Assembly: GCA_963697435.1 (NCBI GenBank)
Contig: CAVOOB010000002.1
Location: forward strand, 516,601 to 580,600
DNA: 64,000 nucleotides
Direction: 5' to 3'
Source of the DNA: an uncultured Gemmatimonadales bacterium
GTDB lineage: Bacteria; Gemmatimonadota; Gemmatimonadetes; Gemmatimonadales; GWC2-71-9
In this document: positions 1 to 64,000 of the stretch, piece by piece
Position numbering within the stretch: the first letter of the stretch is position 1
Layout of the letters: the number at the start of each line of letters is the position of its first letter
Translations under genes and position numbers: made by a program
The notes under the pieces: model-generated
What the model was told of the DNA's origin: nothing
Seen by the model: only the letters and a program-made list of their open reading frames with translations
Databases searched by the model: none

Positions 1-377
1 TTGGCCGTCGTCCCGATGACGTTGGTGTTGATATTCTTGTTGCCGAACTTGATCTGCAGCGACGACTGCATCTCGGGCACGACCGCCGTGATGAGCGTCG
101 CATCCCGCTTGATGGCGTCGGCATCGTCGGTGGTGAGGCTGACCCGGCTGTTCGAGGCGACCCCGCGGTTGTATGACTGGCCTGCATAGATGGTGAGCAG
201 GTTGGCGCCCAGTGAATTGATGCGGTCCTCGACCGCGCGTTGGGCGCCGGTCCCCAGGGCCACCATGGCGATGACGGCCGCGACGCCAATGATGACGCCG
301 AGCATGGTCAACGCCGTCCGGAGCTTGTTGGCGCGGATCGACTGGAATGCGACCGCGACCGTTTCGCCGATCATCAT
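1..377 (-). CDS. ABC transporter permease, MacB/FtsX family (N-terminal part; 3' end lies outside the window)
   Basis: Absent from the ORF track because it runs off the window. My minus-strand translation from ATG at 377 reads MMIGETVAVAFQSIRANKLRTALTMLGVIIGVAAVIAMVALG..., a typical N-terminal TM1 of MacB/FtsX-type permeases. It starts 3 nt after the adaptor gene stop. Confidence 0.8.
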   Translation of the reverse strand, partial: MMIGETVAVAFQSIRANKLRTALTMLGVIIGVAAVIAMVALGTGAQRAVEDRINSLGANLLTIYAGQSYNRGVASNSRVSLTTDDADAIKRDATLITAVVPEMQSSLQIKFGNKNINTNVIGTTA

Positions 378-379
378 GG

Positions 380-1894
380 CTAGCGACCTCCTCCCGAACT
401 CGTGGTCGACCGCACCCCCGGCAATCCGCCGCCGGTGATGTTGCCGATCCGTTCCTTGAACTCCTTCTGTGATTCGATCAGGCCCGCGCTCGGGAGGATG
501 AGCACCTCATCGCCGAGGGCCAGTCCGCTCATCACCTCGCTGTAGTCGAGGTCGGTCAGCCCGGTCCGGACGCTCACCGGGGTTGGCAGTCCATCCCGCA
601 GGACGAACACGATGTACCGCCCGCCGAACTGGAAGTCGTTGCTTTGGGCGCGCTGTCCGCCGCCCGGCCGGCCTCCACGGCCGCCACCCGCGCCCGCCAT
701 CACCTGGCGGAGAGTAGCCGTCTCGGCGGCGGTCAGCTCCTGCCCGCCCATCCGCTTGGCAAAGATCGCGCGGACCTGGGCCTCGGTGACACCCGCCGGG
801 AGGGGAATCACGCGGCCATCCGGCGTGGTCATGGTGTTGCCGGCCGGCTTTGCCGACGCCGCGCTGTCACGCGGAGCAGTCGCCGCTGCCAGCGTGCTCC
901 GGCCGCCCGCGCTGTCGGACCGTGCGGCTGTCGCGCTATCGTTCGCGGCCAGCATGGCGGGAATGTCGTTCGGATTGAGGCCGAGCACCTCGGCGGCGGA
1001 ATTGACGTCCCGCTGCGTCCGCAGCGACGCGTTGGGAATGGCCAGGACGCTGTCCCGCTGCCCGACGTGAATCTCCACCTCGGAGTTCATGCCGGGGCGG
1101 AGGCGCCCGTCGCGGTTCTGAATCCGGACAATGACCGGGAACATCGTCACGTTCTGCTGCGTCTCCGCCTGGGGCTCGACCTTCAGGACCTCGCCGTCGA
1201 ACGGCGTGTTCGGATAGGCGTCCACCGTGACGGTGGCCCGGAGTCCCGACTTGATCTTGCCGATGTCGGTCTCGTCAACCAGTGTCCGGACTTGCACCAG
1301 GTTGAGGTCGGCCATTTTGAGCAACACCGTCCCGCCCCCCACGTCGCTGGTGGGAGATGAAATGACCTGGCCCCGTTCCACATTCTTCTCGATGATGGTG
1401 CCGGTAATCGGCGCCCGCACGTCGGTGTCCGCCATCCGGATCTTGGCGTTTTCCACCGCGACCTCGGCCCCCACGACCTCCGCCTTGGCGTTCGCGTAGG
1501 CGAGCGCGGCCGCCTCCTGCTCCGTCTGGGTGATGGACTGGGACTTGTAGAGATCGTTGGCCCGGGTGAGCTGGCTGAGTGCGTTCTTGAGCCGGGCCTG
1601 GGCCACCTCGAGCTGTGCTTCCGACTGCGCGAGTGTGTTCCGCGGCGTCCGTTGGTCGACGCGAACCATCAAGGCGCCGCGCTCCACCAGCTGACCGGTC
1701 TCCACGAGCATTTCGAGGATCTCGCCGGAGGCCTTCGACTTCACCTCGACGGTGGTATCCGGCTGGATGACGCCGGCGGCCTGCGCGGACACGACGATAT
1801 TGCGCGGCGCCACCGGCACTGCCTGGTACACCAGTGGCGGCGCTTCCTTCTTGCAGGCCGCGAGGGCCAGGAGGGCGAGGATCAGGGTCCGCAT
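380..1894 (-). CDS. Efflux periplasmic adaptor (HlyD/MacA family) lipoprotein with a large low-complexity insertion
   Basis: Lipobox LLALAAC. Coiled-coil hairpin region (AQSEAQLEVAQARLKNA...) and barrel motifs (APITGTIIEKNVERGQ). It sits between the ABC ATPase and the FtsX permease, with start overlapping the ATPase stop (TAATG). Confidence 0.85.
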   Translation of the reverse strand: MRTLILALLALAACKKEAPPLVYQAVPVAPRNIVVSAQAAGVIQPDTTVEVKSKASGEILEMLVETGQLVERGALMVRVDQRTPRNTLAQSEAQLEVAQARLKNALSQLTRANDLYKSQSITQTEQEAAALAYANAKAEVVGAEVAVENAKIRMADTDVRAPITGTIIEKNVERGQVISSPTSDVGGGTVLLKMADLNLVQVRTLVDETDIGKIKSGLRATVTVDAYPNTPFDGEVLKVEPQAETQQNVTMFPVIVRIQNRDGRLRPGMNSEVEIHVGQRDSVLAIPNASLRTQRDVNSAAEVLGLNPNDIPAMLAANDSATAARSDSAGGRSTLAAATAPRDSAASAKPAGNTMTTPDGRVIPLPAGVTEAQVRAIFAKRMGGQELTAAETATLRQVMAGAGGGRGGRPGGGQRAQSNDFQFGGRYIVFVLRDGLPTPVSVRTGLTDLDYSEVMSGLALGDEVLILPSAGLIESQKEFKERIGNITGGGLPGVRSTTSSGGGR

Positions 1895-2637
1895 TAGCTG
1901 CTCTTCTCCGTCAGGATGTCTTTCTCAATTCGCCCATCCAAGAGGTGGATCTGGCGTGCCGCGTGCGCGGCGATGTCGTGCTCGTGGGTGACCAGCACGA
2001 TCGTCTGGCCTCCTTTGTACAGGTCTTCGAAGAGCGCCATGATTTCGGCGCTCGTGGCCGAGTCAAGGTTGCCCGTCGGTTCGTCGGCCAGGATGATGCT
2101 GGGGTCGTTGACCAGCGCCCGGGCCACGGCCACACGCTGGCGCTGACCACCCGAGAGTTCGTTCGGCCGGTGGTGCATCCGGTCGGCCAGGCCGACCTGT
2201 CGCAGCGCTTCGGTCGCTTTGGCGATCCTGGCCTTGGCGCCGATGCCGGCATACACGAGCGGCAGCTCCACGTTGTGGAGCGCCGTGGCACGGGGGAGGA
2301 GGTTGAAGGTCTGGAAGACGAAGCCGATCTCCTTGTTCCGGATTCGGGCCAGTTCGTCGTCCGCCAGCTCCGAAACACGGAACCCGTTCAGCCAGTACTC
2401 TCCACCAGTGGGGCTGTCCAGGCAGCCGATCATGTTCATCAGCGTGGACTTGCCGGACCCTGACGGGCCCATGATGGCCACGAACTCGTTCTTCCGGATC
2501 GTGACGTCCACGCCGCGCAGGGCACGGACGACTTCGCCGCCCATATCGTACTCGCGCTGGAGATTGCGGGTGACGATCATCGCGTCCCGGGGCACATCGT
2601 CGGGCAGCATGGCCATCCGTTCGGCGGTGGTGCTCAT
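1894..2637 (-). CDS. ABC transporter ATP-binding protein (MacB/LolD-type)
   Basis: Walker [10 protein letters not shown], signature [15 protein letters not shown], Walker [14 protein letters not shown] trimmed the 403-aa track ORF to the internal ATG at 2637 ([11 protein letters not shown]...), because the upstream part is Arg/Pro-rich overlap with tolC. Confidence 0.9.
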
Positions 2638-2645
2638 GGTAGTAC

Positions 2646-3950
2646 TCACAGGGGCCTCCCAACGAGGGCTTCGATCTGGGCTTTGGCGATGAGGTAGTTG
2701 TAGCGGGCCTGGATGACGTCCACTTCCGCCTGGGACAGTGCTTCCTGCGAGCTCAGCACGTCCACGATGGTCGCCGCACCGACCCGGTAGCGTTCCTGGT
2801 TGACGCGCAGGTCCTCCGTAGCGGCCGTCAGGCTTGTGCCGGTGATCTCGATCTGCAGGCGTGCGGCGTCGAGCTCCGCGAGCCGCGCAATCAGCGAGGC
2901 GCCCACCTGACGCCGGGCGTCGGCGGCGGTGGAGGCTGCGGCGTCGGCGTTCGTCGAGGCGTTGACGACGGACTGGTCGCGCTGGAACCCGTTGAAGATC
3001 GGATAGCTGAGGGCCAGCGTCATCGAGCGGCTGTCGAAGAACTGGTAGTCCTGGCTGTCGTTGCCGTTGTAGCTGTATCGCCCCGAGATGCTCAACTGCG
3101 GCCACCAGGCGGCCTTGGCCGCCTTCACGTTGGCGCGTGCGGCGTCGGCCTGGGCCTGCGCGGCCCGCACCCTGGGGGAGTTGTCTTCCGCCTCGGTGCG
3201 GATCATCGCCGTGTCGCCGATCTCGGTCACCACCAGGAAGGCCGAATCGGGGAGCGCACGCACCCGGCCGTCCAGCCCCACGAGCCGGCCAAGGTTCGCT
3301 TCGGACGTGGCCACCGCGGTAAGGGCGGTCAGCAGCTGGAGCCGGGAGTTGCCGACCGTCACCAGCGAGCGGAGGGAGTCAGAGCGCGTCGCGCTGCCCG
3401 CCTGCAGTTTCGCCACGGACACACTGAGCTGTTCTTCCGATCGCTTCAGGCCGGCTTCCCGCACGCGGACCAACTCGTTGGCCGCCAGCGCGCCGAAGAA
3501 CGTCTGCTTGGCGCTCAGCGCGGTCTGGTACTGGGCGTCGATCAGCCCGGCATCGGCGGCCACCTCGGTCGCCTTGGCCGAATTCATCTGGGCCCCACGC
3601 CGGAAGCCGGTGAAGAGGTCGAGCGAGGCACTCGCGCTATTGCTGAAGCTCTGCGCGTACGACTCGCCCGAGATGACCTCGCCCGTGATCTGGTTGACGC
3701 GGGAAGGGCCATTCGAATAGCTGGTCCCGTAGCTGGAGCTCACCGACAACGAGGGAATGAACGCCCCCCAGCTCGTGCGATACTGGGCCGATGCCCGGTC
3801 GACGGCACCCTGCGCCGCGATGACCGAGGGCTGCGCCAGCTGGGCCTTCGTGATGGCGTCCGCCAGCGTGATGGCCGGGGTGGTCGGATCCTGGGCGCTC
3901 AGCAGGGCCGGGAGCGCCACCGAAAGCGCGAGGAGTCTAGCGAGGTGCAT
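2646..3950 (-). CDS. TolC-family outer membrane efflux protein
   Basis: Signal peptide [20 protein letters not shown]. Two repeated OEP-type alpha-helical segments. First structural gene of the efflux operon. Start trimmed to ATG at 3950. Confidence 0.85.
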
Positions 3951-4329
3951 TCGAGGCGTCCTTGCCGTTGCGGCGCCGGGCGTCCCGGCGTTCCAGGAGC
4001 TCAGCGTAGTGGCGCTGCTGGTCGGGGGTGAGTTGTGCGTTGATGTCCGAACGGAGTTCGGTGCGAAGTGTTTCAAATTTCGGCCGAATATCCTGCCAGA
4101 TAGAGTCCATCCCCGGCTCAAATCGTTTAAGGATGGCGCCGACGCTGTCACGCTGGATCGGCGTCAGCTCCAGGTCCTTCGACAGCCGAGAGAGGTACCC
4201 CGAAGGTCCCGAAGAGTGCCCCATGCCTGGCGGGCGGCGGTAGAGTGCCACGCCGCCGATGCCCGCGATCACCCCGAGGGCGAAGGCGACCAGCAGGAGG
4301 AGCGTGGCAGTGCGAGTGGACTTGGACAT
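3937..4329 (-). CDS. Periplasmic LTXXQ-motif protein (Spy/CpxP/ZraP-like)
   Basis: N-terminal TM/signal (ATLLLLVAFALGVIAGIGGVAL). Two LTPxQ motifs (LELTPIQRD, AQLTPDQQR). Basic C-terminal tail. Overlaps the tolC start by 14 nt. Confidence 0.7.
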   Translation of the reverse strand: MSKSTRTATLLLLVAFALGVIAGIGGVALYRRPPGMGHSSGPSGYLSRLSKDLELTPIQRDSVGAILKRFEPGMDSIWQDIRPKFETLRTELRSDINAQLTPDQQRHYAELLERRDARRRNGKDASNAPR

Positions 4330-4346
4330 TCGTAGTGCTCCCCGAC

Positions 4347-4691
4347 TCAGTAGGCCATGACCGCGAGAAGCGCGACGCTCCCGGCGGGCGACGAATCGCT
4401 GGCCAGTTCTACAAGCGAGCCGGCCGCCGTCGCCGAGGCGCTGCGGGCGGCCGGTTGCGGCGTGGTATCACCCAGCGTCGCTCCGAGGACCGCCAGAATC
4501 ACCGCGGCGGCGGCCAGTCCGGGCAGCGTCCAGCGGGCGACCGCGCGCCAGGCCGTCTCGTCCGCAGTGGCGACCGCCGCCACGCGCATCCGCGCGGCGA
4601 ACGCCGCGTCGTCCGGCGCAGAGAGGTGGGCGCGCAGGAGGGAACCGAGTTCCTCGTCGCGTCCGGTGGAGAATTCGTTGAATTCGGGCAT
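4347..4691 (-). CDS. Putative anti-sigma factor (single-pass membrane protein)
   Basis: 114 aa with one TM (WTLPGLAAAAVILAVLGATL). ATGA start/stop overlap with the upstream ECF sigma gene. Start trimmed to ATG at 4691. Confidence 0.6.
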   Translation of the reverse strand: MPEFNEFSTGRDEELGSLLRAHLSAPDDAAFAARMRVAAVATADETAWRAVARWTLPGLAAAAVILAVLGATLGDTTPQPAARSASATAAGSLVELASDSSPAGSVALLAVMAY

Positions 4692-5245
4692 CAGGCATCT
4701 CCTCCCATCGAACCCAGGGCCGCGCGCATGGTGCGGCGAGCGTGAAACACATCGGAGCGGACCGTGCCAACCGGCACGCCAAGCATCGTGGCGATCTCGT
4801 CGTGCACGTACCCCTCGGCGTCGTGCAGCACGAGGGCCATCCTGCGTCGTTCCGGCAGCGTCGCCAGGGCCCGGTTCAGCGCCTCCCGCAGGAGCGCCCG
4901 GTCGGTGTCGCGATCGGGCGTCGAGCCGGTGTCCGGCGTGGCCGCGGGAATCTCCTCGGTCCGCCGGAGTTTCCGGCGCCGCCGCAGGTCCGCCGCGGCA
5001 TTGACCACGATCCTCATGAACCACGGCCCAAACGGCCTGGCCGGGTCGAAGCGGTCCATCGCCCGCCAGGCGGAAAAGAGGGCGTCCTGCACCGCGTCAT
5101 CGGCGTCGTGCTGATCCAGGAGTGCCGCCCGGGCGACCCGGCGGGCCCGCTCGGCGTGTCGCTCCACGAGCAGCCCGAAGGCCTCGCTGCTGCCTCCGCA
5201 CGCCTGGGCGGCCAGCTCGGCATCGGTCACAGCAGATTTACGCAT
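4691..5245 (-). CDS. ECF-family RNA polymerase sigma factor (sigma-70 group 4)
   Basis: Region 2 (DADDAVQDALFSAWRAMDRFD..FGPWFMRIVVNAAADLRRRR) and region 4 HTH (EGYVHDEIATMLGVPVGTVRSDVFHARR). Confidence 0.9.
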   Translation of the reverse strand: MRKSAVTDAELAAQACGGSSEAFGLLVERHAERARRVARAALLDQHDADDAVQDALFSAWRAMDRFDPARPFGPWFMRIVVNAAADLRRRRKLRRTEEIPAATPDTGSTPDRDTDRALLREALNRALATLPERRRMALVLHDAEGYVHDEIATMLGVPVGTVRSDVFHARRTMRAALGSMGGDA

Positions 5246-5284
5246 CAGGGGCCGAAAGCGTTGAGGCGGGTGGGTCGGTGGGGT

Positions 5285-6670
5285 TCACAGGTCGATGCGG
5301 CCGCGGAACGCCTGGACGGCGGCCCCGATGGCCAGCCAGGTGCAGATGGCCGCCACGACGATGCCCATGGCCCTGGGAAGGACGAGAAAGAGGAAGCCCA
5401 AAGCGGTCAGCCCGACGGCCACCGGCCCGAAGACCGACCGCTGGGCTGCACTGGCCAGCCCCCGGACGGCGAGGCCTGTCTTGCGGCGGGCCTCTCGGAG
5501 CCGGCGCCGGCGCGGGAGAGGTGACGGGATGGCATGCTCGGCGGACTCCGGGGGCAGTCGCTCCAAGGTGCGTCCCTGCCCGCCGGCGTGCAGCTGTACC
5601 TCCGCGCTCTGTGCCATGTCCCGCCGAAACTGAGCCTCCAGCTGGCCTCCAAGTTTCGGGTCGTGGAGGAGCAAGTCCAGTTCGTAGTTTCCCACGAGGC
5701 TGGAGCTGTTGAGGTTGCTCGAGCCGACCCGGCACCAGGCGCCGTCGGCCACGATGGTCTTCGCGTGGAGCATCGGGCCTCCCCACTCGAAGATCCGCAC
5801 CCCTGCCTCGAGCAGCGCCCGGTAGCCGATCCGACTGAGGTTGCGAATGAGCGGCAGGTCGCTCGCCCCGGGGAGCAGGAGGCGGACGTCGACGCCATTG
5901 CGGGCGGCATCGAGGAGGGACTGGAAGAGCGAACGGGGGGCCACGAGATAGGCGTCTGTGATCCAGAGCCGGTCGACGGCACCGGCGGCCAGCAACTCCA
6001 CGACGCGCTGGATCCGTGCCCGTCGGGGCTCGCCGACGACGACGCCGACCTCGGCATGCCCCGCCGATGGAAACTCTCCAGCGTGCCGTCCCGGCGGAAT
6101 CGCCCCGCCGGCCAGGATCCAGATCTGCTCGAAGGCCTGGTCCAGTGCCATCGCTGCCGGACCCACGATCTGGATGGCAGTGTCGCGCCAGGGCGGAACG
6201 CCGCGTTCCGGGTCGCCGGCCCACTCGTCCCCGATACATAGGCCGCCAATGAAGGCGGTCCCGGCATCTGTGACCAGCAGCTTTCGGTGATCGCGGGAGA
6301 CGTTGCCAAGCAGGTCGAGGAATCGGGGCGGATTGAAGCGGCGGAGTTCGACGCCGGCGTGGTCCAGCTCGGACGCCAGCCGCCCCCCCAGCCCTCGGCT
6401 GCCGAGCCAGTCGGTCAGGAGGCGTACGGAGAGGCCGGCCCTGGCCCGTTCCATGAGGGCCTCGCAGAAGAGGCGGCCGGTGACGTCGTCGCGGATGATG
6501 TAGTTCTCGAGGTGGACCCACTGCTCGGCCTGCCGGATGGCTTCCAGCATGGCGGGGTACACCCGCGGGCCGTCGAGGAGGAGGCGAGTCGCATTGCCTG
6601 GAATGAAGCGCGTGCCTCCGGCCCGGGCGAGCGAACGCTCGGCGAGCGCGGCGACGGCCAGCGTGCTCAT
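5285..6670 (-). CDS. Cardiolipin synthase / phospholipase D family protein
   Basis: Two HKD motifs (HRKLLVTD...; HAKTIVADGAWCRVGSSNLN). C-terminal hydrophobic helices. The same-strand 487-aa ORF in another frame is Arg/Pro-rich and was rejected. Confidence 0.85.
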   Translation of the reverse strand: MSTLAVAALAERSLARAGGTRFIPGNATRLLLDGPRVYPAMLEAIRQAEQWVHLENYIIRDDVTGRLFCEALMERARAGLSVRLLTDWLGSRGLGGRLASELDHAGVELRRFNPPRFLDLLGNVSRDHRKLLVTDAGTAFIGGLCIGDEWAGDPERGVPPWRDTAIQIVGPAAMALDQAFEQIWILAGGAIPPGRHAGEFPSAGHAEVGVVVGEPRRARIQRVVELLAAGAVDRLWITDAYLVAPRSLFQSLLDAARNGVDVRLLLPGASDLPLIRNLSRIGYRALLEAGVRIFEWGGPMLHAKTIVADGAWCRVGSSNLNSSSLVGNYELDLLLHDPKLGGQLEAQFRRDMAQSAEVQLHAGGQGRTLERLPPESAEHAIPSPLPRRRRLREARRKTGLAVRGLASAAQRSVFGPVAVGLTALGFLFLVLPRAMGIVVAAICTWLAIGAAVQAFRGRIDL

Positions 6671-7251
6671 CCCGTGGGGCCGAGACCCAGCACGGATTCA
6701 TGCGGGCGGAGCGCCTCGAGCAGAAACTGGATCAGTTCGTCGAGGGGCCACCCCAGTTCCTCCACACCGAGGCGCACGTCCTCACGGCTCACCCCCCTGG
6801 CAAAGGCCTTGTCCTTGAGTTTCTTCAGGACGCTCTTCGGCTCGAGATCGGTCAGGGAACGGGAAGGACGGACCAGGGCACAGGCCACGAGGAACCCGCA
6901 GAGCTCATCAACGGCAAAGAGGGCGCGGGCCATCGGTGTCTCGCGCGGCACCCCGGTGTACGCGGCGTGGCCGAGGATCGCCTGTTGCCACTCTTCGGGG
7001 GCGCCGAGGCCGCCGAGGATCCGGACTCCCTCGCTGGGGTGCTCGGCGTCGGGCGCGTGGGCCGCATTGGGAAACCGCTCATAGTCGAAGTCGTGCACCA
7101 GGCCGACGGTGCCCCAGGCGTCCGGGTCCTCGCCGGCGCGAGCGGCCATGGCACGCATGGCGATCTCCACGGCGTACATGTGCTTTCGGAGCGCCTCGGA
7201 CGGGGTGTACTCGTGCATCAGGGCGAGCGCGCGGTCGCGGGTGAGCGTCAT
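6667..7251 (-). CDS. HD/HDIG domain metal-dependent phosphohydrolase
   Basis: HD dyad context (GLVHDFDYERF) and conserved His residues. 4-nt overlap with the downstream cls-like gene. Confidence 0.75.
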   Translation of the reverse strand: MTLTRDRALALMHEYTPSEALRKHMYAVEIAMRAMAARAGEDPDAWGTVGLVHDFDYERFPNAAHAPDAEHPSEGVRILGGLGAPEEWQQAILGHAAYTGVPRETPMARALFAVDELCGFLVACALVRPSRSLTDLEPKSVLKKLKDKAFARGVSREDVRLGVEELGWPLDELIQFLLEALRPHESVLGLGPTG

Positions 7252-7321
7252 GCCATCTCCTCAAGGGGTCTGAGGGAAAGCTAAGGGGATGCGAGTGTGG
7301 GGTAAGAGGTCGCAGAATGTC

Positions 7322-7357
7322 GAAGGGCGGCGGGCCAGAGATGGCCCGCCGCCCTTC
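7322..7357 (-). terminator. GC-rich hairpin, putative intrinsic terminator after the SGNH hydrolase gene
   Basis: Perfect inverted repeat GAAGGGCGGCGGGCC(A)-GAGA-(T)GGCCCGCCGCCCTTC, about 28 nt downstream of the stop at 7385. The U-tract on the minus strand is weak. Confidence 0.6.
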
Positions 7358-7384
7358 GCATCTGCATCGGTGAAATTCAGCCGA

Positions 7385-8626
7385 TCAGGGGATGCTGGTC
7401 CCGAAGAACCGGTTCACCGCCGAGACGAGCGAGTCCGTCACCACTTGGTGCGCCAAGGTGGAGGGATGGACGCCGTCGAGGGTGAAGTAGGGGCCAAACC
7501 CGACCGACCCGCCGGCGAGCGCCGGAAGGAGGTCCGGGATCGACGGAATGGCGCCGGTGGCCACGAGGGCCAGGAGCGGCGGATTCACGTCGAGGTACGC
7601 CATCCCCCGGCTGGTGGCCTCCGCCTGGATGTACGCGTTGAACTGGCCCACCGCCGTCTGCATGGCGGCCAGCTCGGTCGGTGAGATGACGAGGGCATCG
7701 ATCGAGCAGTCCATCGTCTGGGGTGCACCGCCTGCGGCCGCGGCGAGCAACGGCACGGCCTTGGTCCACGGGATGAGCGTGGCGAGCCCAGCCGGGGCGG
7801 CACAGTTCACGTCCACGGTCCAGAGCCCGAGCATCTGCAGGCCCGCCAGGTTCGGGTCCGGGGTGGTCGGGAGCGGCGCCTGACAACGGGCCGGGTCGAC
7901 GTAGGTGAGGCAGTAGTAGATCGCCGTCCGTGAAGCATACGGAATGACCGAGACGTCGGTCACGCTGATGAGGGTGGCGGCTGCCCCGCTCATCTCGATC
8001 GTGTCCAGCATCGTTGAGTAGTTGGCCTGGAACACCGGCAGCGGGGTGATCAGGGCTGGATTCCCCGGATTCGACTGGCTGGTCAGCGCGCCCAACACGT
8101 CGTTGTTGCCGATCCAGGTGGTGACGAACGTCGGGTCGGCGTCCAGCATGGCCTGGTTCTGGGTCCGGCCGCCGAGGATGAAGGTCGTCAGCGCATTGCT
8201 GTTGGCGAAGGCGATCAGGTTGTCGTTCGGCGAGAACGACGTGGCGCCTGGTACCGCGACATTGCTGACGAACGGCAGCCGATCGTCGGCACGGAGGTCG
8301 CAAGTGGCAGCGGTACCGCCGCCGACCCGGGTCTGCGTGACGTTGTTGGTGAGCGGCGGCGCGCAGCCCCGTCCCTGCAGGGACGGCACAAAGAACGGCG
8401 CGTTCGCGCGGCCGGCAAAGAGCACCGCGTAGGAGCGCTGCTGCGTGCTGTCGTTGATGCCACCGGACTGGTAGCCGGCGGTGATGCTGTTGCCCATGGA
8501 GACGTACCGCTCCATGAGGCCGTTGCTCGTGGAAAGGTCAGGCGCGTTTAGCGGATCGTTGTCGTAGCACCCCGCCAGGAGGGGGAGCGCCAGCAAGAGA
8601 GCCGCGGCCACTCGGATGCGCTGCAT
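7385..8626 (-). CDS. SGNH/GDSL-family hydrolase lipoprotein
   Basis: Lipobox LLAGC. Block I motif MGNSITAGY. C-terminal DGVHPS block V. Confidence 0.75.
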   Translation of the reverse strand: MQRIRVAAALLLALPLLAGCYDNDPLNAPDLSTSNGLMERYVSMGNSITAGYQSGGINDSTQQRSYAVLFAGRANAPFFVPSLQGRGCAPPLTNNVTQTRVGGGTAATCDLRADDRLPFVSNVAVPGATSFSPNDNLIAFANSNALTTFILGGRTQNQAMLDADPTFVTTWIGNNDVLGALTSQSNPGNPALITPLPVFQANYSTMLDTIEMSGAAATLISVTDVSVIPYASRTAIYYCLTYVDPARCQAPLPTTPDPNLAGLQMLGLWTVDVNCAAPAGLATLIPWTKAVPLLAAAAGGAPQTMDCSIDALVISPTELAAMQTAVGQFNAYIQAEATSRGMAYLDVNPPLLALVATGAIPSIPDLLPALAGGSVGFGPYFTLDGVHPSTLAHQVVTDSLVSAVNRFFGTSIP

Positions 8627-8643
8627 ATGCTGTGATCTCCCGA

Positions 8644-10029
8644 TCAGAACGAGTAAGTCAGGGTGATGCCGACGAGATTGGCGCTGAACGTATACAGTCC
8701 GTCGTTCAACGCGGAGGTCGGAACGGCTTCGCCGCCGTCGCCGCTCCGCCCCTGGCGGTCAGCCTGATCGATGTACTGGTAGGCGAGGTCGAACCCGAAA
8801 CGGTCAGAGAGATGCGTGCCGAAGCCGGCGGTGAACTCGGTCCGCGCCGCTTCCGGCAGGTTCGGGGTCACGGTCTGGTCGGGGGCTGCCGCGTTGTGGG
8901 CGATGATACCGAGACGGGCCGTGGACTTGGAGCCGACCATGTACTCGCCACCGAGTCGCCACGACGTCGTGTTGCGATAGTCTTCCACGAGCGTCCTGTC
9001 GCCGAGGAGGCTGAAGCTGATCGGCAGGGTCTCCCAGACTTCCCAGAACTGGATGCCGACGTCGCCGAGGATCTTCAGCTTGTCGGTGACCTGGAGGGTC
9101 AGGCCCATGTTGAGCTGGGCCGGGTACGGGAGGACGGCGGCGCCGCCTTGGTCGACCAGCGGGCCGTTGGTGAACAGCGGGGCCACCAGCGCATCAACCG
9201 GCGTGCCTGCCGGGTAGCCGAGCGGGTTGCTCGGCGCCAGGTACAGATCGGTCGAGACCTGGCTGATCGTCGCCGCACCGTCATCGACATTCACGGTCTG
9301 CTTGGAAAGGTACCGGATGCCGAACGACAGCTTGTCGGTGAGCTGGGCGATGGCGCCGAGGTGGAAGCCGAGCGAGAGGTCGCTGCCGGCAAGCTCGACA
9401 TTGGCGAAATCGGTTCCATACGCGATGCCGAGATTGGCGAAAGTGATCCCACCGCCACCCGGGACCAGCTGGTCGGCGAGGTCAACCCGCTGCTTCAGCT
9501 CGACCGTCGAACTGGTGATGTCGAACCCGATACCGAAGCTGAGGCGCTTGCCGGCCTTGAGGCCGAAGGTGGGCTGGAAGTAGATGCCCTTGACCGAGCT
9601 GTAGTAGCCCAGGAAGCGGCCCTGGGCGTCGTCCGGCCATTCGATGGCCAGCCCGTAGGGGGCAAAGATACCGAAGCCGATGGTCGCCTCATCGGAGAGG
9701 CCATACCCCACGTAGACCGCGGGGACCGGATGCGTCGCCTCGACGAGGGTGCTCACTTCACCGGTGCTGCTGTTGGTGAAGTCGCCCGTCGCACGGATCA
9801 GCGTGGCCCCACCGCTGGCCACGCCCTTCCCCGCGGGGAGAATCAGGCCGGCAGGGTTGAAGAAGATGGCCGAGCCGTCGGCACACGGGGAGGCGACACC
9901 GGTCCCGCCGCGACCCATGGCACATGAACTCTGTTCGTTGACGCTGAACCCTTGGGCTTCGGCCGATCGCGGCATGACCAAGACGGCAGTCAATACCCCG
10001 GCGGCAATCCAAACCTGGAACCGTCGCAT
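8644..10029 (-). CDS. Outer membrane transport protein, OMPP1/FadL/TodX family
   Basis: Signal peptide (MRRFQVWIAAGVLTAVLVMPRSAEAQG). N-terminal hatch motif (GRGGTGVA...FFNPAGL). Beta-strand alternation. C-terminal ...GITLTYSF aromatic terminus. Start trimmed to ATG at 10029. Confidence 0.85.
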   Translation of the reverse strand: MRRFQVWIAAGVLTAVLVMPRSAEAQGFSVNEQSSCAMGRGGTGVASPCADGSAIFFNPAGLILPAGKGVASGGATLIRATGDFTNSSTGEVSTLVEATHPVPAVYVGYGLSDEATIGFGIFAPYGLAIEWPDDAQGRFLGYYSSVKGIYFQPTFGLKAGKRLSFGIGFDITSSTVELKQRVDLADQLVPGGGGITFANLGIAYGTDFANVELAGSDLSLGFHLGAIAQLTDKLSFGIRYLSKQTVNVDDGAATISQVSTDLYLAPSNPLGYPAGTPVDALVAPLFTNGPLVDQGGAAVLPYPAQLNMGLTLQVTDKLKILGDVGIQFWEVWETLPISFSLLGDRTLVEDYRNTTSWRLGGEYMVGSKSTARLGIIAHNAAAPDQTVTPNLPEAARTEFTAGFGTHLSDRFGFDLAYQYIDQADRQGRSGDGGEAVPTSALNDGLYTFSANLVGITLTYSF

Positions 10030-10166
10030 ACGTGGACTCCAATTCGGGACGACTTCAGGGACGCTCCGGGCGAACCCGGCGACTAGAGACACGAAAAACA
10101 TATCGTGCGAAGGAAAGAGTTGTCAAAGCCCACTTTCATACCCGAGCGGACGAGTCGGCAAACGGG

Positions 10167-10580
10167 TCAGTGGGCGCCGGTGGTCTTGACGCGGCTCGCT
10201 GTCAGGGGGACCCGGATTCCCGCCCCGCCGTCGATCGAGATTTCGAAGGCAAACGCCCCGGGGCGGGGGAGTGGTACATCGAAGACAAGCACCGCCCCCG
10301 CCTCGACTTCCGTCACTCCTGCGGGCGGCTCGCCAAACTGGACGCTTCCCTCGCCACCCAGCAGTTCGGTGTCGTCTTCGTCCACGAACCTGATCCGGAT
10401 GCCATGGGTCCCGATGTCGGTCCGTCGGCCGCGGACGCGGAGCACCAGGTGGGTCCGCGGGTGGACAGTGGGGAATTCGGCCACCCAGACGTGCTGGAAG
10501 ATCCCGAGCACGGAGAGCTTGCCCTGCTGATCGACCAGGGCGTAGTCGGCGATGACCGCGAAGTCGAGCCGAAGGCTCAT
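10167..10580 (-). CDS. Hypothetical protein (137 aa, beta-rich)
   Basis: Good GC3 coding bias. 4-nt overlap with the upstream PPIase gene. No motif I can name with confidence. Confidence 0.55.
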
Positions 10581-11026
10581 GTCACCCGGATCGATTCGAT
10601 GACGTCGTTCTTCTGGATCGAGTTCACGATGTCCAATCCGGTCGTGACCTGCCCGAAGACGGTGTGGACGCCATCCAGATGCCCCTGCGGGGAGTGACAG
10701 ATGAAGAACTGGCTCCCGCCGGTGTTCTTCCCGGCATGGGCCATCGACAGCGTGCCGGCCACATGGCGATGGGTGTTCTTTTCAGTTTCGCACTTGATGG
10801 TGTACCCGGGGCCGCCAGTGCCGACGCGGGGGTTGTTCGCGTCGCGGCTGAGGGGGTCGCCAGCCTGGACCATGAAGTTGGCAATGACACGGTGGAACCG
10901 CGTGCCGTCATAGAACTCCTCGTTGGCCAGCTTCTCGAAGTTGGCGACCGTGCCCGGGGTCTCTTCGTCGAAGAGGTCGGCGACGATGGTGCCGCGGCTG
11001 GTCACGATGGTAGCGGTCTTCATCAT
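10577..11026 (-). CDS. Peptidyl-prolyl cis-trans isomerase, cyclophilin type
   Basis: [34 protein letters not shown] and VFGQV motifs. Start trimmed to ATG at 11026 (MMKTATIV...). Confidence 0.9.
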
Positions 11027-11045
11027 TGATTCCGTGGGATGTGGG

Positions 11046-12254
11046 TCAAGAAGTGAGTGGGGCCCGATCGGCCGGCCGGAAAGATAGCGAGGCCGCGGCC
11101 AGCGCCGCGACCACCCAGAGCGCGCCAGACCAATACGGTGCGCCGTGGCCGACATGGTCGAACACCAGGCCGGCCCAGAGCGGGCCGAGGATGCGGGTCA
11201 GGCTGACCACGGACTGCATGGACCCGAGCACTTTCCCCTGCTCGACGCCACTGACTGTCCGGGAGACTTCCGAGGTCAGCATCGGCGCCGCGGAGGCGTT
11301 GCCGAAGGCGAGCAGCAGGGTGGCTGGATAGAGCCAGGCGACGCTCGGCACGAACGCGGTGGCCGCGAATCCGCCGGCCATGAGCAACAGCCCCCAGGTC
11401 GCGATGCGCCGTTCATGGCCTGCCGTCGGGATGCGGCGCAAGAGGACGCCCTGTACCAGGACGCTCACGGCACCGACCAGAGTGAAGATCCAGGCGTTGC
11501 CCTGGGGGCCGAGGCCAAATCGCTCCCTGGTGAACACCGCGTAGTTGGACTGGAGCCCGGCCATGGCAAAACTCATGGCGAAGATCGCGGCGAAGAGCCT
11601 TCCCAGCCCTGGGCGTCGTACTGTCTCGCCTAGGTGACCGAGGGGGTGGAGTTCCGCCAGTCGGAAGGGACGACGTTCCCGCCGTGCCGGAGGGAGCGAC
11701 TCCGGCAAGAGAAAGTAGCCCAGGGACACCGTGATCAGCGAAAGCACGCCGGCCGCGAAGGCAGGGGCGCGCAGGCTCCAGAGGCTCAACATGCCTCCGA
11801 CCGCGGGGCCCATGATGAACCCCAACCCAAATGCGGCCCCGATGAGCCCGAAGTTCTTCGCCCGGTCCTCCGGCGGCGAGACATCGGCGATGTACGCCTG
11901 TGCCGTCGAGACATTGCCCCCTGTGAACCCGTCAATCAGGCGCGCGAGATAGAGCAGCCAGAGGGTCTGGGCGAGGCCAAACAGGAAATAGCCGGCCCCG
12001 GTCCCGAGGACGCTCAACAGGAGAACCACCCGCCGGCCGTGCCGGTCGGAGAGGGCGCCGAGCACGGGGCTGGCGAAGAACTGCGCGGTGGCGAAGGTCA
12101 GGCTGAGGAGTCCGACCGTCAAGGCGTCGCTTCGAAACTCGGCGACGATGAACGGCAGTACCGGTACCAGGATCCCCACGCCGAGGAGATCGAGGAAGAC
12201 GGTCAGGAAGATGAAGAGGAGCGGCCGGTGGCCCGGCCCGCGCTTGCTATCCAC
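11046..12254 (-). CDS. MFS transporter (TetA/TCR-like drug:H+ antiporter family)
   Basis: 12-TM profile. MFS motif A ([14 protein letters not shown]) and motif C-like GxxxGP segments. Confidence 0.85.
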
Positions 12255-12909
12255 CCAGGGTTCTCTTGGCGCTGGGGCACTCGGCCGCGATCGGGCATGC
12301 GGCGCAGTTTGGGCGACGCGCGATGCAGATGGCGCGACCGTGGCTGATCAGCAGGTGTGAGAGGAGCGTCCACTTGGGCTGGGGGAAGAGGGGCATGAGG
12401 GCCCGCTCCACTTTCTCGGGGTCGGTGGCCGTGGTCAGGCGGAGCAGTCGACTGAGCCGCCCGACGTGGGTATCCACCGTAATCCCGTCGTTCCGGCCGA
12501 AGGCATTTCCGAGAATGACATTGGCGGTCTTCCGGCCCACGCCGGGGAGGGCGCGCAGTTCGTCCATGGTGCCAGGCACTTGCCCTTCGTGCCGCTCGAC
12601 CAGCGCGGCGGCCATGGCCAGCAGGTTCTTCCCCTTGTTGCGGAAGAATCCGGTGGACCGAATCAGTTCCTCCACTTCGTCCTGCGTCCCGCTGGCGAGC
12701 GCGGTGGGGTCGGGAAACCGGGCAAAGAGTGCCGGCGTGACGAGATTGACCCGCGCGTCCGTGCACTGGGCCGAGAGGATGGTGGCGACCAGGAGCTGGT
12801 AGGGGTTGGCGTGGTCCAGGGCGCACTGCGCATCGGGATATGCCTGCTCGAGCATGCCGAGGATCTTCCTGGCCCGGGCGCCGCGCGCCGCGGCCGACTC
12901 GCGGGCCAC
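12247..12909 (-). CDS. nth: Endonuclease III (DNA glycosylase/AP lyase)
   Basis: HhH-GPD region (LPGVGRKTANVILG, catalytic K and D). C-terminal 4Fe-4S cluster loop CIARRPNCAACPIAAEC. Confidence 0.9.
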   Translation of the reverse strand: MARESAAARGARARKILGMLEQAYPDAQCALDHANPYQLLVATILSAQCTDARVNLVTPALFARFPDPTALASGTQDEVEELIRSTGFFRNKGKNLLAMAAALVERHEGQVPGTMDELRALPGVGRKTANVILGNAFGRNDGITVDTHVGRLSRLLRLTTATDPEKVERALMPLFPQPKWTLLSHLLISHGRAICIARRPNCAACPIAAECPSAKRTLGG

Positions 12910-14643
12910 TCAGCCCCGCCGTGCGTTCCCGAACGCCAGGAACCCCTCAGCCGCGCGCGTGTTCAGCACCTCGGCCGGCCCGAGCCATCCCTTGCGGGCG
13001 ATGCCGACGCCATACGTCACATTGCCGAGACCGGCGAGGTTGTGCGCATCCGAGCCAATGGAAATCATGACGCCGTGCGCGCGGGCGCTTCGCAGCACGC
13101 GCCAGTCGAGGTCCAATCGATGCGGGTCGGCGTTGATTTCGATGCCGACGCCCAGCGCGCCGGCCTTGGCAAAGATCGCCTCGAGGTCAATCGCGTACGC
13201 GTCGCGCGAGAGCAGCAGCCGGCCCGTGGGATGGCCGAGGACGGTCAGAAAGGGATTGTCCAGCGCGGCAAGCACGCGGGCCGTCATCTCCGGGCCGCTC
13301 AGGTTGAACCGACTGTGAATCGATCCGATCACGAAGTCGAGGCGGGCCAGCACATCGTCCTCGTAGTCGAGGCGTCCGTCCACAAGGATGTCGGCTTCGA
13401 CCCCGTGGAGGATCCGGAATCCCTCCATGCCCGCTCCGACGTCGGCAATCTCGGCTGCCTGTCGGGTCAGCGCCTCAGGCGAAAGGCCGCCGGCGTAGGC
13501 CGCCGACTGGCTGTGGTCGGTGATGCCGATCCACTGGTAACCGGCGTCGCGCACGCCGCCGGCCAGGTCGGCCACCGAGTTGGAGCCATCGGAGTAGTTG
13601 GTATGGCAATGGAGGAATCCGAGCAGATCCTCCTCCGTGATCAGCGCCGGGAGGCCGTCTCCCGCTGCGGCGTCGATCTCGCCGCCGCCCTCTCGCAATT
13701 CCGGCGGGATCCAGGGCAGGTCCAGCGCACGGTACAGCGCCGCCTCATCCGGTGTCGGCACAAATTGACTTCCGCACCAGAGCGCGGCACCGCGCAGGGA
13801 ATACCCGAGTGCGGTGGCCCGCGCCTCGAGCTGCCGCACATGCACGTCCCCTCCCGTCGCCTGCACCAGCACGGCGCCAGCATTCTGCGGAGGCGTGACG
13901 ATGATTTGCGCGCTGGTACCTCCGACAAACCGGAGGGTGACGTGGCGTTCGTCCTGGCCGGCGAATTCGTGGATACGGGGCACCTGGCTCAAGCGGGCGA
14001 AGATGTCGGCTGCGGGCACCTCGGCGGTCAGGACGATGACGATCTCCCGGACGACTTCGCATCTGCGCCGCACCTCGCCGGCCGCCGTTGCGGTCAGCAC
14101 TCCAGGTACGCGGCTCAATGCATCTGTCAGCGTCCGGGCTTCTTCGGCGGCATGATGTGCCAGGCGGAAGGCGCTGGCCTGGCGAAGGAAGGCGATGCTC
14201 TTCTGGATGTTCTCGGCGGTCTTCTGGCCGAACCGGGGGAGTCCAGCCAGGCGCCCGTCCGAGGCCGCGGCCTCGAGTTCGGGAAGCGAGTCGATGCCGA
14301 GGGTGTCGTGAATCTGCCGGATCTTGGCGACGCCGAGTCCTGAAATCGAGAGCATCTCGACGAGGCCAGGGGGGACCTGGCCGCGCAGCTCCTCCAGGAG
14401 GGCGCATCGACCGGTCGTGGCCAGTTCGTTGATCACCTCCAGCGTCGCGGGGCCCACACCCTTGGTGGCTGCGAGGGAGCCGTCGTCCAGCGCCTTCTGG
14501 AGCGTCTCGGGGAGTCCTCCGACGACGCGAGCAACGGTCTTGAACGTCCGGACGCGAAAGAGGTTCTCACCCTTGAGTTCCATGAACGACGCGATCTGCT
14601 CCAGCGCATCGGAGACCGCGCGCTTCTCCAGCCGGTCGGTCAT
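12910..14643 (-). CDS. polX: DNA polymerase X family protein with C-terminal PHP phosphoesterase domain
   Basis: N-terminal HhH/8-kDa plus fingers (GVGPATLEV, ISGLGVAKIRQI). PHP His-rich motifs (LHCHTNYSDGS, ITDHS, GSDAH). Confidence 0.9.
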   Translation of the reverse strand: MTDRLEKRAVSDALEQIASFMELKGENLFRVRTFKTVARVVGGLPETLQKALDDGSLAATKGVGPATLEVINELATTGRCALLEELRGQVPPGLVEMLSISGLGVAKIRQIHDTLGIDSLPELEAAASDGRLAGLPRFGQKTAENIQKSIAFLRQASAFRLAHHAAEEARTLTDALSRVPGVLTATAAGEVRRRCEVVREIVIVLTAEVPAADIFARLSQVPRIHEFAGQDERHVTLRFVGGTSAQIIVTPPQNAGAVLVQATGGDVHVRQLEARATALGYSLRGAALWCGSQFVPTPDEAALYRALDLPWIPPELREGGGEIDAAAGDGLPALITEEDLLGFLHCHTNYSDGSNSVADLAGGVRDAGYQWIGITDHSQSAAYAGGLSPEALTRQAAEIADVGAGMEGFRILHGVEADILVDGRLDYEDDVLARLDFVIGSIHSRFNLSGPEMTARVLAALDNPFLTVLGHPTGRLLLSRDAYAIDLEAIFAKAGALGVGIEINADPHRLDLDWRVLRSARAHGVMISIGSDAHNLAGLGNVTYGVGIARKGWLGPAEVLNTRAAEGFLAFGNARRG

Positions 14644-15311
14644 GCATCCTCCACGTGCGTGGATGCGGCTCCCGGGTGGGCGAGGACGCGTGCCACGAGT
14701 TCCACCAGTTCGTTTGGCTCGACCAGCGAGTGCAGGCCCGCGAAGGCGCCACCGTCCAGCGAAGGGGCAAAGAGCGGCGTGCCATCACGGCGTGCGATGT
14801 TTGCCCCTGGCGCGCCGAACGCTTCCGCCACGGTGAACCCGTCCCGGGCGGGGTGGACGCCGAAGACGCCGAGCACGCGGAGCTGTCCGGCGGGGTCGGT
14901 GTGGACGAAGCAGCCGTCGAGGGGCTCCCATGGTCCAGGCGAAGTGAGCGAGGCCCAGATCAGGCGTTCGGGGAATTGAATGTAGCCGGGCCTTTCCGGC
15001 GCGGCGGCAGGCGCCCTCGGGTCCACCAGGAGGCGCCGGAGCTCCTGGACAGGCAGCGACCAGACTCTTTGCCCGGCGGCCCAGAAGACGTACACGTGAT
15101 GCAGGAGGGCGGTGAGTTCCTCGAGGCCCTCTCCGGCGTTCGAATCGTCTGGATGTAGTTCCCGGAGCAGGGTCATCGCGGGGCGCGTCAGGAGGAAGGC
15201 GTCGCGGTCGCCCGGTTCGACGTTGGCCGCAGCGAGCGCATCGCGAATAGGTGGGAAATGGTCCGGCGCCAGCCCGGCAAAGACGAGTTCGAACGGCGTT
15301 GGACGATCCAT
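14640..15311 (-). CDS. Hypothetical protein translationally coupled to polX
   Basis: 223 aa from ATG at 15311 (MDRPTPFELVF...). ATGA overlap with the polX start. Good GC3. No recognisable motif. Confidence 0.55.
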   Translation of the reverse strand: MDRPTPFELVFAGLAPDHFPPIRDALAAANVEPGDRDAFLLTRPAMTLLRELHPDDSNAGEGLEELTALLHHVYVFWAAGQRVWSLPVQELRRLLVDPRAPAAAPERPGYIQFPERLIWASLTSPGPWEPLDGCFVHTDPAGQLRVLGVFGVHPARDGFTVAEAFGAPGANIARRDGTPLFAPSLDGGAFAGLHSLVEPNELVELVARVLAHPGAASTHVEDA

Positions 15312-15381
15312 TCCCCCAAGATAATCCCCTGGCCGCTCGACACCGGGGCCGCACGAGGGGTGTGTCCGTGCCGACCCGGTG

Positions 15382-16221
15382 TCACGCGGGGAGGAACTCG
15401 TCGAGCAGGCGCCGGAACTCCTCGAACGCCTCGACATAGGGGACATGGCCGGAGTCGGCGAGCAAGTGGAAGGGTGCTCCGATCGCATCGGCGATCGCGC
15501 GCGCGGACTCCGCCGGGATCGGGTCGTCATCGCCGTGGAGGACGATGGCGGGCGGGCGCAGCCTGGCCAGCGCGGGACGCAGGTCGTAGTCGCCAAGACT
15601 CTCCCACACCTCCTGCTGGGTGCGGCCAGTTACCCGGAATGGCGTGAGGCCGTCCACCTTCCCGGGGTCGTGGAAGTACCCGGCCACCGAGAGCTCGAAC
15701 ACTCGGCGCTGATAGGACTCGGGATCGCGTTCCCGCAGCCCGCTGGCGCGGAGGGCGGCACGCGCCTCCACGAGGGCCGGCGCCATGGTCCGGGCCGAGA
15801 GGCGGCGCTCGAACTCGGCCCGGGCCGCACGCCACGCGGGGGCGGGGGACACCAGCGCGAGTCGTTCCACGCGTTCGGGGTGCTCGGTGGCATAGAGGAG
15901 CGAGAGGAGGCCGCCCCAGGAGTACCCCGCAATGGTCAGGCGCTCCATTCCCCAGAGCTGCCGCAGCGCCTCGAGGTCCGCCACCTGCTCTCGCCAGCCG
16001 ACCGGCACTTCCCGAGCGACCGCCGACCGGCCCCCGCCGCGTTGATCGTAGTAGATCAGTGTCCGGCCAGTGGCCAGCGCATCGAATCCCGGGAGGAGAT
16101 AGTCGTGGTGCGCGCCGGGTCCGCCGTGCAACACGACGGTGGCCGGGCCGCTGCCGACCCGCCGCTCGAATAGGGAGGCGCCACGAACCTCCCGGGTGCA
16201 GGTTTCAGCTGAAGGCGGCAC
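15382..16221 (-). CDS. Alpha/beta hydrolase (proline iminopeptidase-like)
   Basis: HGGPG oxyanion motif, nucleophile elbow GYSWGG, C-terminal His (DSGHVP). Confidence 0.8.
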   Translation of the reverse strand: MPPSAETCTREVRGASLFERRVGSGPATVVLHGGPGAHHDYLLPGFDALATGRTLIYYDQRGGGRSAVAREVPVGWREQVADLEALRQLWGMERLTIAGYSWGGLLSLLYATEHPERVERLALVSPAPAWRAARAEFERRLSARTMAPALVEARAALRASGLRERDPESYQRRVFELSVAGYFHDPGKVDGLTPFRVTGRTQQEVWESLGDYDLRPALARLRPPAIVLHGDDDPIPAESARAIADAIGAPFHLLADSGHVPYVEAFEEFRRLLDEFLPA

Positions 16222-17104
16222 GCAGCTCCTCCACGGTATTCGTATGGATGGTCACGATGTCCTCCATCCGCGCAGCATAGCCTCCGGCGAGGGTGACGGC
16301 CACGGGCACACCGCGCCGCGCGCAGGCCGCAAAGACGCGACGGTCCCGGGCCCGAAGCCCGTCCACGGACAGACTGAGCCGGCCGAACCGGTCGCCCGCA
16401 AAGGGATCGGCGCCGGCCAGGTAGAAGGCGAGGTCCGGCGCGGCAGCGTCCAGCACCTCGTGCAGGTGGCGATCGAGGGTCGCGAGATAGGCCGCGTCAC
16501 CGGTGCCGTCGGGGAGCTCAACGTCGAGCCGGCTCCGCTCCCGCTGGAAGGGGTAATTGCGTTCCCCATGCATCGAGAAGGTGTAGACGTCCTCGTCACC
16601 ATCGAAGATCCGCGCGGTGCCATTCCCCTGGTGGACGTCGAGGTCGATCACGGCCACCCGGCGCAGCAGGCCCTCCCGCTGGAGGGTGCGTGTCGCCACC
16701 GCCACGTCATTGAAGACACAGAACCCCTCGCCCCGCTCGGGAAAGGCGTGATGAGTGCCGCCCGCGAGATTGAGCCCGGCCCCGGTGGCGAGTGCGTCAC
16801 GCGCGGCCTCGACGGTGCCCTGCACGGTTCGAAAGGAGCGCTCGCGGAGGCCGGGCCCCCAGGGGAAACCGAGTCGCCGGACGGCCGGTCCCTCCAGCGT
16901 GCCGTCCTCGATGGCTGAGACGTAGGCGGTCGTGTGCACCAGGGCGAGGGCGGTCTTCTCGACCCGGTCAGGTTCGTGGATCGCACCGGCGGCGAGCAGG
17001 CCGCGCGCCACGACGCCCTCGCGCACCGCCTGGTACTTGGCGATCGGGAATCGGTGGCCTGCAGGAAGTGCGACGGAAAAGCGGGAGGAGGACCAGGCTC
17101 TCAC
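16205..17104 (-). CDS. Histone deacetylase-family (acetoin utilization/deacetylase) protein
   Basis: GGTHHAF..GFCVFNDVAVA and DLDVHQGNGT motifs. Start set to GTG at 17104, which overlaps the upstream stop (GTGA). The upstream part of the track ORF is Arg-rich noise. Confidence 0.85.
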   Translation of the reverse strand: MRAWSSSRFSVALPAGHRFPIAKYQAVREGVVARGLLAAGAIHEPDRVEKTALALVHTTAYVSAIEDGTLEGPAVRRLGFPWGPGLRERSFRTVQGTVEAARDALATGAGLNLAGGTHHAFPERGEGFCVFNDVAVATRTLQREGLLRRVAVIDLDVHQGNGTARIFDGDEDVYTFSMHGERNYPFQRERSRLDVELPDGTGDAAYLATLDRHLHEVLDAAAPDLAFYLAGADPFAGDRFGRLSLSVDGLRARDRRVFAACARRGVPVAVTLAGGYAARMEDIVTIHTNTVEELRAAFS

Positions 17105-17562
17105 AAGAGGACGGCGAGGGCGTCCGCGACCTGGCGAACTGCTGTTTCCTCCGCCGGTGTGAAGGGGTCTGGGACGTCGCTGTCGACGTCGATTTGGCCG
17201 AGGATGGCTGCGCCGCGCCTGATCAGCACGACCAGTTCCGAGCGGGTGTCGAGGTTGCACGCCAGGTAATTCCCGATGGCCTGGACATCACCGATGTTCT
17301 GGTCCTGGCCGGTGGCCACCGCCGTCCCGCAGACGCCGGTACCGACCGCGATGCGCCTGTGCTCGGTGTCCCGGCCGCTCCACGCCTCGAGCACCAATTC
17401 CGAGCCGTGGAGCATGTACAGATACACCGACGTGTAGGGCGGACCGGCGTCGCGGATGCGGTCGGCGGCGAGCTGGAGGAGTCCCTGCCGACCGGCGTCG
17501 TGGGTGAAGGCGCCGCGGAGGGCGGCGACGACGCGGTCGGCATCCAGCACGGCCCCGCTCAT
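17101..17562 (-). CDS. GAF domain protein (free methionine-R-sulfoxide reductase-like)
   Basis: 153-aa single GAF fold signature (GTGVCGTAVATGQ...NIGDV...YLACN...SELVV). Confidence 0.75.
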   Translation of the reverse strand: MSGAVLDADRVVAALRGAFTHDAGRQGLLQLAADRIRDAGPPYTSVYLYMLHGSELVLEAWSGRDTEHRRIAVGTGVCGTAVATGQDQNIGDVQAIGNYLACNLDTRSELVVLIRRGAAILGQIDVDSDVPDPFTPAEETAVRQVADALAVLL

Positions 17563-18902
17563 CCGCCGCGCTTGCCCAGCGTCACGTCCAGACCCATCGT
17601 CTGGCCATCGCGGACCACGATGACAACGACCTTGTCACCCGGCCGGTAGGCGCGGAGGGCGTCGGTCATGCCCACCAGGTCGGGGACGTCGTAATCGCCG
17701 ATCTTGATGATCTTGTCGCCCCCCTTCATGCCGCCCACCTCAGCGGGACTGCCCTTCGACACGCCGGTGATCAGGACGCCGCCGCTCTCACCAGAGGCCA
17801 TATCGGGCACGGTGCCCAGATACGCGCCGTAGCCGGACGTGGCGGCCACCCCGCCCTTGGGCGCGGGGGGCGGCACGTCGACAAAGGTGAGCCGCGTCGG
17901 CCGGTTGCCGAGCGCCGTCGCCATCGCCGCGGCGAAGTCTGCGATTCGGACCAGGCCCTCGGCGTTGATCTTGTCCCAGTCGTCGGTGCTCCGGTGGTAG
18001 TCGCCGTGCAGGTCGGAGAAGTAGTGGAGCACGGGGATCTTGGCCGCGTAGAACGACGTCTGATCGCTCGGCCCGTAGCCTTCGGGCTGCGGGCGGAGGT
18101 CAAACTTCGCGTACCAGTTGAGTGAGTCGAGGAGCGCCGGGAATTCGGTGGCGGTGCCCGTCCCATACACGATGAGCTTGTCGTTGTTCAGGCGGCCGAC
18201 CATGTCGAGATTGATCATCGCCTCGGTGACGCTCAGGGGATAGATCGGGTTCTTGACGTAGTAGTCGGAGCCGAGCAGGCCAAGTTCTTCGCCGCTGAAG
18301 GAGATGAACACGATCGTCCGCGCGGTCGGCGCCGCCTGCAGGCGGGTCGCAATGGCCAGCAGCGCGGCGGTGCCGGAGGCGTTGTCGTCCGCGCCATTGT
18401 GCACGCGTCCGGTGCTGTCGGGATCGAGGGCGCCGAAGCCACCGAGGCCAAGGTGGTCATAGTGCGCGCCGATGATGATGGTCTCGTTGCGGAGCGCCGG
18501 GTCCCGGCCGGGGATGATCCCGATGACGTTCTTTCCGTGCAGCTCGCCGAGGTTGGCGTGCTGGACGGCGGGGGCATCCTTCGAAACGGTGAAGGGCTGG
18601 AACCAACCGCCCGGGGGTGGCTGCAGTCCGATCTGGGCAAAGCGCCGTGCGACGTAGGCGGCGGCCGAATCGGCGCCGGCGGTGCCGGTCAGGCGGCCCC
18701 CGAGTTCATCGGCGGCGAGGACCTTGACGTCGGTCTGGGCGCGTCTGGCGGCTTGGTCGAGGGAGGGAGCGGCGGTTTGGGCGGCCACGGGAGAGGCCAG
18801 CATCGCGCCGAACAGGACACCGAGGGAGTACCAAACGATTTGGCGGGTCACGAGAGGCTCGAATGTTGAAAACCGGCAGGGTTGCCGGGGTGGTGTGAAC
18901 AC
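17559..18902 (-). CDS. M28-family aminopeptidase with C-terminal PDZ domain
   Basis: M28 metal ligand regions (GAHYDHLG, GADDNASGTA, SGEELGLLGS). PDZ (GVLITGVSKGSPAEVGGMKGGDKIIKIG). The start is uncertain: GTG at 18902 or GTG at 18851. Confidence 0.85.
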   Translation of the reverse strand: MFTPPRQPCRFSTFEPLVTRQIVWYSLGVLFGAMLASPVAAQTAAPSLDQAARRAQTDVKVLAADELGGRLTGTAGADSAAAYVARRFAQIGLQPPPGGWFQPFTVSKDAPAVQHANLGELHGKNVIGIIPGRDPALRNETIIIGAHYDHLGLGGFGALDPDSTGRVHNGADDNASGTAALLAIATRLQAAPTARTIVFISFSGEELGLLGSDYYVKNPIYPLSVTEAMINLDMVGRLNNDKLIVYGTGTATEFPALLDSLNWYAKFDLRPQPEGYGPSDQTSFYAAKIPVLHYFSDLHGDYHRSTDDWDKINAEGLVRIADFAAAMATALGNRPTRLTFVDVPPPAPKGGVAATSGYGAYLGTVPDMASGESGGVLITGVSKGSPAEVGGMKGGDKIIKIGDYDVPDLVGMTDALRAYRPGDKVVVIVVRDGQTMGLDVTLGKRGG

Positions 18903-18973
18903 CTAAGATTCTAACCTCGGGGAGGGCTCGAACCCAAGTCATCGCCGCCCCCGCCTCCCACCTCAGGAGTCCC

Positions 18974-19543
18974 GTGAACGCCCGTCTCCTGGCCCTGCTT
19001 CCCGCTGCGATCGCCATCAACCTGGTCATCGGTGGGCTCGTGAACGCGCTCGGGCTGCCACTCTACCTCGACTCGATCGGGACCATTCTGGCGACGGTAC
19101 TGGCCGGCCCGGCGGTCGGGATCCTCGTCGGCGCCATCGGGCAGGTGCTGTTCGGGCTCATCAATGGCTACCAGTGGATTCCGTTCGGCCTCATCCAGGT
19201 GGTGATTGCCGTGCTCGCCGGTGTCGCGGCGGCTCGGGCCGGGTTCCGGTCAACCGGCCGCAGCCTCGCCTGGGGCCTCCTCACCGGCCTGGTGGCCGGT
19301 GCCCTCTCCTCGGTCATCAGCTACGTCCTGTTCAAGGGGGTCACCGCGACCGGAACGACGGCGGTCGTCACGCTGCTTCGGCAGGTCGGCTTCTCGCTGC
19401 CCGCTGCAGTCACGGGGTCTAGCCTCGCGCTCGATCTGGCCGACAAGGCGGTCGCATTCCTGGTGGTCGGCGGCCTGGTGCGATCGTTGCCGAACCGGAT
19501 GATCGGCCGGTTCCCCCGAGCGGCGGGGGCGGTCGGACGGTGA
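18974..19543 (+). CDS. ECF-transporter S (substrate-capture) component-like membrane protein, substrate unknown
   Basis: About 6 TM, small and Gly/Ala-rich. GTG start preceded by AGGAG. GTGA overlap with the following EcfT-like gene. Confidence 0.65.
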   Translation: MNARLLALLPAAIAINLVIGGLVNALGLPLYLDSIGTILATVLAGPAVGILVGAIGQVLFGLINGYQWIPFGLIQVVIAVLAGVAAARAGFRSTGRSLAWGLLTGLVAGALSSVISYVLFKGVTATGTTAVVTLLRQVGFSLPAAVTGSSLALDLADKAVAFLVVGGLVRSLPNRMIGRFPRAAGAVGR

Positions 19544-20283
19544 GCCCGGTTCCGGGTCCGGTCACTGGGCGCCTCCATCCGTTCACTCCGCTCGTCCTTA
19601 CGCTGGCCGTGGCCGTCGTCGCCGTGGCAGCGCCGGGGCCCGTGCCCGCGGCGGCCCTGTACGCCGCGACGGTGCTGGCGGTCACCGCCGCCGGCGTCGG
19701 CCGCGCCGCGCTCCGCGCCCTGATCCCGCTCGCCCCGCTTTGGTTCTTTCTCCTCCTGCTGCACGGAGTGCTGGGCGAAGGCAGCCAGCTTCCGGTGCTC
19801 GGCCTCTCCCTCTCCCGCGACGGGCTGGCCCTGGCCACCACGCAGGGGTGTCGGCTCGGCGCCATCGCCACGGCTTCGCTGGCGCTCTATGCCTCGTTTT
19901 CGCCGGCCCGATTCGTGGATGCGATGGCCGATCGCGGCTGGTCATTTTCCGTGGCGTACTTGGTCGTGGCCACGCTGCTGGCGCTGCCACGGTTCCGCGC
20001 GCGCGCGCTCGCCATTCTCGATGCGCAGCGCAGCCGCGGGCTTCGATTGCGCGGCAGCCCCCTCAATCGGGTTCGCGCCCTCGGGCCGGTGGCCTTCCCG
20101 CTCCTGCTGGGCGCGCTGGCGGAAGTGGATGAACGTGGCTTCGCGCTGGAGACGCGGTCGGCCAGTGGCGTGGTCCACCGGACGCCGCTCGATCCGCCCG
20201 AGGATGGCCCTGGCGATCGGGCAGCCCGGTGGCTCGCGGGCGCCGGCGCGGTGGCCGCGGTGATCTGGAGAGTGCTCGGGTGA
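19540..20283 (+). CDS. Energy-coupling factor transporter transmembrane (EcfT/CbiQ) component
   Basis: Polytopic protein with C-terminal coupling-helix Arg motifs (ILDAQRSRG, ARxxR). Operon position between the S component and two ABC ATPases. Confidence 0.75.
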   Translation: MSPVPGPVTGRLHPFTPLVLTLAVAVVAVAAPGPVPAAALYAATVLAVTAAGVGRAALRALIPLAPLWFFLLLLHGVLGEGSQLPVLGLSLSRDGLALATTQGCRLGAIATASLALYASFSPARFVDAMADRGWSFSVAYLVVATLLALPRFRARALAILDAQRSRGLRLRGSPLNRVRALGPVAFPLLLGALAEVDERGFALETRSASGVVHRTPLDPPEDGPGDRAARWLAGAGAVAAVIWRVLG

Positions 20284-21107
20284 GCGCGCTCCGCTTCGAT
20301 GGGGTCGGGTTCACGTATCCAGGCGCGCCCTCGCCGGCGCTGCGCGACTGTACGCTGCGGGCGGACTCGGGGAGCATCACCTGGCTGACCGGTGCGCTCG
20401 GCGCCGGGACCAGCACCGCCCTGCTGACGGCGGCGGGATTGGCGCCGAGCCATACGGGCGGAGAGCGGGCAGGGAGTATCCACACCCTCGGCGTCGATCC
20501 TGCGCTCCCATCGTCAGGGGTGGTGCTCGGGGGCCGAGTGGCCCTCGTCCTCCCGTCACCTGGCACACAGCTTTCCGGGATTGCGGAGACGGTGGCCCAG
20601 GAGGTCGCCTTTGCCCCCGCCAATCTCGGGTGGCCGCGGGCGCGAATCGAGACGCGGGTCGTCGCCGCCATGGAGGTGCTCGCCATCGCCCATCTCGCCA
20701 AACGGGATCCGGGCACACTGTCGGGCGGCGAGATGCAGCGCACAGTGATCGCGTCCATGCTCGTGCTCGAGCCCGAGCTCTGGCTGCTCGATGAACCGAC
20801 CTCCGCGCTCGATGCTCCCGGCCGGGCCCTGGTGCACACCATGATGCGCCGCGAGGCGTCCCGGGGGGCGGCGGTCGTCGTCGCGAGCGAGGACACCGAT
20901 GGATTGCATCTGGTCGCGGACCGCCTGATCGTCTTTGCGGATGGCTGCCCGGTGCTGGACGGTCGGCCGCAGGACGTGCTCCGTGGTGACCAGGTGTGGG
21001 ACGCCGGGGCGGCGTCGACCGCCATCGCGGGGCTCTCGCGTGCCGCGGGGAGCGCGGCTCCGCATCCGTTGACGGTGGACGAGGGGGTGGCTCGATGGGC
21101 GCGGTAA
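20280..21107 (+). CDS. ABC ATPase (EcfA-like) with degenerate Walker A
   Basis: Start GTG at 20280 overlaps the ecfT stop. Walker A reads GALGAGTST, with Thr where the invariant Lys is expected. Signature LSGGEMQR and Walker B LWLLDEPTSALD are canonical. Confidence 0.8.
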   Translation: MSALRFDGVGFTYPGAPSPALRDCTLRADSGSITWLTGALGAGTSTALLTAAGLAPSHTGGERAGSIHTLGVDPALPSSGVVLGGRVALVLPSPGTQLSGIAETVAQEVAFAPANLGWPRARIETRVVAAMEVLAIAHLAKRDPGTLSGGEMQRTVIASMLVLEPELWLLDEPTSALDAPGRALVHTMMRREASRGAAVVVASEDTDGLHLVADRLIVFADGCPVLDGRPQDVLRGDQVWDAGAASTAIAGLSRAAGSAAPHPLTVDEGVARWAR

Positions 21108-21913
21108 GCCCGCTGGTGATGGAAGGCGTCCACTTCGCCTACCGAAACACGCCCGTGCTGGAAGGCGTATCGCTGGACATTGGGGCCGGAGCAGGCGTCG
21201 CACTCCTCGGCGCCAACGGCGCCGGCAAGACGACGCTCACGCGACTGGCGATGGCCCTGCTCCATCCCGACCAGGGACGGGTGACAACGGCGGGGAAGCA
21301 GACGGCAGGTCGCCACCCGGAGGACCTGGCGAGCACCGTCGGCTACCTCTTCCAGCACCCGGAGGCCCAGCTCTTCGCGCGCACCGTGCGCGCCGAGATT
21401 GCCTTCGGCCCGGAGCGCCTCGGCTGGTCCGCCGAGCGAACTGGTGAGGCCGTCGAACAGGTCCTGGACGAGCTGGGGCTTTCGACGCTCGCCGATCATC
21501 ATCCGTATGATCTCCCCCAGCCGACGCGACGGCTGGTGGCGCTCGCGGCGGCGCTGATTGCCCGTCCGCACCTGCTGGTGCTGGACGAGCCGACCGCCGG
21601 CCTCGATCGTGCGGCACGGGCGCGGGTGGCCGACGTCGTGTACGCGCGCCGCGCGGCCGGCACTGCAGTGCTGGCGGTGACGCACGATCTCGGCTTTGCC
21701 GCGGCCGTGCTCGACCGGGCCGTCGTCCTGGAAGGGGGGCGCGTGGCCCGGGAACTCGCTCTCCCGGAGCTCCTGGGGCACCACCCCGACTTTCCGGCTC
21801 CGCCCCTCCTTGAGCTGGCACGCCGACTGGGGCTGGAGGGCGTGCGGCCCGCCGCCGCCGTGCTGGCGCCGCTCTTGACTTCTTCCCCCGAGACCGGGAC
21901 GCTTGAGGCATGA
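21095..21913 (+). CDS. ABC ATPase (EcfA'-like) with degenerate signature motif
   Basis: Canonical Walker A GANGAGKTT and Walker B LLVLDEPTAGLD. The signature position reads LPQPTRRL instead of LSGGQ. Start ATG at 21095 overlaps the previous gene by 13 nt. Confidence 0.8.
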   Translation: MGAVSPLVMEGVHFAYRNTPVLEGVSLDIGAGAGVALLGANGAGKTTLTRLAMALLHPDQGRVTTAGKQTAGRHPEDLASTVGYLFQHPEAQLFARTVRAEIAFGPERLGWSAERTGEAVEQVLDELGLSTLADHHPYDLPQPTRRLVALAAALIARPHLLVLDEPTAGLDRAARARVADVVYARRAAGTAVLAVTHDLGFAAAVLDRAVVLEGGRVARELALPELLGHHPDFPAPPLLELARRLGLEGVRPAAAVLAPLLTSSPETGTLEA

Positions 21914-23367
21914 CTGCACCCTCATCGATCGTTGCTGCGCTGGCGCGGATGCTCGACCTGCTCCAACACGACGCGAATGATCGCGAACACCTGAAGGCCG
22001 GGTTTCGCGATCTCTATGCCGTGATGGAGCCCGCTGGGGCGAGGATCTCGATCGACGTGAAGGGGATGATTGTCGACGGCACGCCTCTTCCGCATGGATT
22101 GCCCGGCGGTGGCGAGGTACGAATTCGGTTTCACACACACGGCATTGGGAGCGTCCGGGTGCCCGCCGGTGTCCGGCCGGCGGACCTCCTCGCCGTGGTG
22201 CGATTGCTGGCCACCGAACCGATTGGGGAACCCACGGTGGAGGCGTTCGTCCAGCGGCTGCCGGTGGAGGCGGCGCTGGCGATCCAGATCGACGGGCCGC
22301 GCCAATTGCCGAAATCGAGCGACACCCGGACGCTGGACAACCTGAGCGCGCCGATCGGCGGCGGTTCGGCGCCCATTCCGCCGCCCCCGCCAGAGCTTCT
22401 CGCGGCGCTGTCGGATCCCGGGGTGCGGGTCCGGCGCGATCAGCCCGGCTACGATCCGCTTCGCGACATCGAGGTGAAGGCGGACCTCGCCTACCGCCGC
22501 GAGGAGTGGGAGGAGTTGCTCGGCCTCGCGACAGAAGTACTTCGCCTCGAGGGGGAGGAGCGTGACGAGAGCCGCCGCCGGCGGTACTCGGTGGGGTTGC
22601 GGCGCATCCTGCCGAAATCGGCGCTCCAGCATATCGCCCGCGCTGCCCTCACCGATGGTCGGCGAGTCGAGGCCACCGCCATTCTGAAGCGGATGGATGC
22701 GGAGGCGGTGGAGGCGCTCCTTGAACTGCTGACGGCCGCACCGACGCTGTCAGAGCGCCGCGGGTACTTCACGGTTCTCACCAAGATGGAGACCGGCACG
22801 GACCGCATTGTCCACCGACTGCATCACCCAGACTGGTTCGTGGTGCGCAACGTGGCGGAACTCTGCGGAGAGCTGCGCCTGGCGAGCGCCGCCCGGCCCC
22901 TGGCCGAACAGGCCTCGCATCGCGACGAGCGCGTGAGGCGGGCAGTGGCCGGTGCGTTATGCAAGATCAGGTCGACGGAGGGACTCGAGGCCCTGCGGCA
23001 GCTGCTGAATGACGTCGAGCCGATGGTGCGGTTGCAGGTGGCCCAGGGAATCGACGGGGATTGGGGGCGCGGGCTGGTCATGTCGATCGCGGTGCGTTTG
23101 CCCGACGAGGGCCACGCCGATGTCTTGCGCGAGATGCACCTGGCACTCGGCCGCGTGGGGAGCGTGGATGCCGTGAAGACGCTGCAGGCAGCGGCGGCGC
23201 CCGCCAGGGGACTGCTCTCAAGAAAACCTGTGGCCGTCCGGTTGGCCGCCGTGGAAGGACTGGCGCTGGCCGGCGGCGCCGTCGCGGCCGGCGTGCTGCA
23301 GGACCTGCTGAGCGATGGCGACGAAGCGGTCCGCACGGCCGCGCAGCGAGGACTCGCCGCCGGTTGA
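21910..23367 (+). CDS. HEAT-repeat protein
   Basis: C-terminal half has repeated ...VRxxAAxALGxI/L... units (DERVRRAVAGALCKI, EPMVRLQVAQGI, VAVRLAAVEGLA, DEAVRTAAQRGL). ATGA overlap with the second ECF ATPase gene. Confidence 0.7.
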   Translation: MTAPSSIVAALARMLDLLQHDANDREHLKAGFRDLYAVMEPAGARISIDVKGMIVDGTPLPHGLPGGGEVRIRFHTHGIGSVRVPAGVRPADLLAVVRLLATEPIGEPTVEAFVQRLPVEAALAIQIDGPRQLPKSSDTRTLDNLSAPIGGGSAPIPPPPPELLAALSDPGVRVRRDQPGYDPLRDIEVKADLAYRREEWEELLGLATEVLRLEGEERDESRRRRYSVGLRRILPKSALQHIARAALTDGRRVEATAILKRMDAEAVEALLELLTAAPTLSERRGYFTVLTKMETGTDRIVHRLHHPDWFVVRNVAELCGELRLASAARPLAEQASHRDERVRRAVAGALCKIRSTEGLEALRQLLNDVEPMVRLQVAQGIDGDWGRGLVMSIAVRLPDEGHADVLREMHLALGRVGSVDAVKTLQAAAAPARGLLSRKPVAVRLAAVEGLALAGGAVAAGVLQDLLSDGDEAVRTAAQRGLAAG

Positions 23368-23379
23368 TGACTCGCGCCC

Positions 23380-24447
23380 CTACTGCGGCGCGAACGCGGT
23401 GTTCGGTTTGACCGATCGGGCGAAGGCCGCCAGCAGGCGGGCGGAACGGTCGAGGTCCTCGAGCTGCACCAGTTCGTTCGGGCTGTGCATGTAGCGGAGC
23501 GGCACGCTCACCACGCCGGTGGCCACGCCGCGGGCGGCGGTAAAGATGTGATCGGCGTCGGTGCTGGTCATCCGCGGCGCGGCCTCGACCGAATACGGGA
23601 TCTTCTCCTTCTCCGCCGCCGCCACCAGCCGGTCGAAGACGGCGGCATTGACAGCGCTGCCACGGCTCAGGACCGGGCCCCCGCCCAGTTGGTAGGCGCC
23701 GTGCCGGCGCTTGTCGATCCCTGGGTAATCGGTGGCATGCGTGACGTCCACCACGATGGCCACCTGCGCGTCGAGCTCCGTGGCGCTGGTGCGCGCGCCC
23801 CCGCCCGTATAGCCGATCTCTTCCTGCGTCGTGCCGACGGCAGTCACCCGTGCCGCAAGCTTCTTTCCCGCCAACAAGCGCAACGCCTCGAGCACCACAT
23901 ACGCCCCGACCCGATTGTCGAGTGAGCGGCTGGAGAGGCGACCGTTCGGCAGGCGCAGCACCTGTGACGTGAGAACGCCTGGGTCTCCCACCTTGACGCG
24001 TGTCAGCGCCTCCTTCCTGTTCTTTGCGCCGATGTCGACCCAGAGGTCTTCGATTTTGGAGACCTTGTCGCGGTCGTCCTTCTCCATCAAGTGGATGGGC
24101 TTCTTGCCGATCACCCCGTCCACCGGGCCGGCCTGGCCGAGCAGGGTGACCCGCTGCCCCACGAACACCTGCGAGTCCCACCCGCCGATGCCGGCAAAGG
24201 AGAGGAAACCGTCGTCGTCGACGTGGACGATCATCAACCCGATCTCATCGAGGTGGCCGGCGAACATGATCCGTGGGGACCCCGCGCCGTTGACCGTGGC
24301 GTAACAATTCCCGTGCACGTCGCTCCGGACGTCATCGGCGAAGGTGGCGGCCTCCCCGCGCCAGAGTCGGGCAGGGGCGGATTCGAAGCCCGAAGGACCG
24401 GGAGCATCCAGGAGCTGGGTCAGGAAATCGTAGGAGCGGGGAGGCAT
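23380..24447 (-). CDS. M42-family metallo-aminopeptidase (FrvX/glutamyl aminopeptidase-like)
   Basis: Typical N-terminus (LLDAPGPSGFE) and metal-binding segments (FAGHLDEIG, DNRVG, TTQEEIG, HS). Confidence 0.85.
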   Translation of the reverse strand: MPPRSYDFLTQLLDAPGPSGFESAPARLWRGEAATFADDVRSDVHGNCYATVNGAGSPRIMFAGHLDEIGLMIVHVDDDGFLSFAGIGGWDSQVFVGQRVTLLGQAGPVDGVIGKKPIHLMEKDDRDKVSKIEDLWVDIGAKNRKEALTRVKVGDPGVLTSQVLRLPNGRLSSRSLDNRVGAYVVLEALRLLAGKKLAARVTAVGTTQEEIGYTGGGARTSATELDAQVAIVVDVTHATDYPGIDKRRHGAYQLGGGPVLSRGSAVNAAVFDRLVAAAEKEKIPYSVEAAPRMTSTDADHIFTAARGVATGVVSVPLRYMHSPNELVQLEDLDRSARLLAAFARSVKPNTAFAPQ

Positions 24448-24492
24448 GGGAGTCCGGTGCGTGAAGGGAAGCGGTGGCGAGGTGTGCCAGCG

Positions 24493-24918
24493 CTAGGGGG
24501 CGAGTCGGCCGGGGGCGGTGGCCAGCAGCACGCCGAAGCCGGCGAGCATGACGGCGAAGGCGGCAATGGTCTGCCCACCCACGGCGAGCACCAGCGCGCC
24601 TACCAGCACCGTTCCCTCGCCGATCGCCCACACCGCCACGGCTTTCGGCAGGTGCTGGCGCCACCAGTGGTCGGGATCCTGCGCGGTGGTGCGCTCCGGA
24701 ATCAGGCGGCGGAACGCCAATCCCGCGAGCAGCCCAGACGCCGCCAGGGCATATGCCGCGAAGGTGACTGCCCCACTCGTCCCGTCGGGAATCGCGAGCG
24801 CGCCACGGAAGTACCAGGCGAGGGCGGCGAGCGTACAGGCGCTGACGCTCAGGCTCAGGTACAGGATGCGGGCGACAGCGGCCTGCGACGTCGGTGATGG
24901 CACAGGGGGTGGTGTCAT
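24493..24918 (-). CDS. Hypothetical membrane protein (about 4 TM)
   Basis: Hydrophobic helices and GC3 bias. No motif recognised. Confidence 0.5.
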   Translation of the reverse strand: MTPPPVPSPTSQAAVARILYLSLSVSACTLAALAWYFRGALAIPDGTSGAVTFAAYALAASGLLAGLAFRRLIPERTTAQDPDHWWRQHLPKAVAVWAIGEGTVLVGALVLAVGGQTIAAFAVMLAGFGVLLATAPGRLAP

Positions 24919-25090
24919 CGTGTGAGAGAAGGTAGGGAGTCGCGCTGCGCACGTCCAGATGTCATTGGGGAGGGGTCGCTACTCCGATTCCCAGTTCCTC
25001 GACTTTCCCTCCGCCAACCACTCGAGGGTGGCCGCCACCCGGCGTGCGCGATGCCGACGTTGGCCTCGCCGGTCTCGGCGGCTCAGGTCG

Positions 25091-25501
25091 TCAACCTTCT
25101 TCGCCTTTCTCGTCGCGAGCGCGCGAGCTCGCGATCCGGAGGGAGGTCACGGCCAGCCCTCCAAGCGCCAGGCCCAGGCCGATGGGGAGAATCCCGAACG
25201 CGCCCAGCAGTCCTCCGCCGGCGGCCGCACTGCGGCTCGCCGCCCCCAGGGCAAACACGCCGGAGAGGCCGAGTAGGAGGGCGATGACGAGACTGACCAT
25301 GTGCGTTCGGCGCAGGGCCAGTGCCACCCGAGGCCCGCCACGCCACAGGTGGACCCCCAAGGCCATGAGCCAGAGTGACGGGAGGGCCAGGAGCGGGACA
25401 CCGACGAGGCCGATGACGGTCGCGAGTGGCAGAAGCAACAGCCCCACCAGGATATGGGCGACGCCGAGTACCCGATGTCGATCGATCCTGGGGGTGGGCA
25501 T
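25091..25501 (-). CDS. Hypothetical membrane protein (about 4 TM)
   Basis: Hydrophobic helices and GC3 bias. 4 nt from the msrB stop. Confidence 0.5.
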   Translation of the reverse strand: MPTPRIDRHRVLGVAHILVGLLLLPLATVIGLVGVPLLALPSLWLMALGVHLWRGGPRVALALRRTHMVSLVIALLLGLSGVFALGAASRSAAAGGGLLGAFGILPIGLGLALGGLAVTSLRIASSRARDEKGEEG

Positions 25502-25504
25502 CGT

Positions 25505-25984
25505 CTACGCCGCGGCCGGGTCGGCGAGCGAGGCCACGTCGGCAGCGCCGGTGAAGGTCAACGATTCCGAGTTCACGCAATAGCGGAGCCCGCTCGGACG
25601 CGGCCCGTCCTCGAAGACATGACCGAGGTGGGCGTCGCACCGTGCGCACAGGATCTCGACCCGGCGCATGCCGTAGGAGCGGTCCTCCTCCGTGGTCACG
25701 TTTTCGTCGGCGATCGGCCGAAAAAAACTGGGCCAGCCGGTGCCCGAATGGAACTTGTGGTCCGACACGAACAACGGCAGCCCGCAACAGAGGCAGGTGT
25801 ACACACCCGCCCGCTTGTTGTCGAGCAGGGTGCCGCAGTGGGGCGCTTCGGTGCCCTTGCCACGGGCAATGCGGTATTGCTCCCTGGTGAGTTGGGCCTG
25901 CCACGCGGCGTCGCTCTTCTCGACGCGCGGCGTCTCTACCGGCCCGACCAGCTGGCCCTCGCGATTGAACACCCTTGCGCGCAT
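25505..25984 (-). CDS. msrB: Peptide-methionine (R)-S-oxide reductase
   Basis: Two CxxC zinc pairs (CLCCGLPLF, CARCDAHLGHVF) and catalytic RYCVNS. Start trimmed to ATG at 25984. Confidence 0.9.
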   Translation of the reverse strand: MRARVFNREGQLVGPVETPRVEKSDAAWQAQLTREQYRIARGKGTEAPHCGTLLDNKRAGVYTCLCCGLPLFVSDHKFHSGTGWPSFFRPIADENVTTEEDRSYGMRRVEILCARCDAHLGHVFEDGPRPSGLRYCVNSESLTFTGAADVASLADPAAA

Positions 25985-25995
25985 CGAGTGCGCGC

Positions 25996-26523
25996 CTACT
26001 CGAACGCCGAGGGGAGGGGATTGCTGGGTCGCTCCGAGTCCCAGAAGACCGAGAGGATCCACCACCGGCTCCCGTCCCAGAACAACTGGATGGAGTTGAT
26101 CCCGCGGGCAAACGGCGCCGTCTCACCGCGGCGCAGGCTCTCGTACGAGCTGAAGGCATGGGCGATGGCTCCATAGCGCTCCGTGCTTCGCTTCAACTCC
26201 CGCTCGGTGAACCCGATGGCGACCAGGAATGAGTCTGCACGCGTTTGATACTGCGCGGGCGTCATGATACGGAGCCCGCACTTTCCGGCGGTATCACATC
26301 CGGTGGGCACCAGGCGGGCCTCGGGGTGCATCAGCGAGTGAAAGCGGTCCCACTGCCGTGGCTGGCCGACCGGTCCGCTGATGACGGCGTAGAGGGTGGT
26401 GATGATGCTGTCGATGGAGCCGACATCGGCTGGACGGGCCGCCGGCCGGTCCTGGGCAGTGCTGGATGCAACGCCGGCGGTGCACACGAGTGCGAGCAGG
26501 AGCGTCGGGAGGCGGCAGGGCAT
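25996..26523 (-). CDS. Hypothetical secreted protein (possibly NTF2/SnoaL-like fold)
   Basis: Signal peptide MPCRLPTLLLALVCTAGVASSTAQ. Start trimmed to ATG at 26523. The fold assignment is a guess. Confidence 0.55.
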   Translation of the reverse strand: MPCRLPTLLLALVCTAGVASSTAQDRPAARPADVGSIDSIITTLYAVISGPVGQPRQWDRFHSLMHPEARLVPTGCDTAGKCGLRIMTPAQYQTRADSFLVAIGFTERELKRSTERYGAIAHAFSSYESLRRGETAPFARGINSIQLFWDGSRWWILSVFWDSERPSNPLPSAFE

Positions 26524-26524
26524 G

Positions 26525-26899
26525 TCAGTCCTTTCCTCTTCGGGGCGGCGGGTCCATCGACTGGCGATCCCAGTGCAGCGTATGAAAGAGGCGGTGCAGC
26601 ACAGGCGCGAGGAGGAGGCCGGCCGCGACGATGAACACGAGTCCGGCAAACAGTGCGTACATGCCGGCGAACAGCTTGCCGGTATCGGTCTGCGGCGCGT
26701 TGACCGGTCCCATGCCGCCCAGCAACATCGCCGCGTTCAGGAAGGCGTCGCGCCAGGCGAGTTCTTCGAACTGAATGTAGCCCAGCATCCCGATGGCCAC
26801 TGAGATCCCGACCAGGGCGAGCGTCACTGCCAGGTGTCGTCCCAGGCGCTGAATAAACGCCCTCATGGGCAGCGGGCGATCCCTTCGTGATTCGTACAT
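26525..26899 (-). CDS. Small 2-TM membrane protein with K+-channel-like pore loop but non-canonical filter
   Basis: TM1 - WRDAFLNAAMLLGGMGPVNAPQTDTGKLFAGMYALFAGL - TM2 aligns by eye to the pore helix/filter/inner helix pattern DAxYFxxxTxTTVGYGDxxPxTxxGKxF. TTVGYGD is replaced by LLGGMGP. Confidence 0.55.
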   Translation of the reverse strand: MYESRRDRPLPMRAFIQRLGRHLAVTLALVGISVAIGMLGYIQFEELAWRDAFLNAAMLLGGMGPVNAPQTDTGKLFAGMYALFAGLVFIVAAGLLLAPVLHRLFHTLHWDRQSMDPPPRRGKD

Positions 26900-26971
26900 C
26901 TGTCCTTCCCATCGGTCCGACGGTTGCAGCGCAGGTGCCGCGCCATCAGGGCAACGCCGTCGCTCTCCCGG

Positions 26972-27283
26972 TCAAGTCGATGACACGTCGTGCCAGAAGG
27001 AAATCTCCGGCGGGCCGGCGAAAATGGTCGCGGCGCTCTGGATGAACGCCTGGATGTGCGGGGTCTGCATGTGCGGGCCGGTGTAGGCGGCTTGGGAGGT
27101 CCAGCGTTCGTACAGCAGGAACTGGGTGTCGTCCGCCGCGTCCTGCAGGGTGGTGATCTCAAGGCAGTCAGGTTCCCTGGCGAGCACCGTCCGGATCAGG
27201 GGGGCCAGCGCCGCCCGTGCGGCGGCACCCTTGCCGGGTTGTGCGCGGTACCTGATGACGACCGTGACGGGGGTGGCGGGCAT
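26972..27283 (-). CDS. ABM (antibiotic biosynthesis monooxygenase-like) domain protein
   Basis: About 103-aa ferredoxin-like alpha+beta pattern (VTVVIRYRAQPGK...FLLYERWTSQAAYTGPHMQTPHIQAF). Start trimmed to ATG at 27283. Lies 23 nt downstream of the flavoprotein gene. Confidence 0.7.
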   Translation of the reverse strand: MPATPVTVVIRYRAQPGKGAAARAALAPLIRTVLAREPDCLEITTLQDAADDTQFLLYERWTSQAAYTGPHMQTPHIQAFIQSAATIFAGPPEISFWHDVSST

Positions 27284-27306
27284 GGAGACTCCGGGCGACG
27301 GGGTGA

Positions 27307-28674
27307 TCAACGAATATCCCCCGCCCTTGGCGAATGCGCCAGCGCCAGGCGCGCCTCTTCGCCCGCGGCCGCGGTCAGGTCCTGGTCGCCCATGGCCACG
27401 CCGACCTTCTTCAGGAACGCGTTGGGCGGTTCGCCACCGGCGAATACCCACATCCAGTCGTTCGGTAGTTCGGTCACAGTGCCGCCGACGGAGATCAACA
27501 CCGACTGCTCGCGCACTTCCGTCGGCTGGGATTCGAAGAGCACGCGGAGCTTCTTCCCTTTCACGGCCTCCTGCAGCTTCCTGGCGTTCCGCTCCTTGAT
27601 CCGGCTGAACTCCGCCTTCCGATAGGAGAGGGTCACCTGGTTCCCCTTCTGATACGCCAGGCCGAGCGCAGCCTCCACCGCACTGTCGCCCCCGCCGACC
27701 ACGAGAATCTTCGAATCGACGTAGGCGTCCGCCTCGATCAGGCTGTACATCACCTTGGGCAGTTCCTCTCCCGGGATGTTCAGCTTTCTCGGCGTCCCAC
27801 GGCGGCCGAGGGCCAGGACGACATGCCGGGTCCGGTAGGTGCCGCCCGTGCTCGTGATGCGGAACGTCGCGTCAGCTTCCCGGTCGATCGACTGCACCTT
27901 TTCGCCAGTGCGAATCTCAAGTCCCGCCTCCTTGATCACGGCACTCCAGAATTCAAGCAGCTCCTCCTTGGAAATTTCGAGCTTCTTGAATTTGCCGTGG
28001 AGCGGGAACTCCACCGGACTCGTCATCACCAGCTTTTGCCTGGGATACTTGGCCACCGTCCCCCCGACCGCTTCCTGCTCGAGGGTCACGTAGGTGAGCG
28101 CCCGTTCCACGGCGCGCAGCGACGCGCTCAGCCCACCGGGGCCCGCGCCGACGATGCACACGTCGCGGACGTCGGGCGCGCTGGGTTGTGAGGCGACCCG
28201 GCGGGCGATCGTGTCCATGCATTCGCGGCCCTGGTTCACCGCGTTCTTGATCAGCGCCAGCCCGCCGAGCTCGCCGATGATGAACAGGCCGGGGATGTTG
28301 CTCTCGAATTCCCGCGAGAGCCGCGGCATGTCGGCGCTGATGCTCGGGTTGGCCATCACGATCTCGATGGCGCCGACCGGGCAGACCTCGGCGCAGAGCC
28401 CATGGCCGATGCACTTGTGCCCGTTGATGATGGCGGCCTTGCCCGCGATCACGGCCAGGACATTCCCTTCCGGGCAGACGTCGATACAGGCGCCGCAGCC
28501 GATGCAGTGCGACACGTCGATGTGCGGATGCTGCGCCCGCGGTCCGCTCGAATGAAGCTTGCCGCGTTCGGCGGCGGCCAGCGCCGCCTGCTCCCGGCGG
28601 TGGGTCTTCCGGATGTGGAGGACCAGCGGGCCGATGAGGAAGAGGCCAAAGACGACGTAAATCAGCAGGTCCAT
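27307..28674 (-). CDS. Membrane-anchored 2x[4Fe-4S] ferredoxin domain fused to FAD/NAD(P)-binding pyridine-nucleotide-disulfide-oxidoreductase-like domain
   Basis: N-terminal TM (MDLLIYVVFGLFLIGPLVLHI) followed by RKTHRRE (positive-inside). CIGCGACIDVCP and CIGHGLCAEVCP clusters. Dinucleotide folds VCIVGAGPGGLSAS and ILVVGGGDSAVEAAL. ATG at 28674 is preferred over the TTG at 28716 used by the track. Confidence 0.85.
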   Translation of the reverse strand: MDLLIYVVFGLFLIGPLVLHIRKTHRREQAALAAAERGKLHSSGPRAQHPHIDVSHCIGCGACIDVCPEGNVLAVIAGKAAIINGHKCIGHGLCAEVCPVGAIEIVMANPSISADMPRLSREFESNIPGLFIIGELGGLALIKNAVNQGRECMDTIARRVASQPSAPDVRDVCIVGAGPGGLSASLRAVERALTYVTLEQEAVGGTVAKYPRQKLVMTSPVEFPLHGKFKKLEISKEELLEFWSAVIKEAGLEIRTGEKVQSIDREADATFRITSTGGTYRTRHVVLALGRRGTPRKLNIPGEELPKVMYSLIEADAYVDSKILVVGGGDSAVEAALGLAYQKGNQVTLSYRKAEFSRIKERNARKLQEAVKGKKLRVLFESQPTEVREQSVLISVGGTVTELPNDWMWVFAGGEPPNAFLKKVGVAMGDQDLTAAAGEEARLALAHSPRAGDIR

Positions 28675-28919
28675 TGTCACTCGGAAGTGTGGGTCGATCG
28701 GCGATGCAGGGTGCAAGTGGGACGGGCAGACTGCACGTGAGGCGCGTCACGCTCGGCCGACGGATGGTCCGGCGGCGCCCGAGTCGATGCACCGTTTGCG
28801 CCTTTCCTCCGGCCGAGCTCGGCCGGGAACAGCGGCGGGGGACCCGGCCAGCCCCCGCGGTACCGCATTCCGCGTTTCGCGACTGAAACATGCCGATCCA
28901 TCCGTAACGAATCGTTGCA

Positions 28920-29045
28920 CCACGAGAGGGCGTCCAATCCAACGTATATGAGTTAACATGTTGTTGTACAACTATTTACGCTACTTCTTCATGATTTGCT
29001 CATTCGGGTAGGAACCTTGCTGAATATGGGTCCGTATTCCTACGG
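28920..29045. promoter_or_regulatory. AT-rich island with clustered palindromes in the divergent intergenic region (candidate promoters/operator)
   Basis: The only markedly AT-rich stretch for many kb. GTTAAC (28952-57), AACATGTT (28955-62), perfect 10-bp palindrome GTTGTACAAC (28963-72), TCATGA and ATGA-N5-TCAT (about 28989-29003). It lies between divergent starts at 28674 and 29069. Confidence 0.45.
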
Positions 29046-29068
29046 CCATCCAGTCACGGACCCACCGC

Positions 29069-30115
29069 ATGACCCCCCACCAGATGGGGGGCGGGGGCGC
29101 GTCGGCTGGCACCCACTCGACCGAAAGCTCGATGTCCACTTCGAATTTGGCTCCCGCCCCTCGCGTTGCTGCCCTGACCGAACGCCCCGTCGCGCCATCG
29201 GCGCCCGTACGCGCACATGTCCCCCGGCGCCCAGTGCCGAAGGCGAAGCGGTCGAAGGCGATGACCGCCGCCCTCGTCTTCGGCGCGGGGCTGGTGGCGT
29301 TGAATCTATTCGGAATGCGGTACTACCTGCTGCCTCGCGCCGAGCAGGTTCGCGACCCGCTCCATGCCTGGCTGCGTCCCTCAGGGTACCTCGGGCAGAC
29401 GGCGGGCGTCCTCGCGCTCCTGATCTTTCTCTTCCTCTGGTTGTACCCGCTTCGGAAGAAGTTCCGGTGGCTCGCCTTCACCGGCGCCATCTCCAAGTGG
29501 CTGAACGTACACGTGCTGGCCGCGCTCGGCCTCCCCCTCCTGGTGGCGGCGCACGCGACCTGGCAGTTCGGGGGGGTCATCGGCCTTGGATTCTGGTCGA
29601 TGATGCTGGTCTGGTTGAGCGGCATCGTCGGTCGATACATCTACGCCAGGATTCCGCGGGGCCAGGCCGGCGTCGAGCTCACGATCGATGAGATCAGCAC
29701 CCAGCGGCAGGAGCTGCTGAACGAGATCGCCGAGCTGTCGGGACTCGAGGCCAAGGAAGTCGAGGCGGTGCTGGCGCCTGACACGGCGCCGACGGTGGGC
29801 CTTGGGTTGTGGCAGACCATGCGCCGGATGGTTGCCGACGACCTCGGTCGGCGACGCGCGGCCGCTCGCCTGCGCCGCCAGATCAAGTTGCGCCGCCCGA
29901 TGCAACGGCGCAGCGACGCCGCAGTGCTGAAGGAAGTCCTTCGCCTCGCCAACCGTGAAATGGCCATGGTACAGCAGGCTCGCATGCTCGGCGCCACGCA
30001 GAACATCCTCCGGTTCTGGCATGTGGCCCACCGCCCTCTGGCGGTGACGGCGCTGGTGGCGGTCATCATCCACGTCATGGTGGTCGTGTCGTTGGGCGCC
30101 ACGTGGTTCCGGTAG
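29069..30115 (+). CDS. Polytopic membrane protein with two H-x13-H pairs in TM helices (candidate di-haem b-type transmembrane electron carrier)
   Basis: About 5 TM. H148-x13-H162 (NVHVLAALGLPLLVAAH) and H321-x13-H335 (HRPLAVTALVAVIIH). A roughly 120-aa charged helical cytoplasmic insert sits between TM4 and TM5. The start is uncertain (ATG 29069, 29132 or 29261). The 3' end overlaps the next gene. Confidence 0.7.
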   Translation: MTPHQMGGGGASAGTHSTESSMSTSNLAPAPRVAALTERPVAPSAPVRAHVPRRPVPKAKRSKAMTAALVFGAGLVALNLFGMRYYLLPRAEQVRDPLHAWLRPSGYLGQTAGVLALLIFLFLWLYPLRKKFRWLAFTGAISKWLNVHVLAALGLPLLVAAHATWQFGGVIGLGFWSMMLVWLSGIVGRYIYARIPRGQAGVELTIDEISTQRQELLNEIAELSGLEAKEVEAVLAPDTAPTVGLGLWQTMRRMVADDLGRRRAAARLRRQIKLRRPMQRRSDAAVLKEVLRLANREMAMVQQARMLGATQNILRFWHVAHRPLAVTALVAVIIHVMVVVSLGATWFR

Positions 30116-32157
30116 GCGAGGGCACGACCGGTGTGTTCCGCGGACTCGTTCGCGCATGCCTCCTGGCCCTCGGCTGGGTGGTGCTGATGTCCACGCCGCT
30201 GGCGGGACAGATCTCGCCGGGCCCGCTCGCAGCCGCGCACGCGACGCTCGAGGGACCGACCCAGTGCACCACCTGCCACGGCAGCCGGCGGGACGCCATG
30301 ACCGGCCAGTGCGCGGCCTGTCACAAGGATATTGGCCGATTGCTCGACCAGGGGCGGGGCTACCACGGCAGCGCCGAAGTGAAGGGCACACCCTGCGCCT
30401 CCTGTCATCCGGATCACGCCGGGAAAGGCTTCGAGATGGTGGAATGGCCGGATGGCGGCATGAAGAGCTTCGACCACAAACGCGCTGGGTGGGCGCTTGC
30501 GTTGAAGCACGCCGAGGCCACGTGCGCGGATTGTCACACCGACGAGTTCCAGGTGCCGGGAGTGAGGGATCTCTCCGTTCGAACGACCGGGCAGGGCTAT
30601 ACCGGTCTGGACCCCACCTGTACCAGTTGCCACGAGGACATCCATCGCGGGGCGCTCAAGCAGAACTGCACGGTATGCCACGATGCCGGTTCGTGGTCCG
30701 TCACCCCGGGGTTCGACCACGACACGACGGCGTATGCGCTCACTGCCAGGCACGCCGATGTGAAGTGCGACGACTGTCACCTCGACGCTCGGCTCTCACC
30801 CCGGAGCGACGGGAAGGGGCACCTGATCCCCGTGTACAAGCCGGTGTCGTTCGAGTCCTGCGCCAGCTGCCACACCGACCCGCACAGTGGGGGGCTGGGC
30901 CCGAAGTGCGCCGACTGCCATAGCACGCGCGGGTTCCAGGTCATCGACAAGAACCGGTTCGACCATGACAGAACCAAGTATCCGCTGCGCGGCAAGCACG
31001 TGACCACGGCCTGCGCCAGGTGCCACAAGGACTTCTCGACGCCGGCCCTGAAGACGCCGAAGTTCGCCACTTGCGTCGAGTGCCACACGGACGCCCACAA
31101 CGGGACCGCCACTCTCGCCGGCAGGCGGGTCGATTGCGCCTCGTGCCACTCGGTCAACGGATTCGCCCTGTCGACGTATACGACCGCGAGCCATGCCACG
31201 ACCCCGTACCCGCTTGAGGGCAAGCACCTGACGGTGAAGTGCGCCGCCTGCCATAGCCGGAGCACCGCGACGACTGCCGCGAAGACGCTCGGCAGTGCCA
31301 GGGTCGTGATACGGCCGAAGTACGCACAGTGCACGGACTGCCATGCTGACGATCATGGCGGCCAACGAATGGCGAGCACCAACAAGGGCGAGTGCGCCGC
31401 CTGCCACCGTGTGACAGGGTGGACTCCGAGCACCTTCGACAGTGCCGCACACGCACAGACGAATCTGGCCCTCGATGGTCGCCACCAGGAGATCGCCTGC
31501 GTGGCCTGTCACGGCCTCGCGCGCGCCGAGCTCCCGCCGATGACCGGGACGGCGACGATCGGCAAGGCTGGATTCCGGTTCCGGATTACCGAGACGGAGT
31601 GCGCCGCCTGCCACACCGATCCGCACCGTGGCCGATTCTCCGACGGGGGCTCCGGGGTCACGCCAATGGGTTGCCCCGCCTGCCATGGCATGCGGGCCTT
31701 CCGGCCGTCGACCACCGACATCGCGGCACACGCCCGATTCGAGTTTCCACTGGAGGGTGCGCACCGTGCCACCCCCTGCTCAGCCTGTCACGACGAACTG
31801 ACGCGCCCTGCCTCCGCCGCCCGGTCCACGCTGGTCCGGGGCTCGGGCGGGTTTGCCGACCTCCGGTTCGAGGCAACGCGGGAATGCGCCGCTTGCCACG
31901 AGACGCCGCACGGCGATCAGTTCGCCGCCTGGGACGCCCGGGGAGGCTGCGCCGCTTGCCACACGGTGGCCGCCTTCGTCCCGGCGGCCAACTTCGATCA
32001 CGACACCGACGCCTCGTTTTCGACCAGGGGCGCCCACGAACGGGTGCCGTGTGCGCGGTGCCATGTGCGTGATGCGGCCGCCCTACCCACGGAACCGTTG
32101 CGCTATCGCCCGTTGTCGGGGCGCTGCGAGGCCTGCCACGGCAAGGAGTCACCATGA
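30103..32157 (+). CDS. Secreted multihaem cytochrome c with 23 CXXCH motifs
   Basis: I counted 23 CXXCH in the translation. Signal peptide (ACLLALGWVVLMSTPLAGQ), no lipobox. Six recognisable three-haem modules CxxCHxDxHxG ... CxxCH ... FDH..T.y.L.G.H....CxxCH. The start is GTG at 30103 or GTG at 30133. Confidence 0.9.
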   Translation: MVPVGEGTTGVFRGLVRACLLALGWVVLMSTPLAGQISPGPLAAAHATLEGPTQCTTCHGSRRDAMTGQCAACHKDIGRLLDQGRGYHGSAEVKGTPCASCHPDHAGKGFEMVEWPDGGMKSFDHKRAGWALALKHAEATCADCHTDEFQVPGVRDLSVRTTGQGYTGLDPTCTSCHEDIHRGALKQNCTVCHDAGSWSVTPGFDHDTTAYALTARHADVKCDDCHLDARLSPRSDGKGHLIPVYKPVSFESCASCHTDPHSGGLGPKCADCHSTRGFQVIDKNRFDHDRTKYPLRGKHVTTACARCHKDFSTPALKTPKFATCVECHTDAHNGTATLAGRRVDCASCHSVNGFALSTYTTASHATTPYPLEGKHLTVKCAACHSRSTATTAAKTLGSARVVIRPKYAQCTDCHADDHGGQRMASTNKGECAACHRVTGWTPSTFDSAAHAQTNLALDGRHQEIACVACHGLARAELPPMTGTATIGKAGFRFRITETECAACHTDPHRGRFSDGGSGVTPMGCPACHGMRAFRPSTTDIAAHARFEFPLEGAHRATPCSACHDELTRPASAARSTLVRGSGGFADLRFEATRECAACHETPHGDQFAAWDARGGCAACHTVAAFVPAANFDHDTDASFSTRGAHERVPCARCHVRDAAALPTEPLRYRPLSGRCEACHGKESP

Positions 32158-33902
32158 GACGCCTGATCTGGCTTCCACTCCTGGCGCTGTCGCTCGCGTT
32201 GGTCGCGGGCGACCTCGCCGCGCAGGAACGGACCACCTCACCGCACGGCGACCTCCAGACCCAGTGCACGGTCTGCCACGGGCCGGATAGCTGGACGGCG
32301 CTTCAGATCAGCAGCCAGTTCGATCACGGGAAACTCGGCTTCCCGTTGACCGGCGCGCACGGCGCGACCACGTGCCGGGCATGTCATACCTCGCTGGACT
32401 TCAAGCTGGCGAGCTCGGACTGCACCGTGTGTCACAGCGACAACCATCGTGGCGAGTTGGGCCCGAACTGTGCCCGGTGTCACACGACGCGCACCTTTGT
32501 CGACCGGGACCTCATGGTTCCGGCGCATCGGTTGACGCGCTTCCCCCTGTCCGGCGGCCACCTGGCGGTCGAGTGCACGCAGTGCCATGCACCGGGCGTT
32601 GGTGGGCAGATGCAGTTCGTAGGGACCTCCACGGCGTGCTTCTCCTGTCACCAGCCCGATTACAACGCTGCGGCGAATCACGTCACGTCGAGCTTCCCCA
32701 CGAGCTGTGAGGGGTGCCACTCGACGGTGGCCTGGAACGCGGCAAACCTCGGGGCGGGGAACCACCCGACGTCGCCCATCGCCCTCACCGGCGTGCACAG
32801 CAGCAACCTGGTGACCTGCGCCCAGTGCCATACGTCGCAGCCCTACACCGCGGTCGCGCGCACCTGTGACGGTTGCCACCACCAGGAGTACCTGTCCACC
32901 AGCGATCCGAACCACGCCGCCTCGGGGTTCTCGACCGACTGTGTGTCGTGTCACCAGCCGGTCGCCAACTGGGCCGGTGCCAAGTTCAATCACCCCTCGG
33001 CGCCGATCGCCCTGACGGGTCCCCACAGCGTCAACCTGGTGGAGTGCACGCAGTGCCACACCAGCCAGCCGTACTCCTCGGTGAGGCAGACCTGCGACGG
33101 CTGCCACCATGCGGAGTACGTGGCCACGACCGACCCGAGCCATGTCGCGGCGGGATACAGCACCGACTGCGCTTCCTGCCACCAGGTCGTCGCCAACTGG
33201 GTGGGTGCCACGGCCAACCACCCGACCACCCCGATCGCGCTCACGGGCGTGCATAGCGCCAACCTCATCCCGTGCACGCAGTGTCATACCACCTCACCCT
33301 ATTCAACGGTGAAGCAGACCTGTGACGGCTGCCACCACGCAGAGTACGTGGCCACTACCGACCCAAATCACGTCTCGGCAGGGTATGGCATCGACTGCGC
33401 CTCCTGCCACCAGCCGGTGGCGAACTGGGCAGGGGCGAACGCCAACCATCCCACCACACCGATCGCGCTGACGGGCGTGCACAGCGCCACTATGGTCACG
33501 TGCACCCAGTGCCACACGACTTCCCCGTACTCGAGCGTGCAGCGCACCTGCGACGGATGCCATCATCCCGAATACGTGCAGCCGACCGACCCCAACCACG
33601 TCATGGCCAACTTCTCGACCACCTGCACGGCCTGCCATGGGTTGGTAGCGAACTGGGCAGGGGCGAAGTTCACCGCGCACGATGGGAGCGTGTCGCAGTT
33701 CCGGATCTACAGCGGCAAGCATAACAACCGGTGGAGCAACTGCGCGGAGTGCCACGCTGCCGGACAGTCGTATGCCGCCACGCCGGCGTTGCTCTGCCTG
33801 AATTGCCACGCGAAAGTCCAGACGGACAAGCACCGCGGGAAGAACTACACGCCCAGCGACTGCGTGCGGTCGGGCTGCCACGCGAACGGATCCAACCCGT
33901 GA
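32154..33902 (+). CDS. Secreted multihaem cytochrome c with 21 CXXCH plus one C-terminal CX4CH motif
   Basis: ATGA overlap with the upstream cytochrome gene. Signal peptide MRRLIWLPLLALSLALVAGDLAAQ, no lipobox. 21 CXXCH counted, plus CVRSGCH near the C-terminus. Recurrent CDGCHH. Confidence 0.9.
   Translation: MRRLIWLPLLALSLALVAGDLAAQERTTSPHGDLQTQCTVCHGPDSWTALQISSQFDHGKLGFPLTGAHGATTCRACHTSLDFKLASSDCTVCHSDNHRGELGPNCARCHTTRTFVDRDLMVPAHRLTRFPLSGGHLAVECTQCHAPGVGGQMQFVGTSTACFSCHQPDYNAAANHVTSSFPTSCEGCHSTVAWNAANLGAGNHPTSPIALTGVHSSNLVTCAQCHTSQPYTAVARTCDGCHHQEYLSTSDPNHAASGFSTDCVSCHQPVANWAGAKFNHPSAPIALTGPHSVNLVECTQCHTSQPYSSVRQTCDGCHHAEYVATTDPSHVAAGYSTDCASCHQVVANWVGATANHPTTPIALTGVHSANLIPCTQCHTTSPYSTVKQTCDGCHHAEYVATTDPNHVSAGYGIDCASCHQPVANWAGANANHPTTPIALTGVHSATMVTCTQCHTTSPYSSVQRTCDGCHHPEYVQPTDPNHVMANFSTTCTACHGLVANWAGAKFTAHDGSVSQFRIYSGKHNNRWSNCAECHAAGQSYAATPALLCLNCHAKVQTDKHRGKNYTPSDCVRSGCHANGSNP
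32760..33671 (+). repeat. Four in-frame tandem repeats of 228 bp (76 aa, three CXXCH each) inside the second cytochrome gene
   Basis: Units start at 32760, 32988, 33216 and 33444, each beginning NHP(T/S)xPIALTG.HS...C(A/T)QCHT..PY....(R/Q)TCDGCHH.EY....DP.H......(T/I)(D/T)C.(S/A)CH..VANW.GA. A degenerate half unit precedes them (CFSCHQPDYNAAANH...CEGCH). Confidence 0.9.
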
Positions 33903-35944
33903 GCCCACGCGCGAGGCGCCTGACAGGGCTGCTCGGAATGGCATTGCTGGCGGCGTGCACCGCCGGCGAGGCCCGCGCCCAGGACTCGACCGAGGTGGTC
34001 GCGCTCTACATGAAGGAAGGGGCGGTTATCCGCGGGCGTATCCTCGCGGACAACGGCCCGAACGGTATTCGGATCCGGAGCCAGCAGTCGGGCGCGACGT
34101 TCGTGGTTGCGGCCGCGCAGATCGACAGCGTGGTACGGCCCAAAGCGTCCGTATCGCCATCGACGCCCGTGCCCGAGCCGATGGTACCTGCCTCGCAAGC
34201 ACTGGACACTCCGGCACCACCTCCGAGTCCTGCGGCGGCCACCGCGGTGGACACCGCACCCATGACGATCGATGTGGCCTCGCCGACCACAGTTATGGAA
34301 GGACTCGCGCCGCCACCCAGTGCGGTGCCGGCGCAAGACATGATCGCGCCAGTCGTCATCGACACCGCCCCGCCCGACACGGCCGCGCACCGGACGACCG
34401 TCACTTTCATGTCCGGCGCCGAGATCTACATCGGGGCCGGCCGGCTTGACGGGTTGCTGGAGGGCTCGGAGGTCTCGGTCATGCAGGGAGACGACGTCGT
34501 CGGGATACTGCGTGTGAAATACGTCGCCTCCCACCGCTCCGCGTGCGAGGTTGTGTCGGGGGCGACCGGAATCGCGCTGGGGGATGTGATTCAGTTTCGC
34601 CGGCAGATGGCGTCCCCCGAAATGCTCTCCGCGTCGTCGATGTCCGGGCCGCCCCGCCCGCGGCGGATGAGCGGGCCCGGGCTCCACGGCCGGTTCGGGA
34701 CCCGATACCTGCGAGCGACCACGACGACGATGGCCGGCGGACAGGAACTGGGAAGCAACGGCTTCGACCAGCCCTCGCTCGACGCCCGCATCAACGGCAT
34801 CGGCCTCGGCGGCACACCGCTCGGGGTGGCGCTCGATCTGCGGACCCGTCAGACGACCACGACCTCGGCTGGCCGCACGGAGGTGGATGGACATACGCGG
34901 GTTTATCAGGCCGTCATGTACTGGAATCAGCCTGGCGCAGGCTTCCGCGCGGCCGCGGGCCGGCAGTACCTGACGGCGGTCAGTTCCATCGGCCTTCTGG
35001 ACGGCGCGTTGCTCGAGTTGAATGGGGGAAGAGTGTCGGTCGGTGCGTTCGCCGGATTCGAGCCTGACATCGCCACACTCGGGTTCTCCAGCACGGTCCA
35101 CGACTTCGGCCTCTACGCGAGCGTGCACAACCGGCCAGGGACGTCGACGGTGACGTCGGCGACCATTGGTGCCGTCGGGTCCTATGAAGGAGGAGATGCG
35201 CGCCGGGAGTGGGGCATCGCGCAGTTCAACATGAACAACCGGTACGTCTCGCTCTACCTGCTGCAGGAGCTCGATTATTACCGGCCGTGGAAACTCGCGG
35301 GGCCGAACGCCGAGGAAAGCGCCATTTCGGCGACGAGCCAGTTTGCGAACCTCTCCTTCCGGGCGACCCGCTGGCTGGCGATCAATGGTACCTATGACAA
35401 ACGCCGCAGCGTGCCGACCCTTCGCGACTTCACCAATCCGGAGACCGAATTCGATGACACCTACCGCCAGGGCTACGGAGGTGGTGTGCAGGTGACCGGC
35501 CGACAGGTGTACGGCGGTGGCGACTGGCGGCGGAGCACCGGTGGAAGTTCGGGCGGCGCCAATTCCTTCACCACGACCCTCGGCGTCAATCGCATCACCA
35601 AGTTCAACGTCGGACTGTCGGCCCGGGCGACCTGGTACCAGAATGATGTCTTCTCCGTCGACACCACCGCCGCGGTGCTGCAGACCTCCGGGCAACTCTA
35701 CTCCGGGCGGATGAGCCTCGACCCCTTCGGACCGATTCATCTTGATCTGAGCGCGGGCCTCCGCCAGGAGGACAACCCGATCGCGCTGGGGCTGCAGAAG
35801 TCGACCTGGTACGGCGTTGACATGGATCTGAACGTCGGGCGCGCCTGGTTCATCTCAGTCTCAGCGCTCCGACAGAACGATACTGCCAACCCCGGGACCA
35901 GCACCCTGACGCAGATCTACGGCGGGGTGACCTGGCGGTTCTAG
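33899..35944 (+). CDS. Putative outer-membrane beta-barrel protein with N-terminal domain and Pro/Ala-rich linker
   Basis: GTG at 33899 overlaps the cytochrome stop (GTGA). Signal sequence with possible lipobox LAAC or SPase I site ARA-QD. Pro/Ala-rich segment about aa 80-165. The C-terminal roughly 430 aa show alternating hydrophobic/polar strand pattern with Gly/Tyr/Asn-rich turns, ending ...IYGGVTWRF (terminal aromatic). Confidence 0.75.
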   Translation: MSPRARRLTGLLGMALLAACTAGEARAQDSTEVVALYMKEGAVIRGRILADNGPNGIRIRSQQSGATFVVAAAQIDSVVRPKASVSPSTPVPEPMVPASQALDTPAPPPSPAAATAVDTAPMTIDVASPTTVMEGLAPPPSAVPAQDMIAPVVIDTAPPDTAAHRTTVTFMSGAEIYIGAGRLDGLLEGSEVSVMQGDDVVGILRVKYVASHRSACEVVSGATGIALGDVIQFRRQMASPEMLSASSMSGPPRPRRMSGPGLHGRFGTRYLRATTTTMAGGQELGSNGFDQPSLDARINGIGLGGTPLGVALDLRTRQTTTTSAGRTEVDGHTRVYQAVMYWNQPGAGFRAAAGRQYLTAVSSIGLLDGALLELNGGRVSVGAFAGFEPDIATLGFSSTVHDFGLYASVHNRPGTSTVTSATIGAVGSYEGGDARREWGIAQFNMNNRYVSLYLLQELDYYRPWKLAGPNAEESAISATSQFANLSFRATRWLAINGTYDKRRSVPTLRDFTNPETEFDDTYRQGYGGGVQVTGRQVYGGGDWRRSTGGSSGGANSFTTTLGVNRITKFNVGLSARATWYQNDVFSVDTTAAVLQTSGQLYSGRMSLDPFGPIHLDLSAGLRQEDNPIALGLQKSTWYGVDMDLNVGRAWFISVSALRQNDTANPGTSTLTQIYGGVTWRF

Positions 35945-35955
35945 GCGCCAACAAG

Positions 35956-35982
35956 AACGGGGCGGCCACTGGCCGCCCCGTT
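35956..35982. terminator. Bidirectional GC-rich hairpin terminator between convergent genes
   Basis: AACGGGGCGGCC-ACT-GGCCGCCCCGTT perfect inverted repeat followed by a T-rich tract (TTGTCATGTCCGTTGTTT). It lies between the barrel gene stop (35944) and the dacB-like stop (36009). Confidence 0.75.
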
Positions 35983-36008
35983 GTCATGTCCGTTGTTTGC
36001 CGCGCGTC

Positions 36009-37529
36009 CTAGAACAACCCAAACCCGATGATCGGCTTCGGCGCTGGCTCCTCGTCGTCACCCCCCAGTTGCACCGGCTCGATGTCCAGGGACGTGTCCT
36101 GCGGGATCTGCACCGCGTCGGCGCCGAGCGTCCGGAAGAGCCGCCACTGTTCCTGGCGGGCGGTGTACGAGTAGCCGCCGTTGTACATCAGTGTCACCAC
36201 GAGCACGCCCTCGGGCCGCCCAAGGTAGCCCACGAGCGTGCTGACATTGCCGAGCGTCCCTGTCTTGGCGCGAACCACCCCGCGTCCCGGCATTCCACCG
36301 AGCCGGCTGAGTGTGCCTTCGCCGTTGGCCGGCAGGAGGAGCGGGAAGTTCCGTCCCTCGTACGTCATCGGAAAGCGCGTCAGGTAGGATACGAACACCG
36401 AGGGTGCAATCCGGTCTTCCGTCGACAATCCGCTGCCATCCACCAGGTGCACACCCGTCGTCGCCCCGGTCACCGATCGCACATGCTCCGTCAACCGCTC
36501 CGCGGCGTTCGACGTGCCCCCTGCCCACCGGAGCAGCAACTCCGCGCCGTAGTTGAGGCTGCGGGTGTTGACCTCCGACGCGAGCGAGTCCAGGATGGGC
36601 GACTCGATTTGCGCCAGCACCGACTGGTAGTCTGACGGAGCCGCAGACGCGAGTGCGAAGGAGTGGTCCCACTGGATGCCCGCGTCCTTGAGTGCCCGCC
36701 CCCAGACAGCACGCAGCACCGCCTCGGGGTTGTTGGCGACCCGGCTCAGGCGACGCGGTCTGGCTGACTGCCCGATGCTCCCGGACAGGACCCACCCGCC
36801 GCTGGAGGTGGGCGAGAGTCGAAGCGAGGAGCGGCGGCCGGCGACGGTTCGCGCGCGGTTCGTGACGAGTTGGCTCACGCCGTGGGGCGATTCCCCGATG
36901 ATCACCGGCCGCGCGCCTGACTTGCCGCCGGGCCGGACAGTGAATTCCACGGTGTTCTCATGCAGGGTGAGCGCACCGATCGGTGGTGCAAAGAGTCGCC
37001 CGCGATGCCTTGAGGCCCACACCGACGGATAGACCGCGTCGGCCGGACCCTCGGTGCTTCGGACCACGAGTGGTCCTTGGAGGTGGGAGATGCCACGCTG
37101 GGCAAGCTGCTGGGCAAGATCCGCCAACAGCGGGCCCTGCCGGGTGGCGCGTTCCAGCGAGAGATCCCCATTCAACTCGAGGGCCCACGTCCCCATCCAT
37201 TGCCCGGTGAAGGGGTCCACCATCCCGGTGCCGACCACGCGCGTGGCCACCCTGGCGTCGCCCCCAAGCTGGGTGCGGGCAAATCCGGTGGTGAACAGCT
37301 TCACGGTTGAAGCCGGGAGCAGTGGGCGGTCTTCCGCGACGCTCCAGAGAATCCGTCCAGTCTGGTCCGCGATCGCGATGCCCCACTCACCAGGTGCGCG
37401 GCGCTTGGCCCGCTTGTACCAGGAATCCAGCGCGCGCTGTACCTCGGCGTCGCCTTGCGCCTGCACCACGGCCGGGAGCACCGCCAGCCCGCCCATCAGG
37501 GCGAGCAGGGCGAGCACGGCGCGAAGCAT
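36009..37529 (-). CDS. dacB: D-alanyl-D-alanine carboxypeptidase/endopeptidase (PBP4, peptidase S13)
   Basis: SxxK motif (ASTVKLFT). Signal peptide (MLRAVLALLALMGGLAVLPAVVQAQ). KTG motif (VRAKTGTLGNVSTL). The start is ATG at 37529 or GTG at 37559. Confidence 0.85.
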   Translation of the reverse strand: MLRAVLALLALMGGLAVLPAVVQAQGDAEVQRALDSWYKRAKRRAPGEWGIAIADQTGRILWSVAEDRPLLPASTVKLFTTGFARTQLGGDARVATRVVGTGMVDPFTGQWMGTWALELNGDLSLERATRQGPLLADLAQQLAQRGISHLQGPLVVRSTEGPADAVYPSVWASRHRGRLFAPPIGALTLHENTVEFTVRPGGKSGARPVIIGESPHGVSQLVTNRARTVAGRRSSLRLSPTSSGGWVLSGSIGQSARPRRLSRVANNPEAVLRAVWGRALKDAGIQWDHSFALASAAPSDYQSVLAQIESPILDSLASEVNTRSLNYGAELLLRWAGGTSNAAERLTEHVRSVTGATTGVHLVDGSGLSTEDRIAPSVFVSYLTRFPMTYEGRNFPLLLPANGEGTLSRLGGMPGRGVVRAKTGTLGNVSTLVGYLGRPEGVLVVTLMYNGGYSYTARQEQWRLFRTLGADAVQIPQDTSLDIEPVQLGGDDEEPAPKPIIGFGLF

Positions 37530-37771
37530 TGGGCGAGGCGCGCGAAGGAAACGCGTCACAGGGGTACCGCCTGGTTGATGGTTGGGGCCCGGCTGGGTGG
37601 CCGTCCGCCAGATAGGTAGAGCAAAGACCGTTCCCGGGGACCGAAGGGGGGCCGGCCGCGGGTCCAGACAACGAGGCCCGCGGCAACCGCCGCAGGCTCG
37701 TGATTCAATAGTATGCGCCAAACTATTGTGGCGTCAAGAGTTGACCATCAGGCCCGTCCCGTCCTGAAACG

Positions 37772-37803
37772 CCGAGCCCCCCGGCGGGGGCCGGGGGGCT
37801 CGG
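37772..37803 (-). terminator. GC-rich hairpin, putative terminator after the acyl-CoA dehydrogenase gene
   Basis: CCGAGCCCCCCGGC-GGGG-GCCGGGGGGCTCGG perfect 14-bp stem, 20 nt downstream of the stop at 37823. Confidence 0.65.
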
Positions 37804-37822
37804 TGGAGAGTACCGTGGCGCC

Positions 37823-38986
37823 CTACTTCAGCATCAACTTGGCGATGGTCTGCAGTTGCATGTTGCTGGTGCCCTCGTAGATGGTGCCGATTTTTGCATC
37901 CCGGTAAAACTTCTCGGCGGGGTATTCCTTGGAGTATCCATACCCACCGAAGAGTTCGAGGCACTGGGAGGTGATTCGGTCGGCCACCTGCGAGCTGAAG
38001 AGCTTGGCCATGGCGGCCTCGCGCAGGAACGGCTGGCCGGCGCACTTGATCCGTGCCGCGTTGTAGACCATCAGCTTGGCCGCCTCGAGTTCCGTCCCCA
38101 TCTGGGCGAGCTGGAACTGAACGCCCTGAAACTCGGCGATCGGCTTCCCGAACTGCTTCCGTTCCTTCACGTAGGCGATTGCCGCCTCCAGGGCGCCGGT
38201 GGCCACTCCGATCATCTGCGCGCCGATGCCGATCCGGCCCTCGTTCAGGGTCTCGATGGCAATCTTGTATCCCTGCCCCACCGGGCCGAGGACGTTCCCG
38301 TCCGGCACCACGCAGTCTTCGAGGATCAGTTCCGTGGTGCTCGACGCGCGGATACCGAGCTTGTCTTCCTTCTTCCCCACCTTGAATCCCGGGAAATCCT
38401 TCTCGATCAGGAATCCGGTGATTCCCTTGTACCCCTTCGAAAAGTCCGTATTGGCGAAGACGATGAAGAACTCCGCTTCTGCGCCGTTCGTGATCCAGAA
38501 CTTCCGGCCGGTCAGTTCCCAATGGTCGCCCTTCCGCTCCGCCTTCGTCTCCAGCGCGAAGGCGTCGCTGCCGCTGGCCGGCTCGGAGAGCGCGAACGCG
38601 CCGAGCATGTCCGACGCCAGTCTCGGCAGATAGCGGGCGTGGATGTCGGGGGACCCCCACTGCAGCACGCAGTTGTTGACCAGGGTGTTGTGGACGTCGA
38701 CATAGATGGCCGCGGACGCGTCCACCCGGGCCAGTTCCTCGATGGCCAGCACGGCCAGGAAGATGTTGCCGCCGGCGCCGCCAAACTGCTCCGGAATCTC
38801 GACGCCCATCAACCCGAGCTCGAAGAACTTGGGGATGATGTCGGGATTGAACTGGGCCCGGGCGTCCATGTCGTGGACATGGGGCCGGATTTCGCTTTCG
38901 GCGAATTCGCGAACCGCGCTCCGGAACATCTCCTCTTCTTCGGTGAGCGTCGTCAGCGGAGGCGGGGCGGTCGAAAGATCAGTCAT
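37823..38986 (-). CDS. Acyl-CoA dehydrogenase
   Basis: ACAD N, middle and C-terminal domain motifs (GAFALSEPASGSDA, FWITNG, C-terminal YEGTSNMQLQTIAK with catalytic Glu). Start trimmed to ATG at 38986. Confidence 0.9.
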   Translation of the reverse strand: MTDLSTAPPPLTTLTEEEEMFRSAVREFAESEIRPHVHDMDARAQFNPDIIPKFFELGLMGVEIPEQFGGAGGNIFLAVLAIEELARVDASAAIYVDVHNTLVNNCVLQWGSPDIHARYLPRLASDMLGAFALSEPASGSDAFALETKAERKGDHWELTGRKFWITNGAEAEFFIVFANTDFSKGYKGITGFLIEKDFPGFKVGKKEDKLGIRASSTTELILEDCVVPDGNVLGPVGQGYKIAIETLNEGRIGIGAQMIGVATGALEAAIAYVKERKQFGKPIAEFQGVQFQLAQMGTELEAAKLMVYNAARIKCAGQPFLREAAMAKLFSSQVADRITSQCLELFGGYGYSKEYPAEKFYRDAKIGTIYEGTSNMQLQTIAKLMLK

Positions 38987-39051
38987 GAGATTCCTCCCCG
39001 CCGGGCGGGGGCTTGAGTCGTGCGGGAAGATACCCGCGGACCCCGAAGCGT

Positions 39052-40881
39052 TCAACGAGGCCCGAGCACCTCCAGCACCACCGGCACCCGGCCAAGCGGG
39101 GCGGCGATCTGCACACCCTGCACCCGCGGGCGGACCGCTTCCAGCATCTCGCGGGCAATCTGCACCCCCTCCGCAAGCCCCGCCTCCCGGCCGGCTGCGC
39201 TCGCGACCCGCATCCGCTCAAGGACAGCCTGCGGCACCGACACGCCGGGCACCTCGTTGGCCAGGAACTCGGCGTTCCTGAGCGACACGAGCGGCCAGAG
39301 TCCCGCGATGACCGGAACGGCGTGTGTGGACGCGCGGTCCAGAAACCGGTCCAGCTGCTCGAGGTCGAACACCGGCTGGGTGACGACGTACTCGGCGCCT
39401 GCGTCCACTTTCCACGCCAGCCGAGACATTTCCCGCTCGAAATCGGGGGCGGTGGGGTTGGCGCCCACGCCGATCACGAACTTGGTCGGCGCGCCGATGG
39501 CGTTGCCGCCCGGGTCGAGGCCCTGGTTGAGGCGGGAGACGAGGTTGGTCAGCCCGATCGCGTCGATGTCGAACACGGCGGTCGCGTCGGGGTAGGGCCC
39601 CATCTTCGGCGGGTCGCCGGTGATGATGAGGAGATTGCGGAGCCCGGCCGCCGCCGCGCCGAGCAGGTCGGAAAGCATGCCCAGGAGATTGCGATCGCGG
39701 CAGGCGTAGTGGACGACCGCCTCGAGCCCGACCTCCCGCTCGATCAGGAGGCCCGAAATGAGGGCGCCCATGCGGCTCTGGGCGCGAGGGCCGTCGGGCA
39801 CGTTGACGGCGTCCACGCCGGCGGCCTTCAGTGCGCGCACCTGCGCGTACATCGGTGCCGGATCGACCCCCTTGGGTGGGACGATTTCCACGGTAGTGAC
39901 GAACGCGCCGGCGGCCAGCTTGGCTCCCAGTTTCGAGCGCTCACCGAGGGGGAGGGCAGGGACGCCTTGCGCGGCGGCTGGCGCAACCGTCGTGTGGTGG
40001 TGGCGGGGCGACGCGCTCTGTGCAAACCCGACGATGGCCTTGATGTGCTCGGGCGTGGTGCCGCAACACCCGCCGACGATGCGTGCCCCCGCCTCGACCA
40101 TGCGCTTCGCGTAGGTCGCCATGTACTCTGGCGACGCCATGTACATCTTCCTGCCCCCGACGTCGCGCGGGAGGCCGGCGTTGGGCATGGCGCTGAGCGG
40201 GAGGTCGACGACCCGCGCCAGGTGCTCAATGGCCTCGAGGACTCCGTGGGGGCCGACCGAACAATTTACCCCGATGACATCGACTCCCATCGCGGCAATC
40301 GCAGGCCCAAACGCGGAGGGCGCCGTCCCGTAGAGTGTGCGTCCGTCCTCACCGACGGTCATCTGGGCGATGATCGGCAGGTCGGAGAGGGCGCGGACGC
40401 CGCTGACGGCGGCGCGAAGTTCTTCGACGTCGCTGAAGGTCTCCAGGAGAAAGCCGTCCACCCCGCCGGCCAGGAGGCCGGTGGCCTGCCGCGCGAACGC
40501 CGCCTGCGCTTCTTCCACCGAGGTTTCGCCGAACGGTTCGATGCGGATGCCGAGTGGGCCGATGGCGCCGAGCACGCAGGCGCGATCGCCGGCGGCCTCC
40601 CGGGCGAGCCTGGCCGCCGCTTCGTTGATGGTCTCGGTGTCGTCGGCGAGCCCGTGGTGCGCCAGCTTGATCGGGTTCGCGCCAAAGGTGTTGGTCTCGA
40701 TCAGTTCGGCCCCGGCCCGCACATACTCGCGGTGAATCTCCCGGATGACATCGGGCTGCCGGAGCACCAGTTCATCGTAGCAGACGTTGAGGAAGACACC
40801 CTTGCTGTAGAGCATCGTCCCCATGGCGCCGTCGGAGACGTGCACGTGGCCGTCGGCGAGCAGTTGGCGCAGGTCAGGCAT
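39052..40881 (-). CDS. Bifunctional homocysteine S-methyltransferase / 5,10-methylenetetrahydrofolate reductase (YitJ-like)
   Basis: N-terminal Hcy-binding domain (DGAMGTML..., [19 protein letters not shown]). C-terminal MTHFR TIM barrel (VEIVPPKG, NVPDGPRA, ITGDPP). Confidence 0.85.
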   Translation of the reverse strand: MPDLRQLLADGHVHVSDGAMGTMLYSKGVFLNVCYDELVLRQPDVIREIHREYVRAGAELIETNTFGANPIKLAHHGLADDTETINEAAARLAREAAGDRACVLGAIGPLGIRIEPFGETSVEEAQAAFARQATGLLAGGVDGFLLETFSDVEELRAAVSGVRALSDLPIIAQMTVGEDGRTLYGTAPSAFGPAIAAMGVDVIGVNCSVGPHGVLEAIEHLARVVDLPLSAMPNAGLPRDVGGRKMYMASPEYMATYAKRMVEAGARIVGGCCGTTPEHIKAIVGFAQSASPRHHHTTVAPAAAQGVPALPLGERSKLGAKLAAGAFVTTVEIVPPKGVDPAPMYAQVRALKAAGVDAVNVPDGPRAQSRMGALISGLLIEREVGLEAVVHYACRDRNLLGMLSDLLGAAAAGLRNLLIITGDPPKMGPYPDATAVFDIDAIGLTNLVSRLNQGLDPGGNAIGAPTKFVIGVGANPTAPDFEREMSRLAWKVDAGAEYVVTQPVFDLEQLDRFLDRASTHAVPVIAGLWPLVSLRNAEFLANEVPGVSVPQAVLERMRVASAAGREAGLAEGVQIAREMLEAVRPRVQGVQIAAPLGRVPVVLEVLGPR

Positions 40882-40901
40882 TCGGGATCCTCCCGCGTGA
40901 C

Positions 40902-44630
<3,729 letters not shown>

Positions 44631-44769
44631 CGACGCCCGGAACCAAAACGGCTCCAGGCGAGCGTTTTAGCAGGTTGTTTAACGTGGCCGCAATATGCGC
44701 AAATCACCACGACTCGATTAATCTGACACCTGTATTCTACCCGTCCCCTCCTCGATGGCAAGGGCGCGG

Positions 44770-45066
44770 TCACGCCGCCGCGATTCCGAGCGCCTCGGCG
44801 GCGGCGCGGACCGCCACGCCCTCGACGTGCACGGTCTTCTGTCGGCCGCTGTGGCCGGCGGTGATTTCCACCGCACGCCTCGGCACGCCGAGCCGCTCGG
44901 CGAGAAACCGAATCAACTCCTCGTTCGCCGCACCGTCCACCGGTGGCGCCGACAACCTGATCCGGACCGAGTTACCGTGAAGCCCTACGACTTCGGTGCG
45001 GGAAGCGCGGGGCTGGATCCGGAGGCGCAGGCGGACGCCGTCGTCTGTGCGCTCCAGCGGGCTCAT
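44770..45066 (-). CDS. DUF167 (YggU) family protein
   Basis: 98 aa with the characteristic ...RIQPRASR..V.G.....V.I.L.APPVDGAAN..LI.FLA motif. Confidence 0.8.
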   Translation of the reverse strand: MSPLERTDDGVRLRLRIQPRASRTEVVGLHGNSVRIRLSAPPVDGAANEELIRFLAERLGVPRRAVEITAGHSGRQKTVHVEGVAVRAAAEALGIAAA

Positions 45067-45644
45067 CGGAACAGGCTGAGGAGCACCGAACGGAGAAGCA
45101 CAAGCGCGAGCCAGGCCACAAGCGGGCTGAAGTCGATCATGCCCATCGGGGGCAGGACTCTACGGATCGGCGCAACCAGCCATTCAGTGAGGAGGATGAT
45201 CGGTCGGAAGTGGCGATGGTACGCGCCGATTCCGAACCACGAGGCCACGACCCGAATGATCAGCGCGGCGATCAGCAGGGCGAAGACCCCATTGATCAGG
45301 AAGACCGCCACGCCGCCCGCACCGCTGCCGGCCGCCATCTGGGCGCGATACCAGAATCCGACCAACCAGTCCACGAGGGCTATCAGCAGCAGGCCGCCCA
45401 GGACCGCGAACCCGAAGAGCCAGAGCGGCGCATCCTGGGGGTTCTTGCCGGCGCGGACCAGGCGGGATTCGAGCGGGCGGAGGAGCGGGTCGGCCACCCG
45501 GCGCACCAGACGCGGCCAGGGTCCGAACGGGGTCAGGTGGCCTGCGCGCACCAGCCAGAAGGTGAGGGCCACGATGGCGGTGAACCCGAGCGCCGCGATG
45601 CTGAGGGCTCGCGCGGCCAAGGCCAGGGCGGGCAGAAGACTCAT
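45063..45644 (-). CDS. YggT family membrane protein
   Basis: TM repeats with PIRRVLPPMGMIDFSPLVA motif. 4-nt overlap with the DUF167 gene, the classic yggT-yggU pairing. Confidence 0.8.
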   Translation of the reverse strand: MSLLPALALAARALSIAALGFTAIVALTFWLVRAGHLTPFGPWPRLVRRVADPLLRPLESRLVRAGKNPQDAPLWLFGFAVLGGLLLIALVDWLVGFWYRAQMAAGSGAGGVAVFLINGVFALLIAALIIRVVASWFGIGAYHRHFRPIILLTEWLVAPIRRVLPPMGMIDFSPLVAWLALVLLRSVLLSLFR

Positions 45645-45651
45645 ACCGGCC

Positions 45652-46134
45652 TCACCGGCCGCTGGCTCGTTGCACCTTGTAGGGGGAGCTCCGTCCCTCG
45701 GAGTCGGTACAGGTCACCGTGAAGCGGCCATCGTTGAGCGCCGATTCTTCCAGGAGGTCGGTCGTTCCACGGCAACTCGTCAGGAGATGCCCGAGCGGCT
45801 TGCGGAACATCGCGAAGGCCATCGGCGGATTGGCGCGGGTGTCGATGTGCCGCGCGATTTCCGGGGTGAGGCTGTCGATGCCGGCCGTCCGGAGCGATGC
45901 GGGGTACTTGCGCTGGTTGGCGGCGGCGTAGGCGGCAAGACGGTCGACGAGCAAGAAGACATCGCGGCCGAGGCGCGTGGCTTCTTCCTGGGCGACATCA
46001 CCCGCAGGTGCGGGGGAACCGGACGGCGGGTTGCCGGTCGCCGGCGCCTTCTCCTTGCCGCACGCACCGGTCAGGGCGCAGAGCAGCGAGAGGACGACGG
46101 CGCGGGTGGTCCTGCTACTCCATCGCGAATTCAC
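45652..46134 (-). CDS. Hypothetical lipoprotein
   Basis: Lipobox LTGAC after a basic N-region. GTG start. Overlaps the desaturase stop by 20 nt. Confidence 0.55.
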   Translation of the reverse strand: MNSRWSSRTTRAVVLSLLCALTGACGKEKAPATGNPPSGSPAPAGDVAQEEATRLGRDVFLLVDRLAAYAAANQRKYPASLRTAGIDSLTPEIARHIDTRANPPMAFAMFRKPLGHLLTSCRGTTDLLEESALNDGRFTVTCTDSEGRSSPYKVQRASGR

Positions 46135-47092
46135 GATTGAACACCACCTCGAACGTGAAGGTCTTGGCCCGGCTGCGCGTTTCGATCAGGTCGGCAATGC
46201 GGCGGAGTCGATCGGGAACGGCCATGATCCGCTCCTGCGCCTTGCGCCCCATCTCGTTCAGGCCCTCGAGCTTCTCGATCTTCCAGAAGGCAATCTGCTC
46301 CTGGACGATCTTCAGGTAGTCGCGCGGCCCGTAGATCCCGGCGCGACGGATCACCTCGGCAAAGTCCCGGAAGCCGGGGATGGTGATTCCGGGCATGTCG
46401 ATTCCGGGCAGGATATGCGAGGCCGACTCGAGGCCGCGATTTGGGTCACGCTTGAGTACCTCGGCAAACACTGCGCGGTAGAAGCTGAAGTGTCGCGCCT
46501 CTTCCATGGCCACCTTTTCCAGCACCTCGCCGAGCTTCGGGTCGTATTCCGCCACGATCTTCCCGGTTTCCGCGTGTGAGCGCTGGGTGGCCCGTTCCTG
46601 CACCGACGTGTAGACAAACACGCGGTAGGGATCCTTGTCCCACTCGGGGTTGAATCCGGCCCGCAGGTATTCGAACTGGATCTCCTCCAGCTTGCGCTGG
46701 TCGAGGAGGCCGGTGTCGCGGACGTAGTCGTGGAGGATCTGGCCGTGACGGTCCTCTTCGGCGGTCCAGAGATTGAGCCAGTCGCGCCAGTGGCTGTCCT
46801 CGCCGGCGTGTGCCGCGAAGACCCGGTGGAAGTGCGGGAGGCCTTCTTCCGTGAGCAAGTTGAGGGCGACGGCCGCGCGCGCGGGCACCGGAATGCCATC
46901 GGCGCGGCGCCGGGCGCTCTTGAGGTGATCGTCGACGGATTCGTCGGGGCGGGGCCCGATGAGGTCGTGGGGGAACCACAGGGGACGTTTGGCTTCGTGA
47001 GTCGCCATGAGTTCGCGAACGGTGTCCTCGAAGTCCCGCAGGACCTCGAATTTCGCGATGATATCGTTTGCGGTATCACGGAGTGTCATCAA
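46115..47092 (-). CDS. Soluble acyl-ACP desaturase (di-iron, DesA-like)
   Basis: Di-iron EExxH motifs (WTAEEDRHG, AMEEARH) plus TEEGLPHF and ERATQ ligand regions. Confidence 0.9.
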   Translation of the reverse strand: MMTLRDTANDIIAKFEVLRDFEDTVRELMATHEAKRPLWFPHDLIGPRPDESVDDHLKSARRRADGIPVPARAAVALNLLTEEGLPHFHRVFAAHAGEDSHWRDWLNLWTAEEDRHGQILHDYVRDTGLLDQRKLEEIQFEYLRAGFNPEWDKDPYRVFVYTSVQERATQRSHAETGKIVAEYDPKLGEVLEKVAMEEARHFSFYRAVFAEVLKRDPNRGLESASHILPGIDMPGITIPGFRDFAEVIRRAGIYGPRDYLKIVQEQIAFWKIEKLEGLNEMGRKAQERIMAVPDRLRRIADLIETRSRAKTFTFEVVFNREFAME

Positions 47093-47191
47093 GTCCCCCG
47101 GGGCGCCGGTCCGGAACGAGAGAGAGCCGGGGGGATCACGGCACCCCGACTCTCTAAGCTAACGCCCTGCGGACGGCTCCGCATCACCGGC

Positions 47192-47620
47192 TCAGGCCGA
47201 CGGGACGGCCTTTTCCATCAGGTACCATGTGTTGCCGCCGATATACCCCTCCCGGGCCATCACTCGCCGCCAGCCCATGGCCAGCAGGAACGCCTCCGAG
47301 CGGAGGTCGTCGGTCCAGAACTCGATGAGATGCGCCCCGTAGCTGGCGGCACGCTCCTCGAAGGCGCCGAGGAGTCGGTGCGCGTGGCCCTGGCGCCGTT
47401 CGGCGTGTGCCACCGCCACTTCGACCAGGTGCGCCACGCCACCCTGCAGGGTATAGCGCAGGCCGCCGACCCAGTCGCCGATTTCACTGGTCAGGACGAG
47501 GTACCGGTCTTCGACGCGGCTGGTCGTCCCCTCGGCCTCGTCCTCCTCGGTCAGGAGGTCCGAAAACCAGGCGGCGAACTCCTCGTCCTGTTCCATTTCA
47601 CGGATCGTGATTTCACTCAT
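47192..47620 (-). CDS. GNAT-family N-acetyltransferase
   Basis: Motif A-like RRQGHAHRLLGAFEERA. Start trimmed to ATG at 47620 (MSEITIREME...). Confidence 0.7.
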   Translation of the reverse strand: MSEITIREMEQDEEFAAWFSDLLTEEDEAEGTTSRVEDRYLVLTSEIGDWVGGLRYTLQGGVAHLVEVAVAHAERRQGHAHRLLGAFEERAASYGAHLIEFWTDDLRSEAFLLAMGWRRVMAREGYIGGNTWYLMEKAVPSA

Positions 47621-47785
47621 CGGTCCGGTGTCTCCCGGTAACGGTCCAGGCGAAAATGCCTGCCCGCAGATCTGTATTTGCAACTTGGGTGCCATGGTGG
47701 CTCGCTCCCCAAGGTCGGCGGCAGGCAAGTGCCCATCGCACAATGATGTTACAACGCTCGCCCCCGTTTCGTTCCCCCGAGATCC

Positions 47786-47803
47786 CGTCCCCCGGAGGGG
47801 ACG
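47786..47803 (-). terminator. Short GC hairpin downstream of the yfcC-like gene (weak terminator candidate)
   Basis: CGTCCCC-CGGA-GGGGACG, 23 nt after the stop at 47826. The T-tract is on the plus, not the minus, strand, so function is uncertain. Confidence 0.3.
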
Positions 47804-47825
47804 TTTGGAGCGGGGTGGATTTCCG

Positions 47826-49193
47826 TCAGGCGAGTCCGATCGCGATGGCGGCCGCCAGGGCCACGGTGGCCAGCGCCGTCAGCAGCAGCATCACCGGGAC
47901 CGCGAACTTCCACCACTCCTCGAGCCGGACGCCGACGGCCGCGATCATGGCCAGCAGGGCGCCGTTGGTCGGGTTGACGAGGTCCATCAGCCCGACCCCA
48001 AACTGGTAGGCCAGCACCGTGACCTGGCGCGAGAGTCCAAGCAGGTCGGAGAGCGGCACCAGCAGCGGCATCGTGAGGACCGCCTGGCCGCTGGTGCTGG
48101 GGACCGGCAGGTGAAGGAGACCGTGCGCCGCCATCATTCCGAGGGCGGTAAGCGTGACCGGCAGGTCCGCCACGGGGGCGAAGAGCCCGCGGACAACGGT
48201 GTCCACGATGTGACCCTGGTGCATGACCACGTAAATGGCCCGGGCAAACCCGATGATCATCGCGGCGTACGCCATCGACTTGAAGCCGTCGACGTAGGCG
48301 TCGGCGGTGCCCTCGAGTCCGAGTTTGCCGACGAGCCCGATGACGATCCCCATCGCGAAGAAGAGCGCCGACATCTGGTCGAAGTCCCATTCCCAGCGCA
48401 GCACCCCGACCACGAAGAGCGCGAAGCTGCCGATGATGAGCAGGAGGATGGCCTGCATTCGCCAGCCGCTCGCCCCCGCGGCGGCCTCCTGCGCCGTGGT
48501 GGCGACCCCCGCCGTCTGGGTCCGTGCGGCATAGCGCATGGTGTACCAGATGTAGAGGGCGAGTGCGGGAATCAGGAAGGCGATCCGAAAGGTCGACCCG
48601 CTGAGGAGCGGCAGGCCGGCGACCTTCTGTGCGATGCCGACCATGAACGGATTGATGGGGCTGAAGGTGGCGCCGACCACCGCGGCGCCGATGCTCATCG
48701 CCACCGCGGTGACGCGGTTGAAGCCGAGGCGTGCCACGAGGAGGACGAGGATCGGGGCGAACGCGATCAGCTCCTCCTGCATCTGGATGAGGATGCCACC
48801 GGTGGCAAAGACCACGCAGGAGATCGGGATGACAAGGGTGTCGTGGCCGCGCAATCGGGCGACCAGCCCGTCGAGGAGGGTGCCGAAGACGCCGGTGCGT
48901 TCCACCACCGTCCAGGCGGCACCGACCAGGAAGACGAGGAAGATGACGGAGGCCGCATCGGCCATCCCCTTCGGGATGTCGACGAGTGCCTCGGGCAGGG
49001 AGACCGGCGCCGGGGCGACGGTCCGGTAGGTCCCGGGAACCACCACCTGCCGTCCGGTGGCAGGGTCTTCCTGGCGATCGTATTGCCCCGCCGGAACCAC
49101 CCAGGTCAGGGCCGCCGCCGCCAGGACGAACCCGGTCAGCAGGACGAGGGGATGTGGGAGGCGAAGCCCCGTCAGCTTCAAAGAGGCCTGCAC
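47826..49193 (-). CDS. YfcC/DcuC-like (C4-dicarboxylate anaerobic carrier superfamily) membrane transporter
   Basis: About 12 TM. N-terminal KL..LR.PHPLVLL..F...AALTWVVPAGQYDR pattern typical of YfcC-type proteins. Start set to GTG at 49193. Confidence 0.75.
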   Translation of the reverse strand: MQASLKLTGLRLPHPLVLLTGFVLAAAALTWVVPAGQYDRQEDPATGRQVVVPGTYRTVAPAPVSLPEALVDIPKGMADAASVIFLVFLVGAAWTVVERTGVFGTLLDGLVARLRGHDTLVIPISCVVFATGGILIQMQEELIAFAPILVLLVARLGFNRVTAVAMSIGAAVVGATFSPINPFMVGIAQKVAGLPLLSGSTFRIAFLIPALALYIWYTMRYAARTQTAGVATTAQEAAAGASGWRMQAILLLIIGSFALFVVGVLRWEWDFDQMSALFFAMGIVIGLVGKLGLEGTADAYVDGFKSMAYAAMIIGFARAIYVVMHQGHIVDTVVRGLFAPVADLPVTLTALGMMAAHGLLHLPVPSTSGQAVLTMPLLVPLSDLLGLSRQVTVLAYQFGVGLMDLVNPTNGALLAMIAAVGVRLEEWWKFAVPVMLLLTALATVALAAAIAIGLA

Positions 49194-49447
49194 GACTTGG
49201 CGACCGGGATGGCGCGCCCGCAGGCGATGGACTCGTTCATCCCGGCGATGATCGGGCCGCAGGCCGTGGTCTGTGCCTGCTGCACGGCCTCCGACTCGGA
49301 GGCGCCCGAGGCCGTCGCGGTGTTGCTGCGCCCGTTGTACTCGACCGTGACGGTGCACTCCACGTTCTGGCTGTTGAGCGTGGAGTAGAGGAGCATGGCG
49401 CCGAAGCCCACGGCGACGGCGATCGTGATCATGGTGCTGCGTTTCAT
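49178..49447 (-). CDS. Small secreted/membrane-anchored Cys-containing protein (89 aa)
   Basis: Strong GC3 bias. N-terminal hydrophobic helix (MITIAVAVGFGAMLLY). Four Cys in the mature part. Its 3' end overlaps the yfcC-like start by 16 nt. Confidence 0.55.
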   Translation of the reverse strand: MKRSTMITIAVAVGFGAMLLYSTLNSQNVECTVTVEYNGRSNTATASGASESEAVQQAQTTACGPIIAGMNESIACGRAIPVAKSCRPL

Positions 49448-49464
49448 GGAGGACTCCGGAAAGG

Positions 49465-50190
49465 TCAGCCGTTGACCACGGCGCCGATGACGCCGGGAAG
49501 AGCCCCGAGAATCCAGACGATGGCGGCCGCGAGCAGCGCCTTGCTCATCGGAATCTTACCGACCACCCGTAGACCCACGGCCAGGAGAAACGTCACCCAG
49601 AGAGTGAAGAGGTCCAGCCGCACGAACAGGCTCATCATGAGGGCGGACGCGGAATCGGGATCGAAGAAGCGTGCCGGGCCCACGGAGATGGACGCCGATC
49701 CGTTCAATTGTTCGGCTGGAAGCATCAGGGCCAGCGCCCCACCGACGATCGTGCCGAGCAGCTTCGGGAAGTAGCTGTAGGAGGCGATCATCATCGCCGC
49801 GCCGACGGTCACCGCCGCGCCCACGATCTTTCCGGCGACCCAGGTCAGGAGCCCGACCAGCAACACGGCGATTGGGACGGCGATGAGGGGCCCGATCATG
49901 GCGAACTTGCTGGCCACGGCCCGCTGCGTCTCCATCATCTCTTCCGTCATTTGGGGGTTCTTGGCCATCGCCGCGGCCATCCCACGGGAGATGTCGGCAT
50001 CGATGATCGGCATGAACGCCTCCCGCAGCCCGAGGTAGAGCCCGGCGAAGACCACGACGAGAACGAGGAACGGCACCAAGAAGCCAGAATCTTTGCGTCG
50101 TTCGAACACGGCCGACGGCTTGACGAAGATCTCCAGGAAATCTTCCCAGAGCGCGGCGCGTTCGGGGGCTGGGGCGGCAGGAGCGGTCAT
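49465..50190 (-). CDS. Yip1-family membrane protein
   Basis: N-terminal cytoplasmic segment (ALWEDFLEIFVKPSAVF) followed by 5 TM, as in Yip1 domain proteins. Confidence 0.65.
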   Translation of the reverse strand: MTAPAAPAPERAALWEDFLEIFVKPSAVFERRKDSGFLVPFLVLVVVFAGLYLGLREAFMPIIDADISRGMAAAMAKNPQMTEEMMETQRAVASKFAMIGPLIAVPIAVLLVGLLTWVAGKIVGAAVTVGAAMMIASYSYFPKLLGTIVGGALALMLPAEQLNGSASISVGPARFFDPDSASALMMSLFVRLDLFTLWVTFLLAVGLRVVGKIPMSKALLAAAIVWILGALPGVIGAVVNG

Positions 50191-50528
50191 GTCGATCCTC
50201 CGGGTGAGGGCGCCATTTCGGTGCGGAGCCAGCGCAAGTACTCATCGCTGCCTGCCGCGATGGCGGTGGCGATGATCTCAGGATTCTTGTAGCCGTGCGC
50301 CCCGCGGAGGTGCTGCTCGAGCGCGGGGTATCGCTCGCGGGTGGTCTTCAGGATGCAGAGCCATTCCTCCGCCCGCTGCACCCGTCCCTCCCAACGATAG
50401 GTCGATGCCACCGGGCCCACGACCTGGCCGCAGGCAGCCAGCCGCCCTTCGACCGCGCCCCCCGTGAGCCGGTCCGCCTCCTCACGCGAGGAGGCCGCCA
50501 CCGTCACCTGGAGGCAATCGTCGGTCAC
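50187..50528 (-). CDS. cutA: Divalent-cation tolerance protein CutA
   Basis: 113 aa, RLAACGQV.GPV.S.YRWEG.V...EW....KT motif. Confidence 0.85.
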   Translation of the reverse strand: MTDDCLQVTVAASSREEADRLTGGAVEGRLAACGQVVGPVASTYRWEGRVQRAEEWLCILKTTRERYPALEQHLRGAHGYKNPEIIATAIAAGSDEYLRWLRTEMAPSPGGST

Positions 50529-50917
50529 GAGGCCGGCGCGGCCGCCGCGATGCCGGGGGTCTCACTGCCGCGCCGGCCATCGGCGATCGGATCGACCGCG
50601 GTGCGCCACCCGCTCCGGAACTGCAGCGTCAGGCGGTGGCCGAGGCTGTCGACCGTCACGTTGACGACATCGGGCATGGTCCGGGCATACGCGGCGCCGG
50701 CGGCGGCCTGCGCCCCGAAGTCGGTCGGCGTGCCTCCCTGGTACGCGAACCCAAACTCCCGGGCAACGGCCACCGCCTGTGCCTGCTCCGTCCCATACCG
50801 GGCGAACTGATCCGGAGGGATGAGCCCCTTCTGGGAGACCACCGGCGTGTAGCTGTCGTAGCTCGGACAGCCCGTCAGGGCGATGGCGAGCAGGGGGAGA
50901 GCGAGTAGGCGGTGCAT
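50525..50917 (-). CDS. Hypothetical lipoprotein
   Basis: MHRLLALPLLAIALTGC lipobox. Start trimmed to ATG at 50917. 4-nt overlap with cutA. Confidence 0.55.
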   Translation of the reverse strand: MHRLLALPLLAIALTGCPSYDSYTPVVSQKGLIPPDQFARYGTEQAQAVAVAREFGFAYQGGTPTDFGAQAAAGAAYARTMPDVVNVTVDSLGHRLTLQFRSGWRTAVDPIADGRRGSETPGIAAAAPAS

Positions 50918-50997
50918 GAAAGTCGTCCTGGGGTATGGTGGACCGGTCGCGCGCCTCCAGCCGTACAGACCGGAGGGGGATTCAACTACCTTAAATA

Positions 50998-51750
50998 ATG
51001 CCGATTGCACGTTCTCCCAAGGGGTGGCTCTCCCCGTCGCTCCTGATTCTTGGGCTGGCGTGCGCCGCCGTCCCACGGGCCTGGGGCCAGGAGGTGACCC
51101 CTCCCCGCCAGATCCAGTGGTTTCAACCGGTGATCGTGGCGGCCGGGGTATCGGTGTTCTTCCTGGTCGACAACCCGGTTCGAAGCTACATGCTGGACAA
51201 CCAGACCGCGACCAAGGACGATGTGGCCAGCACATTCAAGAAGGTGGGGGAGCCGGAGGTCTGGGCCCTGGTCCCGGCAGTGATGATCGGCACCGGCCTG
51301 GCGCTGAAGAAGCCGGGGCTGACCCAGTCGGGACTCCGCGCGGTCACTTCCGCGGCCCTGGCGGGTGGCATCACCGCAGTCTTCAAGTACACCCTTGGGC
51401 GCGAACGACCAAGTGTCACCGGATCTGAGCCGCTCGACTTCATCCCCTTCTCCGGCAACGTCTCCATGCCGTCGGGGCATACCTCCACGGCGTTCGGCTT
51501 CGCCGCCAGCCTGGCGGAGGACGTCCACCCGCTCTGGGCCAAGATCGGCTTGTACACATTGGCCACCGGCACCGCCTGGTCACGCGTCTACGACAACGAC
51601 CACTGGACCAGCGATGTCATTGCCGGGGCCATTGTCGGAATCACCTCGGCCAAGCTGGTCAGTGGGAAGTGGCAGGTGTGGGGCATCCGCCCTCCCGCAG
51701 TCTTCACCAACGGCCACGAGGTGACCGTGAGCTGGCAGGGCACATTCTAG
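50998..51750 (+). CDS. PAP2-family phosphatase
   Basis: Tripartite motif KYTLGRERP ... PSGH ... SRVYDNDHWTSD. Confidence 0.85.
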   Translation: MPIARSPKGWLSPSLLILGLACAAVPRAWGQEVTPPRQIQWFQPVIVAAGVSVFFLVDNPVRSYMLDNQTATKDDVASTFKKVGEPEVWALVPAVMIGTGLALKKPGLTQSGLRAVTSAALAGGITAVFKYTLGRERPSVTGSEPLDFIPFSGNVSMPSGHTSTAFGFAASLAEDVHPLWAKIGLYTLATGTAWSRVYDNDHWTSDVIAGAIVGITSAKLVSGKWQVWGIRPPAVFTNGHEVTVSWQGTF

Positions 51751-51761
51751 GAGATTCGCGA

Positions 51762-52742
51762 GTGCATGTAGCCAGTGGATGGCGGGCGGTGGTGGCCGCC
51801 GCCGCAATCCTGGTTGGCCTCCCGGGTATTGCCCCGGCCCAAGACGCCCCGCTCAAGGGCGAATTGATCGTCTTCAATGCCGGGAGCCTCGGGCTTCCGT
51901 TCCGAAACCTCCTCAAGGCGTTCAAGGGGGCCAACCCGGAGGTGCGCACCTCGCAGGAGTCGGCGGGCAGCCTCGAGTCTGCGAGAAAGGTGACCGAGCT
52001 CGGCAAGACACCGGACATCCTGGCGGTGGCCGACTACGCGATCATCCCCAAGCTGCTGATCCCCGCTCACGCCGATTGGTACGCCACCTTCGCCACGAAT
52101 TCCCTGGTGCTCGCCTTTCGGAATGAGTCGTCGGGCGCGCTCGACATCAACATCCAGAACTGGTATCGGGTGCTGCTCCGGCCGGGTATCCGCACCGGCC
52201 GGTCGGACCCGGCGCTCGATCCGGCAGGGTACCGCACGCTCATGGTCTGGCAGCTGGCCGAGCGGTACTACCAGCAGCCGACCCTCGCCCGGTTGCTTCA
52301 GAACGCCAGTCCGCCGCGCTACATGCGACCGAAGGAGTCCGACCTCACCGCGCTCCTGCAGCTGGGGGAGCTGGATTATGTCTGGACCTACGCGTCCATC
52401 GCGCGGACGAGCGGATTCCGCTGGGTGGATCTGCCGCCGGAGATCAACCTCAGCGACCCGGCGCAGGCAGCCACCTACGCGGAGGCGCGCGTGATTCTCC
52501 CGGGTGCCAACCGCGCGGCAAAGGACAGCGTGGAATTCCGCGGTGAGCCGATCGTCTATGCGTTCACCATCCCGCGCGGCGCGCCCCACCCCGAGATTGC
52601 CGAGGCCTTCGTCCGGTTCCTGTTCTCGCAGGACGGCCAGCGGATCCTGGCCGACGCGGGGCTCCAACCGGCGGTGCCCCCCGCGCTCGGCGGGCCGGGG
52701 CAGCCGCCGTTATCTTTGCAGGGACTTTTTCCCCATGAGTGA
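51762..52742 (+). CDS. Periplasmic solute-binding protein (molybdate/tungstate/sulfate-type PBP fold), orphan
   Basis: GTG start 8 nt after AGGAG. Signal peptide. FNAGSL...ESAGSLE...DILAVADY pattern of anion-binding type II PBPs. No cognate permease or ATPase adjacent. Confidence 0.6.
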   Translation: MHVASGWRAVVAAAAILVGLPGIAPAQDAPLKGELIVFNAGSLGLPFRNLLKAFKGANPEVRTSQESAGSLESARKVTELGKTPDILAVADYAIIPKLLIPAHADWYATFATNSLVLAFRNESSGALDINIQNWYRVLLRPGIRTGRSDPALDPAGYRTLMVWQLAERYYQQPTLARLLQNASPPRYMRPKESDLTALLQLGELDYVWTYASIARTSGFRWVDLPPEINLSDPAQAATYAEARVILPGANRAAKDSVEFRGEPIVYAFTIPRGAPHPEIAEAFVRFLFSQDGQRILADAGLQPAVPPALGGPGQPPLSLQGLFPHE

Positions 52743-52748
52743 GCAGAC

Positions 52749-54374
52749 ATGAGCGCCTATCGCACCCCCGCCCCCCGCAACGAACCAGTCCTCAACTATG
52801 CCCCGGGCTCCCCGGAACGGGCGGCACTGAAAGCGGCGCTCGCCAGGATGTCGGGCGAGACGATCGAGATCCCGGTCGTCATCGGCGGCCAGGAGTTCCG
52901 CACCGGCCGAACCATCGATGTGGTCTCGCCGCACCAGCACAGCCGGGTCCTCGCCAAGGCCCACCTCGCCGATCCGGCGCTCATCACGAAGGCGGTGGAC
53001 AACGCCACGGCGGCGCAGCGCGGGTGGGCTGCGATGCCGTTCGCCGACCGGGCGGCGGTCTTTCTCAAGGCGGCCGACCTGCTGGCCGGGCCATGGCGGC
53101 AGGTGGTCAACGCCGCCACGATGCTCGGTCAGAGCAAGACGGCTTACCAGGCCGAGATCGACAGCGCCTGTGAGCTGATCGACTTCCTCCGGTTCAACGT
53201 CCACTTTGCCGAGCGGCTCTACGGGGAACAGCCCATCTCCTCACCCGGCATCTGGAACCGGATGGATCATCGTCCGCTTGAGGGCTTCATCTACGCGATC
53301 ACGCCGTTCAACTTCACCGCCATTGGTGGCAACCTGCCGACGACCCCGGCCATTCTCGGCAACGTCGCCATCTGGAAGCCGGCCTCGGCCGCACTGCTCA
53401 GCAACTGGTATGTCTACAAGTTGCTGGAGGCGGCCGGGCTGCCACCGGGCGTGATCAACTTTGTGCCCGGAAGCGCGGCGCAGGTGTCGGATCTCCTGCT
53501 GGCCGACCGCCGCCTGGCGGGCATCCACTTCACCGGTTCGACCGAGGTCTTCCAGACGCTCTGGCGGACCGTGGGCACCAACCTGCCGAACTACGCGTCC
53601 TATCCCCGGCTGGTCGGCGAAACAGGCGGCAAGGACTTCATCGTCGCGCACCAGAGCGCCGACGCCGACGCCCTGGCGGTGGCGATGGTCCGCGGGGCGT
53701 TCGAGTACCAGGGACAGAAGTGCAGCGCGGCCTCACGGGCGTACGTGCCGGACAACCTCTGGCCGACGGTACAGGAGCGGGTGCTGGCCATGATGGCCGA
53801 TATCAAGATGGGAGACGTGTCCGACTTCCGGAATTTTGTGGGCGCCGTCATCGACAAGAAGGCGTACGCCAGCATTTCCGAATATGTCCGGACGGCCAGC
53901 AAGGCGAAGGGCGTCGAAGTGGTGGCAGGCGGCAAGTGCGACGACTCGGTAGGGTACTTCATCGAGCCGACGCTCCTCAAGGCCGAGGATCCGAAGTATC
54001 GCACCATGTGCGAGGAGATCTTCGGCCCGGTGCTGACGCTGCATGTCTATCCCGCCGCGAAGTGGGAGGAGACGCTGGCGCTGGTGGACAGCACGAGCCC
54101 CTACGCGCTGACCGGTTCCGTGTTTGCGCGGGATCGCCGGGTGCTCTCGCAAGCGTCGGAGGCGCTGCGCAACGCCGCCGGAAACTTCTACCTGAATGAC
54201 AAGCCGACTGGCGCGGTGGTGGGACAGCAGCCGTTTGGCGGTGCGCGGGCGAGCGGCACCAACGACAAGGCGGGGTCGATCCTGAACCTGATGCGGTGGA
54301 TCTCCCCGCGGACGATCAAGGAGACCTTTGATCCGCCGGTGAAATATCGGTATCCGTTCATGGACGCAGAGTAG
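52749..54374 (+). CDS. pruA: L-glutamate gamma-semialdehyde (1-pyrroline-5-carboxylate) dehydrogenase
   Basis: ALDH superfamily with FTGST, GETGGKDF (catalytic Glu) and GQKCSA (catalytic Cys). Length and N-terminus are typical of the PruA subgroup. Confidence 0.9.
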   Translation: MSAYRTPAPRNEPVLNYAPGSPERAALKAALARMSGETIEIPVVIGGQEFRTGRTIDVVSPHQHSRVLAKAHLADPALITKAVDNATAAQRGWAAMPFADRAAVFLKAADLLAGPWRQVVNAATMLGQSKTAYQAEIDSACELIDFLRFNVHFAERLYGEQPISSPGIWNRMDHRPLEGFIYAITPFNFTAIGGNLPTTPAILGNVAIWKPASAALLSNWYVYKLLEAAGLPPGVINFVPGSAAQVSDLLLADRRLAGIHFTGSTEVFQTLWRTVGTNLPNYASYPRLVGETGGKDFIVAHQSADADALAVAMVRGAFEYQGQKCSAASRAYVPDNLWPTVQERVLAMMADIKMGDVSDFRNFVGAVIDKKAYASISEYVRTASKAKGVEVVAGGKCDDSVGYFIEPTLLKAEDPKYRTMCEEIFGPVLTLHVYPAAKWEETLALVDSTSPYALTGSVFARDRRVLSQASEALRNAAGNFYLNDKPTGAVVGQQPFGGARASGTNDKAGSILNLMRWISPRTIKETFDPPVKYRYPFMDAE

Positions 54375-54455
54375 GCGGGGGCGGGGCTGCGGCGCAGCGG
54401 GGCGAGGCCGTCGGGGGCGGGGGCGCACTGTGGTGCGCTCCTGCCCCTCTTCGTT

Positions 54456-55196
54456 GTGCTCGGGATGGCGGCGCCGGCGCCCGCCGATGCCCAGGCACCG
54501 GCGTACTCGGAGGCGACCGTTGGCTGCGCGCAGTTCTCGGAGTCGGTGCGCGGGAATCTGGAGTCGGCGTTCGGTCCGGCGCGTCGCACCGAGACGCTCG
54601 GACGCGATGGTTTGATCGAGGTCCGGGCGGTGCAGGACAGCGCCGGCCTGGCCGTCGCGGCGTGGTACGACACCGTCACGGTATTCCGGGAAGGGCCGGA
54701 GGGCCGGTTCGCGCCTGACGCCGACGGGATCTTCGGCGGCCGATACGCCGGCATCCTCGACCCGCAGGGCGACTACCTCTCCAGCGTCACCCCATTCGTG
54801 CCTGCCGCCCTGCGGGACATCTTCGACTTCGGCCGGGTCCTGCTCCACTTCTTTCCGCCACTGCCACCGGCGCCGCTCCTCCCGGGCGGTGAATGGACCG
54901 ATGATCTGGGACTGACGATCTGGCGGCTCGCCGACAGTGCCTCGCCCCAGGGCAGCGTGAGTCGCTATCGGTGGATCCGGCGCGAGGCGTGGGAGGAAGG
55001 ACTGGGCGTCGGGGACTCGACGGTCGTCGTGCATCGAAGCGAAACGGAGGATGGACACGTGCAGTGGCGGGTCGGGGAAGGGCCGCTGGGGTGGAACGGC
55101 CAGACGGTGGCAACGGTCGAATTCACGAACGGGGCGGGTCAGAGTGTGCTCACGCAGGAATTGCGCGTGCGTCGGCAGCCCGGATCATGCCGCTAG
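54456..55196 (+). CDS. Hypothetical protein, probably secreted (N-terminus uncertain)
   Basis: GC3 bias. A signal-peptide-like sequence (RR..GALLPLFVVLGMAAPAPADAQA) extends upstream of the first canonical start codon. Confidence 0.5.
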   Translation: MLGMAAPAPADAQAPAYSEATVGCAQFSESVRGNLESAFGPARRTETLGRDGLIEVRAVQDSAGLAVAAWYDTVTVFREGPEGRFAPDADGIFGGRYAGILDPQGDYLSSVTPFVPAALRDIFDFGRVLLHFFPPLPPAPLLPGGEWTDDLGLTIWRLADSASPQGSVSRYRWIRREAWEEGLGVGDSTVVVHRSETEDGHVQWRVGEGPLGWNGQTVATVEFTNGAGQSVLTQELRVRRQPGSCR

Positions 55197-55298
55197 ACGT
55201 TTCGACAATGCAATTCGTCCAGTTCATGCCGCAGATTCTCTTGCGTGGAATCCCGGTCTATCCTAATTTGGTGCAACCTGCCTCCGGAGGCACCGCCG

Positions 55299-56417
55299 AT
55301 GTCGGAAAGCTTTCTAAGCTCCGACGAATACGACGAAAACGCTCATTCCCTCTATAACGAAGGCCGGTACGACGAAGCACTGGATCTACTCCGCGTCGGG
55401 GTGACGCTCTATCCGCACGCGGTTGAACTGCACGTGGGCATGGCATACGCCTATCTCGCCCGCGAGGAATACGCCTGGGCGCGTCGGAGTTTCGACCGTG
55501 CCGTTGCGCGAGACCCCGACCACGAAGACGCCCTCGCCGGACTCGGCGAAACCCTCCTCAAGATCGGCGACCGGGGCGGCGCCCTGGCCGCATTCGAGCG
55601 TGTCGTGGCCCTCGGCTTCCGCGACGACCACGAACTGATGCTGCAACTCGGCCGCGCCCTCTTTCGCGAAGGGCTGCTGGCACAGGCGCACCGGTTCTTC
55701 GAGTTCGCCGTGTCCTCCCACCCTGATTCTCCGGAAGCCGCGGCCTGCGTGGGGTATGCCTCGCACCGACTCGGCAACGAGAGCGGGGCCCTCTATTGGC
55801 TGCGGCGCGCGCTCGAAATCGACCCCACCTACGCCGAGGCACGGATCTACCTGGCCAACCTCCTCTATGATCGGGGAGAGTCGGAAGCATCGCTCCACCA
55901 CCTCGAGCGCACCCAGCCGGAAGAGCACTTCGATGAGTTGGCCCTCTGGCGCTACATCGAACTCAAGAAGTCGCTCTTCCGCCTTCCCGACGACGATCCT
56001 GAGCTGGCGCCCTGGCTCGCGCGCCTCGGTGAGGTGGCCGCCGAACCCGACAGTATTGACATGCTGCTTGCCGAGATGGAAGCGCTGCTCCCCGATGGCA
56101 CGCTCCGCGACCCGAACCAGCTGGAGCTCTTCGGGACGCTCCTGACCGAGTTGCAAGCGATGCAGAAGCGCCCGAACGTCGGGGAGTCGCACTTGGTGGC
56201 GACGCTCTCGGGGCACCTCTTCAATGGGACCTGGGAGGAGATCCTGCTCCAGATGAAGGCTGCCGACCAGGAGAGCTCGTCGGCCTCGCTCGTGGAGTTC
56301 ATGGCCGGGCTGGCCCGCCGCGGGCAGGCCGAGACCGGGATTGTCATTCCCGTCACCGACGCGGAGGCGTTTATCCGGGGCAGTTCCGAAGCGGGCGTCC
56401 TCCGAATCATCCAGTAG
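55299..56417 (+). CDS. TPR-repeat protein
   Basis: At least five 34-aa TPR-like units (e.g. AHSLYNEGRYDEALDLLRVGVTLYP, AYAYLAREEYAWARRSFDRAVARDP). ATG at 55299 is preceded by GGAGG. Confidence 0.8.
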   Translation: MSESFLSSDEYDENAHSLYNEGRYDEALDLLRVGVTLYPHAVELHVGMAYAYLAREEYAWARRSFDRAVARDPDHEDALAGLGETLLKIGDRGGALAAFERVVALGFRDDHELMLQLGRALFREGLLAQAHRFFEFAVSSHPDSPEAAACVGYASHRLGNESGALYWLRRALEIDPTYAEARIYLANLLYDRGESEASLHHLERTQPEEHFDELALWRYIELKKSLFRLPDDDPELAPWLARLGEVAAEPDSIDMLLAEMEALLPDGTLRDPNQLELFGTLLTELQAMQKRPNVGESHLVATLSGHLFNGTWEEILLQMKAADQESSSASLVEFMAGLARRGQAETGIVIPVTDAEAFIRGSSEAGVLRIIQ

Positions 56418-56509
56418 GGGCGCACCGCAGTACCCGCTGCCATCGCCGATCACCGGGGCTCCTGTGGGCCCCGTCGTGCATCCGGCCCCTGTTCGAATAC
56501 CTTTCGGCC

Positions 56510-59128
56510 ATGCCGACAACGAAATCCTGGACCGCGGGCGTCGTCCGCGAGGTCCTGCCGAACGGTCTGACCCTCCTTGCCCAGCGCGATCCCTCGGCTC
56601 CGGCCGTGGCGGTTGTCACCCACGTGAAAGCAGGGTTCTTCGATGAACCCGACCGGTGGGCGGGGATCAGTCATGTCCTCGAGCACATGTTCTTCAAGGG
56701 CACGCCGACGCGTGGTGTCGGCGAGGTGGCCCGACAGACCAAGGCGGCCGGTGGCTACCTCAACGCCGGCACGGCCTACGACTACACGACCTACTACGTC
56801 ACGCTCCCTGCCGCTGAGCTCGATGCGGCGCTCGAGATTCAGGCAGATGCGCTCCAGCACGCCGCCCTGGACGGGGACGAACTGGCTCGCGAGCTCCAGG
56901 TGATCATCCAGGAGGCGAAGCGGAAGCTGGACTCGCCCGGGTCACTGACCCACGAGACGTTGCACGAGGTCCTCTTCGATCAGCACCGGATCCGGCGGTG
57001 GCGGATCGGGACGGAGGAAGCGCTGAACGGTTTCACCCGTGACGATGTGGCCGGCTACTACTCCTCGCGCTACGTGCCTGATCGAACGATCGTCGCCATC
57101 GTCGGCGATATCGACCCCGCGGAGGCCCTCCACAGCGCGCGCGCTCGGTACGCCCACTGGCCAGCCCGGACTGCGACCATCGATCCATCGCCGGAGGAGC
57201 CGGCCCGCCGGGAGATCCGCGCCCGCACCCTGCGCGGCCCAATCACCCTCGCCCAACTGGCCATCGGGTGGCGAACCGTCCCCGCGCTTCATCCCGATGT
57301 CGCTGCCCTGGACATGGCGGCCGCCATACTTGGCAGTGGGCGGGGCGCGTGGCTCTACCGCAGCGTGCGCGCCCCGGGGCTGGCGACCGGCATTTCCTCC
57401 TATCACTACTCCCCCACCGAGGTCGGCGTCTTCAGCATCAGCGCAGAACTGGAGCCGGAGCGGCTGCCGGCCGCACTCGAGGAAATCGCGAAGGCGGTGC
57501 TGGCCCTTCGGAGCGCCGCTCCCACCGATGCCGACATCGAGCGCGCCCGCGCCCTCCTCCTGACTCGCTGGGGGCGCCAAATGGAGACCATGGACGGCCG
57601 GGCGAGCGCGCTCGCGTCCGCCGAGGCACTCGGTGATGTGGCGCTCCTCGACGAGGAGTTCGCGCAACTCGCCGCGGTCACGGCCGCCGATGTCCAGCGG
57701 GTGGCGAGGGAGTATCTCCTGCCCGATGGGGTCGGGGCGGTGGCGTACCTTCCCGACGGCCGCGGTGCGGATCTCGATATCGATGCGCTCGCGACGGCCT
57801 TCGCTCGGCCGGTAGAGGCCCGTGCGGTGCCCGGCCCCGAGCCGATCCCGCGTGTGCATCGTGCGCAGGGGCGCCCCGCGAGTCAGGCCACCGCAGGGGT
57901 AACCCACGTGGCCTTCGACGGAGCCGACCTCCTGATCCGCAGGAAGAGTGGGGTGCCGGCGGTGTCTCTCGGGGTGTATCTGTTGCGCACCGGCGCGGAG
58001 TCCCCGTCCGAGGCGGGCCTCGGGTCACTCACGCTTCGCAGCGCAATTCGAGGGGCCGGGCCGTACGACGCCGAGCAGCTCGCCCTCGCGTTTGAGCGCC
58101 TGGGCGGGAGCCTCGGCTCGGCGGCCGCCACCGACTGGCTCGGGATGAGTACCACCGTGATGTCCGAGCGGCTGGCGCCCGCCGCGGCATTGCTGCGCCT
58201 GGCATTGGACGAGCCGCGCCTGGCGGAGGCCGATGTGACGCGCGAGCGCGAGTTGATGATCGAGGAATCGCGGCAGGTGGCCGACGATACCTTCCGCTAT
58301 CCGTTCCGGCTCGCATTCCGCGGTGCGTTCGGTGAGAGCGCATACGGGTTGCCGACCGCCGGGCTCGAAGAGACGCTCCGGGGGCTGACCCCGGCGCGCG
58401 TGGCGGCATGGCATCGGGATGCCGTGCGGGGGCGCCGACTGACGGTGGTCGCCGTGGGAGACCTCGATCCGGAACGGGCGGCCGACGATCTGGCCACCAT
58501 TTTCGGCGATTGGCGCGGCACGTCGCCGGAGGCCGCTTCGCCGGTCCGTTGGGCGCCGAGCGACTCGCCGATCGAGCGGGTGGTGGAGCTGGGCAAGGCA
58601 CAGTCGGCGTTTGCCATGCTGTTCCCCGGACCGGCACGGCGCGACCCACGGCGGCACGCGGCCGAGGTGTGGGCTGCGGTGGCCAGCGGCCTCGGCGGCC
58701 GGCTGTTCGATGCGCTGCGCGACCAGCGCTCGCTCGCGTACACCGTGTTGGCGTTTGCGTGGCCCCGACTGAGTGCCGGAGCCCTTGGCACCTACATCGC
58801 CATGGCGCCGGAGCGGGAGGCAGAAGCCCGTGAGGCAATGTTGGCAGAACTGGCGCGCTTCACGCAGGAGGCAGTCACCCCTGCCGAGCTCCGCGGTGCG
58901 ATCGGGTACCTGGCCGGGCAGGCGGCGGTGCAGCGCCAGAGCGCCGGGCACCTGCTGACGGAGATCGTGGACGCCTGGTTGCTCGGGCAGGGACTCGAGG
59001 AACTGGAGGATCCAGGGGCGCCCTATCGGCGGGTGACGGCGGAGGCCGTCTCGGAGGTGGCGCGCGCATCACTCCGGCCGGAGTGCCGTGCCGAAGGGGT
59101 GGTGCGGGGTACGGGTGGCGGTCGCTAG
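56510..59128 (+). CDS. M16-family zinc peptidase (fused active plus inactive pitrilysin halves)
   Basis: Inverted zincin HxxEH (HVLEHMFFKG) in the N-terminal half. Duplicated M16 and M16_C-like architecture over 872 aa. Confidence 0.85.
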   Translation: MPTTKSWTAGVVREVLPNGLTLLAQRDPSAPAVAVVTHVKAGFFDEPDRWAGISHVLEHMFFKGTPTRGVGEVARQTKAAGGYLNAGTAYDYTTYYVTLPAAELDAALEIQADALQHAALDGDELARELQVIIQEAKRKLDSPGSLTHETLHEVLFDQHRIRRWRIGTEEALNGFTRDDVAGYYSSRYVPDRTIVAIVGDIDPAEALHSARARYAHWPARTATIDPSPEEPARREIRARTLRGPITLAQLAIGWRTVPALHPDVAALDMAAAILGSGRGAWLYRSVRAPGLATGISSYHYSPTEVGVFSISAELEPERLPAALEEIAKAVLALRSAAPTDADIERARALLLTRWGRQMETMDGRASALASAEALGDVALLDEEFAQLAAVTAADVQRVAREYLLPDGVGAVAYLPDGRGADLDIDALATAFARPVEARAVPGPEPIPRVHRAQGRPASQATAGVTHVAFDGADLLIRRKSGVPAVSLGVYLLRTGAESPSEAGLGSLTLRSAIRGAGPYDAEQLALAFERLGGSLGSAAATDWLGMSTTVMSERLAPAAALLRLALDEPRLAEADVTRERELMIEESRQVADDTFRYPFRLAFRGAFGESAYGLPTAGLEETLRGLTPARVAAWHRDAVRGRRLTVVAVGDLDPERAADDLATIFGDWRGTSPEAASPVRWAPSDSPIERVVELGKAQSAFAMLFPGPARRDPRRHAAEVWAAVASGLGGRLFDALRDQRSLAYTVLAFAWPRLSAGALGTYIAMAPEREAEAREAMLAELARFTQEAVTPAELRGAIGYLAGQAAVQRQSAGHLLTEIVDAWLLGQGLEELEDPGAPYRRVTAEAVSEVARASLRPECRAEGVVRGTGGGR

Positions 59129-59583
59129 AACATCGACATCGCGAGGATCGACCGGAGATTGTCGTTCGTGGCGCGGAGCCGAATCGAGAGCAGGCGGACC
59201 ATGGCGCGCAGGACCTTGCCAGCCAGGTCTGGATTCAGGTCGAGCACGATTTCGAGGTCGGCCCGGCTGATGGTGAGTAGCCGGCAGCCACCGTTGCTGA
59301 TGGCGTCGGTCGAGCGCTCCGAACGATCGAAGACGGCCATCTCGCCGAAGCAGGCGCCCGGTTTCAGGATGGCCAGGGCCTCTTCGCCGCTGCCGGGGAT
59401 GTCACGGCTGATGCGGACATCGCCCTCGAGGATGAGGAAGAGCCGGTTGCCGGGTTCGCCTTCCTTGAAGATCGTCTTGCCGGGATGGTAGCTCTGTTCC
59501 TTGCAGATTTCGGCGACCTGGTCGAGCTCGGCGTCGTCCAATGTGGCAAAGAGCGCGACCTGGCGAAGGAGCGGCTGGTGCAT
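59125..59583 (-). CDS. Cyclic-nucleotide-binding domain protein (stand-alone CNB)
   Basis: FKEGEPGNRLFLILEGDV ... GACFGEMA... phosphate-binding-cassette-like pattern. 152 aa with no output domain. Confidence 0.8.
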   Translation of the reverse strand: MHQPLLRQVALFATLDDAELDQVAEICKEQSYHPGKTIFKEGEPGNRLFLILEGDVRISRDIPGSGEEALAILKPGACFGEMAVFDRSERSTDAISNGGCRLLTISRADLEIVLDLNPDLAGKVLRAMVRLLSIRLRATNDNLRSILAMSMF

Positions 59584-59612
59584 GGGCGTCTCGCGGCTCA
59601 GAGGGAGAGGTA

Positions 59613-60161
59613 ATGACCGAACCTAGGCCGGAGCCAGCAGCGGAGCAAGCGCGCCGCAATCGATTCACGGTGGCGGACGTCTTCACCGTGATTCGCCTCC
59701 CGCTGGCCGTCGCCTTCCCCCTCGTGAGCGACACGTGGCGACTGGTGGTCCTGGCCGTGGCGGCCGCCTCCGATCTGCTGGACGGGTTCCTGGCGCGGCG
59801 CATCGGGAGTTCGCGGTTCGGTCCATTCATCGACCCGGTGGCCGACAAGCTCTTCATGGCGGTGGCGTTCGGCACCGTGCTCTTTTCCGGGCAGCTCACA
59901 TGGTGGGAACTCGTCGGTGTCCTGGCCCGGGACATCGCGGCCAGCGTCGCGTTCGTCGTGACCAGCGTCCGCGGCCGAGCCAGTGCCATTCCGGCTCGCG
60001 CAGGCGGCAAGGCGGTCACGGTTCTGCAGGTGGCCACCCTCTTTGCGTTCGTCCTCGGCTCTCCGTTGCTCCGTCCACTCGCGTGGGCGACGGCCGGCGT
60101 CGCCCTGTACGCCATCTGGGACTACACCCGGGCGGCACAGTCCTCTTCCCGTCCACTCTAG
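59613..60161 (+). CDS. CDP-alcohol phosphatidyltransferase family protein
   Basis: DLLDGFLARRIGSSRFGPFIDPVADK matches Dx2DGx2ARx8Gx3Dx3D. ATG at 59613 after GAGGGAGAGG. Confidence 0.85.
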   Translation: MTEPRPEPAAEQARRNRFTVADVFTVIRLPLAVAFPLVSDTWRLVVLAVAAASDLLDGFLARRIGSSRFGPFIDPVADKLFMAVAFGTVLFSGQLTWWELVGVLARDIAASVAFVVTSVRGRASAIPARAGGKAVTVLQVATLFAFVLGSPLLRPLAWATAGVALYAIWDYTRAAQSSSRPL

Positions 60162-60171
60162 GAATCGTACC

Positions 60172-60588
60172 ATGACCGCCCCACACGAAACGAAACAGGT
60201 GACCGTCCGCTGGCTCGATGAGCTCCGCTTCGAAGGTGGAGAGCCCGACGGCCCCCAGGTGGTGATTGACGCCGACAATGTCGACTCCCCCGGGCCGATG
60301 CTCCAGCTGCTCCTGGCTGCCGCGGCGTGCAGCGGCGCCGATGTGGTGTCAATCCTCAAGAAGATGCAGGTGGGGCTGGCATCCCTGGAGGTGGCGATGA
60401 CGGGAGAGCGCCGGACTGAGCATCCCAAGCGCTATACCGCGATTCACTATGCCTGGACCATCCGCGGCCGCGGGCTCGACGAGACCAAGGCGCGGCGAGC
60501 CATCGACCTGTCGATGGAGAAGTACTGCTCCGTTCTGCATTCGCTGGCTCCAGACATCACGACGAGCTATGACCTGTCGGTGGCCTAG
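60172..60588 (+). CDS. OsmC/Ohr-family peroxiredoxin-like protein
   Basis: 138 aa with the two conserved Cys contexts (LAAAAACSGADV; EKYCSVLHSL). Confidence 0.85.
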   Translation: MTAPHETKQVTVRWLDELRFEGGEPDGPQVVIDADNVDSPGPMLQLLLAAAACSGADVVSILKKMQVGLASLEVAMTGERRTEHPKRYTAIHYAWTIRGRGLDETKARRAIDLSMEKYCSVLHSLAPDITTSYDLSVA

Positions 60589-61057
60589 GAGCCTCCTCCT
60601 GTGGCCGCTCGCCCTCGGCCTCACCCCTGCCCCCCTCGCCGGCCAGGGCGGCTCGGTCCGGGAGGTGGGGGTGGAGACCGTGGTCACCGCCGCCGAGCCC
60701 TCGGTGTACACCGGCGGGGTGACGGCCTCCCTGCGTCCGGGCCTGCGGACGCGCATCGGAGTCTACGCCGGTGGCGGGGTGACCAGCGACGGCGACGGTG
60801 TGGGCCGGGCGGAGCTGCTGGGGCAGTTCCTGCTCAATCCCCGCAGTGCGCACCTCGGTGTGTATGCCGGCGGAGGACTGGCGGGGGTGTTCAGGAGCGG
60901 TGCGGACAACGGCTACCTGGTGCTGATGATCGGTGTCGAGAGTCGGCCCGGCGGTACGGGAGGGTGGTTCGTGGAAGCCGGGGTGGGTGGGGGGGCGAGG
61001 ATTGCCGCCGGATATCGGTGGCGAAAACTCCCGACGGGATGGCGGGTCGAGCGGTGA
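60569..61057 (+). CDS. Hypothetical Gly-rich secreted protein (small beta-barrel-like)
   Basis: Signal peptide (SLLLWPLALGLTPAPLAGQ). Repeated GVYAGGG(V/L) segments. Overlaps the osmC-like stop by 20 nt. Confidence 0.5.
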   Translation: MTCRWPRSLLLWPLALGLTPAPLAGQGGSVREVGVETVVTAAEPSVYTGGVTASLRPGLRTRIGVYAGGGVTSDGDGVGRAELLGQFLLNPRSAHLGVYAGGGLAGVFRSGADNGYLVLMIGVESRPGGTGGWFVEAGVGGGARIAAGYRWRKLPTGWRVER

Positions 61058-61097
61058 TGCAAGCGCGCCCCGGGAGCAGCTCCCGGGGCGGTGTGTC

Positions 61098-61370
61098 TTA
61101 CTCGGCGGTTCCGCTGCCGACGGTTTCGGTCTGGCGCTGCACCACTGGCTGACAGTACCGCTCGCCCAGCAGGCGAAGGTTGGCGCGATCCTCTTCGGCG
61201 AGGTCGGGATAGCGCTCGGTCAGGTACTGCATGGTGTCATCGAACCAGTCCTTCTGGTGTTCGAGCTCGGCTTCCATCACGCCGCACCGAAGGATGTGGC
61301 TGAAGAGTTCGTCGCGCGCCTGATCGAACGAGGCGGGCGGCGCCGACCGCTGTGTCTTTTTCTTGGTCAT
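61098..61370 (-). CDS. Hypothetical protein (90 aa, acidic helical)
   Basis: GC3 bias. Start trimmed to ATG at 61370 (MTKKKTQRS...). Confidence 0.45.
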   Translation of the reverse strand: MTKKKTQRSAPPASFDQARDELFSHILRCGVMEAELEHQKDWFDDTMQYLTERYPDLAEEDRANLRLLGERYCQPVVQRQTETVGSGTAE

Positions 61371-61574
61371 GCACCTTCCTCTGGGTGGATCTCGGCCCCG
61401 GCGTCCTATGCGTCGGGCGTGCGGAAACATAACAGGGGGCGGGGGGGATTCGCAAAGGTTTCCGGCCGAGCGGCGGCCCCGTAATCCATTACATTCCAGT
61501 CGGTTGATGGCGCCAGCCGGCCTGCCGGCTGGACAATTTGCGATGGCCTGCGACTCATTTGAGGACAATTCCCC

Positions 61575-62258
61575 ATGGCTGGCTCCAGCTCACTGAACCG
61601 CTTCTATCTCCTCCTGCTCGTGATCGCGATCGTTGGCGGCGGGCTCCTCTATTGGCAAGTGCGCCGCAACGTCCCGAGCATCTCGCCCGACGTCGTGGTG
61701 ACGGTCGCGGACACGGCCGGCTTCTCCGGGTACTATCTCGGCGACGCCGATGCGCCGGTGGTCATCACCGAGTACGCGGACTATCAGTGCGGATTCTGCC
61801 AGCAGTTCGACATGGTGCAGTTTCCTGACATCGTCAGGCAGCTGGTCGAGACCGGCACGGTCCGGTGGCGCTACCGGGACTTCCCGCTGAACATGCACCC
61901 CTTCGCCTGGATGGCGGCCCACTCCGCCGCCTGTGCCGACGACCAGGGTCGCTACTGGCAGCAGCATGCCGCCATCTACCAGGGGACGGACCGGTGGTCG
62001 CGCGAGTCGGAGCCGTCGGGCACCTTTCGCGACTACGCGAGAAACAACGGTCTCGACGTGAAGGCCTATGATGCGTGCATGATGTCCGCCAAGTTTGCGG
62101 GCCGCATCAAGGCGAGTTATGAGGAAGGCGCGAACGCCGGCGTGAATGGCACGCCGACCTTCTTCGTCAACGGCCGCCTGTACAGCGGCAACTCGACCTC
62201 CGACGCCTTCAAGCGGATCGTCGATTCCCTCACGTCGATGCCCGCAGCCACGCCATGA
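61575..62258 (+). CDS. DsbA-family thiol:disulfide oxidoreductase (membrane-anchored)
   Basis: N-terminal TM. Thioredoxin-fold active site CGFC. cis-Pro loop GTPTFFVNG. Confidence 0.85.
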   Translation: MAGSSSLNRFYLLLLVIAIVGGGLLYWQVRRNVPSISPDVVVTVADTAGFSGYYLGDADAPVVITEYADYQCGFCQQFDMVQFPDIVRQLVETGTVRWRYRDFPLNMHPFAWMAAHSAACADDQGRYWQQHAAIYQGTDRWSRESEPSGTFRDYARNNGLDVKAYDACMMSAKFAGRIKASYEEGANAGVNGTPTFFVNGRLYSGNSTSDAFKRIVDSLTSMPAATP

Positions 62259-62680
62259 AATTTCGGATGGGGGTGGCGGCCCTCAGCCTGACCGGGGTGC
62301 TGATTTCGGTATACCTCTGGATGTTCAAGCACGGCTACATCGGGGCGCTCGCCTGCGGGTCCGGGGAATGCGCCACCGTGCAACTCAGCGAGTACAGCAG
62401 CTTTCTCGGCGTGGATGTGGCGCTGCTGGGCGCGCTCGCCTATGCCGCCCTGCTGGGCCTGGCGATGCTCGGGCTCCAGCCGAATTGGCACGACCGGCGG
62501 GAACCGACCCGCGGGATGGCGCTGCTGTCGGCTGGCGGGGTGCTCTTCGCGGCGTATCTCACCTGGCTGGAGCTGTTCGTGATCCACGCCATCTGCCGGT
62601 GGTGTGTCGCGTCCGCCGTGATCATCGTGCTCATCTTGATCCTGGCGATGCTCGACCACCGGCGCCTGGCCCGCCGCTGA
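62255..62680 (+). CDS. Vitamin K epoxide reductase (VKOR) family protein
   Basis: 4 TM. Loop cysteines (ACGSGEC) and active-site CRWC in the last TM. ATGA overlap with dsbA. Confidence 0.85.
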   Translation: MKFRMGVAALSLTGVLISVYLWMFKHGYIGALACGSGECATVQLSEYSSFLGVDVALLGALAYAALLGLAMLGLQPNWHDRREPTRGMALLSAGGVLFAAYLTWLELFVIHAICRWCVASAVIIVLILILAMLDHRRLARR

Positions 62681-62681
62681 C

Positions 62682-64000
62682 ATGAGCGCTCACCAGGACG
62701 CCGGCCAGGGGCGCAAGGCAGGCACCGCCGCGCTTGCCTTGGGCGCGCTCGGGGTCGTGTACGGGGACATCGGCACCAGCCCGCTCTACGCCATGAAGGA
62801 GGCGTTCACCGGGCAGCACGGACTTCCATCCACCCCGGAAAACGTCTACGGCGTGCTCTCGCTGATCTTCTGGTCCCTCAATTTCGTCATCTCGTTCAAG
62901 TACATCGGCTTCGTGATGCGGGCCGACAACCGGGGCGAGGGAGGTATCATCGCCCTCCTTGCCCTGGTGCGCGGCCGCAACGTGAAGGGGCGCGGGCAGG
63001 CGATTCTCGTCGGGCTCGGCCTGCTCGGGGCGGCGCTCCTCTACGGCGAGGGAATCATCACGCCCGCCATCAGCGTCCTGGGCGCGGTCGAAGGCATCGC
63101 GGTGGCCTCGCCGGCCTTCGCGCATTTCGTGGTGCCGATCGCGCTGGTCATCCTGGTCGGGCTGTTCTGGTTCCAGCATCACGGTACCGACCGGATTGGC
63201 AAGGCGTTCGGGCCGATCATGGTGGTCTGGTTCCTTTCCATTGCCGTGCTCGGGGTGCGTGGAATCGCCATGCACCCTGAAGTCCTCCGCGCCGTGAATC
63301 CTTGGTACGCGGTGGAGTTCTTCATCAACGATCGGCTCGAGGGGTTCCTGATTCTGGGCGCGGTGGTGCTGGTCATCACCGGCGGCGAGGCGCTCTACGC
63401 CGACATGGGACATTTCGGCCGCAAACCGATCCGGCTGGCGTGGTTCCTCTTCGCCCTCCCGGCGCTGCTGCTGAATTATTTCGGCCAGGCGGCACTCTTG
63501 ATCGAGACGCCCGCGGTCGAGAACCCGTTCTTTGCCCTGGCCCCGGAGTGGTTCCTGTATCCGACCATCGCCATTGCCACCCTCGCGGCCATCGTGGCGT
63601 CGCAGGCGCTGATCTCCGGGGCGTTTTCGCTCACGCGGCAGGCGGTGCAGCTCGGCTACAGCCCCCGGATGACGATTGTGCACACCTCCAGGACCGAAGC
63701 GGGGCAGATCTATATCCCCGAGGTGAATAATGCCCTCGCCGTCGGGTGCATCTTGCTGGTCCTCGGCTTCCAGAGTGCCACGAACCTGGCGGCGGCCTAC
63801 GGCATCGCGGTCACGGGGACGATGGCCATCTCCACGCTGCTCTTCTTCCGGGTGGCGCGCGACCTCTGGCACTGGAAGCTGATCGCGGCCGCCACGCTCT
63901 GTGCCCTCTTCCTTCTGGTGGATCTCTCCTTCTTCGGCGCCAACATCATCAAATTCACCGACGGGGGCTGGTTCCCGATCGCGGTCGCCGCCGTGGTCTA
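62682..64000 (+). CDS. kup: KUP/HAK/KT potassium uptake protein (5' part; continues beyond the window)
   Basis: Absent from the ORF track because there is no stop in the window. My translation from ATG at 62682 reads MSAHQDAGQGRKAGTAALALGALGVVYGDIGTSPLYAMKEAF...RADNRGEGGIIALLAL, the hallmark Kup N-terminus. Confidence 0.9.
   Translation, partial: MSAHQDAGQGRKAGTAALALGALGVVYGDIGTSPLYAMKEAFTGQHGLPSTPENVYGVLSLIFWSLNFVISFKYIGFVMRADNRGEGGIIALLALVRGRNVKGRGQAILVGLGLLGAALLYGEGIITPAISVLGAVEGIAVASPAFAHFVVPIALVILVGLFWFQHHGTDRIGKAFGPIMVVWFLSIAVLGVRGIAMHPEVLRAVNPWYAVEFFINDRLEGFLILGAVVLVITGGEALYADMGHFGRKPIRLAWFLFALPALLLNYFGQAALLIETPAVENPFFALAPEWFLYPTIAIATLAAIVASQALISGAFSLTRQAVQLGYSPRMTIVHTSRTEAGQIYIPEVNNALAVGCILLVLGFQSATNLAAAYGIAVTGTMAISTLLFFRVARDLWHWKLIAAATLCALFLLVDLSFFGANIIKFTDGGWFPIAVAAVV

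Follow-up and report, generated by a model that had tools for sequence, protein, structure and literature searches.

The closest described systems are PCC3 and PCC4, of which PCC3 is a predicted class defined by bioinformatics (He et al. 2017, PMC5566968; Hoover et al. 2023, PMC10734462). The inner-membrane proteins (IMPs) of both are ∼300 aa long with five transmembrane (TM) helices, an SGXXG motif on TM4, and WX3HX13H on TM3 and TM5, and they have already been compared to FRD and NOX proteins, with quinone coupling proposed (PMC5566968). By its published description, PCC3 is a four-gene unit with a quinone-linked model, is reported only from Alpha-, Beta-, and Gammaproteobacteria, and has four types of parts, namely, a porin, two very haem-rich cytochromes, and the ∼300-aa IMP.

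Related electron logic is found in NOX/FRE enzymes, in which electrons pass from NAD(P)H through a flavin and two transmembrane b-haems to a far-side acceptor, the b-haems being bound on two helices by His pairs with a spacing of 13 residues; in Fre-MsrQ, a bacterial two-component system, the flavin reductase is a separate protein. Listeria Ndh2-EetA/B-PplA (flavin-based extracellular electron transfer [EET]) and Geobacter ImcH/CbcL are routes via the quinone pool. The Gemmatimonadales locus described here lies in a 64-kb window (the whole 64,000-nucleotide stretch of DNA that was analysed) and most likely codes for a five-protein set that moves electrons from cytoplasmic NAD(P)H over both membranes to the cell exterior.

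Organization of the locus

The locus and its neighbouring features are as follows.

26972-27451, minus strand: ABM-domain protein, an accessory neighbour outside the conserved core
27307-28716, minus strand: FeS flavoprotein (ORF confirmed), divergent from the plus-strand genes
28717-29068, no strand: AT-rich control region between the divergent genes, containing conserved non-coding blocks
28904-28920: near-palindrome GTAACGAATCGTTGCAC
29006-29023: sigma54-like -24/-12 element GGGTAGGAACCTTGCT
29031-29045: conserved block TCCGTATTCCTACGG
29069-30115, plus strand: IMP, 348 aa, five TM helices, predicted di-haem b protein
30103-32157, plus strand: cytA, secreted 23-haem cytochrome c (alternative start, 30133)
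32154-33902, plus strand: cytB, secreted cytochrome c with 21 CXXCH and one CX4CH
32862-33602, plus strand: tri-haem repeat array within cytB (Tandem Repeats Finder)
33899-35944, plus strand: predicted outer-membrane barrel protein, 681 aa, with a signal peptide and a 22-stranded C-terminal barrel model

The four closely packed plus-strand ORFs and the divergent flavoprotein ORF lie where a preliminary description of this DNA had placed them. The translational coupling proposed there holds at the ATGA at 32154 and the GTGA at 33899, but the overlap at 30103-30115 hinges on the choice of start, as an independent gene call begins cytA at GTG 30133 (674 aa), with GGCGAGGG just before it, and a 17-nt gap to the IMP gene then replaces the overlap. 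The flavoprotein probably starts at ATG 28674 (455 aa). The ABM gene (Pfam ABM, 62 bits) is present beside it as first reported, but most likely starts at ATG 27283 (∼103 aa) and is confined to the closest relatives (10 of 80 loci), placing it outside the conserved core. There are no further multihaem ORFs besides cytA and cytB in the 64-kb window, nor is there a quinol-dehydrogenase-type cytochrome. The locus is flanked by housekeeping genes, and msrB is close by in the window and in several close relatives.

The intergenic region is indeed AT rich, with 48% GC at 28900-29068 and 36% in the lowest 80-mer, against 68% for the window. Its non-coding blocks are retained across 11 aligned related loci, and the sigma54-like GG-N10-GC element precedes the IMP gene in 19 of 80 loci, which all belong to the closest clade; neither a sigma70-like site nor an Rfam match was found in the region.

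Flavoprotein and inner-membrane protein

The flavoprotein is organized with an N-terminal TM helix, a ferredoxin domain, and a TrxR/YpdA-type FAD and NAD(P)H domain that lacks the CxxC disulfide. It matches Pyr_redox_3 (148 bits) and Fer4 families in Pfam, and its closest solved relatives are YpdA/Bdr, TrxR, and TrxR-type FNR. The TM helix is predicted at residues 3 to 21 and is followed by RKTHRRE, and this single anchor with its positive patch suggests that the FeS and flavin domains face the cytoplasm. The protein had been described as a membrane-anchored 2x[4Fe-4S]/FAD-NAD(P) oxidoreductase, of which the anchor and the FAD/NAD(P)H domain stand, but the FeS motifs are CxxCxxCxxxCP and CxxHxxCxxxCP, and with His for Cys in the second, the "2x[4Fe-4S]" is only approximate. 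The His variant is shared by six of seven cross-phylum orthologues (the seventh has Ile). Orthologues in other phyla are 41 to 48% identical and are encoded beside the IMP gene. Invariant across phyla are six of the seven FeS-motif Cys residues, GAGPxG, GGGDSAxE, and Y351-R352...R358.

The IMP has the motifs W144-x3-H148-x13-H162 on TM3, S184-G-I-V-G188 on TM4, and W317-x3-H321-x13-H335 on TM5. The His, W, and SGxxG positions are invariant, and both H-x13-H pairs noted at the outset (H148/H162 and H321/H335) are retained in full in 35 of 35 homologues. Hydropathy and the positive-inside rule predict five TM helices with an N-in/C-out topology and a cytoplasmic helical loop of ∼128 aa between TM4 and TM5. 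H148 and H321 would then be on the cytoplasmic side and H162 and H335 on the periplasmic side, such that one His pair is near each membrane face on two parallel helices. The family comprises 2,457 representative clusters at E≤1e-3. The window's own IMP has no match in Pfam or NCBIfam, and its model, of moderate confidence (pLDDT 74), has no relative by Foldseek or by sequence in the PDB; binding of haem b is thus predicted from the motifs and from sub-threshold profile matches. Those matches recur among distant relatives (DUF4405 in 28 of 40, Ferric_reduct in 20 of 40, and Ni_hydr_CYTB in 13 of 40) and back the earlier reading of the IMP as a ferric-reductase-like, di-haem b protein. Proteins that looked like IMP-flavoprotein fusions proved to be frameshifted gene calls and give no Rosetta-stone support for the pairing.

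Multihaem cytochromes

The motif counts reported for the two cytochromes were reproduced, with 23 CXXCH in cytA and 21 CXXCH plus one CX4CH (CVRSGCH) in cytB. CytA contains Cytochrome_C7 repeats and 47 His, with 29.7 aa per haem, and varies little in length: among complete Gemmatimonadales ORFs, 48 have 23 haems and 13 have 20, the Acidobacteriia MAG, locus L082, and Emticicia orthologues also have 23, and metagenome loci have 20 or 23. In the split cluster of L082, its gene remains adjacent to that of the IMP. CytA is the fixed-length member, and we propose that it spans the periplasm.

CytB is more compact (26.5 aa per haem) and is built from a head with 7 haems, followed by four tri-haem repeats of 76 aa each and a short tail, with motif spacings of 36,16,16,35,21,23 | (37/35,16,25)x4 | 39,18. 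The array at 32862-33602 has a 228-bp unit in 3.2 copies with 75% matches and encodes the tri-haem modules. Relatives keep the head and tail but differ in repeat number, and complete orthologue ORFs have 8 to 51 CXXCH; judging from these sequences, the cytB haem count varies through gain or loss of the 76-residue repeat. In most of the cross-phylum loci whose genes were read one by one, the cytB gene immediately precedes the barrel gene; in L083, a 9-haem gene lies between them, and in the split locus L082, cytB remains with the barrel gene. CytB is the variable-length member and is proposed to associate with the barrel and reach outward.

Both cytochromes have a His:haem ratio of ∼2, few Met, and no CXXCK, pointing to bis-His electron-transfer haems rather than catalytic ones. 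Both match the MtrC/MtrF domain II/IV profile PF22113 (cutoff, 30 bits) with scores of 64 and 43 bits, but TIGR03508 (decahaem MtrA/DmsE; cutoff, 192) scores only 17 bits. Neither a lipobox in cytA or cytB nor a linked secretion system was found, so surface exposure of cytB is putative.

Predicted outer-membrane barrel protein

Following its signal peptide, the barrel protein has a small beta domain (residues ∼34 to 79), a Pro-rich disordered linker (83 to 156), a conserved small beta domain (163 to 234) that is FlgT_C-like in some relatives, and a C-terminal region of ∼420 residues (263 to 680) modelled as a 22-stranded barrel. It ends in an aromatic residue, as noted previously, and this terminal ...TWRF is conserved in the family. 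The AlphaFold2 model (mean pLDDT, 71.8) has 182 Foldseek matches in the PDB at E≤1e-3, the best being PapC/FimD ushers and general porins at probability 1.0, and the protein is predicted to be an outer-membrane beta-barrel. It has no match to MtrB_PioB or another barrel family in Pfam, nor to PF11854/TIGR03509, and its homologues in cross-phylum clusters are 21 to 28% identical. An N-terminal LLAAC resembles a lipobox, but its Cys is not conserved.

Distribution and synteny

All five genes are present together in 43 of 45 sufficiently long Gemmatimonadales loci. Seven other loci, including those of an Acidobacteriia MAG and a plasmid of the cultured Emticicia oligotrophica, have the IMP, the flavoprotein, and large cytochromes in shuffled order; in E. 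oligotrophica DSM 17448, the genes are EMTOL_RS21090-RS21110. Synteny, a check suggested in the preliminary description, is conserved for the IMP, both cytochromes, the barrel, and the flavoprotein, both within Gemmatimonadales and, with changes in gene order, across phyla. The flavoprotein gene is present in 31 of 33 metagenome loci of ≥12 kb. It is divergent from the IMP gene in 73 Gemmatimonadales loci, lies on the same strand between the IMP gene and cytA in five, and adjoins or is near the IMP gene, in four gene orders, in L081 to L083, L085 to L087, and the Emticicia plasmid; L082 is split, with IMP-cytA apart from cytB-barrel-flavoprotein. None of the homologous clusters is embedded in nitrite, hydroxylamine, or sulfite metabolism. 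In Emticicia (ccsA) and L087 (ccm genes), the module is bordered by dedicated cytochrome-c maturation genes, a mark of a portable unit. The hosts identified belong to Gemmatimonadota, Acidobacteriota, and Bacteroidota, plus one locus each labelled Eisenbacteria and Krumholzibacteriia, and are mainly heterotroph-like soil and wastewater MAGs.

Relationship to described systems

The preliminary description regarded the combination as possibly undescribed, but three of its four listed differences (the approximately doubled haem load, the lack of CymA/ImcH/CbcL, and the FRD-like inner-membrane protein) are defining features of PCC3/PCC4 (He et al. 2017, PMC5566968). Its electron-conduit reading came through those checks that were run (barrel, synteny, and pathway context) as a function predicted from sequence, with its novelty overstated. 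The locus shares with PCC3 the four part types, the low aa:haem ratios (29.7 and 26.5, against 22 to 39 in PCC3), and the IMP signature of five TM helices, SGXXG, and WX3HX13H; one PCC3 cytochrome class steps by threes (21/24/27 haems), as does cytB, and the L. cholodnii PCC3 porin is predicted to have 22 strands, as in the model of this barrel. The published "periplasmic" and "extracellular" cytochrome labels may not map likewise onto cytA and cytB. The locus differs in its conserved fifth member, the FeS-FAD-NAD(P)H flavoprotein. This conserved partner of a PCC3-type architecture appears to be new, as does the spread into Gemmatimonadota, Acidobacteriota, and Bacteroidota; the nearest literature mention found is of ferredoxin-NADP reductase genes near some porin-cytochrome clusters (PMC13264449).

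PCC4 has the same 5-TM/HX13H/SGXXG signature, and in its subgroup II an Fe-S protein gene (PF13247) immediately precedes the IMP gene, with other redox genes also present. However, the periplasmic cytochromes of PCC4 are three small ones with 4, 5, and 10 haems, a large repeat cytochrome is lacking, the PCC4 IMPs lack sequence similarity to PCC3 IMPs, and a TrxR-type flavoprotein is not described there. MtrCAB/MtoAB/PioAB resemble the locus in that a cytochrome gene immediately precedes the gene of an outer-membrane barrel, in their multihaem bis-His wires, and in the PF22113 domain, but the barrel here is not of the MtrB/PioB family and is modelled with 22 strands instead of 26, the cytochromes do not belong to the decahaem MtrA/DmsE type, and there is neither a lipoprotein MtrC nor a CymA-type quinol dehydrogenase.

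The proposed electron logic is like that of NOX/FRE and Fre-MsrQ, and the flavin reductase is separate, as in Fre-MsrQ. However, the IMP has five TM helices rather than six and falls below the Pfam FRD threshold. In place of an FNR-type domain or soluble Fre, the dehydrogenase is a two-Rossmann flavoprotein of the TrxR/YpdA type that has a TM anchor of its own and is fused to a ferredoxin domain, and the acceptor would be ∼45 c-haems rather than O2, an Fe(III) chelate, or MsrP. Listeria EET and Geobacter ImcH/CbcL similarly have a dedicated inner-membrane entry committing cytoplasmic reducing power to extracellular acceptors, but the locus has no evident quinone-reactive component, and its donor is predicted to be an FeS flavoprotein that docks onto a di-haem b protein.

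Proposed electron path

On balance, we favour, with moderate confidence, a self-contained, five-component PCC3-type trans-envelope conduit fed from the cytoplasm and not from the quinone pool. A quinone-linked PCC3 conduit, in which the IMP is a quinol oxidase/quinone reductase joining the quinone pool to the cytochromes and the flavoprotein either donates electrons in an auxiliary or alternative way or catalyses another reaction at the same membrane site, is the He et al. 2017 model and appears less likely here. The IMP motifs do equal those for which quinone coupling was proposed (PMC5566968), the described proteobacterial clusters lack the flavoprotein, and Ni_hydr_CYTB, weakly matched by the IMP relatives noted above, is a family of quinone-reactive cytochromes b. 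However, no quinone-site motif was identified, and the flavoprotein accompanies the IMP in nearly every examined locus, across phyla and gene orders, which is hard to explain for a dispensable accessory and implies a quinone-independent, NOX-like entry.

Inward uptake, with the conduit taking electrons from Fe(II), Mn(II), a cathode, or a partner cell outside and delivering them to the inside, is improbable. By established bioenergetics, transfer from Fe(II)-level donors to an NAD(P)-linked FeS flavoprotein would be strongly uphill and against the membrane potential; the heterotroph-like hosts and the housekeeping flanks also argue against it. This direction has been hypothesised for PCC3 of iron oxidisers, PCC3 occurs in Fe(II)/Mn(II) oxidisers (PMC5566968), and Mtr-type conduits are reversible (PMC10734462), but the PCC3 genes of Sideroxydans were not induced by Fe(II) (PMC8788666). 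Least probable is that the outer membrane is not crossed and the cytochromes are a periplasmic electron store or a reductase of a periplasmic or envelope substrate (oxidant detoxification or repair like Fre-MsrQ-MsrP, with the barrel for export or anchoring), since the lack of a lipid anchor and secretion system, the nearby msrB, and a capacitor role compatible with high haem density (PMC7399161) are set against a barrel gene beside cytB across phyla, typical of porin-cytochrome pairs, the absence of msrB from distant loci, and the lack of a catalytic haem signature in the cytochromes.

For the cytoplasm-fed conduit, the analysis shows the genes present and their motifs, the predicted topology, the modelled barrel, and the conserved synteny, and beyond these we infer every cofactor and protein-protein contact, the direction of flow, and the acceptor. 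NAD(P)H would be oxidised at the cytoplasmic face by the membrane-anchored flavoprotein, with electrons passing from FAD to two FeS clusters and then, by way of two stacked IMP b-haems, over the inner membrane, the cytoplasmic-side haem held by H148/H321 and the periplasmic-side haem by H162/H335. The 23-haem cytA would cross the periplasm, and cytB, in or on the 22-stranded barrel, would conduct through the outer membrane to extracellular acceptors, candidates being Fe(III)/Mn(IV) minerals, humics, and possibly O2. The overall logic would be that of a split NADPH oxidase/ferric reductase lengthened by a ∼45-c-haem wire. Electrons moving outward from NAD(P)H would run down the membrane potential instead of building it, so the conduit would not serve as a coupling site, and its role is likely to be redox balancing, electron disposal, or reductive metal mobilisation.

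Organization of the locus

Four plus-strand genes coding for an inner membrane protein (IMP), two multihaem cytochromes (CytA and CytB), and a barrel protein are transcribed divergently from a gene for an FeS/FAD/NAD(P)H flavoprotein, and the five together form a candidate trans-envelope electron conduit.

Features of the candidate conduit locus and its surroundings (positions in the window)
25505-26065, minus strand: MsrB gene
26331-26912, minus strand: unannotated 193-aa ORF
26972-27283, minus strand: ABM-domain gene, after the flavoprotein gene
27307-28716, minus strand: flavoprotein ORF; probable true start ATG 28674 (455-aa form)
28904-28920: conserved near-palindrome GTAACGAATCGTTGCAC, ~100 nt above the sigma54-like element
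29006-29023: sigma54-like -24/-12 element GGGTAGGAaCCTTGCT, GG-N10-GC, ~60 nt upstream of the IMP gene
29031-45: conserved intergenic block
29069-30115, plus strand: IMP gene
30103-32157, plus strand: cytA, 23 CXXCH
32154-33902, plus strand: cytB, 21 CXXCH and CVRSGCH
33899-35944, plus strand: barrel gene, 681 aa
39052-40881, minus strand: homocysteine S-methyltransferase/MTHFR-domain fusion gene
40902-44630, minus strand: full-length B12-dependent methionine synthase (MetH), adjoining the fusion gene

The genes are as the preliminary description had them, with minor corrections. The ATGA and GTGA junctions of the coupled genes are real, as are the haem counts, 23 CXXCH in CytA and 21 CXXCH with one CX4CH (CVRSGCH) in CytB. 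The overlap of the IMP and cytA genes holds for a start at 30103, but an independent gene call places the start at GTG 30133, with GGCGAGGG upstream. The intergenic region shared by the divergent genes is indeed AT rich, with GC falling to 36 to 48% in a window of 68% GC.

The flanking genes (MetH, the homocysteine-methyltransferase/MTHFR fusion, an acyl-CoA dehydrogenase, an S13 peptidase, MsrB, and an M42 peptidase) are housekeeping genes and point to no pathway, and the 64-kb window contains no multihaem ORFs beyond cytA and cytB. The ABM, msrB, and S13 peptidase genes travel with the cluster in the closest relatives only. Likewise, MsrB, the 193-aa ORF, and the ABM gene adjoin the flavoprotein gene only in the window and its closest relatives; the MsrB neighborhood is reminiscent of the Fre-MsrQ-MsrP repair system, though distant loci do not keep it. 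The fusion gene and MetH form a pair with no relation to the conduit. Relatives of the window proteins come almost entirely from Gemmatimonadales metagenome-assembled genomes (MAGs).

Cytochromes of fixed and variable length

Both cytochromes are densely packed, with 29.7 aa per haem and 47 His for 23 haems in CytA, and 26.5 aa per haem and 48 His for 22 haems in CytB. Met is scarce and neither protein contains a CXXCK motif; judged from sequence, the haems are typical of bis-His transfer rather than catalytic sites. Each has a Sec-type signal peptide and, as previously noted, no lipobox, the CytB signal peptide being devoid of Cys and the Cys of CytA beginning the h-region after an Arg. Both match the Cytochrome_C7, c3, and MtrC-domain II/IV (PF22113) profiles.

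CytA is almost always of one of two sizes, with 23 haems in 48 and 20 haems in 13 of the complete Gemmatimonadales orthologue ORFs. It also has 23 haems in an Acidobacteriia MAG, in locus L082 of the wider family, and in Emticicia, and 20 or 23 in metagenome copies. The haem number of CytB orthologues varies from 8 to 51. The window CytB is composed of a 7-haem head, four 76-aa tri-haem repeats encoded by a 228-bp tandem array, and a short tail; where spacings were read, the head and tail are kept and the number of tri-haem units varies. The largest (L064, labelled Candidatus Eisenbacteria, 14127-18368) has 51 CXXCH and ~14 tri-haem repeats. This pairing of a fixed 20/23-haem with a modular 8- to 51-haem cytochrome is a natural experiment on how the length of a haem wire is set.

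In most of the loci examined gene by gene, the barrel gene follows cytB directly, and in the split locus L082 cytB is with the barrel gene and cytA with the IMP gene. From this adjacency, together with the fixed and variable haem counts, we infer that CytA is probably periplasmic and CytB associated with the outer membrane and exterior, a placement that may differ from the PSORTb-based labels of PCC3, one of the porin-cytochrome cluster classes of He et al. 2017 (PMC5566968).

Upstream of the flavoprotein gene, five Gemmatimonadales loci (L029, L033, L035, L036, and L040, at about 1 to 8 kb) carry a second trio of multihaem ORFs on the plus strand, with, in order, 7 to 8 CXXCH plus 1 to 2 CX3-4CH, 18 plus 2, and 14 to 16 CXXCH. 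L034 has a similar trio whose third ORF has 7 CXXCH. No such trio is present in the window.

A predicted outer membrane barrel

In the 681-aa protein, a signal peptide precedes two small beta domains separated by a Pro-rich disordered linker; the second of these domains is conserved (FlgT_C-like in 7 of 36 relatives), and a predicted barrel follows it. The C-terminal barrel with an aromatic end proposed in the preliminary description is borne out by an AF2 model with 22 beta-strands in residues 263 to 680 and a terminal TWRF. A Foldseek search of the PDB returns 182 matches at E≤1e-3, with PapC/FimD ushers and porins at the top, and matches to outer membrane barrels have a probability of 1.0. 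Neither the window barrel nor any of 36 family members matches PF11854/TIGR03509, even at E≤1. A possible lipobox (LLAAC) is rejected because its Cys is not conserved.

Loci of the Acidobacteriia-MAG type have an extra conserved gene of ~255 to 288 aa without a Pfam match in the barrel-IMP interval (L081 9198-10004, L085 9138-10004, and L086 9237-10004), the L081 product having a signal-peptide-like N terminus. The Gemmatimonadales have no separate gene of this kind, and their barrels often have an extra N-terminal beta domain and Pro-rich linker.

Inner membrane protein

The IMP has five hydrophobic segments, is oriented N-in/C-out by the positive-inside rule, and is predicted to have a 128-residue cytoplasmic loop between TM4 and TM5. 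Residues H148, H162, H318, H321, H335, W144, W317, and S184-G185...G188 are invariant in 35 homologues, and these include both of the H-x13-H pairs reported previously (H148/H162 and H321/H335). They constitute the PCC3 IMP signature (W144-x3-H148-x13-H162, S184GIVG188, and W317-x3-H321-x13-H335), which is also seen in Emticicia and distant relatives. In the predicted topology, H148/H321 are on the cytoplasmic side and H162/H335 on the periplasmic side of two parallel helices, a geometry expected of two stacked bis-His b-haems.

Pfam and NCBIfam searches with the IMP give no match, and PF01794, the ferric reductase (FRD) family, is not found above the Pfam threshold, with no match to the window IMP at E≤0.01. 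Forty distant IMPs scanned singly have sub-threshold matches to DUF4405 (28/40), Ferric_reduct (20/40; best PF01794 E value 1.5e-4), and Ni_hydr_CYTB (13/40), and a remote kinship with di-haem cytochromes b, short of established family membership, is plausible. Modelled by AF2 with moderate confidence (pLDDT 74), the IMP has no Foldseek match in the PDB below E=1; against PDB sequences, the IMP, CytA, and CytB give coiled-coil noise or no match in profile and sequence searches. Like FRD/NOX proteins, the IMP has two His pairs with a spacing of ~13 residues, one on each of two TM helices, but FRD/NOX proteins have a six-TM core fused to an FNR-type FAD/NADPH domain, whereas here there are five TM segments and a separate TrxR/YpdA-type protein.

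Flavoprotein

The flavoprotein matches Pyr_redox_3 (148 bits) and 4Fe-4S ferredoxin families, and among solved structures it is closest to YpdA/Bdr, thioredoxin reductases, and TrxR-type ferredoxin-NADP reductases. It shares their fold class but falls below the equivalog cutoffs for YpdA/Bdr (TIGR04018, 177 versus 339.9) and TrxR (TIGR01292, 77.6 versus 343), and it has no TrxR-type CxxC disulfide outside the ferredoxin motifs. A single N-terminal TM helix is followed by RKTHRRE, and thus the FeS and flavin domains are predicted to be cytoplasmic.

The two [4Fe-4S] clusters initially proposed stand in part: the first motif is canonical, but the second is CxxHxxCxxxCP, with His for the second Cys (C88-P99 of the 455-aa form, in the 28380-28420 region). 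This variant is common to 6 of 7 cross-phylum orthologues (alignment A6), the exception (L087) having Ile at this position, and the Emticicia protein is also missing the second Cys of its first motif (CIGSGAC). One cluster, perhaps the exit site, may therefore be [3Fe-4S] or His ligated. Apparent IMP-flavoprotein fusions (P0269, P0257, and P0374), considered as Rosetta-stone evidence, contain frameshift-like, out-of-frame, or chimeric sequence and so are regarded as gene-call artifacts of a same-strand arrangement.

Distribution and synteny

In a scan of one genome per species, 125 genomes have an IMP relative, and the best 80 loci, nearly all from Gemmatimonadales MAGs and none from a cultured strain, were compared. 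Conserved synteny had been set beforehand as a test, and all five genes are in the window's arrangement in 43 of the 45 loci long enough to judge. The exceptions are L020, with cytB and the barrel gene on the other strand, and L034, in which cytA and cytB apparently form one fused ORF (10642-14625; 36 CXXCH and 2 CX3-4CH). In five Gemmatimonadales loci, the flavoprotein gene shares the orientation of the IMP gene and cytA and lies between them.

The IMP family is considerably broader, with 2457 clusters at E≤1e-3 in a profile search of 1.84 billion representatives; Krumholzibacteriia is the single taxon name among the distant clusters looked up. Six wider-family loci (L081, of an Acidobacteriia MAG, L082, L083, and L085 to L087) vary in gene order, and all have an IMP, a Fer4 plus Pyr_redox_3 flavoprotein (the L086 gene call is without the Fer4 part), and large cytochromes. 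Barrel homologues in L081 to L083 have 24 to 28% identity, and L085 and L086 have an unannotated 556- to 611-aa gene at the barrel position. A metagenome scan, using a narrower alignment than the broad A3, yields at least 586 confirmed stretches; among the matches listed, 33 loci are 12 kb or longer, and these contain the flavoprotein (31/33), CytA (32/33), CytB (31/33), and a detectable barrel (24/33).

A tblastn search of plasmids shows that the module is carried by the 100-kb plasmid pEMTOL02 of Emticicia oligotrophica DSM 17448 (Bacteroidota; NC_018749.1, 78197-89995), in the order ccsA, IMP, flavoprotein, 23-haem CytA orthologue, 40-haem CytB orthologue, and barrel homologue. The ccsA cytochrome c biogenesis gene (1028 aa) directly precedes the module, and the whole arrangement suggests a horizontally mobile, self-sufficient unit. 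No description of Emticicia together with multihaem cytochromes was found in the literature; with the module on a plasmid of a cultured strain, genetic and biochemical work is feasible.

Control region

The sigma54-like element is present in 19 of the 80 loci, all in the closest clade (besides the window, the intergenic elements are in L001 to L013, L017, L018, L021, L027, and L030). Genes for sigma54-activator response regulators adjoin the module in L081, L083, and L085, accompanied in L081 and L085 by CHASE2 sensor and FecR genes; none was found among the ten flanking genes scanned in the window. In the intergenic region, sigma70 promoter and terminator predictions do not exceed chance, and no Rfam family matches. 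An inverted repeat (GTAGGAA...TTCCTAC) follows the -12 element and has one compensatory change, but it is broken in L009 and L012, and no RNA structure is claimed.

Relationship to known electron transfer systems

Four components define a PCC3 cluster: a porin, two cytochromes labelled 'extracellular' (median, 34 haems) and 'periplasmic' (median, 21 haems), and an IMP of ~300 aa. The IMPs of PCC3 and of PCC4, defined in the same study, have five TM segments, SGXXG on TM4, and WX3HX13H on TM3 and TM5, and were likened to FRD/NOX; PCC3 cytochromes have aa:haem ratios of ~22 to 39 and haem-containing repeats (PMC5566968). The L. cholodnii PCC3 porin is predicted to have 22 strands. 'Periplasmic' PCC3 cytochromes of Gallionellaceae have 21, 24, or 27 haems (PMC10734462). 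PCC3 is functionally unverified and is not Fe(II) induced in Sideroxydans (PMC8788666).

The likeness of the locus to PCC3 is one of motifs and architecture, and at that level every PCC3 feature is present, including the outer membrane barrel gene (22-strand model, signal peptide, and ...TWRF) and two haem-rich repeat cytochromes (29.7 and 26.5 aa/haem; 76-aa repeats). PCC3 homologues were found only in Proteobacteria (PMC5566968), suggesting that the family here is at least distant from the reference PCC3. MtrCAB/MtoAB/PioAB systems differ: their barrel is a 26-strand MtrB/PioB-family protein, whereas this one has 22 strands and is outside that family; their decahaem MtrA/DmsE cytochrome is not matched here (TIGR03508, 17.2 bits versus 192.2 for CytB; none for CytA); and their decahaem MtrC/OmcA is a lipoprotein, whereas here there is no lipobox, yet there is a domain-level match to PF22113. 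The Pfam and NCBIfam searches gave no match to a model for proteins of the Geobacter Pcc (OmbB-OmaB-OmcB) or Ext clusters. The peat EET1-4 clusters of Acidobacteriota and Verrucomicrobiota (bioRxiv 10.64898/2026.05.27.727921) were considered as a prior description, but their modelled representative cytochromes have 8 to 13 haems, and they are thus judged to be different systems.

The suggestion of an undescribed architecture needs narrowing, as PCC3 is already described, but the flavoprotein partner and the phyla appear in no description found. Neither FAD nor a flavoprotein is mentioned anywhere by He et al. 2017 (PMC5566968), and the one related remark found concerns ferredoxin-NADP reductase genes near some porin-cytochrome clusters (PMC13264449). 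No description was found of the five-gene module in the literature on Gemmatimonadota extracellular electron transfer or porin-cytochrome clusters, of a conserved FeS-FAD-NAD(P)H flavoprotein with such a cluster, or of the module in Gemmatimonadota, Acidobacteriota, or Bacteroidota. The locus is a PCC3-type variant in which a putatively NAD(P)H-linked entry module is conserved.

Proposed electron path and implications

The trans-envelope conduit reading is supported as far as sequence analysis reaches, and an outward conduit is the best-supported model. On the cytoplasmic face, NAD(P)H would reduce FAD and FAD the FeS clusters, from which electrons would pass through the two predicted b-haems of the IMP. 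CytA of fixed length would carry them across the periplasm, and CytB, in or on the barrel, would hand them to an acceptor outside the cell. Such outward transfer would be electrogenic in a dissipative sense, favoring redox balancing, electron disposal, or reductive metal mobilization over energy coupling.

An IMP linked to quinones, with the flavoprotein as an accessory, is the strongest competing reading but an unlikely one. Inward electron uptake is improbable, as established bioenergetics makes flow from Fe(II)-level donors energetically implausible with an NAD(P)-linked cytoplasmic end. A role confined to the periplasm is marginally less probable still.

The fullest form of the outward model, which we advance tentatively and at somewhat below even confidence, is a portable five-protein machine carrying electrons from NAD(P)H to the exterior without the quinone pool, with a 'split NOX', a c-haem wire, a 20/23-haem periplasmic ruler, and an extracellular tri-haem extension of evolvable length, widespread in Gemmatimonadota, Acidobacteriota, and Bacteroidota, which are abundant soil and water phyla. 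If true, this would be a new class of inner membrane entry point for extracellular electron transfer and would hint at a role for the orphan IMPs of PCC3 and PCC4. Recognized since 2017 as putative extracellular electron transfer systems, PCC3-type clusters are still functional orphans, for which the conserved NAD(P)H-FeS flavoprotein offers a concrete, testable entry mechanism that would bypass quinones. It would also give Gemmatimonadota, Acidobacteriota, and Bacteroidota a part in extracellular Fe, Mn, and humic reduction and possibly in the reduction of extracellular O2.

Follow-up and report, generated by a model that had tools for sequence, protein, structure and literature searches.

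A membrane-anchored ferredoxin-flavoprotein genetically coupled to a predicted PCC3 conduit: a candidate cytoplasmic NAD(P)H dehydrogenase module for trans-envelope electron transfer

To our knowledge, the well-studied Gram-negative routes of extracellular electron transfer (CymA, ImcH, CbcL and the Mto and Pio partners) all start or end at the quinone pool. The locus described here, part of a 64,000-nucleotide stretch of DNA from an uncultured Gemmatimonadales bacterium (the window), raises the question of whether the cytoplasmic end of a multihaem cytochrome conduit could instead be served by NAD(P)H. A gene at 27307..28674 on the minus strand, called FLAVO here, encodes a 455 aa protein for which translation, together with Pfam, NCBIfam and PDB sequence and fold matches, reveals an N-terminal membrane anchor, followed by a ferredoxin domain for two clusters and then by a FAD-NAD(P)H flavoprotein part that is TrxR/YpdA-like. 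It lies divergent to an operon for an inner-membrane protein (memB) and multihaem cytochromes c. We propose, with a probability of roughly 60%, that FLAVO is the cytoplasmic NAD(P)H dehydrogenase module of a quinone-independent trans-envelope electron conduit. If true, the coupling of an NAD(P)H-type flavoprotein to a PCC3 inner-membrane protein would represent a different entry point for extracellular electron transfer.

The open reading frame reported in the initial annotation exists and is encoded on the minus strand, as are all features of FLAVO given below; its start is the ATG at 28674, and homologues share the same start. The annotated N-terminal transmembrane helix and the basic stretch behind it are likewise seen in the sequence. 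The anchor comprises residues 3-24 (LLIYVVFGLFLIGPLVLH; 28603..28668), and the basic stretch HRREQAALAAAERGK, which includes IRKTHRRE, follows immediately (28558-28602). Residues 2-38 form one long helix in the structure model, and the model is poor at the C-terminus, with pLDDT below 50 for residues 447-455. From the positive-inside reading, the anchor is predicted to adopt an N-out/C-in topology. Behind it, a Fer4 dicluster domain spans residues 50-105 (Pfam Fer4_7, 1.1e-10; Fer4, 2.1e-11) and a Pyr_redox_3 domain spans residues 174-429 (Pfam, 3.7e-43); both matches are far beyond chance.

Two CxxCxxCxxxCP clusters had been claimed for the ferredoxin domain. Sequence and alignment confirm the first, CIGCGACIDVCP (C57, C60, C63 and C67; 28471..28506), while the second, CIGHGLCAEVCP (28378..28413), reads CxxHxxCxxxCP (C88, H91, C94 and C98), with His91 at the position of the expected second Cys. 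This His is kept in all 24 FLAVO orthologues from other genomes, and the second position of motif 1 is occupied by Cys in 14, Ser in eight and Thr in two of them. Instead of the eight Cys of a 2x[4Fe-4S] domain, FLAVO thus offers seven Cys and one His, and the presence of two standard [4Fe-4S] clusters should therefore not be taken for granted.

The flavoprotein part, a two-dinucleotide-binding domain delimited by Pyr_redox_3 and the YpdA alignment, covers residues 171-435 (27370..28164) and contains both of the Rossmann motifs that had been noticed, namely the FAD-binding GxGxxG as GAGPGG (residues 176-181; 28132-28149) and the NAD(P)H motif GGGDSA (residues 327-332; 27679-27696). The latter is followed by LSYRK (HRR in some relatives), and this conserved YR/HRR suggests NADPH as the donor of FLAVO. 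A GD-type FAD-binding segment, ESNIPGLFIIGELGGL (28258..28305), was assigned N-terminal of the GxGxxG motif because it weakly matches the GD motifs that GltD (7mfm, E 0.54) and lipoamide dehydrogenase (E 1.6) carry at the C-terminus, and it forms a highly conserved block in the FLAVO alignment. The order of this segment thus appears to be permuted in comparison with TrxR, GltD and lipoamide dehydrogenase. Homologues of 612 aa carry 160 extra residues, which represent a second copy of the NAD(P)-binding subdomain; these proteins were rejected as memB fusions, since the extra part is not a membrane domain.

The closest solved relatives of FLAVO are the YpdA/Bdr proteins (7apr, Foldseek E 4.5e-23), which are TrxR-like but free of the disulfide, and the TrxR-type ferredoxin-NADP+ reductases (FNRs) 3ab1, 3lzw and 6gar (Foldseek E ~1e-17). 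Such a fold could belong to a stand-alone thiol/disulfide reductase (TrxR or YpdA-like) or an oxidative-stress enzyme that is a chance neighbour of the cytochrome operon. JGI homologues are indeed named 'thioredoxin reductase (NADPH)' or 'putative YpdA family bacillithiol system oxidoreductase', TIGR04018 YpdA tops the NCBIfam matches, and an MsrB gene is located ~1.3 kb further along the minus strand. However, the TIGR04018 score of 177.1 bits is far below the cut-off of 339.9, as is that for TIGR01292 thioredoxin-disulfide reductase (77.8 bits against a cut-off of 343). Outside the ferredoxin domain only C152 and C173 are present, with no Cys after residue 173, and inspection of the sequence found no CxxC in the flavoprotein part. 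In the alignment to 7a7b and 7a76, GAGPGG lies opposite GGGPCG, whereby the YpdA Cys (Cys14 of S. aureus YpdA) is replaced by Gly; this position is Ala or Gly across all aligned FLAVO orthologues. A dedicated disulfide reductase was the outcome that the initial annotation had named against its own proposal, and the residues of both enzyme types, the TrxR CxxC and the YpdA Cys, are missing. Judged from its sequence, FLAVO can be counted neither among the thioredoxin reductases nor among the bacillithiol reductases of the YpdA kind. The extra membrane anchor and ferredoxin domain also fit a stand-alone reductase poorly. Moreover, MsrB, ABM and the other downstream genes are kept within the genus only, in contrast to memB and the cytochromes, which are kept across phyla. 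A stand-alone enzyme of this kind is therefore very improbable. The downstream genes (ABM, two small membrane proteins, a secreted protein and MsrB) were likewise rejected as partners of FLAVO because of their genus-only conservation.

TrxR-type FNRs pass electrons between NADPH/FAD and Fe-S ferredoxins. FLAVO has the features of this group, namely the two-dinucleotide fold and intact FAD and NAD(P)H glycine motifs without a redox-active disulfide. It shares with the FNRs (B. subtilis YumC 3lzw, Chlorobaculum FNR 3ab1, B. cereus FNR1/2) and with YpdA/Bdr (7apr, 7a76) a TrxR fold of the low-molecular-weight type, with its two dinucleotide domains but lacking the redox-active disulfide. Unlike these enzymes, FLAVO possesses its own ferredoxin domain and membrane anchor, and its GD-type FAD segment precedes GxGxxG instead of being C-terminal. 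The catalytic Cys that sets YpdA apart is missing from FLAVO.

FLAVO is separated from the memB-cytochrome operon by a divergent intergenic region of 394 bp (28675..29068), and this layout is kept in the genus. All operon genes are on the plus strand. The first, memB (29069..30115), encodes a five-helix inner-membrane protein with four His and is, from its alignment, model, structural neighbours and published motifs, the proposed di-haem b partner. Motif counts and domain searches identify the next two products as multihaem cytochromes c with signal peptides, one with 23 CxxCH (30103..32157) and one with 21 CxxCH and one Cx4CH (32154..33902). The fourth gene (33899..35944) encodes a candidate outer-membrane barrel with a signal peptide and a C-terminal ...GGVTWRF, but no Pfam family; homologues of this candidate follow the cytochromes in loci of Gemmatimonadota, Calditrichota, Bacteroidota and Marinimicrobia.

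He et al. 2017 (Front Microbiol 8:1584, PMC5566968) described the PCC3/PCC4 inner-membrane protein as ~300 aa long with five TM helices, two WX3HX13H motifs (TM3 and TM5) and SGXXG (TM4). The same features are found in memB, where, across 32 sequences, the invariant or nearly invariant residues are W144/H148/H162 in TM3, S184-G185-x2-G188 in TM4 and W317/H321/H335 in TM5; the four invariant His thus form two WxxxHx13H pairs. Two secreted cytochromes c with very many haems (23 and 21(+1)) and a following candidate barrel ending in ...WRF complete the PCC3 gene set. The published description therefore fits memB as the inner-membrane protein of a predicted PCC3 conduit. The named type clusters of PCC3 are those of S. 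lithotrophicus ES-1 (Slit_0867-0870) and L. cholodnii SP-6. Loci of Rubrivivax and Ideonella with 24- and 61-haem cytochromes also match the PCC3 description. PCC3 is present in Fe(II) oxidisers, in which it is usually taken for an uptake system.

The memB model contains five TM helices (pLDDT 85.8), and its nearest folds are the di-haem bundles 4D2 (Z 12.0), CybB (Z 11.3) and FdnI (Z 9.8), values that are within the range reached by helical-bundle arrangement alone. The same applies to SpNOX 8qq7 (Z 9.3 over 131 residues, rmsd 4.8, 18% identity) and STEAP1 (Z 8.0), since helical bundles reach such Z by arrangement alone. No Pfam family, including Ferric_reduct PF01794, matched memB at E <= 0.01, and a Foldseek search of the model against the PDB gave no match at E <= 0.001. 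A memB profile retrieved only designed coiled coils, by chance, from the PDB sequences, and no link to solved proteins.

Whether FLAVO belongs functionally to this operon was assessed from gene neighbourhoods. Lack of synteny in relatives had been set beforehand as the finding that would count against a joint function of FLAVO with the adjacent di-haem-b-like protein and the cytochrome operon. The synteny of FLAVO, memB and the cytochromes is kept in 13 same-genus genomes, and in another family (L033) the order has changed, FLAVO lying convergent with the cytochromes at their 3' end. A locus survey seeded with the FLAVO alignment yielded 29 full-length orthologues (40-76% identity, about eight phyla) from species genomes of Gemmatimonadota, Acidobacteriota, Calditrichota, Planctomycetota, Marinimicrobia, Bacteroidota, Nitrospirota and Pseudomonadota, together with one MAG labelled Actinomycetota. 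In 24 of these 29, memB is adjacent, compared with 0 of 44 control loci (generic TrxR-like matches), and the remaining five are contig ends or clusters with inserted ccm genes. Most of the loci also include cytochromes with 13 to 61 haems. The genes occur in four orders: divergent, memB>FLAVO>cytochromes, memB>cytochromes>FLAVO, and fused. In Luteirhabdus salina TK19130 (L050), for instance, the locus reads memB>FLAVO>23-haem>19-haem>barrel.

The distribution of FLAVO and memB across genomes is patchy, and in both samples studied the two genes agree almost perfectly in where they occur and where they are lacking. Among 151 Gemmatimonadota genomes, 37 carry both genes, none memB alone, two FLAVO alone and 112 neither, and the two genes are within 6 kb of each other in 35 of the 37 pairs. 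In a Burkholderiales sample of 301 genomes, each of the 16 close memB genes has an adjacent, divergent FLAVO. PCC4-like clusters contain the same modules in another order: immediately before the gene for a memB-type protein, they encode a TrxR-like flavoprotein, then two cNMP-binding domains, then a Fer4 dicluster.

The two proteins are also found fused. P0243, a 734 aa FLAVO-memB fusion with 46% identity to full-length FLAVO and 29% to memB, occurs on four metagenome contigs from four samples, and a 659-aa multihaem cytochrome comes next. The same fusion is present in species genomes of three Planctomycetota (L046, L048 and L062). Only P0243 and these three Planctomycetota ORFs, which have clean reading frames, were counted as fusions. 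The longer memB matches P0241 and P0242, as well as P0273, P0384 and P0367, were rejected since they contain out-of-frame or antisense stretches, and were taken as signs of adjacency only. Both fusion orders are consistent with a cytoplasmic location of FLAVO. Combined, these observations strongly support the link between FLAVO and memB, and they bear out the partnership with the cytochrome operon that the initial annotation had suggested. Complex prediction for residues 60-348 of memB with FLAVO gave a score of 0.04, which is no evidence either way.

Based on this coupling, the following mechanism may be proposed. The single N-terminal helix would hold FLAVO in the inner membrane beside memB, and its TrxR-like domain would transfer a hydride from NAD(P)H to FAD. 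Single electrons would then move from FAD to the two Fe-S clusters of the ferredoxin domain, one of them with a His or 3Fe-type site, and further to the cytoplasmic-side haem b of memB, which presupposes contact between the two proteins. The electron would cross the membrane by way of the two putative bis-His haems of memB and reach the 23-haem and 21-haem cytochromes c, from which it would pass through the outer-membrane barrel to an extracellular acceptor.

This design would resemble a NOX/ferric reductase split between TM5 and TM6, in which a ferredoxin and a TrxR-type FNR replace the FNR-like dehydrogenase. NOX, FRE and SpNOX (PF01794 plus FNR-like dehydrogenase), as well as MsrQ with its separate Fre, follow the same logic from NAD(P)H via flavin and two bis-His haems b to an outside acceptor. 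The likeness extends to the His pairs of memB, which are 13 residues apart on TM3 and TM5 (the spacing agrees, the haem is putative), and to the position of the cytoplasmic dehydrogenase after an outside-to-inside helix. SpNOX is also among the best fold matches of memB, at the Z value given above. The memB protein has no sequence match to PF01794 and provides five helices, with the sixth coming from FLAVO; the dehydrogenase belongs to the TrxR-like instead of the FNR-like kind, and a two-cluster ferredoxin is inserted; FLAVO and memB are two polypeptides in most lineages; and the acceptor would be a multihaem cytochrome chain instead of O2, Fe3+ or MsrP. In the Tmc and Hmc complexes of sulfate reducers, periplasmic multihaem cytochromes are linked via a membrane cytochrome b to cytoplasmic Fe-S proteins. 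FLAVO and memB would resemble them in the transfer between cytochromes and cytoplasmic Fe-S through cytochrome b, with quinones not necessarily involved, but Tmc and Hmc belong to unrelated families (HdrD-like, NarI-like) and have neither an NAD(P)H flavoprotein nor an outer-membrane conduit.

The literature on PCC3 assumes a different cytoplasmic end. The loci in the papers on PCC3/PCC4 (PMC5566968; Hoover et al. 2023, PMC10734462) share with ours the set of a five-helix protein, two cytochromes of ~20 or more haems and an outer-membrane barrel. For PCC3, those papers list four genes, name no partner of flavoprotein or ferredoxin type, and take the membrane protein to be a cytochrome b that is quinone-active and works in Fe(II) oxidation; here, FLAVO emerges as a fifth conserved component, which points to NAD(P)H at the cytoplasmic end. 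For PCC4-like loci, the published 'other redox genes' include a Fer4_11 (pfam13247) protein upstream of the membrane protein, which here is a related flavoprotein. In open-access papers and preprints, we found no described flavoprotein partner of PCC3 and no NOX-like route to multihaem cytochromes.

If memB were a quinone-active cytochrome b, FLAVO would be an accessory of an NAD(P)H:quinone or quinol:cytochrome c module that does not bypass the quinone pool. He et al. (PMC5566968) proposed that the PCC3 inner-membrane protein exchanges electrons with quinones and likened it to the cytochrome b of bc1 and of hydrogenase. The closest solved folds of memB, CybB and FdnI, both have quinone sites, and one memB homologue gives a weak match to Ni_hydr_CYTB (cytochrome b561). 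Yet a dedicated NAD(P)H-type Fe-S flavoprotein is always co-inherited with memB, and in some lineages fused to it, and the simplest role for this flavoprotein is to exchange electrons with the haems. No quinone-binding motif was noticed in memB. We therefore regard a quinone-active memB as rather doubtful, and favour direct feeding by FLAVO.

The direction of electron flow requires separate consideration. The same complex could work inwards, with electrons from extracellular Fe(II), minerals, cathodes or partner cells passing via the cytochromes, memB, Fe-S clusters and FAD to NAD(P)+, which would shorten the path of reverse electron transport in lithotrophs. It was in Fe(II) oxidisers that PCC3-type clusters were defined, and they continue to be regarded as candidate Fe(II) oxidases; TrxR-type FNRs are reversible; and the inner-membrane component of one PCC3 copy is up-regulated in the iron-oxidising Sideroxydans sp. 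CL21 (PMC12442390). Against this, Fe(II) delivers its electrons at roughly 0 V at neutral pH, so that they would need to be lifted to -0.32 V and moved against an inside-negative membrane potential, with no coupling device evident, and most carriers are of heterotroph type (Gemmatimonadota, Acidobacteriota, Bacteroidota and Planctomycetota). Furthermore, when S. lithotrophicus ES-1 grows on Fe(II), its two PCC3 clusters are both down-regulated (PMC8788666), which fits a role other than Fe(II) oxidation. Inward flow is thus considered unlikely. The outward flow that we prefer has a cost of its own: electrons that leave NAD(P)H and cross the membrane over a pair of haems would lower the membrane potential and conserve no energy, which speaks against an obvious physiological benefit.

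Beyond this locus, it is tempting to hypothesize, at somewhat less than even odds, that PCC3-type conduits are instead, or also, fed directly by NAD(P)H via FLAVO and the di-haem b protein. With such a bacterial 'split NOX' on a chain of 40 or more haems, many phyla of soil and sediment, aerobic or facultative, would have an outlet to extracellular acceptors that is independent of quinones, and the exit cluster, facing the membrane haem, would be recognisable by the invariant His of the second Fe-S site. If true, PCC3 genes in iron-cycling surveys would no longer be read as an 'Fe(II) oxidase marker' but as a possible outlet for reduction or redox balancing, and the large multihaem conduits of Gemmatimonadota, Acidobacteriota, Bacteroidota and Planctomycetota, which are not known metal respirers, would be accounted for. 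At least two carriers are in culture, Luteirhabdus (Thermobacterium) salina TK19130 and Ideonella sp. YS5.

FLAVO (P0001), the ferredoxin-flavoprotein, is encoded on the minus strand at 27307–28674 of the window (G+C content about 68%), and its translation yields 455 amino acids. The ATG at 28674, and not an upstream TTG, was taken as the start because homologues share the beginning MDLLIY. The protein contains a hydrophobic helix (residues 3–24) followed by IRKTHRRE, a Fer4 dicluster domain (Pfam, residues 50–105) with the motifs CIGCGACIDVCP and CIGHGLCAEVCP, and a Pyr_redox_3/Pyr_redox_2 domain (Pfam, residues 171–430) with GAGPGG at residues 176–181 and GGGDSA at residues 327–332. The initial annotation is thereby confirmed for the N-terminal helix, the basic stretch, the first cluster motif and both dinucleotide motifs, while the second cluster motif, in which His91 takes the place of the second Cys, and the strand had to be corrected.

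The top NCBIfam match of FLAVO is YpdA (TIGR04018), but its 177 bits fall short of the cut-off of 340, and thioredoxin reductase (TrxR) scores 78 where 343 is required. The solved structures nearest to the structure model (pLDDT 76.6) are YpdA/Bdr (E 4.5e-23) and three TrxR-type ferredoxin-NADP+ reductases, 3ab1, 3lzw and 6gar. Enzymes of this branch operate without a redox-active disulfide, and some of them exchange electrons with Fe-S ferredoxins. An assignment as YpdA/Bdr was rejected, as alignment to the solved enzymes showed that the catalytic Cys of GGGPCG is replaced by Gly in FLAVO. It is no thioredoxin reductase either, since no Cys occurs beyond residue 173 and the CxxC is consequently absent. 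A conserved block, FESNIPGLFIIGELGG (residues 122–137), shows weak similarity (E 0.5–1.6) to the 'GD' FAD motif at the C-terminal end of GltD and lipoamide dehydrogenase; because it is situated before GxGxxG, the FAD domain appears to be permuted. The second Rossmann motif is followed by LSYRK in the FLAVO family and by CHRR in some relatives. Both are reminiscent of HRR, where NADPH-specific TrxR binds the 2'-phosphate, and hint at NADPH as the donor. Three orthologues of about 610–634 aa (P0088, P0113 and P0082; 60% identity) repeat about 160 aa of the NAD(P)-binding subdomain at the C-terminus, with a second GGGDxA followed by SYRG.

The five-helix membrane protein memB (P0121, 29069–30115) is divergent from FLAVO at a distance of 394 bp and was not assigned to any family in Pfam or NCBIfam. 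The genes after it, whose starts overlap the preceding stops, encode the multihaem cytochromes c MHC1 and MHC2 with 23 and 21(+1) haem motifs and then a secreted protein with WRF at its C-terminus, the candidate outer-membrane barrel. Alignment of 32 diverse homologues showed that H148, H162, H321, H335, S184, G185, G188 and W317 are invariant and W144 nearly so; helices 3 and 5 thus each carry a WxxxHx13H motif, and helix 4 carries SGxxG. This signature is identical to that reported for the conserved inner-membrane protein of the predicted porin-cytochrome clusters PCC3 and PCC4, which was likened to a ferric-reductase domain and guessed to be quinone-active (He et al. 2017, PMC5566968). The AlphaFold model of memB, predicted with confidence (pLDDT 85.8), has five transmembrane helices and a cytoplasmic helical insert. 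Foldseek returned no matches for this model; in exhaustive structural alignment, the best-ranked structure was a designed di-haem bundle (Z 12.0), ahead of E. coli CybB (11.3), FdnI (9.8), SpNOX (9.3) and STEAP1 (8.0), which is suggestive of a di-haem bundle, with values within the chance range for helical bundles. Several 327-aa homologues bear the JGI name 'dihydropyrimidine dehydrogenase (NAD+) subunit PreT', which is impossible for a five-helix membrane protein and was probably carried over from fused or neighbouring genes for Fe-S flavoproteins. The region between FLAVO and memB holds an AT-rich stretch at 28920–29045 (e.g. TAAATAGTTGTACAACAACATGTTAACTCATATAC on the minus strand, against 68% G+C in the window otherwise), a candidate shared control region.

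The initial annotation had linked FLAVO to the cytochrome operon and named loss of synteny in relatives as an argument against this link. The block FLAVO/memB/MHC1/MHC2/barrel is intact in all 13 same-genus loci examined. In another family (G040, L033), FLAVO sits beside the 3' end of the second cytochrome in convergent orientation, showing that the neighbourhood outlasts rearrangement. A FLAVO alignment scan with one genome per species yielded 29 full-length orthologues (40–76% identity) from Gemmatimonadota, Acidobacteriota, Calditrichota, Planctomycetota, Marinimicrobia, Bacteroidota (including the isolate Thermobacterium salinum, now Luteirhabdus salina), Nitrospirota, Alpha-, Beta- and Gammaproteobacteria and one MAG labelled Actinomycetota. 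When the loci were scored with a memB HMM and a CxxCH motif count, memB adjoined FLAVO in 24 of the 29, mostly together with 13- to 61-haem cytochromes, compared with 0 of 44 loci with generic TrxR-like matches alone. The gene orders were divergent, memB>FLAVO>cytochromes, memB>cytochromes>FLAVO or fused. Of the five exceptions, L061 and L064 are contig ends, and in L044 the cytochromes and a barrel homologue precede FLAVO, with the contig beginning there. In L058 (Ideonella sp. YS5, 5300–11200) and L059 (a Nitrospirae MAG, 5645–11239), FLAVO comes last, directly after ccmF-G-H-I, with a multihaem cytochrome further upstream, and the conduit cluster seems to bring its own cytochrome c maturation genes. 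In two Rubrivivax MAGs (L057, 1–7005; L060, 2–7021), a 24-haem cytochrome, memB and FLAVO are accompanied by a cytochrome c with 61 CxxCH, whose ORF exceeds 2,330 aa and is cut off at the locus edge.

Even sampling of Gemmatimonadota gave 151 genomes, of which 37 contained memB and 39 contained FLAVO (threshold E ≤ 1e-70): 37 genomes had both, none memB alone, two FLAVO alone and 112 neither. One of the two FLAVO-only genomes has a longer PCC4-like type. The pairs lie less than 6 kb apart on one contig in 35 of 37 genomes, the remaining two being fragmented assemblies. The distribution is patchy (23–25 of 81 genera), which makes the co-occurrence informative, though related genomes are not independent. 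Among 301 Burkholderiales genomes, 16 contain a close memB, each adjoined by a full-length divergent FLAVO, and a further 17 contain a more distant memB, with an 800–1200-aa flavoprotein 2–12 kb away in 14.

In comparable loci, this longer flavoprotein sits immediately upstream of memB and combines Pyr_redox_3, two cNMP-binding domains and a Fer4_11 dicluster. Relatives of about 830–890 aa at L068 (9719–12382), L070 (3158–5659) and L074 (4140–6773) are directly followed by a memB-type protein and a 10-haem cytochrome, a PCC4-like order whose domains suggest cNMP-regulated electron input. The 'other redox genes' and the pfam13247 gene noted in PCC4 (He et al. 2017, PMC5566968) evidently represent the longer flavoprotein. 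Hence the three redox modules recur in two independent arrangements, in both of which the ferredoxin domain is nearest the membrane protein.

A search for longer memB relatives also revealed a fusion, P0243 (734 aa), of which residues 1–446 align with full-length FLAVO at 46% identity and residues 456–731 with memB at 29%. It occurs on four contigs from four samples, its stop overlapped by a 659-aa multihaem cytochrome, and the same fused ORF is found in three Planctomycetota species genomes (L046, L048, L062). The candidates P0241, P0242, P0273, P0384 and P0367 contained antisense or out-of-frame stretches and were counted as adjacency only. In the fusion, the cytoplasmic C-terminus of FLAVO leads straight into memB, whose N-terminus is likewise predicted to be cytoplasmic from the basic residues ahead of TM1. 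The predicted N-out/C-in anchor of FLAVO is the topological counterpart of NOX TM6 beside the dehydrogenase domain, and five helices of memB plus one of FLAVO may together make up the six of a NOX-type protein.

Across 24 FLAVO orthologues, His occupies the second position of motif 2 without exception; the equivalent position of motif 1 holds Cys in 14, Ser in 8 and Thr in 2. The ligand that 3Fe-4S ferredoxins typically lack is the second Cys of CxxCxxC. Where electrons leave a protein, as at the distal cluster of [NiFe] hydrogenases, 4Fe-4S clusters with a His ligand have been described. Therefore, the family probably has at least one non-standard cluster, and we conjecture that the invariant-His site faces memB.

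In the simplest reading of the FLAVO-memB conduit, electrons would pass outward from NAD(P)H through FAD, Fe-S and two haems b to the multihaem chain, the barrel and the outside. Such flow would run downhill from −0.32 V, aided by the inside-negative membrane potential. Inward flow from Fe(II) to NAD(P)+ through the same chain, the less probable direction, would be uphill against both the redox gap and the membrane potential. PCC3 is treated as a putative Fe(II) oxidase in several of He 2017, Zhou 2022, Hoover 2023, the 2025 CL21 study, the 2026 Leptothrix study and a 2026 review. In Sideroxydans sp. CL21, the inner-membrane gene of one PCC3 copy is up with iron oxidation (PMC12442390); in published transcriptomes of S. 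lithotrophicus ES-1, both PCC3 clusters are down-regulated on Fe(II), and the authors concluded that they were uninvolved in Fe(II) oxidation under the conditions used (PMC8788666). Since outward flow would dissipate the membrane potential, we infer that the system more likely serves redox balance or electron disposal than energy-conserving respiration. The initial annotation proposed a bypass of the quinone pool; memB may carry a quinone site. PCC3 clusters and their inner-membrane protein have been in the literature since 2017 (He et al., PMC5566968), and we found no mention of a flavoprotein or ferredoxin partner for PCC3 in the studies named above or elsewhere among the open-access papers and preprints searched. 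FLAVO would be a conserved, hitherto overlooked NAD(P)H-type input module of this known predicted conduit.

Downstream of FLAVO, three further minus-strand genes were observed. An antibiotic biosynthesis monooxygenase-like gene (ABM, PF03992, 1.9e-17; 26972–27280) starts 26 nt past the FLAVO stop and follows FLAVO in same-genus genomes, not in other lineages. MsrB, a methionine sulfoxide reductase (SelR domain, 1e-49), is located at 25505–25990 and shifts position in some same-genus genomes. The gene at 26525–26899 encodes a 124-aa membrane protein with a weak cytochrome b561 match (Ni_hydr_CYTB, E 0.0024), which may be a further lineage-limited partner; its homologue (E 3.6e-39) adjoins the FLAVO orthologue in a genome of another family (G028) at L061 8665–9363 (minus strand).

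What the first reader, a model, noticed from the sequence alone, without database searches (positions are those of the whole stretch)
29510..30073. Two H-x13-H pairs in separate TM helices of the first operon gene, a di-haem b signature
Seen in sequence: H148-x13-H162 lies in NVHVLAALGLPLLVAAH (codons 29510-12 and 29552-54). H321-x13-H335 lies in HRPLAVTALVAVIIH (30029-31 and 30071-73). Both stretches are hydrophobic enough to be TM helices.

Established knowledge: two helices each carrying two His spaced 12-14 residues apart is the ligand geometry for two stacked b-haems spanning a membrane. Examples are cytochrome b of bc1/b6f and the ferric-reductase domain of NOX/FRE/STEAP.

Unusual features are the roughly 120-aa highly charged helical insert (aa about 195-315) between the two His-bearing helices, and a Pro/Arg-rich N-terminus.

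Inference: this protein is the inner-membrane electron gate feeding the downstream multihaem cytochromes.
Basis: partly seen in the sequence, partly recalled or inferred. Interest (0 to 1): 0.75.

Follow-up and report, generated by a model that had tools for sequence, protein, structure and literature searches.

The report
Di-haem membrane gate of cytochrome conduit
The gene encodes a five-helix inner-membrane protein with four strictly conserved histidines that most likely hold two haems and pass electrons to two giant multihaem cytochromes and an outer-membrane porin. This protein type was already predicted in 2017, but its conserved partnership with a membrane-anchored NAD(P)H iron-sulfur flavoprotein appears not to have been described.

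Summary
H148-x13-H162 and H321-x13-H335 sit in predicted TM3 and TM5 of ORF 29069-30115. Across 89 homologues (down to 21% identity) the four His are 100/99/100/100% conserved and the x13 spacing never varies.

The protein matches every published hallmark of the "conserved inner-membrane protein" of PCC3/PCC4 porin-cytochrome clusters (He et al. 2017):
- about 300 aa and five TM helices
- SGxxG on TM4
- W-x3-H-x13-H on TM3 and TM5

Downstream, translationally coupled, lie a 23-haem cytochrome, a 22-haem cytochrome and a putative porin. The roughly 120-aa insert is a family hallmark, not an oddity.

It encodes a TM-anchored protein with two iron-sulfur cluster motifs and a Bdr/TrxR-like FAD/NAD(P)H module. 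This gene adjoins the membrane-protein gene in 77/80 Gemmatimonadales loci and in Acidobacteriota, Calditrichota, Electryoneota and Bacteroidota.

I therefore favour a split, NOX-like input: NAD(P)H to FAD to FeS to two haems b to the cytochromes. Quinol coupling is not excluded. Nothing has been tested experimentally. Pfam, hhalign and Foldseek give no significant link to FRD or cytochrome b.

The parts
27307..28716 (-). Divergent partner gene, 469 aa. It has an N-terminal TM anchor (about residues 16-36), a ferredoxin-like domain with two iron-sulfur cluster motifs (C71-x2-C74-x2-C77-x3-C81-P and C102-x2-H105-x2-C108-x3-C112-P) and a Bdr/TrxR-like FAD (GAGPGG) plus NAD(P)H (GGGDSA, SYR...R) module.
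   Evidence: Pfam Pyr_redox_3 4e-43 and Fer4 families. Best PDB match is Bdr/YpdA 7a7b, 2e-27. The TM anchor and motifs are conserved across phyla (A3). It is adjacent to the membrane-protein gene in 77/80 Gemmatimonadales loci.
28717..29131 (.). Divergent intergenic region between the flavoprotein gene and the membrane-protein operon. It is the presumed site of promoters for both.
   Evidence: ORF map. No sigma-70 consensus was found. Promoter function is inferred only.
29069..30115 (+). Inner-membrane protein (IMP), the putative di-haem b transmembrane electron carrier. The ORF is 348 aa; the probable true start is ATG 29132 (M22).
29318..29386 (+). Conserved periplasmic loop between TM1 and TM2 (YY...R.R.PLH.WL.PSG). 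It includes H99 (29363-65).
   Evidence: Invariant or near-invariant columns in A1 and A2. A role in docking the cytochrome is inferred.
29495..29557 (+). TM3, carrying W144-x3-H148-x13-H162.
29570..29641 (+). TM4, carrying the S184-G185-x-x-G188 motif (29618-29632).
   Evidence: G185 and G188 are 89/89 and S184 is at least 90%. The motif was described in PMC5566968.
29645..30016 (+). Cytoplasmic charged helical domain (residues 193-316) between TM4 and TM5.
   Evidence: AF2 helices with pLDDT above 90. 22 K/R residues. Length is conserved family-wide.
30017..30103 (+). TM5 and its cytoplasmic extension, carrying W317-H318-x2-H321-x13-H335.
30103..32157 (+). Multihaem cytochrome c with 23 CxxCH motifs and an N-terminal signal peptide or anchor. 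The alternative start GTG 30133 is 18 nt after the IMP stop codon.
32154..33902 (+). Multihaem cytochrome c with 21 CxxCH and 1 Cx4CH motifs and a signal peptide. Its start overlaps the stop of the preceding cytochrome gene (ATGA).
33899..35944 (+). Putative outer-membrane beta-barrel (porin), about 681 aa. Its GTG start overlaps the preceding stop (GTGA). It has a signal peptide and ends in ...TWRF.
   Evidence: Orthologues lie in the same cluster in other phyla. There is no Pfam hit. The barrel fold is inferred, not modelled.

Best explanation
The ORF encodes the inner-membrane subunit of a PCC3-type trans-envelope electron conduit.

The membrane protein is a five-helix protein in which H148/H321 (cytoplasmic side) and H162/H335 (periplasmic side), on the parallel helices TM3 and TM5, ligate two stacked b-type haems. 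These carry electrons across the membrane.

On the periplasmic side it hands electrons to the co-translated 23-haem cytochrome. From there they go to the 22-haem cytochrome held in or at the outer-membrane porin.

On the cytoplasmic side the most likely partner is the divergently encoded flavoprotein, which has a membrane anchor, two iron-sulfur cluster motifs and a FAD/NAD(P)H module. Its single N-out/C-in helix would complement the five-helix, C-out membrane protein. Together they would form a split, NOX-like NAD(P)H:acceptor oxidoreductase: NAD(P)H to FAD to FeS to inner haem b to outer haem b to cytochromes c to an extracellular acceptor.

Shown here: the motifs, their conservation, the predicted topology and the synteny.

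Inferred: haem binding, the flavoprotein contact, the outward direction of flow and independence from quinones.

Sub-confidences:
- di-haem transmembrane carrier serving the cytochromes: about 0.8
- flavoprotein as its cytoplasmic partner: about 0.6
- outward, NAD(P)H-driven flow: about 0.5
For: - The four His and the x13 spacing are invariant in 89 homologues and again in a 66-sequence set spanning Gemmatimonadota, the FCB group and Acidobacteriota.
- Five TM segments; the positive-inside rule gives an N-in topology with TM3 and TM5 parallel. Two independent AF2 models are confident (pLDDT 88 and 91).
- Sub-threshold Pfam hits cluster on three families: DUF4405 (62/89 members), Ferric_reduct (53/89) and Ni_hydr_CYTB (33/89). 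From my own knowledge, these are related di-haem cytochrome b families. Ferric_reduct profile positions 1-60 align co-linearly with TM2-TM3.
- The protein has all published hallmarks of the PCC3/PCC4 inner-membrane protein.
- The four downstream genes have overlapping or tightly spaced junctions, and the cytochromes carry 23 and 22 haem motifs.
- The membrane protein, both cytochromes and the porin are orthologous in clusters of other phyla.
- The flavoprotein gene is adjacent in 77/80 Gemmatimonadales loci. It is divergent in 72 and lies between the membrane-protein gene and the first cytochrome gene in 5.
- The flavoprotein gene directly follows the membrane-protein gene in 9 of 11 distant loci. 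These include Ca. Electryonea, Calditrichota, Acidobacteriota and the Emticicia oligotrophica plasmid.
- The flavoprotein's TM anchor, the K/R stretch that follows it, its FeS ligands and its FAD and NAD(P)H motifs are conserved across phyla. Its closest solved relatives are NADPH-dependent Bdr/TrxR/FNR enzymes.
Against: - There are no experimental data for any family member. PCC3 was still described as functionally unverified in 2025.
- There is no significant Pfam or NCBIfam hit for the window protein and no PDB sequence hit.
- hhalign against the NOX2 TM domain gives probability 0.15%.
- Foldseek against the PDB finds nothing below E=0.4 for two models.
- Some family members have no flavoprotein gene nearby (L091, L093, L069, L072). 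Proteobacterial PCC3 was described without one.
- The apparent membrane-protein/flavoprotein fusion proteins are frameshift artefacts, so there is no true fusion (Rosetta-stone) evidence.
- Outward electron flow from NAD(P)H conserves no energy, so the physiological role is unclear.
Confidence: 0.55

Rival explanations
1. Quinol:cytochrome c (or cytochrome c:quinone) oxidoreductase. The di-haem membrane protein exchanges electrons with the membrane quinone pool, as proposed by He et al. 2017 and as CymA, CbcL and ImcH do. The flavoprotein would be an accessory or unrelated neighbour.
For: - This is the published model for PCC3/PCC4 inner-membrane proteins.
- Some clusters lack an adjacent flavoprotein gene (L091, L093, L069, L072).
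- Weak similarity to Ni_hydr_CYTB. From my own knowledge, that family includes quinone-reactive cytochromes b.
- An FRD-family protein, MsrQ, was recently reported to carry ubiquinone (title and abstract of PMC12525009).
Against: - The membrane-protein/flavoprotein gene adjacency is kept across at least five phyla, with overlapping or 4-nt gene junctions and a conserved membrane anchor on the flavoprotein.
- No quinone-site motif could be identified.
- The conserved 120-aa cytoplasmic domain has no role in this model.
Confidence: 0.25
2. Electron-uptake conduit. Electrons from extracellular Fe(II), Mn(II) or reduced organic matter flow inward through the cytochromes and the di-haem protein to a cytoplasmic acceptor via the flavoprotein. 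This is the direction proposed for PCC3 in iron oxidisers.
For: - PCC3 was found in Fe(II)-oxidiser genomes and is hypothesised to be an iron oxidase.
- The gene for the inner-membrane component of one PCC3 copy is upregulated in iron-oxidising Sideroxydans CL21 cells.
Against: - From established bioenergetics, inward electron movement works against the inside-negative membrane potential. Reducing NAD(P)+ (about -320 mV) from Fe(II) is strongly uphill.
- From general knowledge, Gemmatimonadales, Acidobacteriota and Emticicia are organoheterotrophs.
- The direction of flow was not tested here.
Confidence: 0.1
3. The conserved His do not bind haem. They could bind another metal or serve a structural or transport role, and the gene could be a maturation or assembly factor for the neighbouring cytochromes.
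For: - There is no significant homology to any haem protein family and no structural match.
- Cytochrome c biogenesis genes (ccsA, and a TPR protein with a weak CcmH/CycH-like Pfam hit) occur in related clusters.
Against: - Two W-x3-H-x13-H motifs on parallel helices, one helix apart, with invariant spacing are the specific bis-His di-haem geometry (PMC3591440; PMC5566968).
- The recurrent weak hits go only to the di-haem b families named above.
Confidence: 0.05

Closest known systems
Conserved inner-membrane protein (IMP) of the putative porin-cytochrome clusters PCC3 and PCC4 (He et al. 2017, Front Microbiol 8:1584; PMC5566968)
   Same: About 300 aa and five TM helices, with SGxxG on TM4 and W-x3-H-x13-H on TM3 and TM5. 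It is encoded with a porin, a very large periplasmic multihaem cytochrome (21-27 haems in PCC3, 23 here) and a second large cytochrome (10-35 haems in PCC3, 22 here). It was proposed to be a di-haem b electron carrier across the inner membrane.
   Different: - PCC3 was reported only in Proteobacteria and as a four-gene set. Here the hosts are Gemmatimonadales, with relatives in Acidobacteriota and the FCB group.
- A fifth, conserved gene for a TM-anchored FeS-flavoprotein accompanies the membrane-protein gene.
- Direct sequence homology to the proteobacterial IMPs was not tested.
- He et al. proposed coupling to the quinone pool.
NADPH oxidase / ferric reductase domain superfamily (NOX, FRE, bacterial SpNOX and CsNOX5; Pfam PF01794)
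   Same: - N-in topology with two His on TM3 (x13) and two on TM5, ligating an inner and an outer haem b.
- Cytosolic NAD(P)H and flavin input, with electrons leaving on the outer face.
- A cytoplasmic TM4-TM5 loop sits at the position of NOX loop D.
   Different: - Five helices, not six. The sixth may be supplied in trans by the flavoprotein anchor.
- The dehydrogenase is a Bdr/TrxR-like flavoprotein plus a ferredoxin-like domain on a separate polypeptide, not an FNR-like domain.
- It has a 120-aa helical cytoplasmic domain.
- The acceptor is a multihaem cytochrome, not O2 or Fe(III).
- The PF01794 match is far below threshold.
MsrQ (YedZ) with MsrP
   Same: A stand-alone bacterial FRD-type membrane haem protein that passes cytoplasmic or membrane reducing power to a periplasmic redox partner encoded next to it.
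   Different: MsrQ lacks the first canonical His (PMC3591440). It has six TM helices and serves a molybdoenzyme, not cytochromes c.
Inner-membrane entry points of characterised extracellular electron transfer pathways (CymA, CbcL, ImcH, CbcBA)
   Same: The same functional position: linking cytoplasmic-membrane electron carriers to periplasmic multihaem cytochromes and a porin-cytochrome conduit.
   Different: From my own knowledge, those are quinol dehydrogenases carrying c-type haems (NapC/NirT type) or FdnI/HydC-like b subunits fused to multihaem c domains. There is no sequence relation, and none has an NAD(P)H-flavoprotein partner.

Membership tests
PCC3/PCC4-type inner-membrane protein (He et al. 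2017) | About 300 residues with five transmembrane helices | tested here: met
   348-aa ORF (327 aa from M22). Five hydropathy peaks and five long helices in AF2. Family members are 270-330 aa.
PCC3/PCC4-type inner-membrane protein (He et al. 2017) | SGxxG motif on TM4 | tested here: met
   S184-G185-I-V-G188 lies in TM4. G185 and G188 are 89/89 and S184 is at least 90%.
PCC3/PCC4-type inner-membrane protein (He et al. 2017) | W-x3-H-x13-H on both TM3 and TM5 | tested here: met
   The motif starts at W144 and W317. W317 is 89/89, W144 is at least 90%, and the His are 88-89/89.
PCC3/PCC4-type inner-membrane protein (He et al. 2017) | Encoded in a cluster with a porin and two very large multihaem cytochromes | tested here: met
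   A 23-haem cytochrome, a 22-haem cytochrome and a 681-aa putative outer-membrane protein follow with overlapping gene junctions. The cellular location of each cytochrome was not predicted.
PCC3/PCC4-type inner-membrane protein (He et al. 2017) | Sequence homology to the proteobacterial PCC3 IMPs (for example Sideroxydans lithotrophicus ES-1) | not tested
   No reference sequence was available. The named relatives found were Gemmatimonadota, Acidobacteriota, Calditrichota, Electryoneota, Fidelibacterota and Bacteroidota.
Ferric reductase domain superfamily (PF01794; NOX/FRE/STEAP/MsrQ) | Four canonical His, two on TM3 and two on TM5, spaced 13 and 12-13 residues (PMC3591440) | tested here: met
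   H148/H162 on TM3 and H321/H335 on TM5, both x13.
Ferric reductase domain superfamily (PF01794; NOX/FRE/STEAP/MsrQ) | Significant match to the family profile | tested here: not met
   The window protein scores E=3.2 and 8.3 bits against a cutoff of 28. 53/89 relatives give sub-threshold hits, the best at 1.5e-4. hhalign of the family profile against the NOX2 TM domain gives probability 0.15%.
Ferric reductase domain superfamily (PF01794; NOX/FRE/STEAP/MsrQ) | Six-helix transmembrane domain (from general knowledge of NOX and MsrQ) | tested here: not met
   Only five TM helices. A sixth helix supplied by the flavoprotein anchor is an inference.
Ferric reductase domain superfamily (PF01794; NOX/FRE/STEAP/MsrQ) | Fold similarity to solved NOX, STEAP or CsNOX5 TM domains | tested here: inconclusive
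   Foldseek against the PDB gives no hit below E=0.4 for two models.
Cytochrome b of bc1/b6f | Match to cytochrome b profiles, with the His pairs on helices B and D of an N-in protein (general knowledge) | tested here: not met
   No cytochrome b family appears among the weak Pfam matches or the PDB profile hits. The His helices are the 3rd and 5th, so their orientation is opposite to helices B and D.
Prokaryotic cytochrome b561 / DUF4405 (PF01292, PF14358) | Score above the Pfam gathering threshold | tested here: not met
   Only sub-threshold hits to the last helix: DUF4405 in 62/89 members (best 5.7e-6) and Ni_hydr_CYTB in 33/89 (best 9.1e-5).
Any haem b protein | Binds b-type haem through the conserved His | not testable with these tools
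   This needs spectroscopy of the expressed protein.

The most novel reading that the evidence does not exclude
The membrane protein and the divergent flavoprotein form a split, NOX-like enzyme. It oxidises cytosolic NAD(P)H and sends the electrons through two FeS clusters and two b haems straight into a 23-haem plus 22-haem porin-cytochrome conduit, bypassing the quinone pool. This would be a quinone-independent, non-energy-conserving extracellular electron outlet. It would be widespread in Gemmatimonadota, Acidobacteriota and the FCB group, including the cultured Emticicia oligotrophica.
Probability: 0.4. Interest if true: 0.8.

Novelty: new variant of a known kind. Interest (0 to 1): 0.55.

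Why it matters
Porin-multihaem-cytochrome clusters of this type are being reported as abundant and transcribed in soils, peat and sediments. However, recent work describes only the outer parts, and nobody knows how they connect to metabolism.

If the inner end is an NAD(P)H-fed di-haem gate rather than a quinol oxidase, two things follow. Abundant soil heterotrophs (Gemmatimonadota, Acidobacteriota, Bacteroidota) would have a direct valve from the cytoplasmic pyridine-nucleotide pool to extracellular acceptors. That changes how such clusters should be read in energy and redox budgets. It would also be a prokaryotic two-piece analogue of NADPH oxidase.

A cultured host (Emticicia oligotrophica DSM 17448, plasmid pEMTOL02) makes the question directly testable.

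Tried and rejected
1. Fusion (Rosetta-stone) evidence. Long hits P0150 (863 aa) and P0261 (582 aa) combine the membrane-protein and Fer4/Pyr_redox_3 domains. Their sequences show half of the membrane protein, then out-of-frame junk, then the flavoprotein N-terminus. They are frameshift read-throughs on 2x-coverage contigs. I count them as adjacency only.
2. Foldseek against the PDB with two independent high-confidence models gave no hit below E=0.4. I treat this as uninformative rather than as proof of a new fold.
3. hhalign of the family profile against the human NOX2 TM domain was not significant. The NOX2 sequence was verified as identical to 8gz3_B.
4. phmmer and a family profile against PDB sequences matched only coiled-coil noise on the insert.
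6. A scan of genome contigs with the diverse alignment failed for lack of a conserved stretch. The scan was run with the closer alignment instead.
7. An ABM-domain ORF downstream of the flavoprotein gene occurs in only 10 closely related loci, so it is not a core component.
8. Cluster-member look-ups gave no taxonomy.
9. Literature searches for the flavoprotein partnership found nothing in the held library. This is not proof of absence.
Full report
**Observation.** The ORF at 29069-30115 (+) encodes 348 aa. Hydropathy gives five TM segments: 65-83, 107-127, 143-163, 168-191 and 322-345. H148/H162 lie in the third and H321/H335 in the fifth. Shuffling the sequence gives two or more H-x13-H pairs in only 1.4% of trials.

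The stronger evidence is conservation. The family is large: more than 1,000 hits in one search, and 2,101 representatives at 50% identity clustering with E<=1e-3. In an 89-sequence alignment reaching 21% identity, H148, H321 and H335 are invariant and H162 is 88/89. Both spacings are exactly 13 in every sequence. A second alignment spanning Gemmatimonadota, the FCB group and Acidobacteriota gives the same invariant set. H318 (84/89) and the loop residue H99 (60/89, Tyr in 22) are further conserved His.

**Anatomy and topology.** The N-terminal 64 residues (9 K/R), the 129-142 loop (RKKFRW) and the 193-318 segment (22 K/R) are predicted to be cytoplasmic. The 84-106 and 163-166 loops and the three C-terminal residues are predicted to be periplasmic. 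TM3 and TM5 therefore both run from inside to outside. H148 and H321 sit near the cytoplasmic face, and H162 and H335 sit towards the periplasm. This is the arrangement needed for an inner and an outer bis-His haem.

AlphaFold2 with the 89-sequence alignment gives a confident model (pLDDT 88.1, pTM 0.77). The insert forms four long helices, the last running into TM5. A model of a 29%-identical relative behaves the same way (pLDDT 91.2; TM5 is part of a 58-residue helix).

The insert length is conserved family-wide (143-181 residues between the second and third His). It is a defining cytoplasmic domain, not a peculiarity of this gene. The N-terminus is disordered and variable. Most homologues begin at the equivalent of M22, so ATG 29132 is the likelier start.

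**Relation to known families.** The protein has no Pfam or NCBIfam hit. It has no PDB sequence hit, even when searched with the family profile.

Scanning all 89 members at a lax threshold gives recurrent weak hits to three families: DUF4405 (62 members, best 5.7e-6), Ferric_reduct (53, best 1.5e-4) and Ni_hydr_CYTB (33, best 9.1e-5). From my own knowledge these are related di-haem cytochrome b families. The Ferric_reduct profile aligns co-linearly with TM2-TM3, and the other two align with TM5. All are below the curated cutoffs.

hhalign against the verified NOX2 TM domain is not significant. Foldseek against the PDB finds nothing for either model. The protein therefore works like a di-haem b carrier of the FRD type, but it cannot be filed as a member of PF01794 or of cytochrome b.

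**Prior art.** He et al. [quoted passage not shown] Its features are about 300 aa, five TM helices, SGxxG on TM4 and two W-x3-H-x13-H motifs on TM3 and TM5. They proposed that it binds two b haems, resembles FRD and relays electrons across the inner membrane, possibly to quinones.

The window protein has W144-x3-H148-x13-H162, S184-G185-x-x-G188 and W317-x3-H321-x13-H335, so it fits every listed hallmark. PCC3 consists of this IMP, a periplasmic cytochrome (21-27 haems), an extracellular cytochrome (10-35 haems) and a porin. It was still "functionally unverified" in 2023-2025.

**The operon.** The cytochrome gene at 30103/30133-32157 has 23 CxxCH motifs and a signal peptide or anchor. The next gene (32154-33902, ATGA overlap) has 21 CxxCH plus one Cx4CH and a signal peptide. 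The last gene (GTG 33899, GTGA overlap, to 35944) has a signal peptide, no Pfam hit and ends in ...TWRF, as expected for an outer-membrane barrel. These are the only multihaem genes in the window.

The same four genes, in order, occur in 80 Gemmatimonadales loci. Recognisable orthologues of all four are in loci from Ca. Electryonea and Emticicia and in two metagenomic contigs (L091, L093). L091 carries P0154, whose close relatives are Acidobacteriota; L093 is of unknown origin. The Calditrichota locus shows the membrane protein and both cytochromes but no detectable porin match.

Immediately upstream and divergent (27307-28716, minus strand) lies a 469-aa protein. It has an N-terminal TM helix, a ferredoxin-like domain with two iron-sulfur cluster motifs, and a Pyr_redox_3 FAD/NAD(P)H module. 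Its closest solved relatives are NADPH-dependent Bdr/YpdA, thioredoxin reductases and TrxR-type ferredoxin-NADP reductases. It has no CxxC disulfide centre (9 Cys in total, 7 of them in the two FeS motifs).

This gene adjoins the membrane-protein gene in 77 of 80 Gemmatimonadales loci. It is divergent in 72 and lies on the same strand, between the membrane-protein gene and the first cytochrome gene, in 5.

In distant lineages it directly follows the membrane-protein gene, with overlapping or 4-nt junctions. These are Ca. Electryonea clarkiae, Calditrichota, unnamed FCB bacteria, a type IX secretion-bearing lineage (likely Bacteroidota), two Acidobacteriota contigs and plasmid pEMTOL02 of the cultured Emticicia oligotrophica. 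In RefSeq the Emticicia genes are annotated "hypothetical protein" and "NAD(P)-binding domain-containing protein".

Across these phyla the flavoprotein keeps its N-terminal helix followed by K/R residues (N-out, C-in). It also keeps its FeS ligands and its GAGPxG, GGGDSAxE and SYR...R motifs. A five-helix protein ending outside, plus a one-helix protein starting outside, reproduces the six-helix-plus-dehydrogenase layout of NOX in two pieces. This is an inference.

**Evidence against the partnership.**
- Two distant loci (L091, L093) and two Gemmatimonadales loci (L069, L072) show no flavoprotein gene in the DNA available.
- Proteobacterial PCC3 was described without one.
- The apparent fusion proteins turned out to be frameshift artefacts.

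**Mechanism.** The most likely path is NAD(P)H to FAD to two FeS clusters to the inner haem b (H148/H321) to the outer haem b (H162/H335). From there electrons go to the 23-haem cytochrome, then to the 22-haem cytochrome at the porin, then to an extracellular acceptor.

From established bioenergetics, outward electron flow is favoured both by redox potential and by the inside-negative membrane potential. It conserves no energy, as with NOX. The role would then be redox balancing, mineral or organic-matter reduction, iron acquisition or extracellular superoxide formation. None of these was tested.

The main rival is the published quinone-coupled model (about 0.25). Inward electron uptake is thermodynamically unattractive with an NAD(P) endpoint (about 0.1). 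A non-haem role for the His is unlikely (about 0.05).

**Novelty.** The di-His signature and the "electron gate" reading are already in the literature at the bioinformatic level. What appears new is the extension to Gemmatimonadota, Acidobacteriota and the FCB group, and above all the conserved flavoprotein partner. I did not find it discussed in the papers I could search, including recent work on PCC3 and on Acidobacteriota porin-cytochrome clusters. My literature access is partial, so this is a cautious "new variant of a known kind".

Noticed in passing
window 28362-28412 (minus strand; residues 102-118 of the flavoprotein): The second iron-sulfur motif reads C102-x2-H105-x2-C108-x3-C112-P. 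A His stands where the second Cys normally is, and it is invariant in six orthologues from different phyla. The second Cys of the first motif (C74) is replaced by V or S in four of the six. The clusters may therefore be a His-ligated [4Fe-4S] plus a [3Fe-4S] or otherwise atypical cluster.
   Followed up: partly
window 26972-27283 (minus strand): A small ORF of about 103 aa lies directly downstream of the flavoprotein gene. By eye it looks like an ABM (antibiotic biosynthesis monooxygenase) fold protein; this was not checked against Pfam. It is present in only 10 closely related Gemmatimonadales loci and absent from distant clusters.
   Followed up: partly
L090 (NC_018749.1, Emticicia oligotrophica DSM 17448 plasmid pEMTOL02, record 78197-89995): A cultured Bacteroidota isolate carries the whole cluster on a 100-kb plasmid: ccsA, then the membrane-protein gene ('hypothetical'), an 'NAD(P)-binding' flavoprotein gene, two 'cytochrome c3 family' genes (635 and 1001 aa) and a 538-aa hypothetical (likely the porin). 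This is a ready experimental system.
   Followed up: partly
L084, L086, L088, L096, L097 (gene after the flavoprotein gene); L093 (gene before the membrane-protein gene): A TPR protein of about 190-245 aa is a conserved extra member of the cluster in Calditrichota, Electryoneota and Acidobacteriota. In the Acidobacteriota loci L096 and L097 it gives a Pfam hit to the CcmH/CycH-type TPR family (weak in L097). It is absent from the Gemmatimonadales window.
   Followed up: no
L094 10198-11055: In one lineage, probably Bacteroidota because a neighbouring cytochrome has a type IX secretion tail, an additional FNR-like NAD_binding_1 protein (285 aa) sits between the flavoprotein gene and the cytochrome genes.
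   Followed up: no
P0097, P0115, P0117 (homologues of the window protein): JGI names these 327-aa membrane proteins 'dihydropyrimidine dehydrogenase (NAD+) subunit PreT'. This is probably annotation transferred from artefactually fused gene models that join the membrane protein and the flavoprotein.
   Followed up: partly
L096 9180-9995, L091 6809-7564, L097 8359-9153: An unannotated protein of about 250-270 aa lies immediately upstream of the membrane-protein gene in L096 and L091, and two short genes upstream of it in L097. It has no Pfam hit. No counterpart was looked for in the window.
   Followed up: no
window 29318-29386 (residues 84-106): The predicted periplasmic TM1-TM2 loop is one of the most conserved parts of the protein (YY, R, PLH/Y, W, PSG). 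It may be the docking site for the 23-haem cytochrome, or it may supply a ligand near the outer haem.
   Followed up: no
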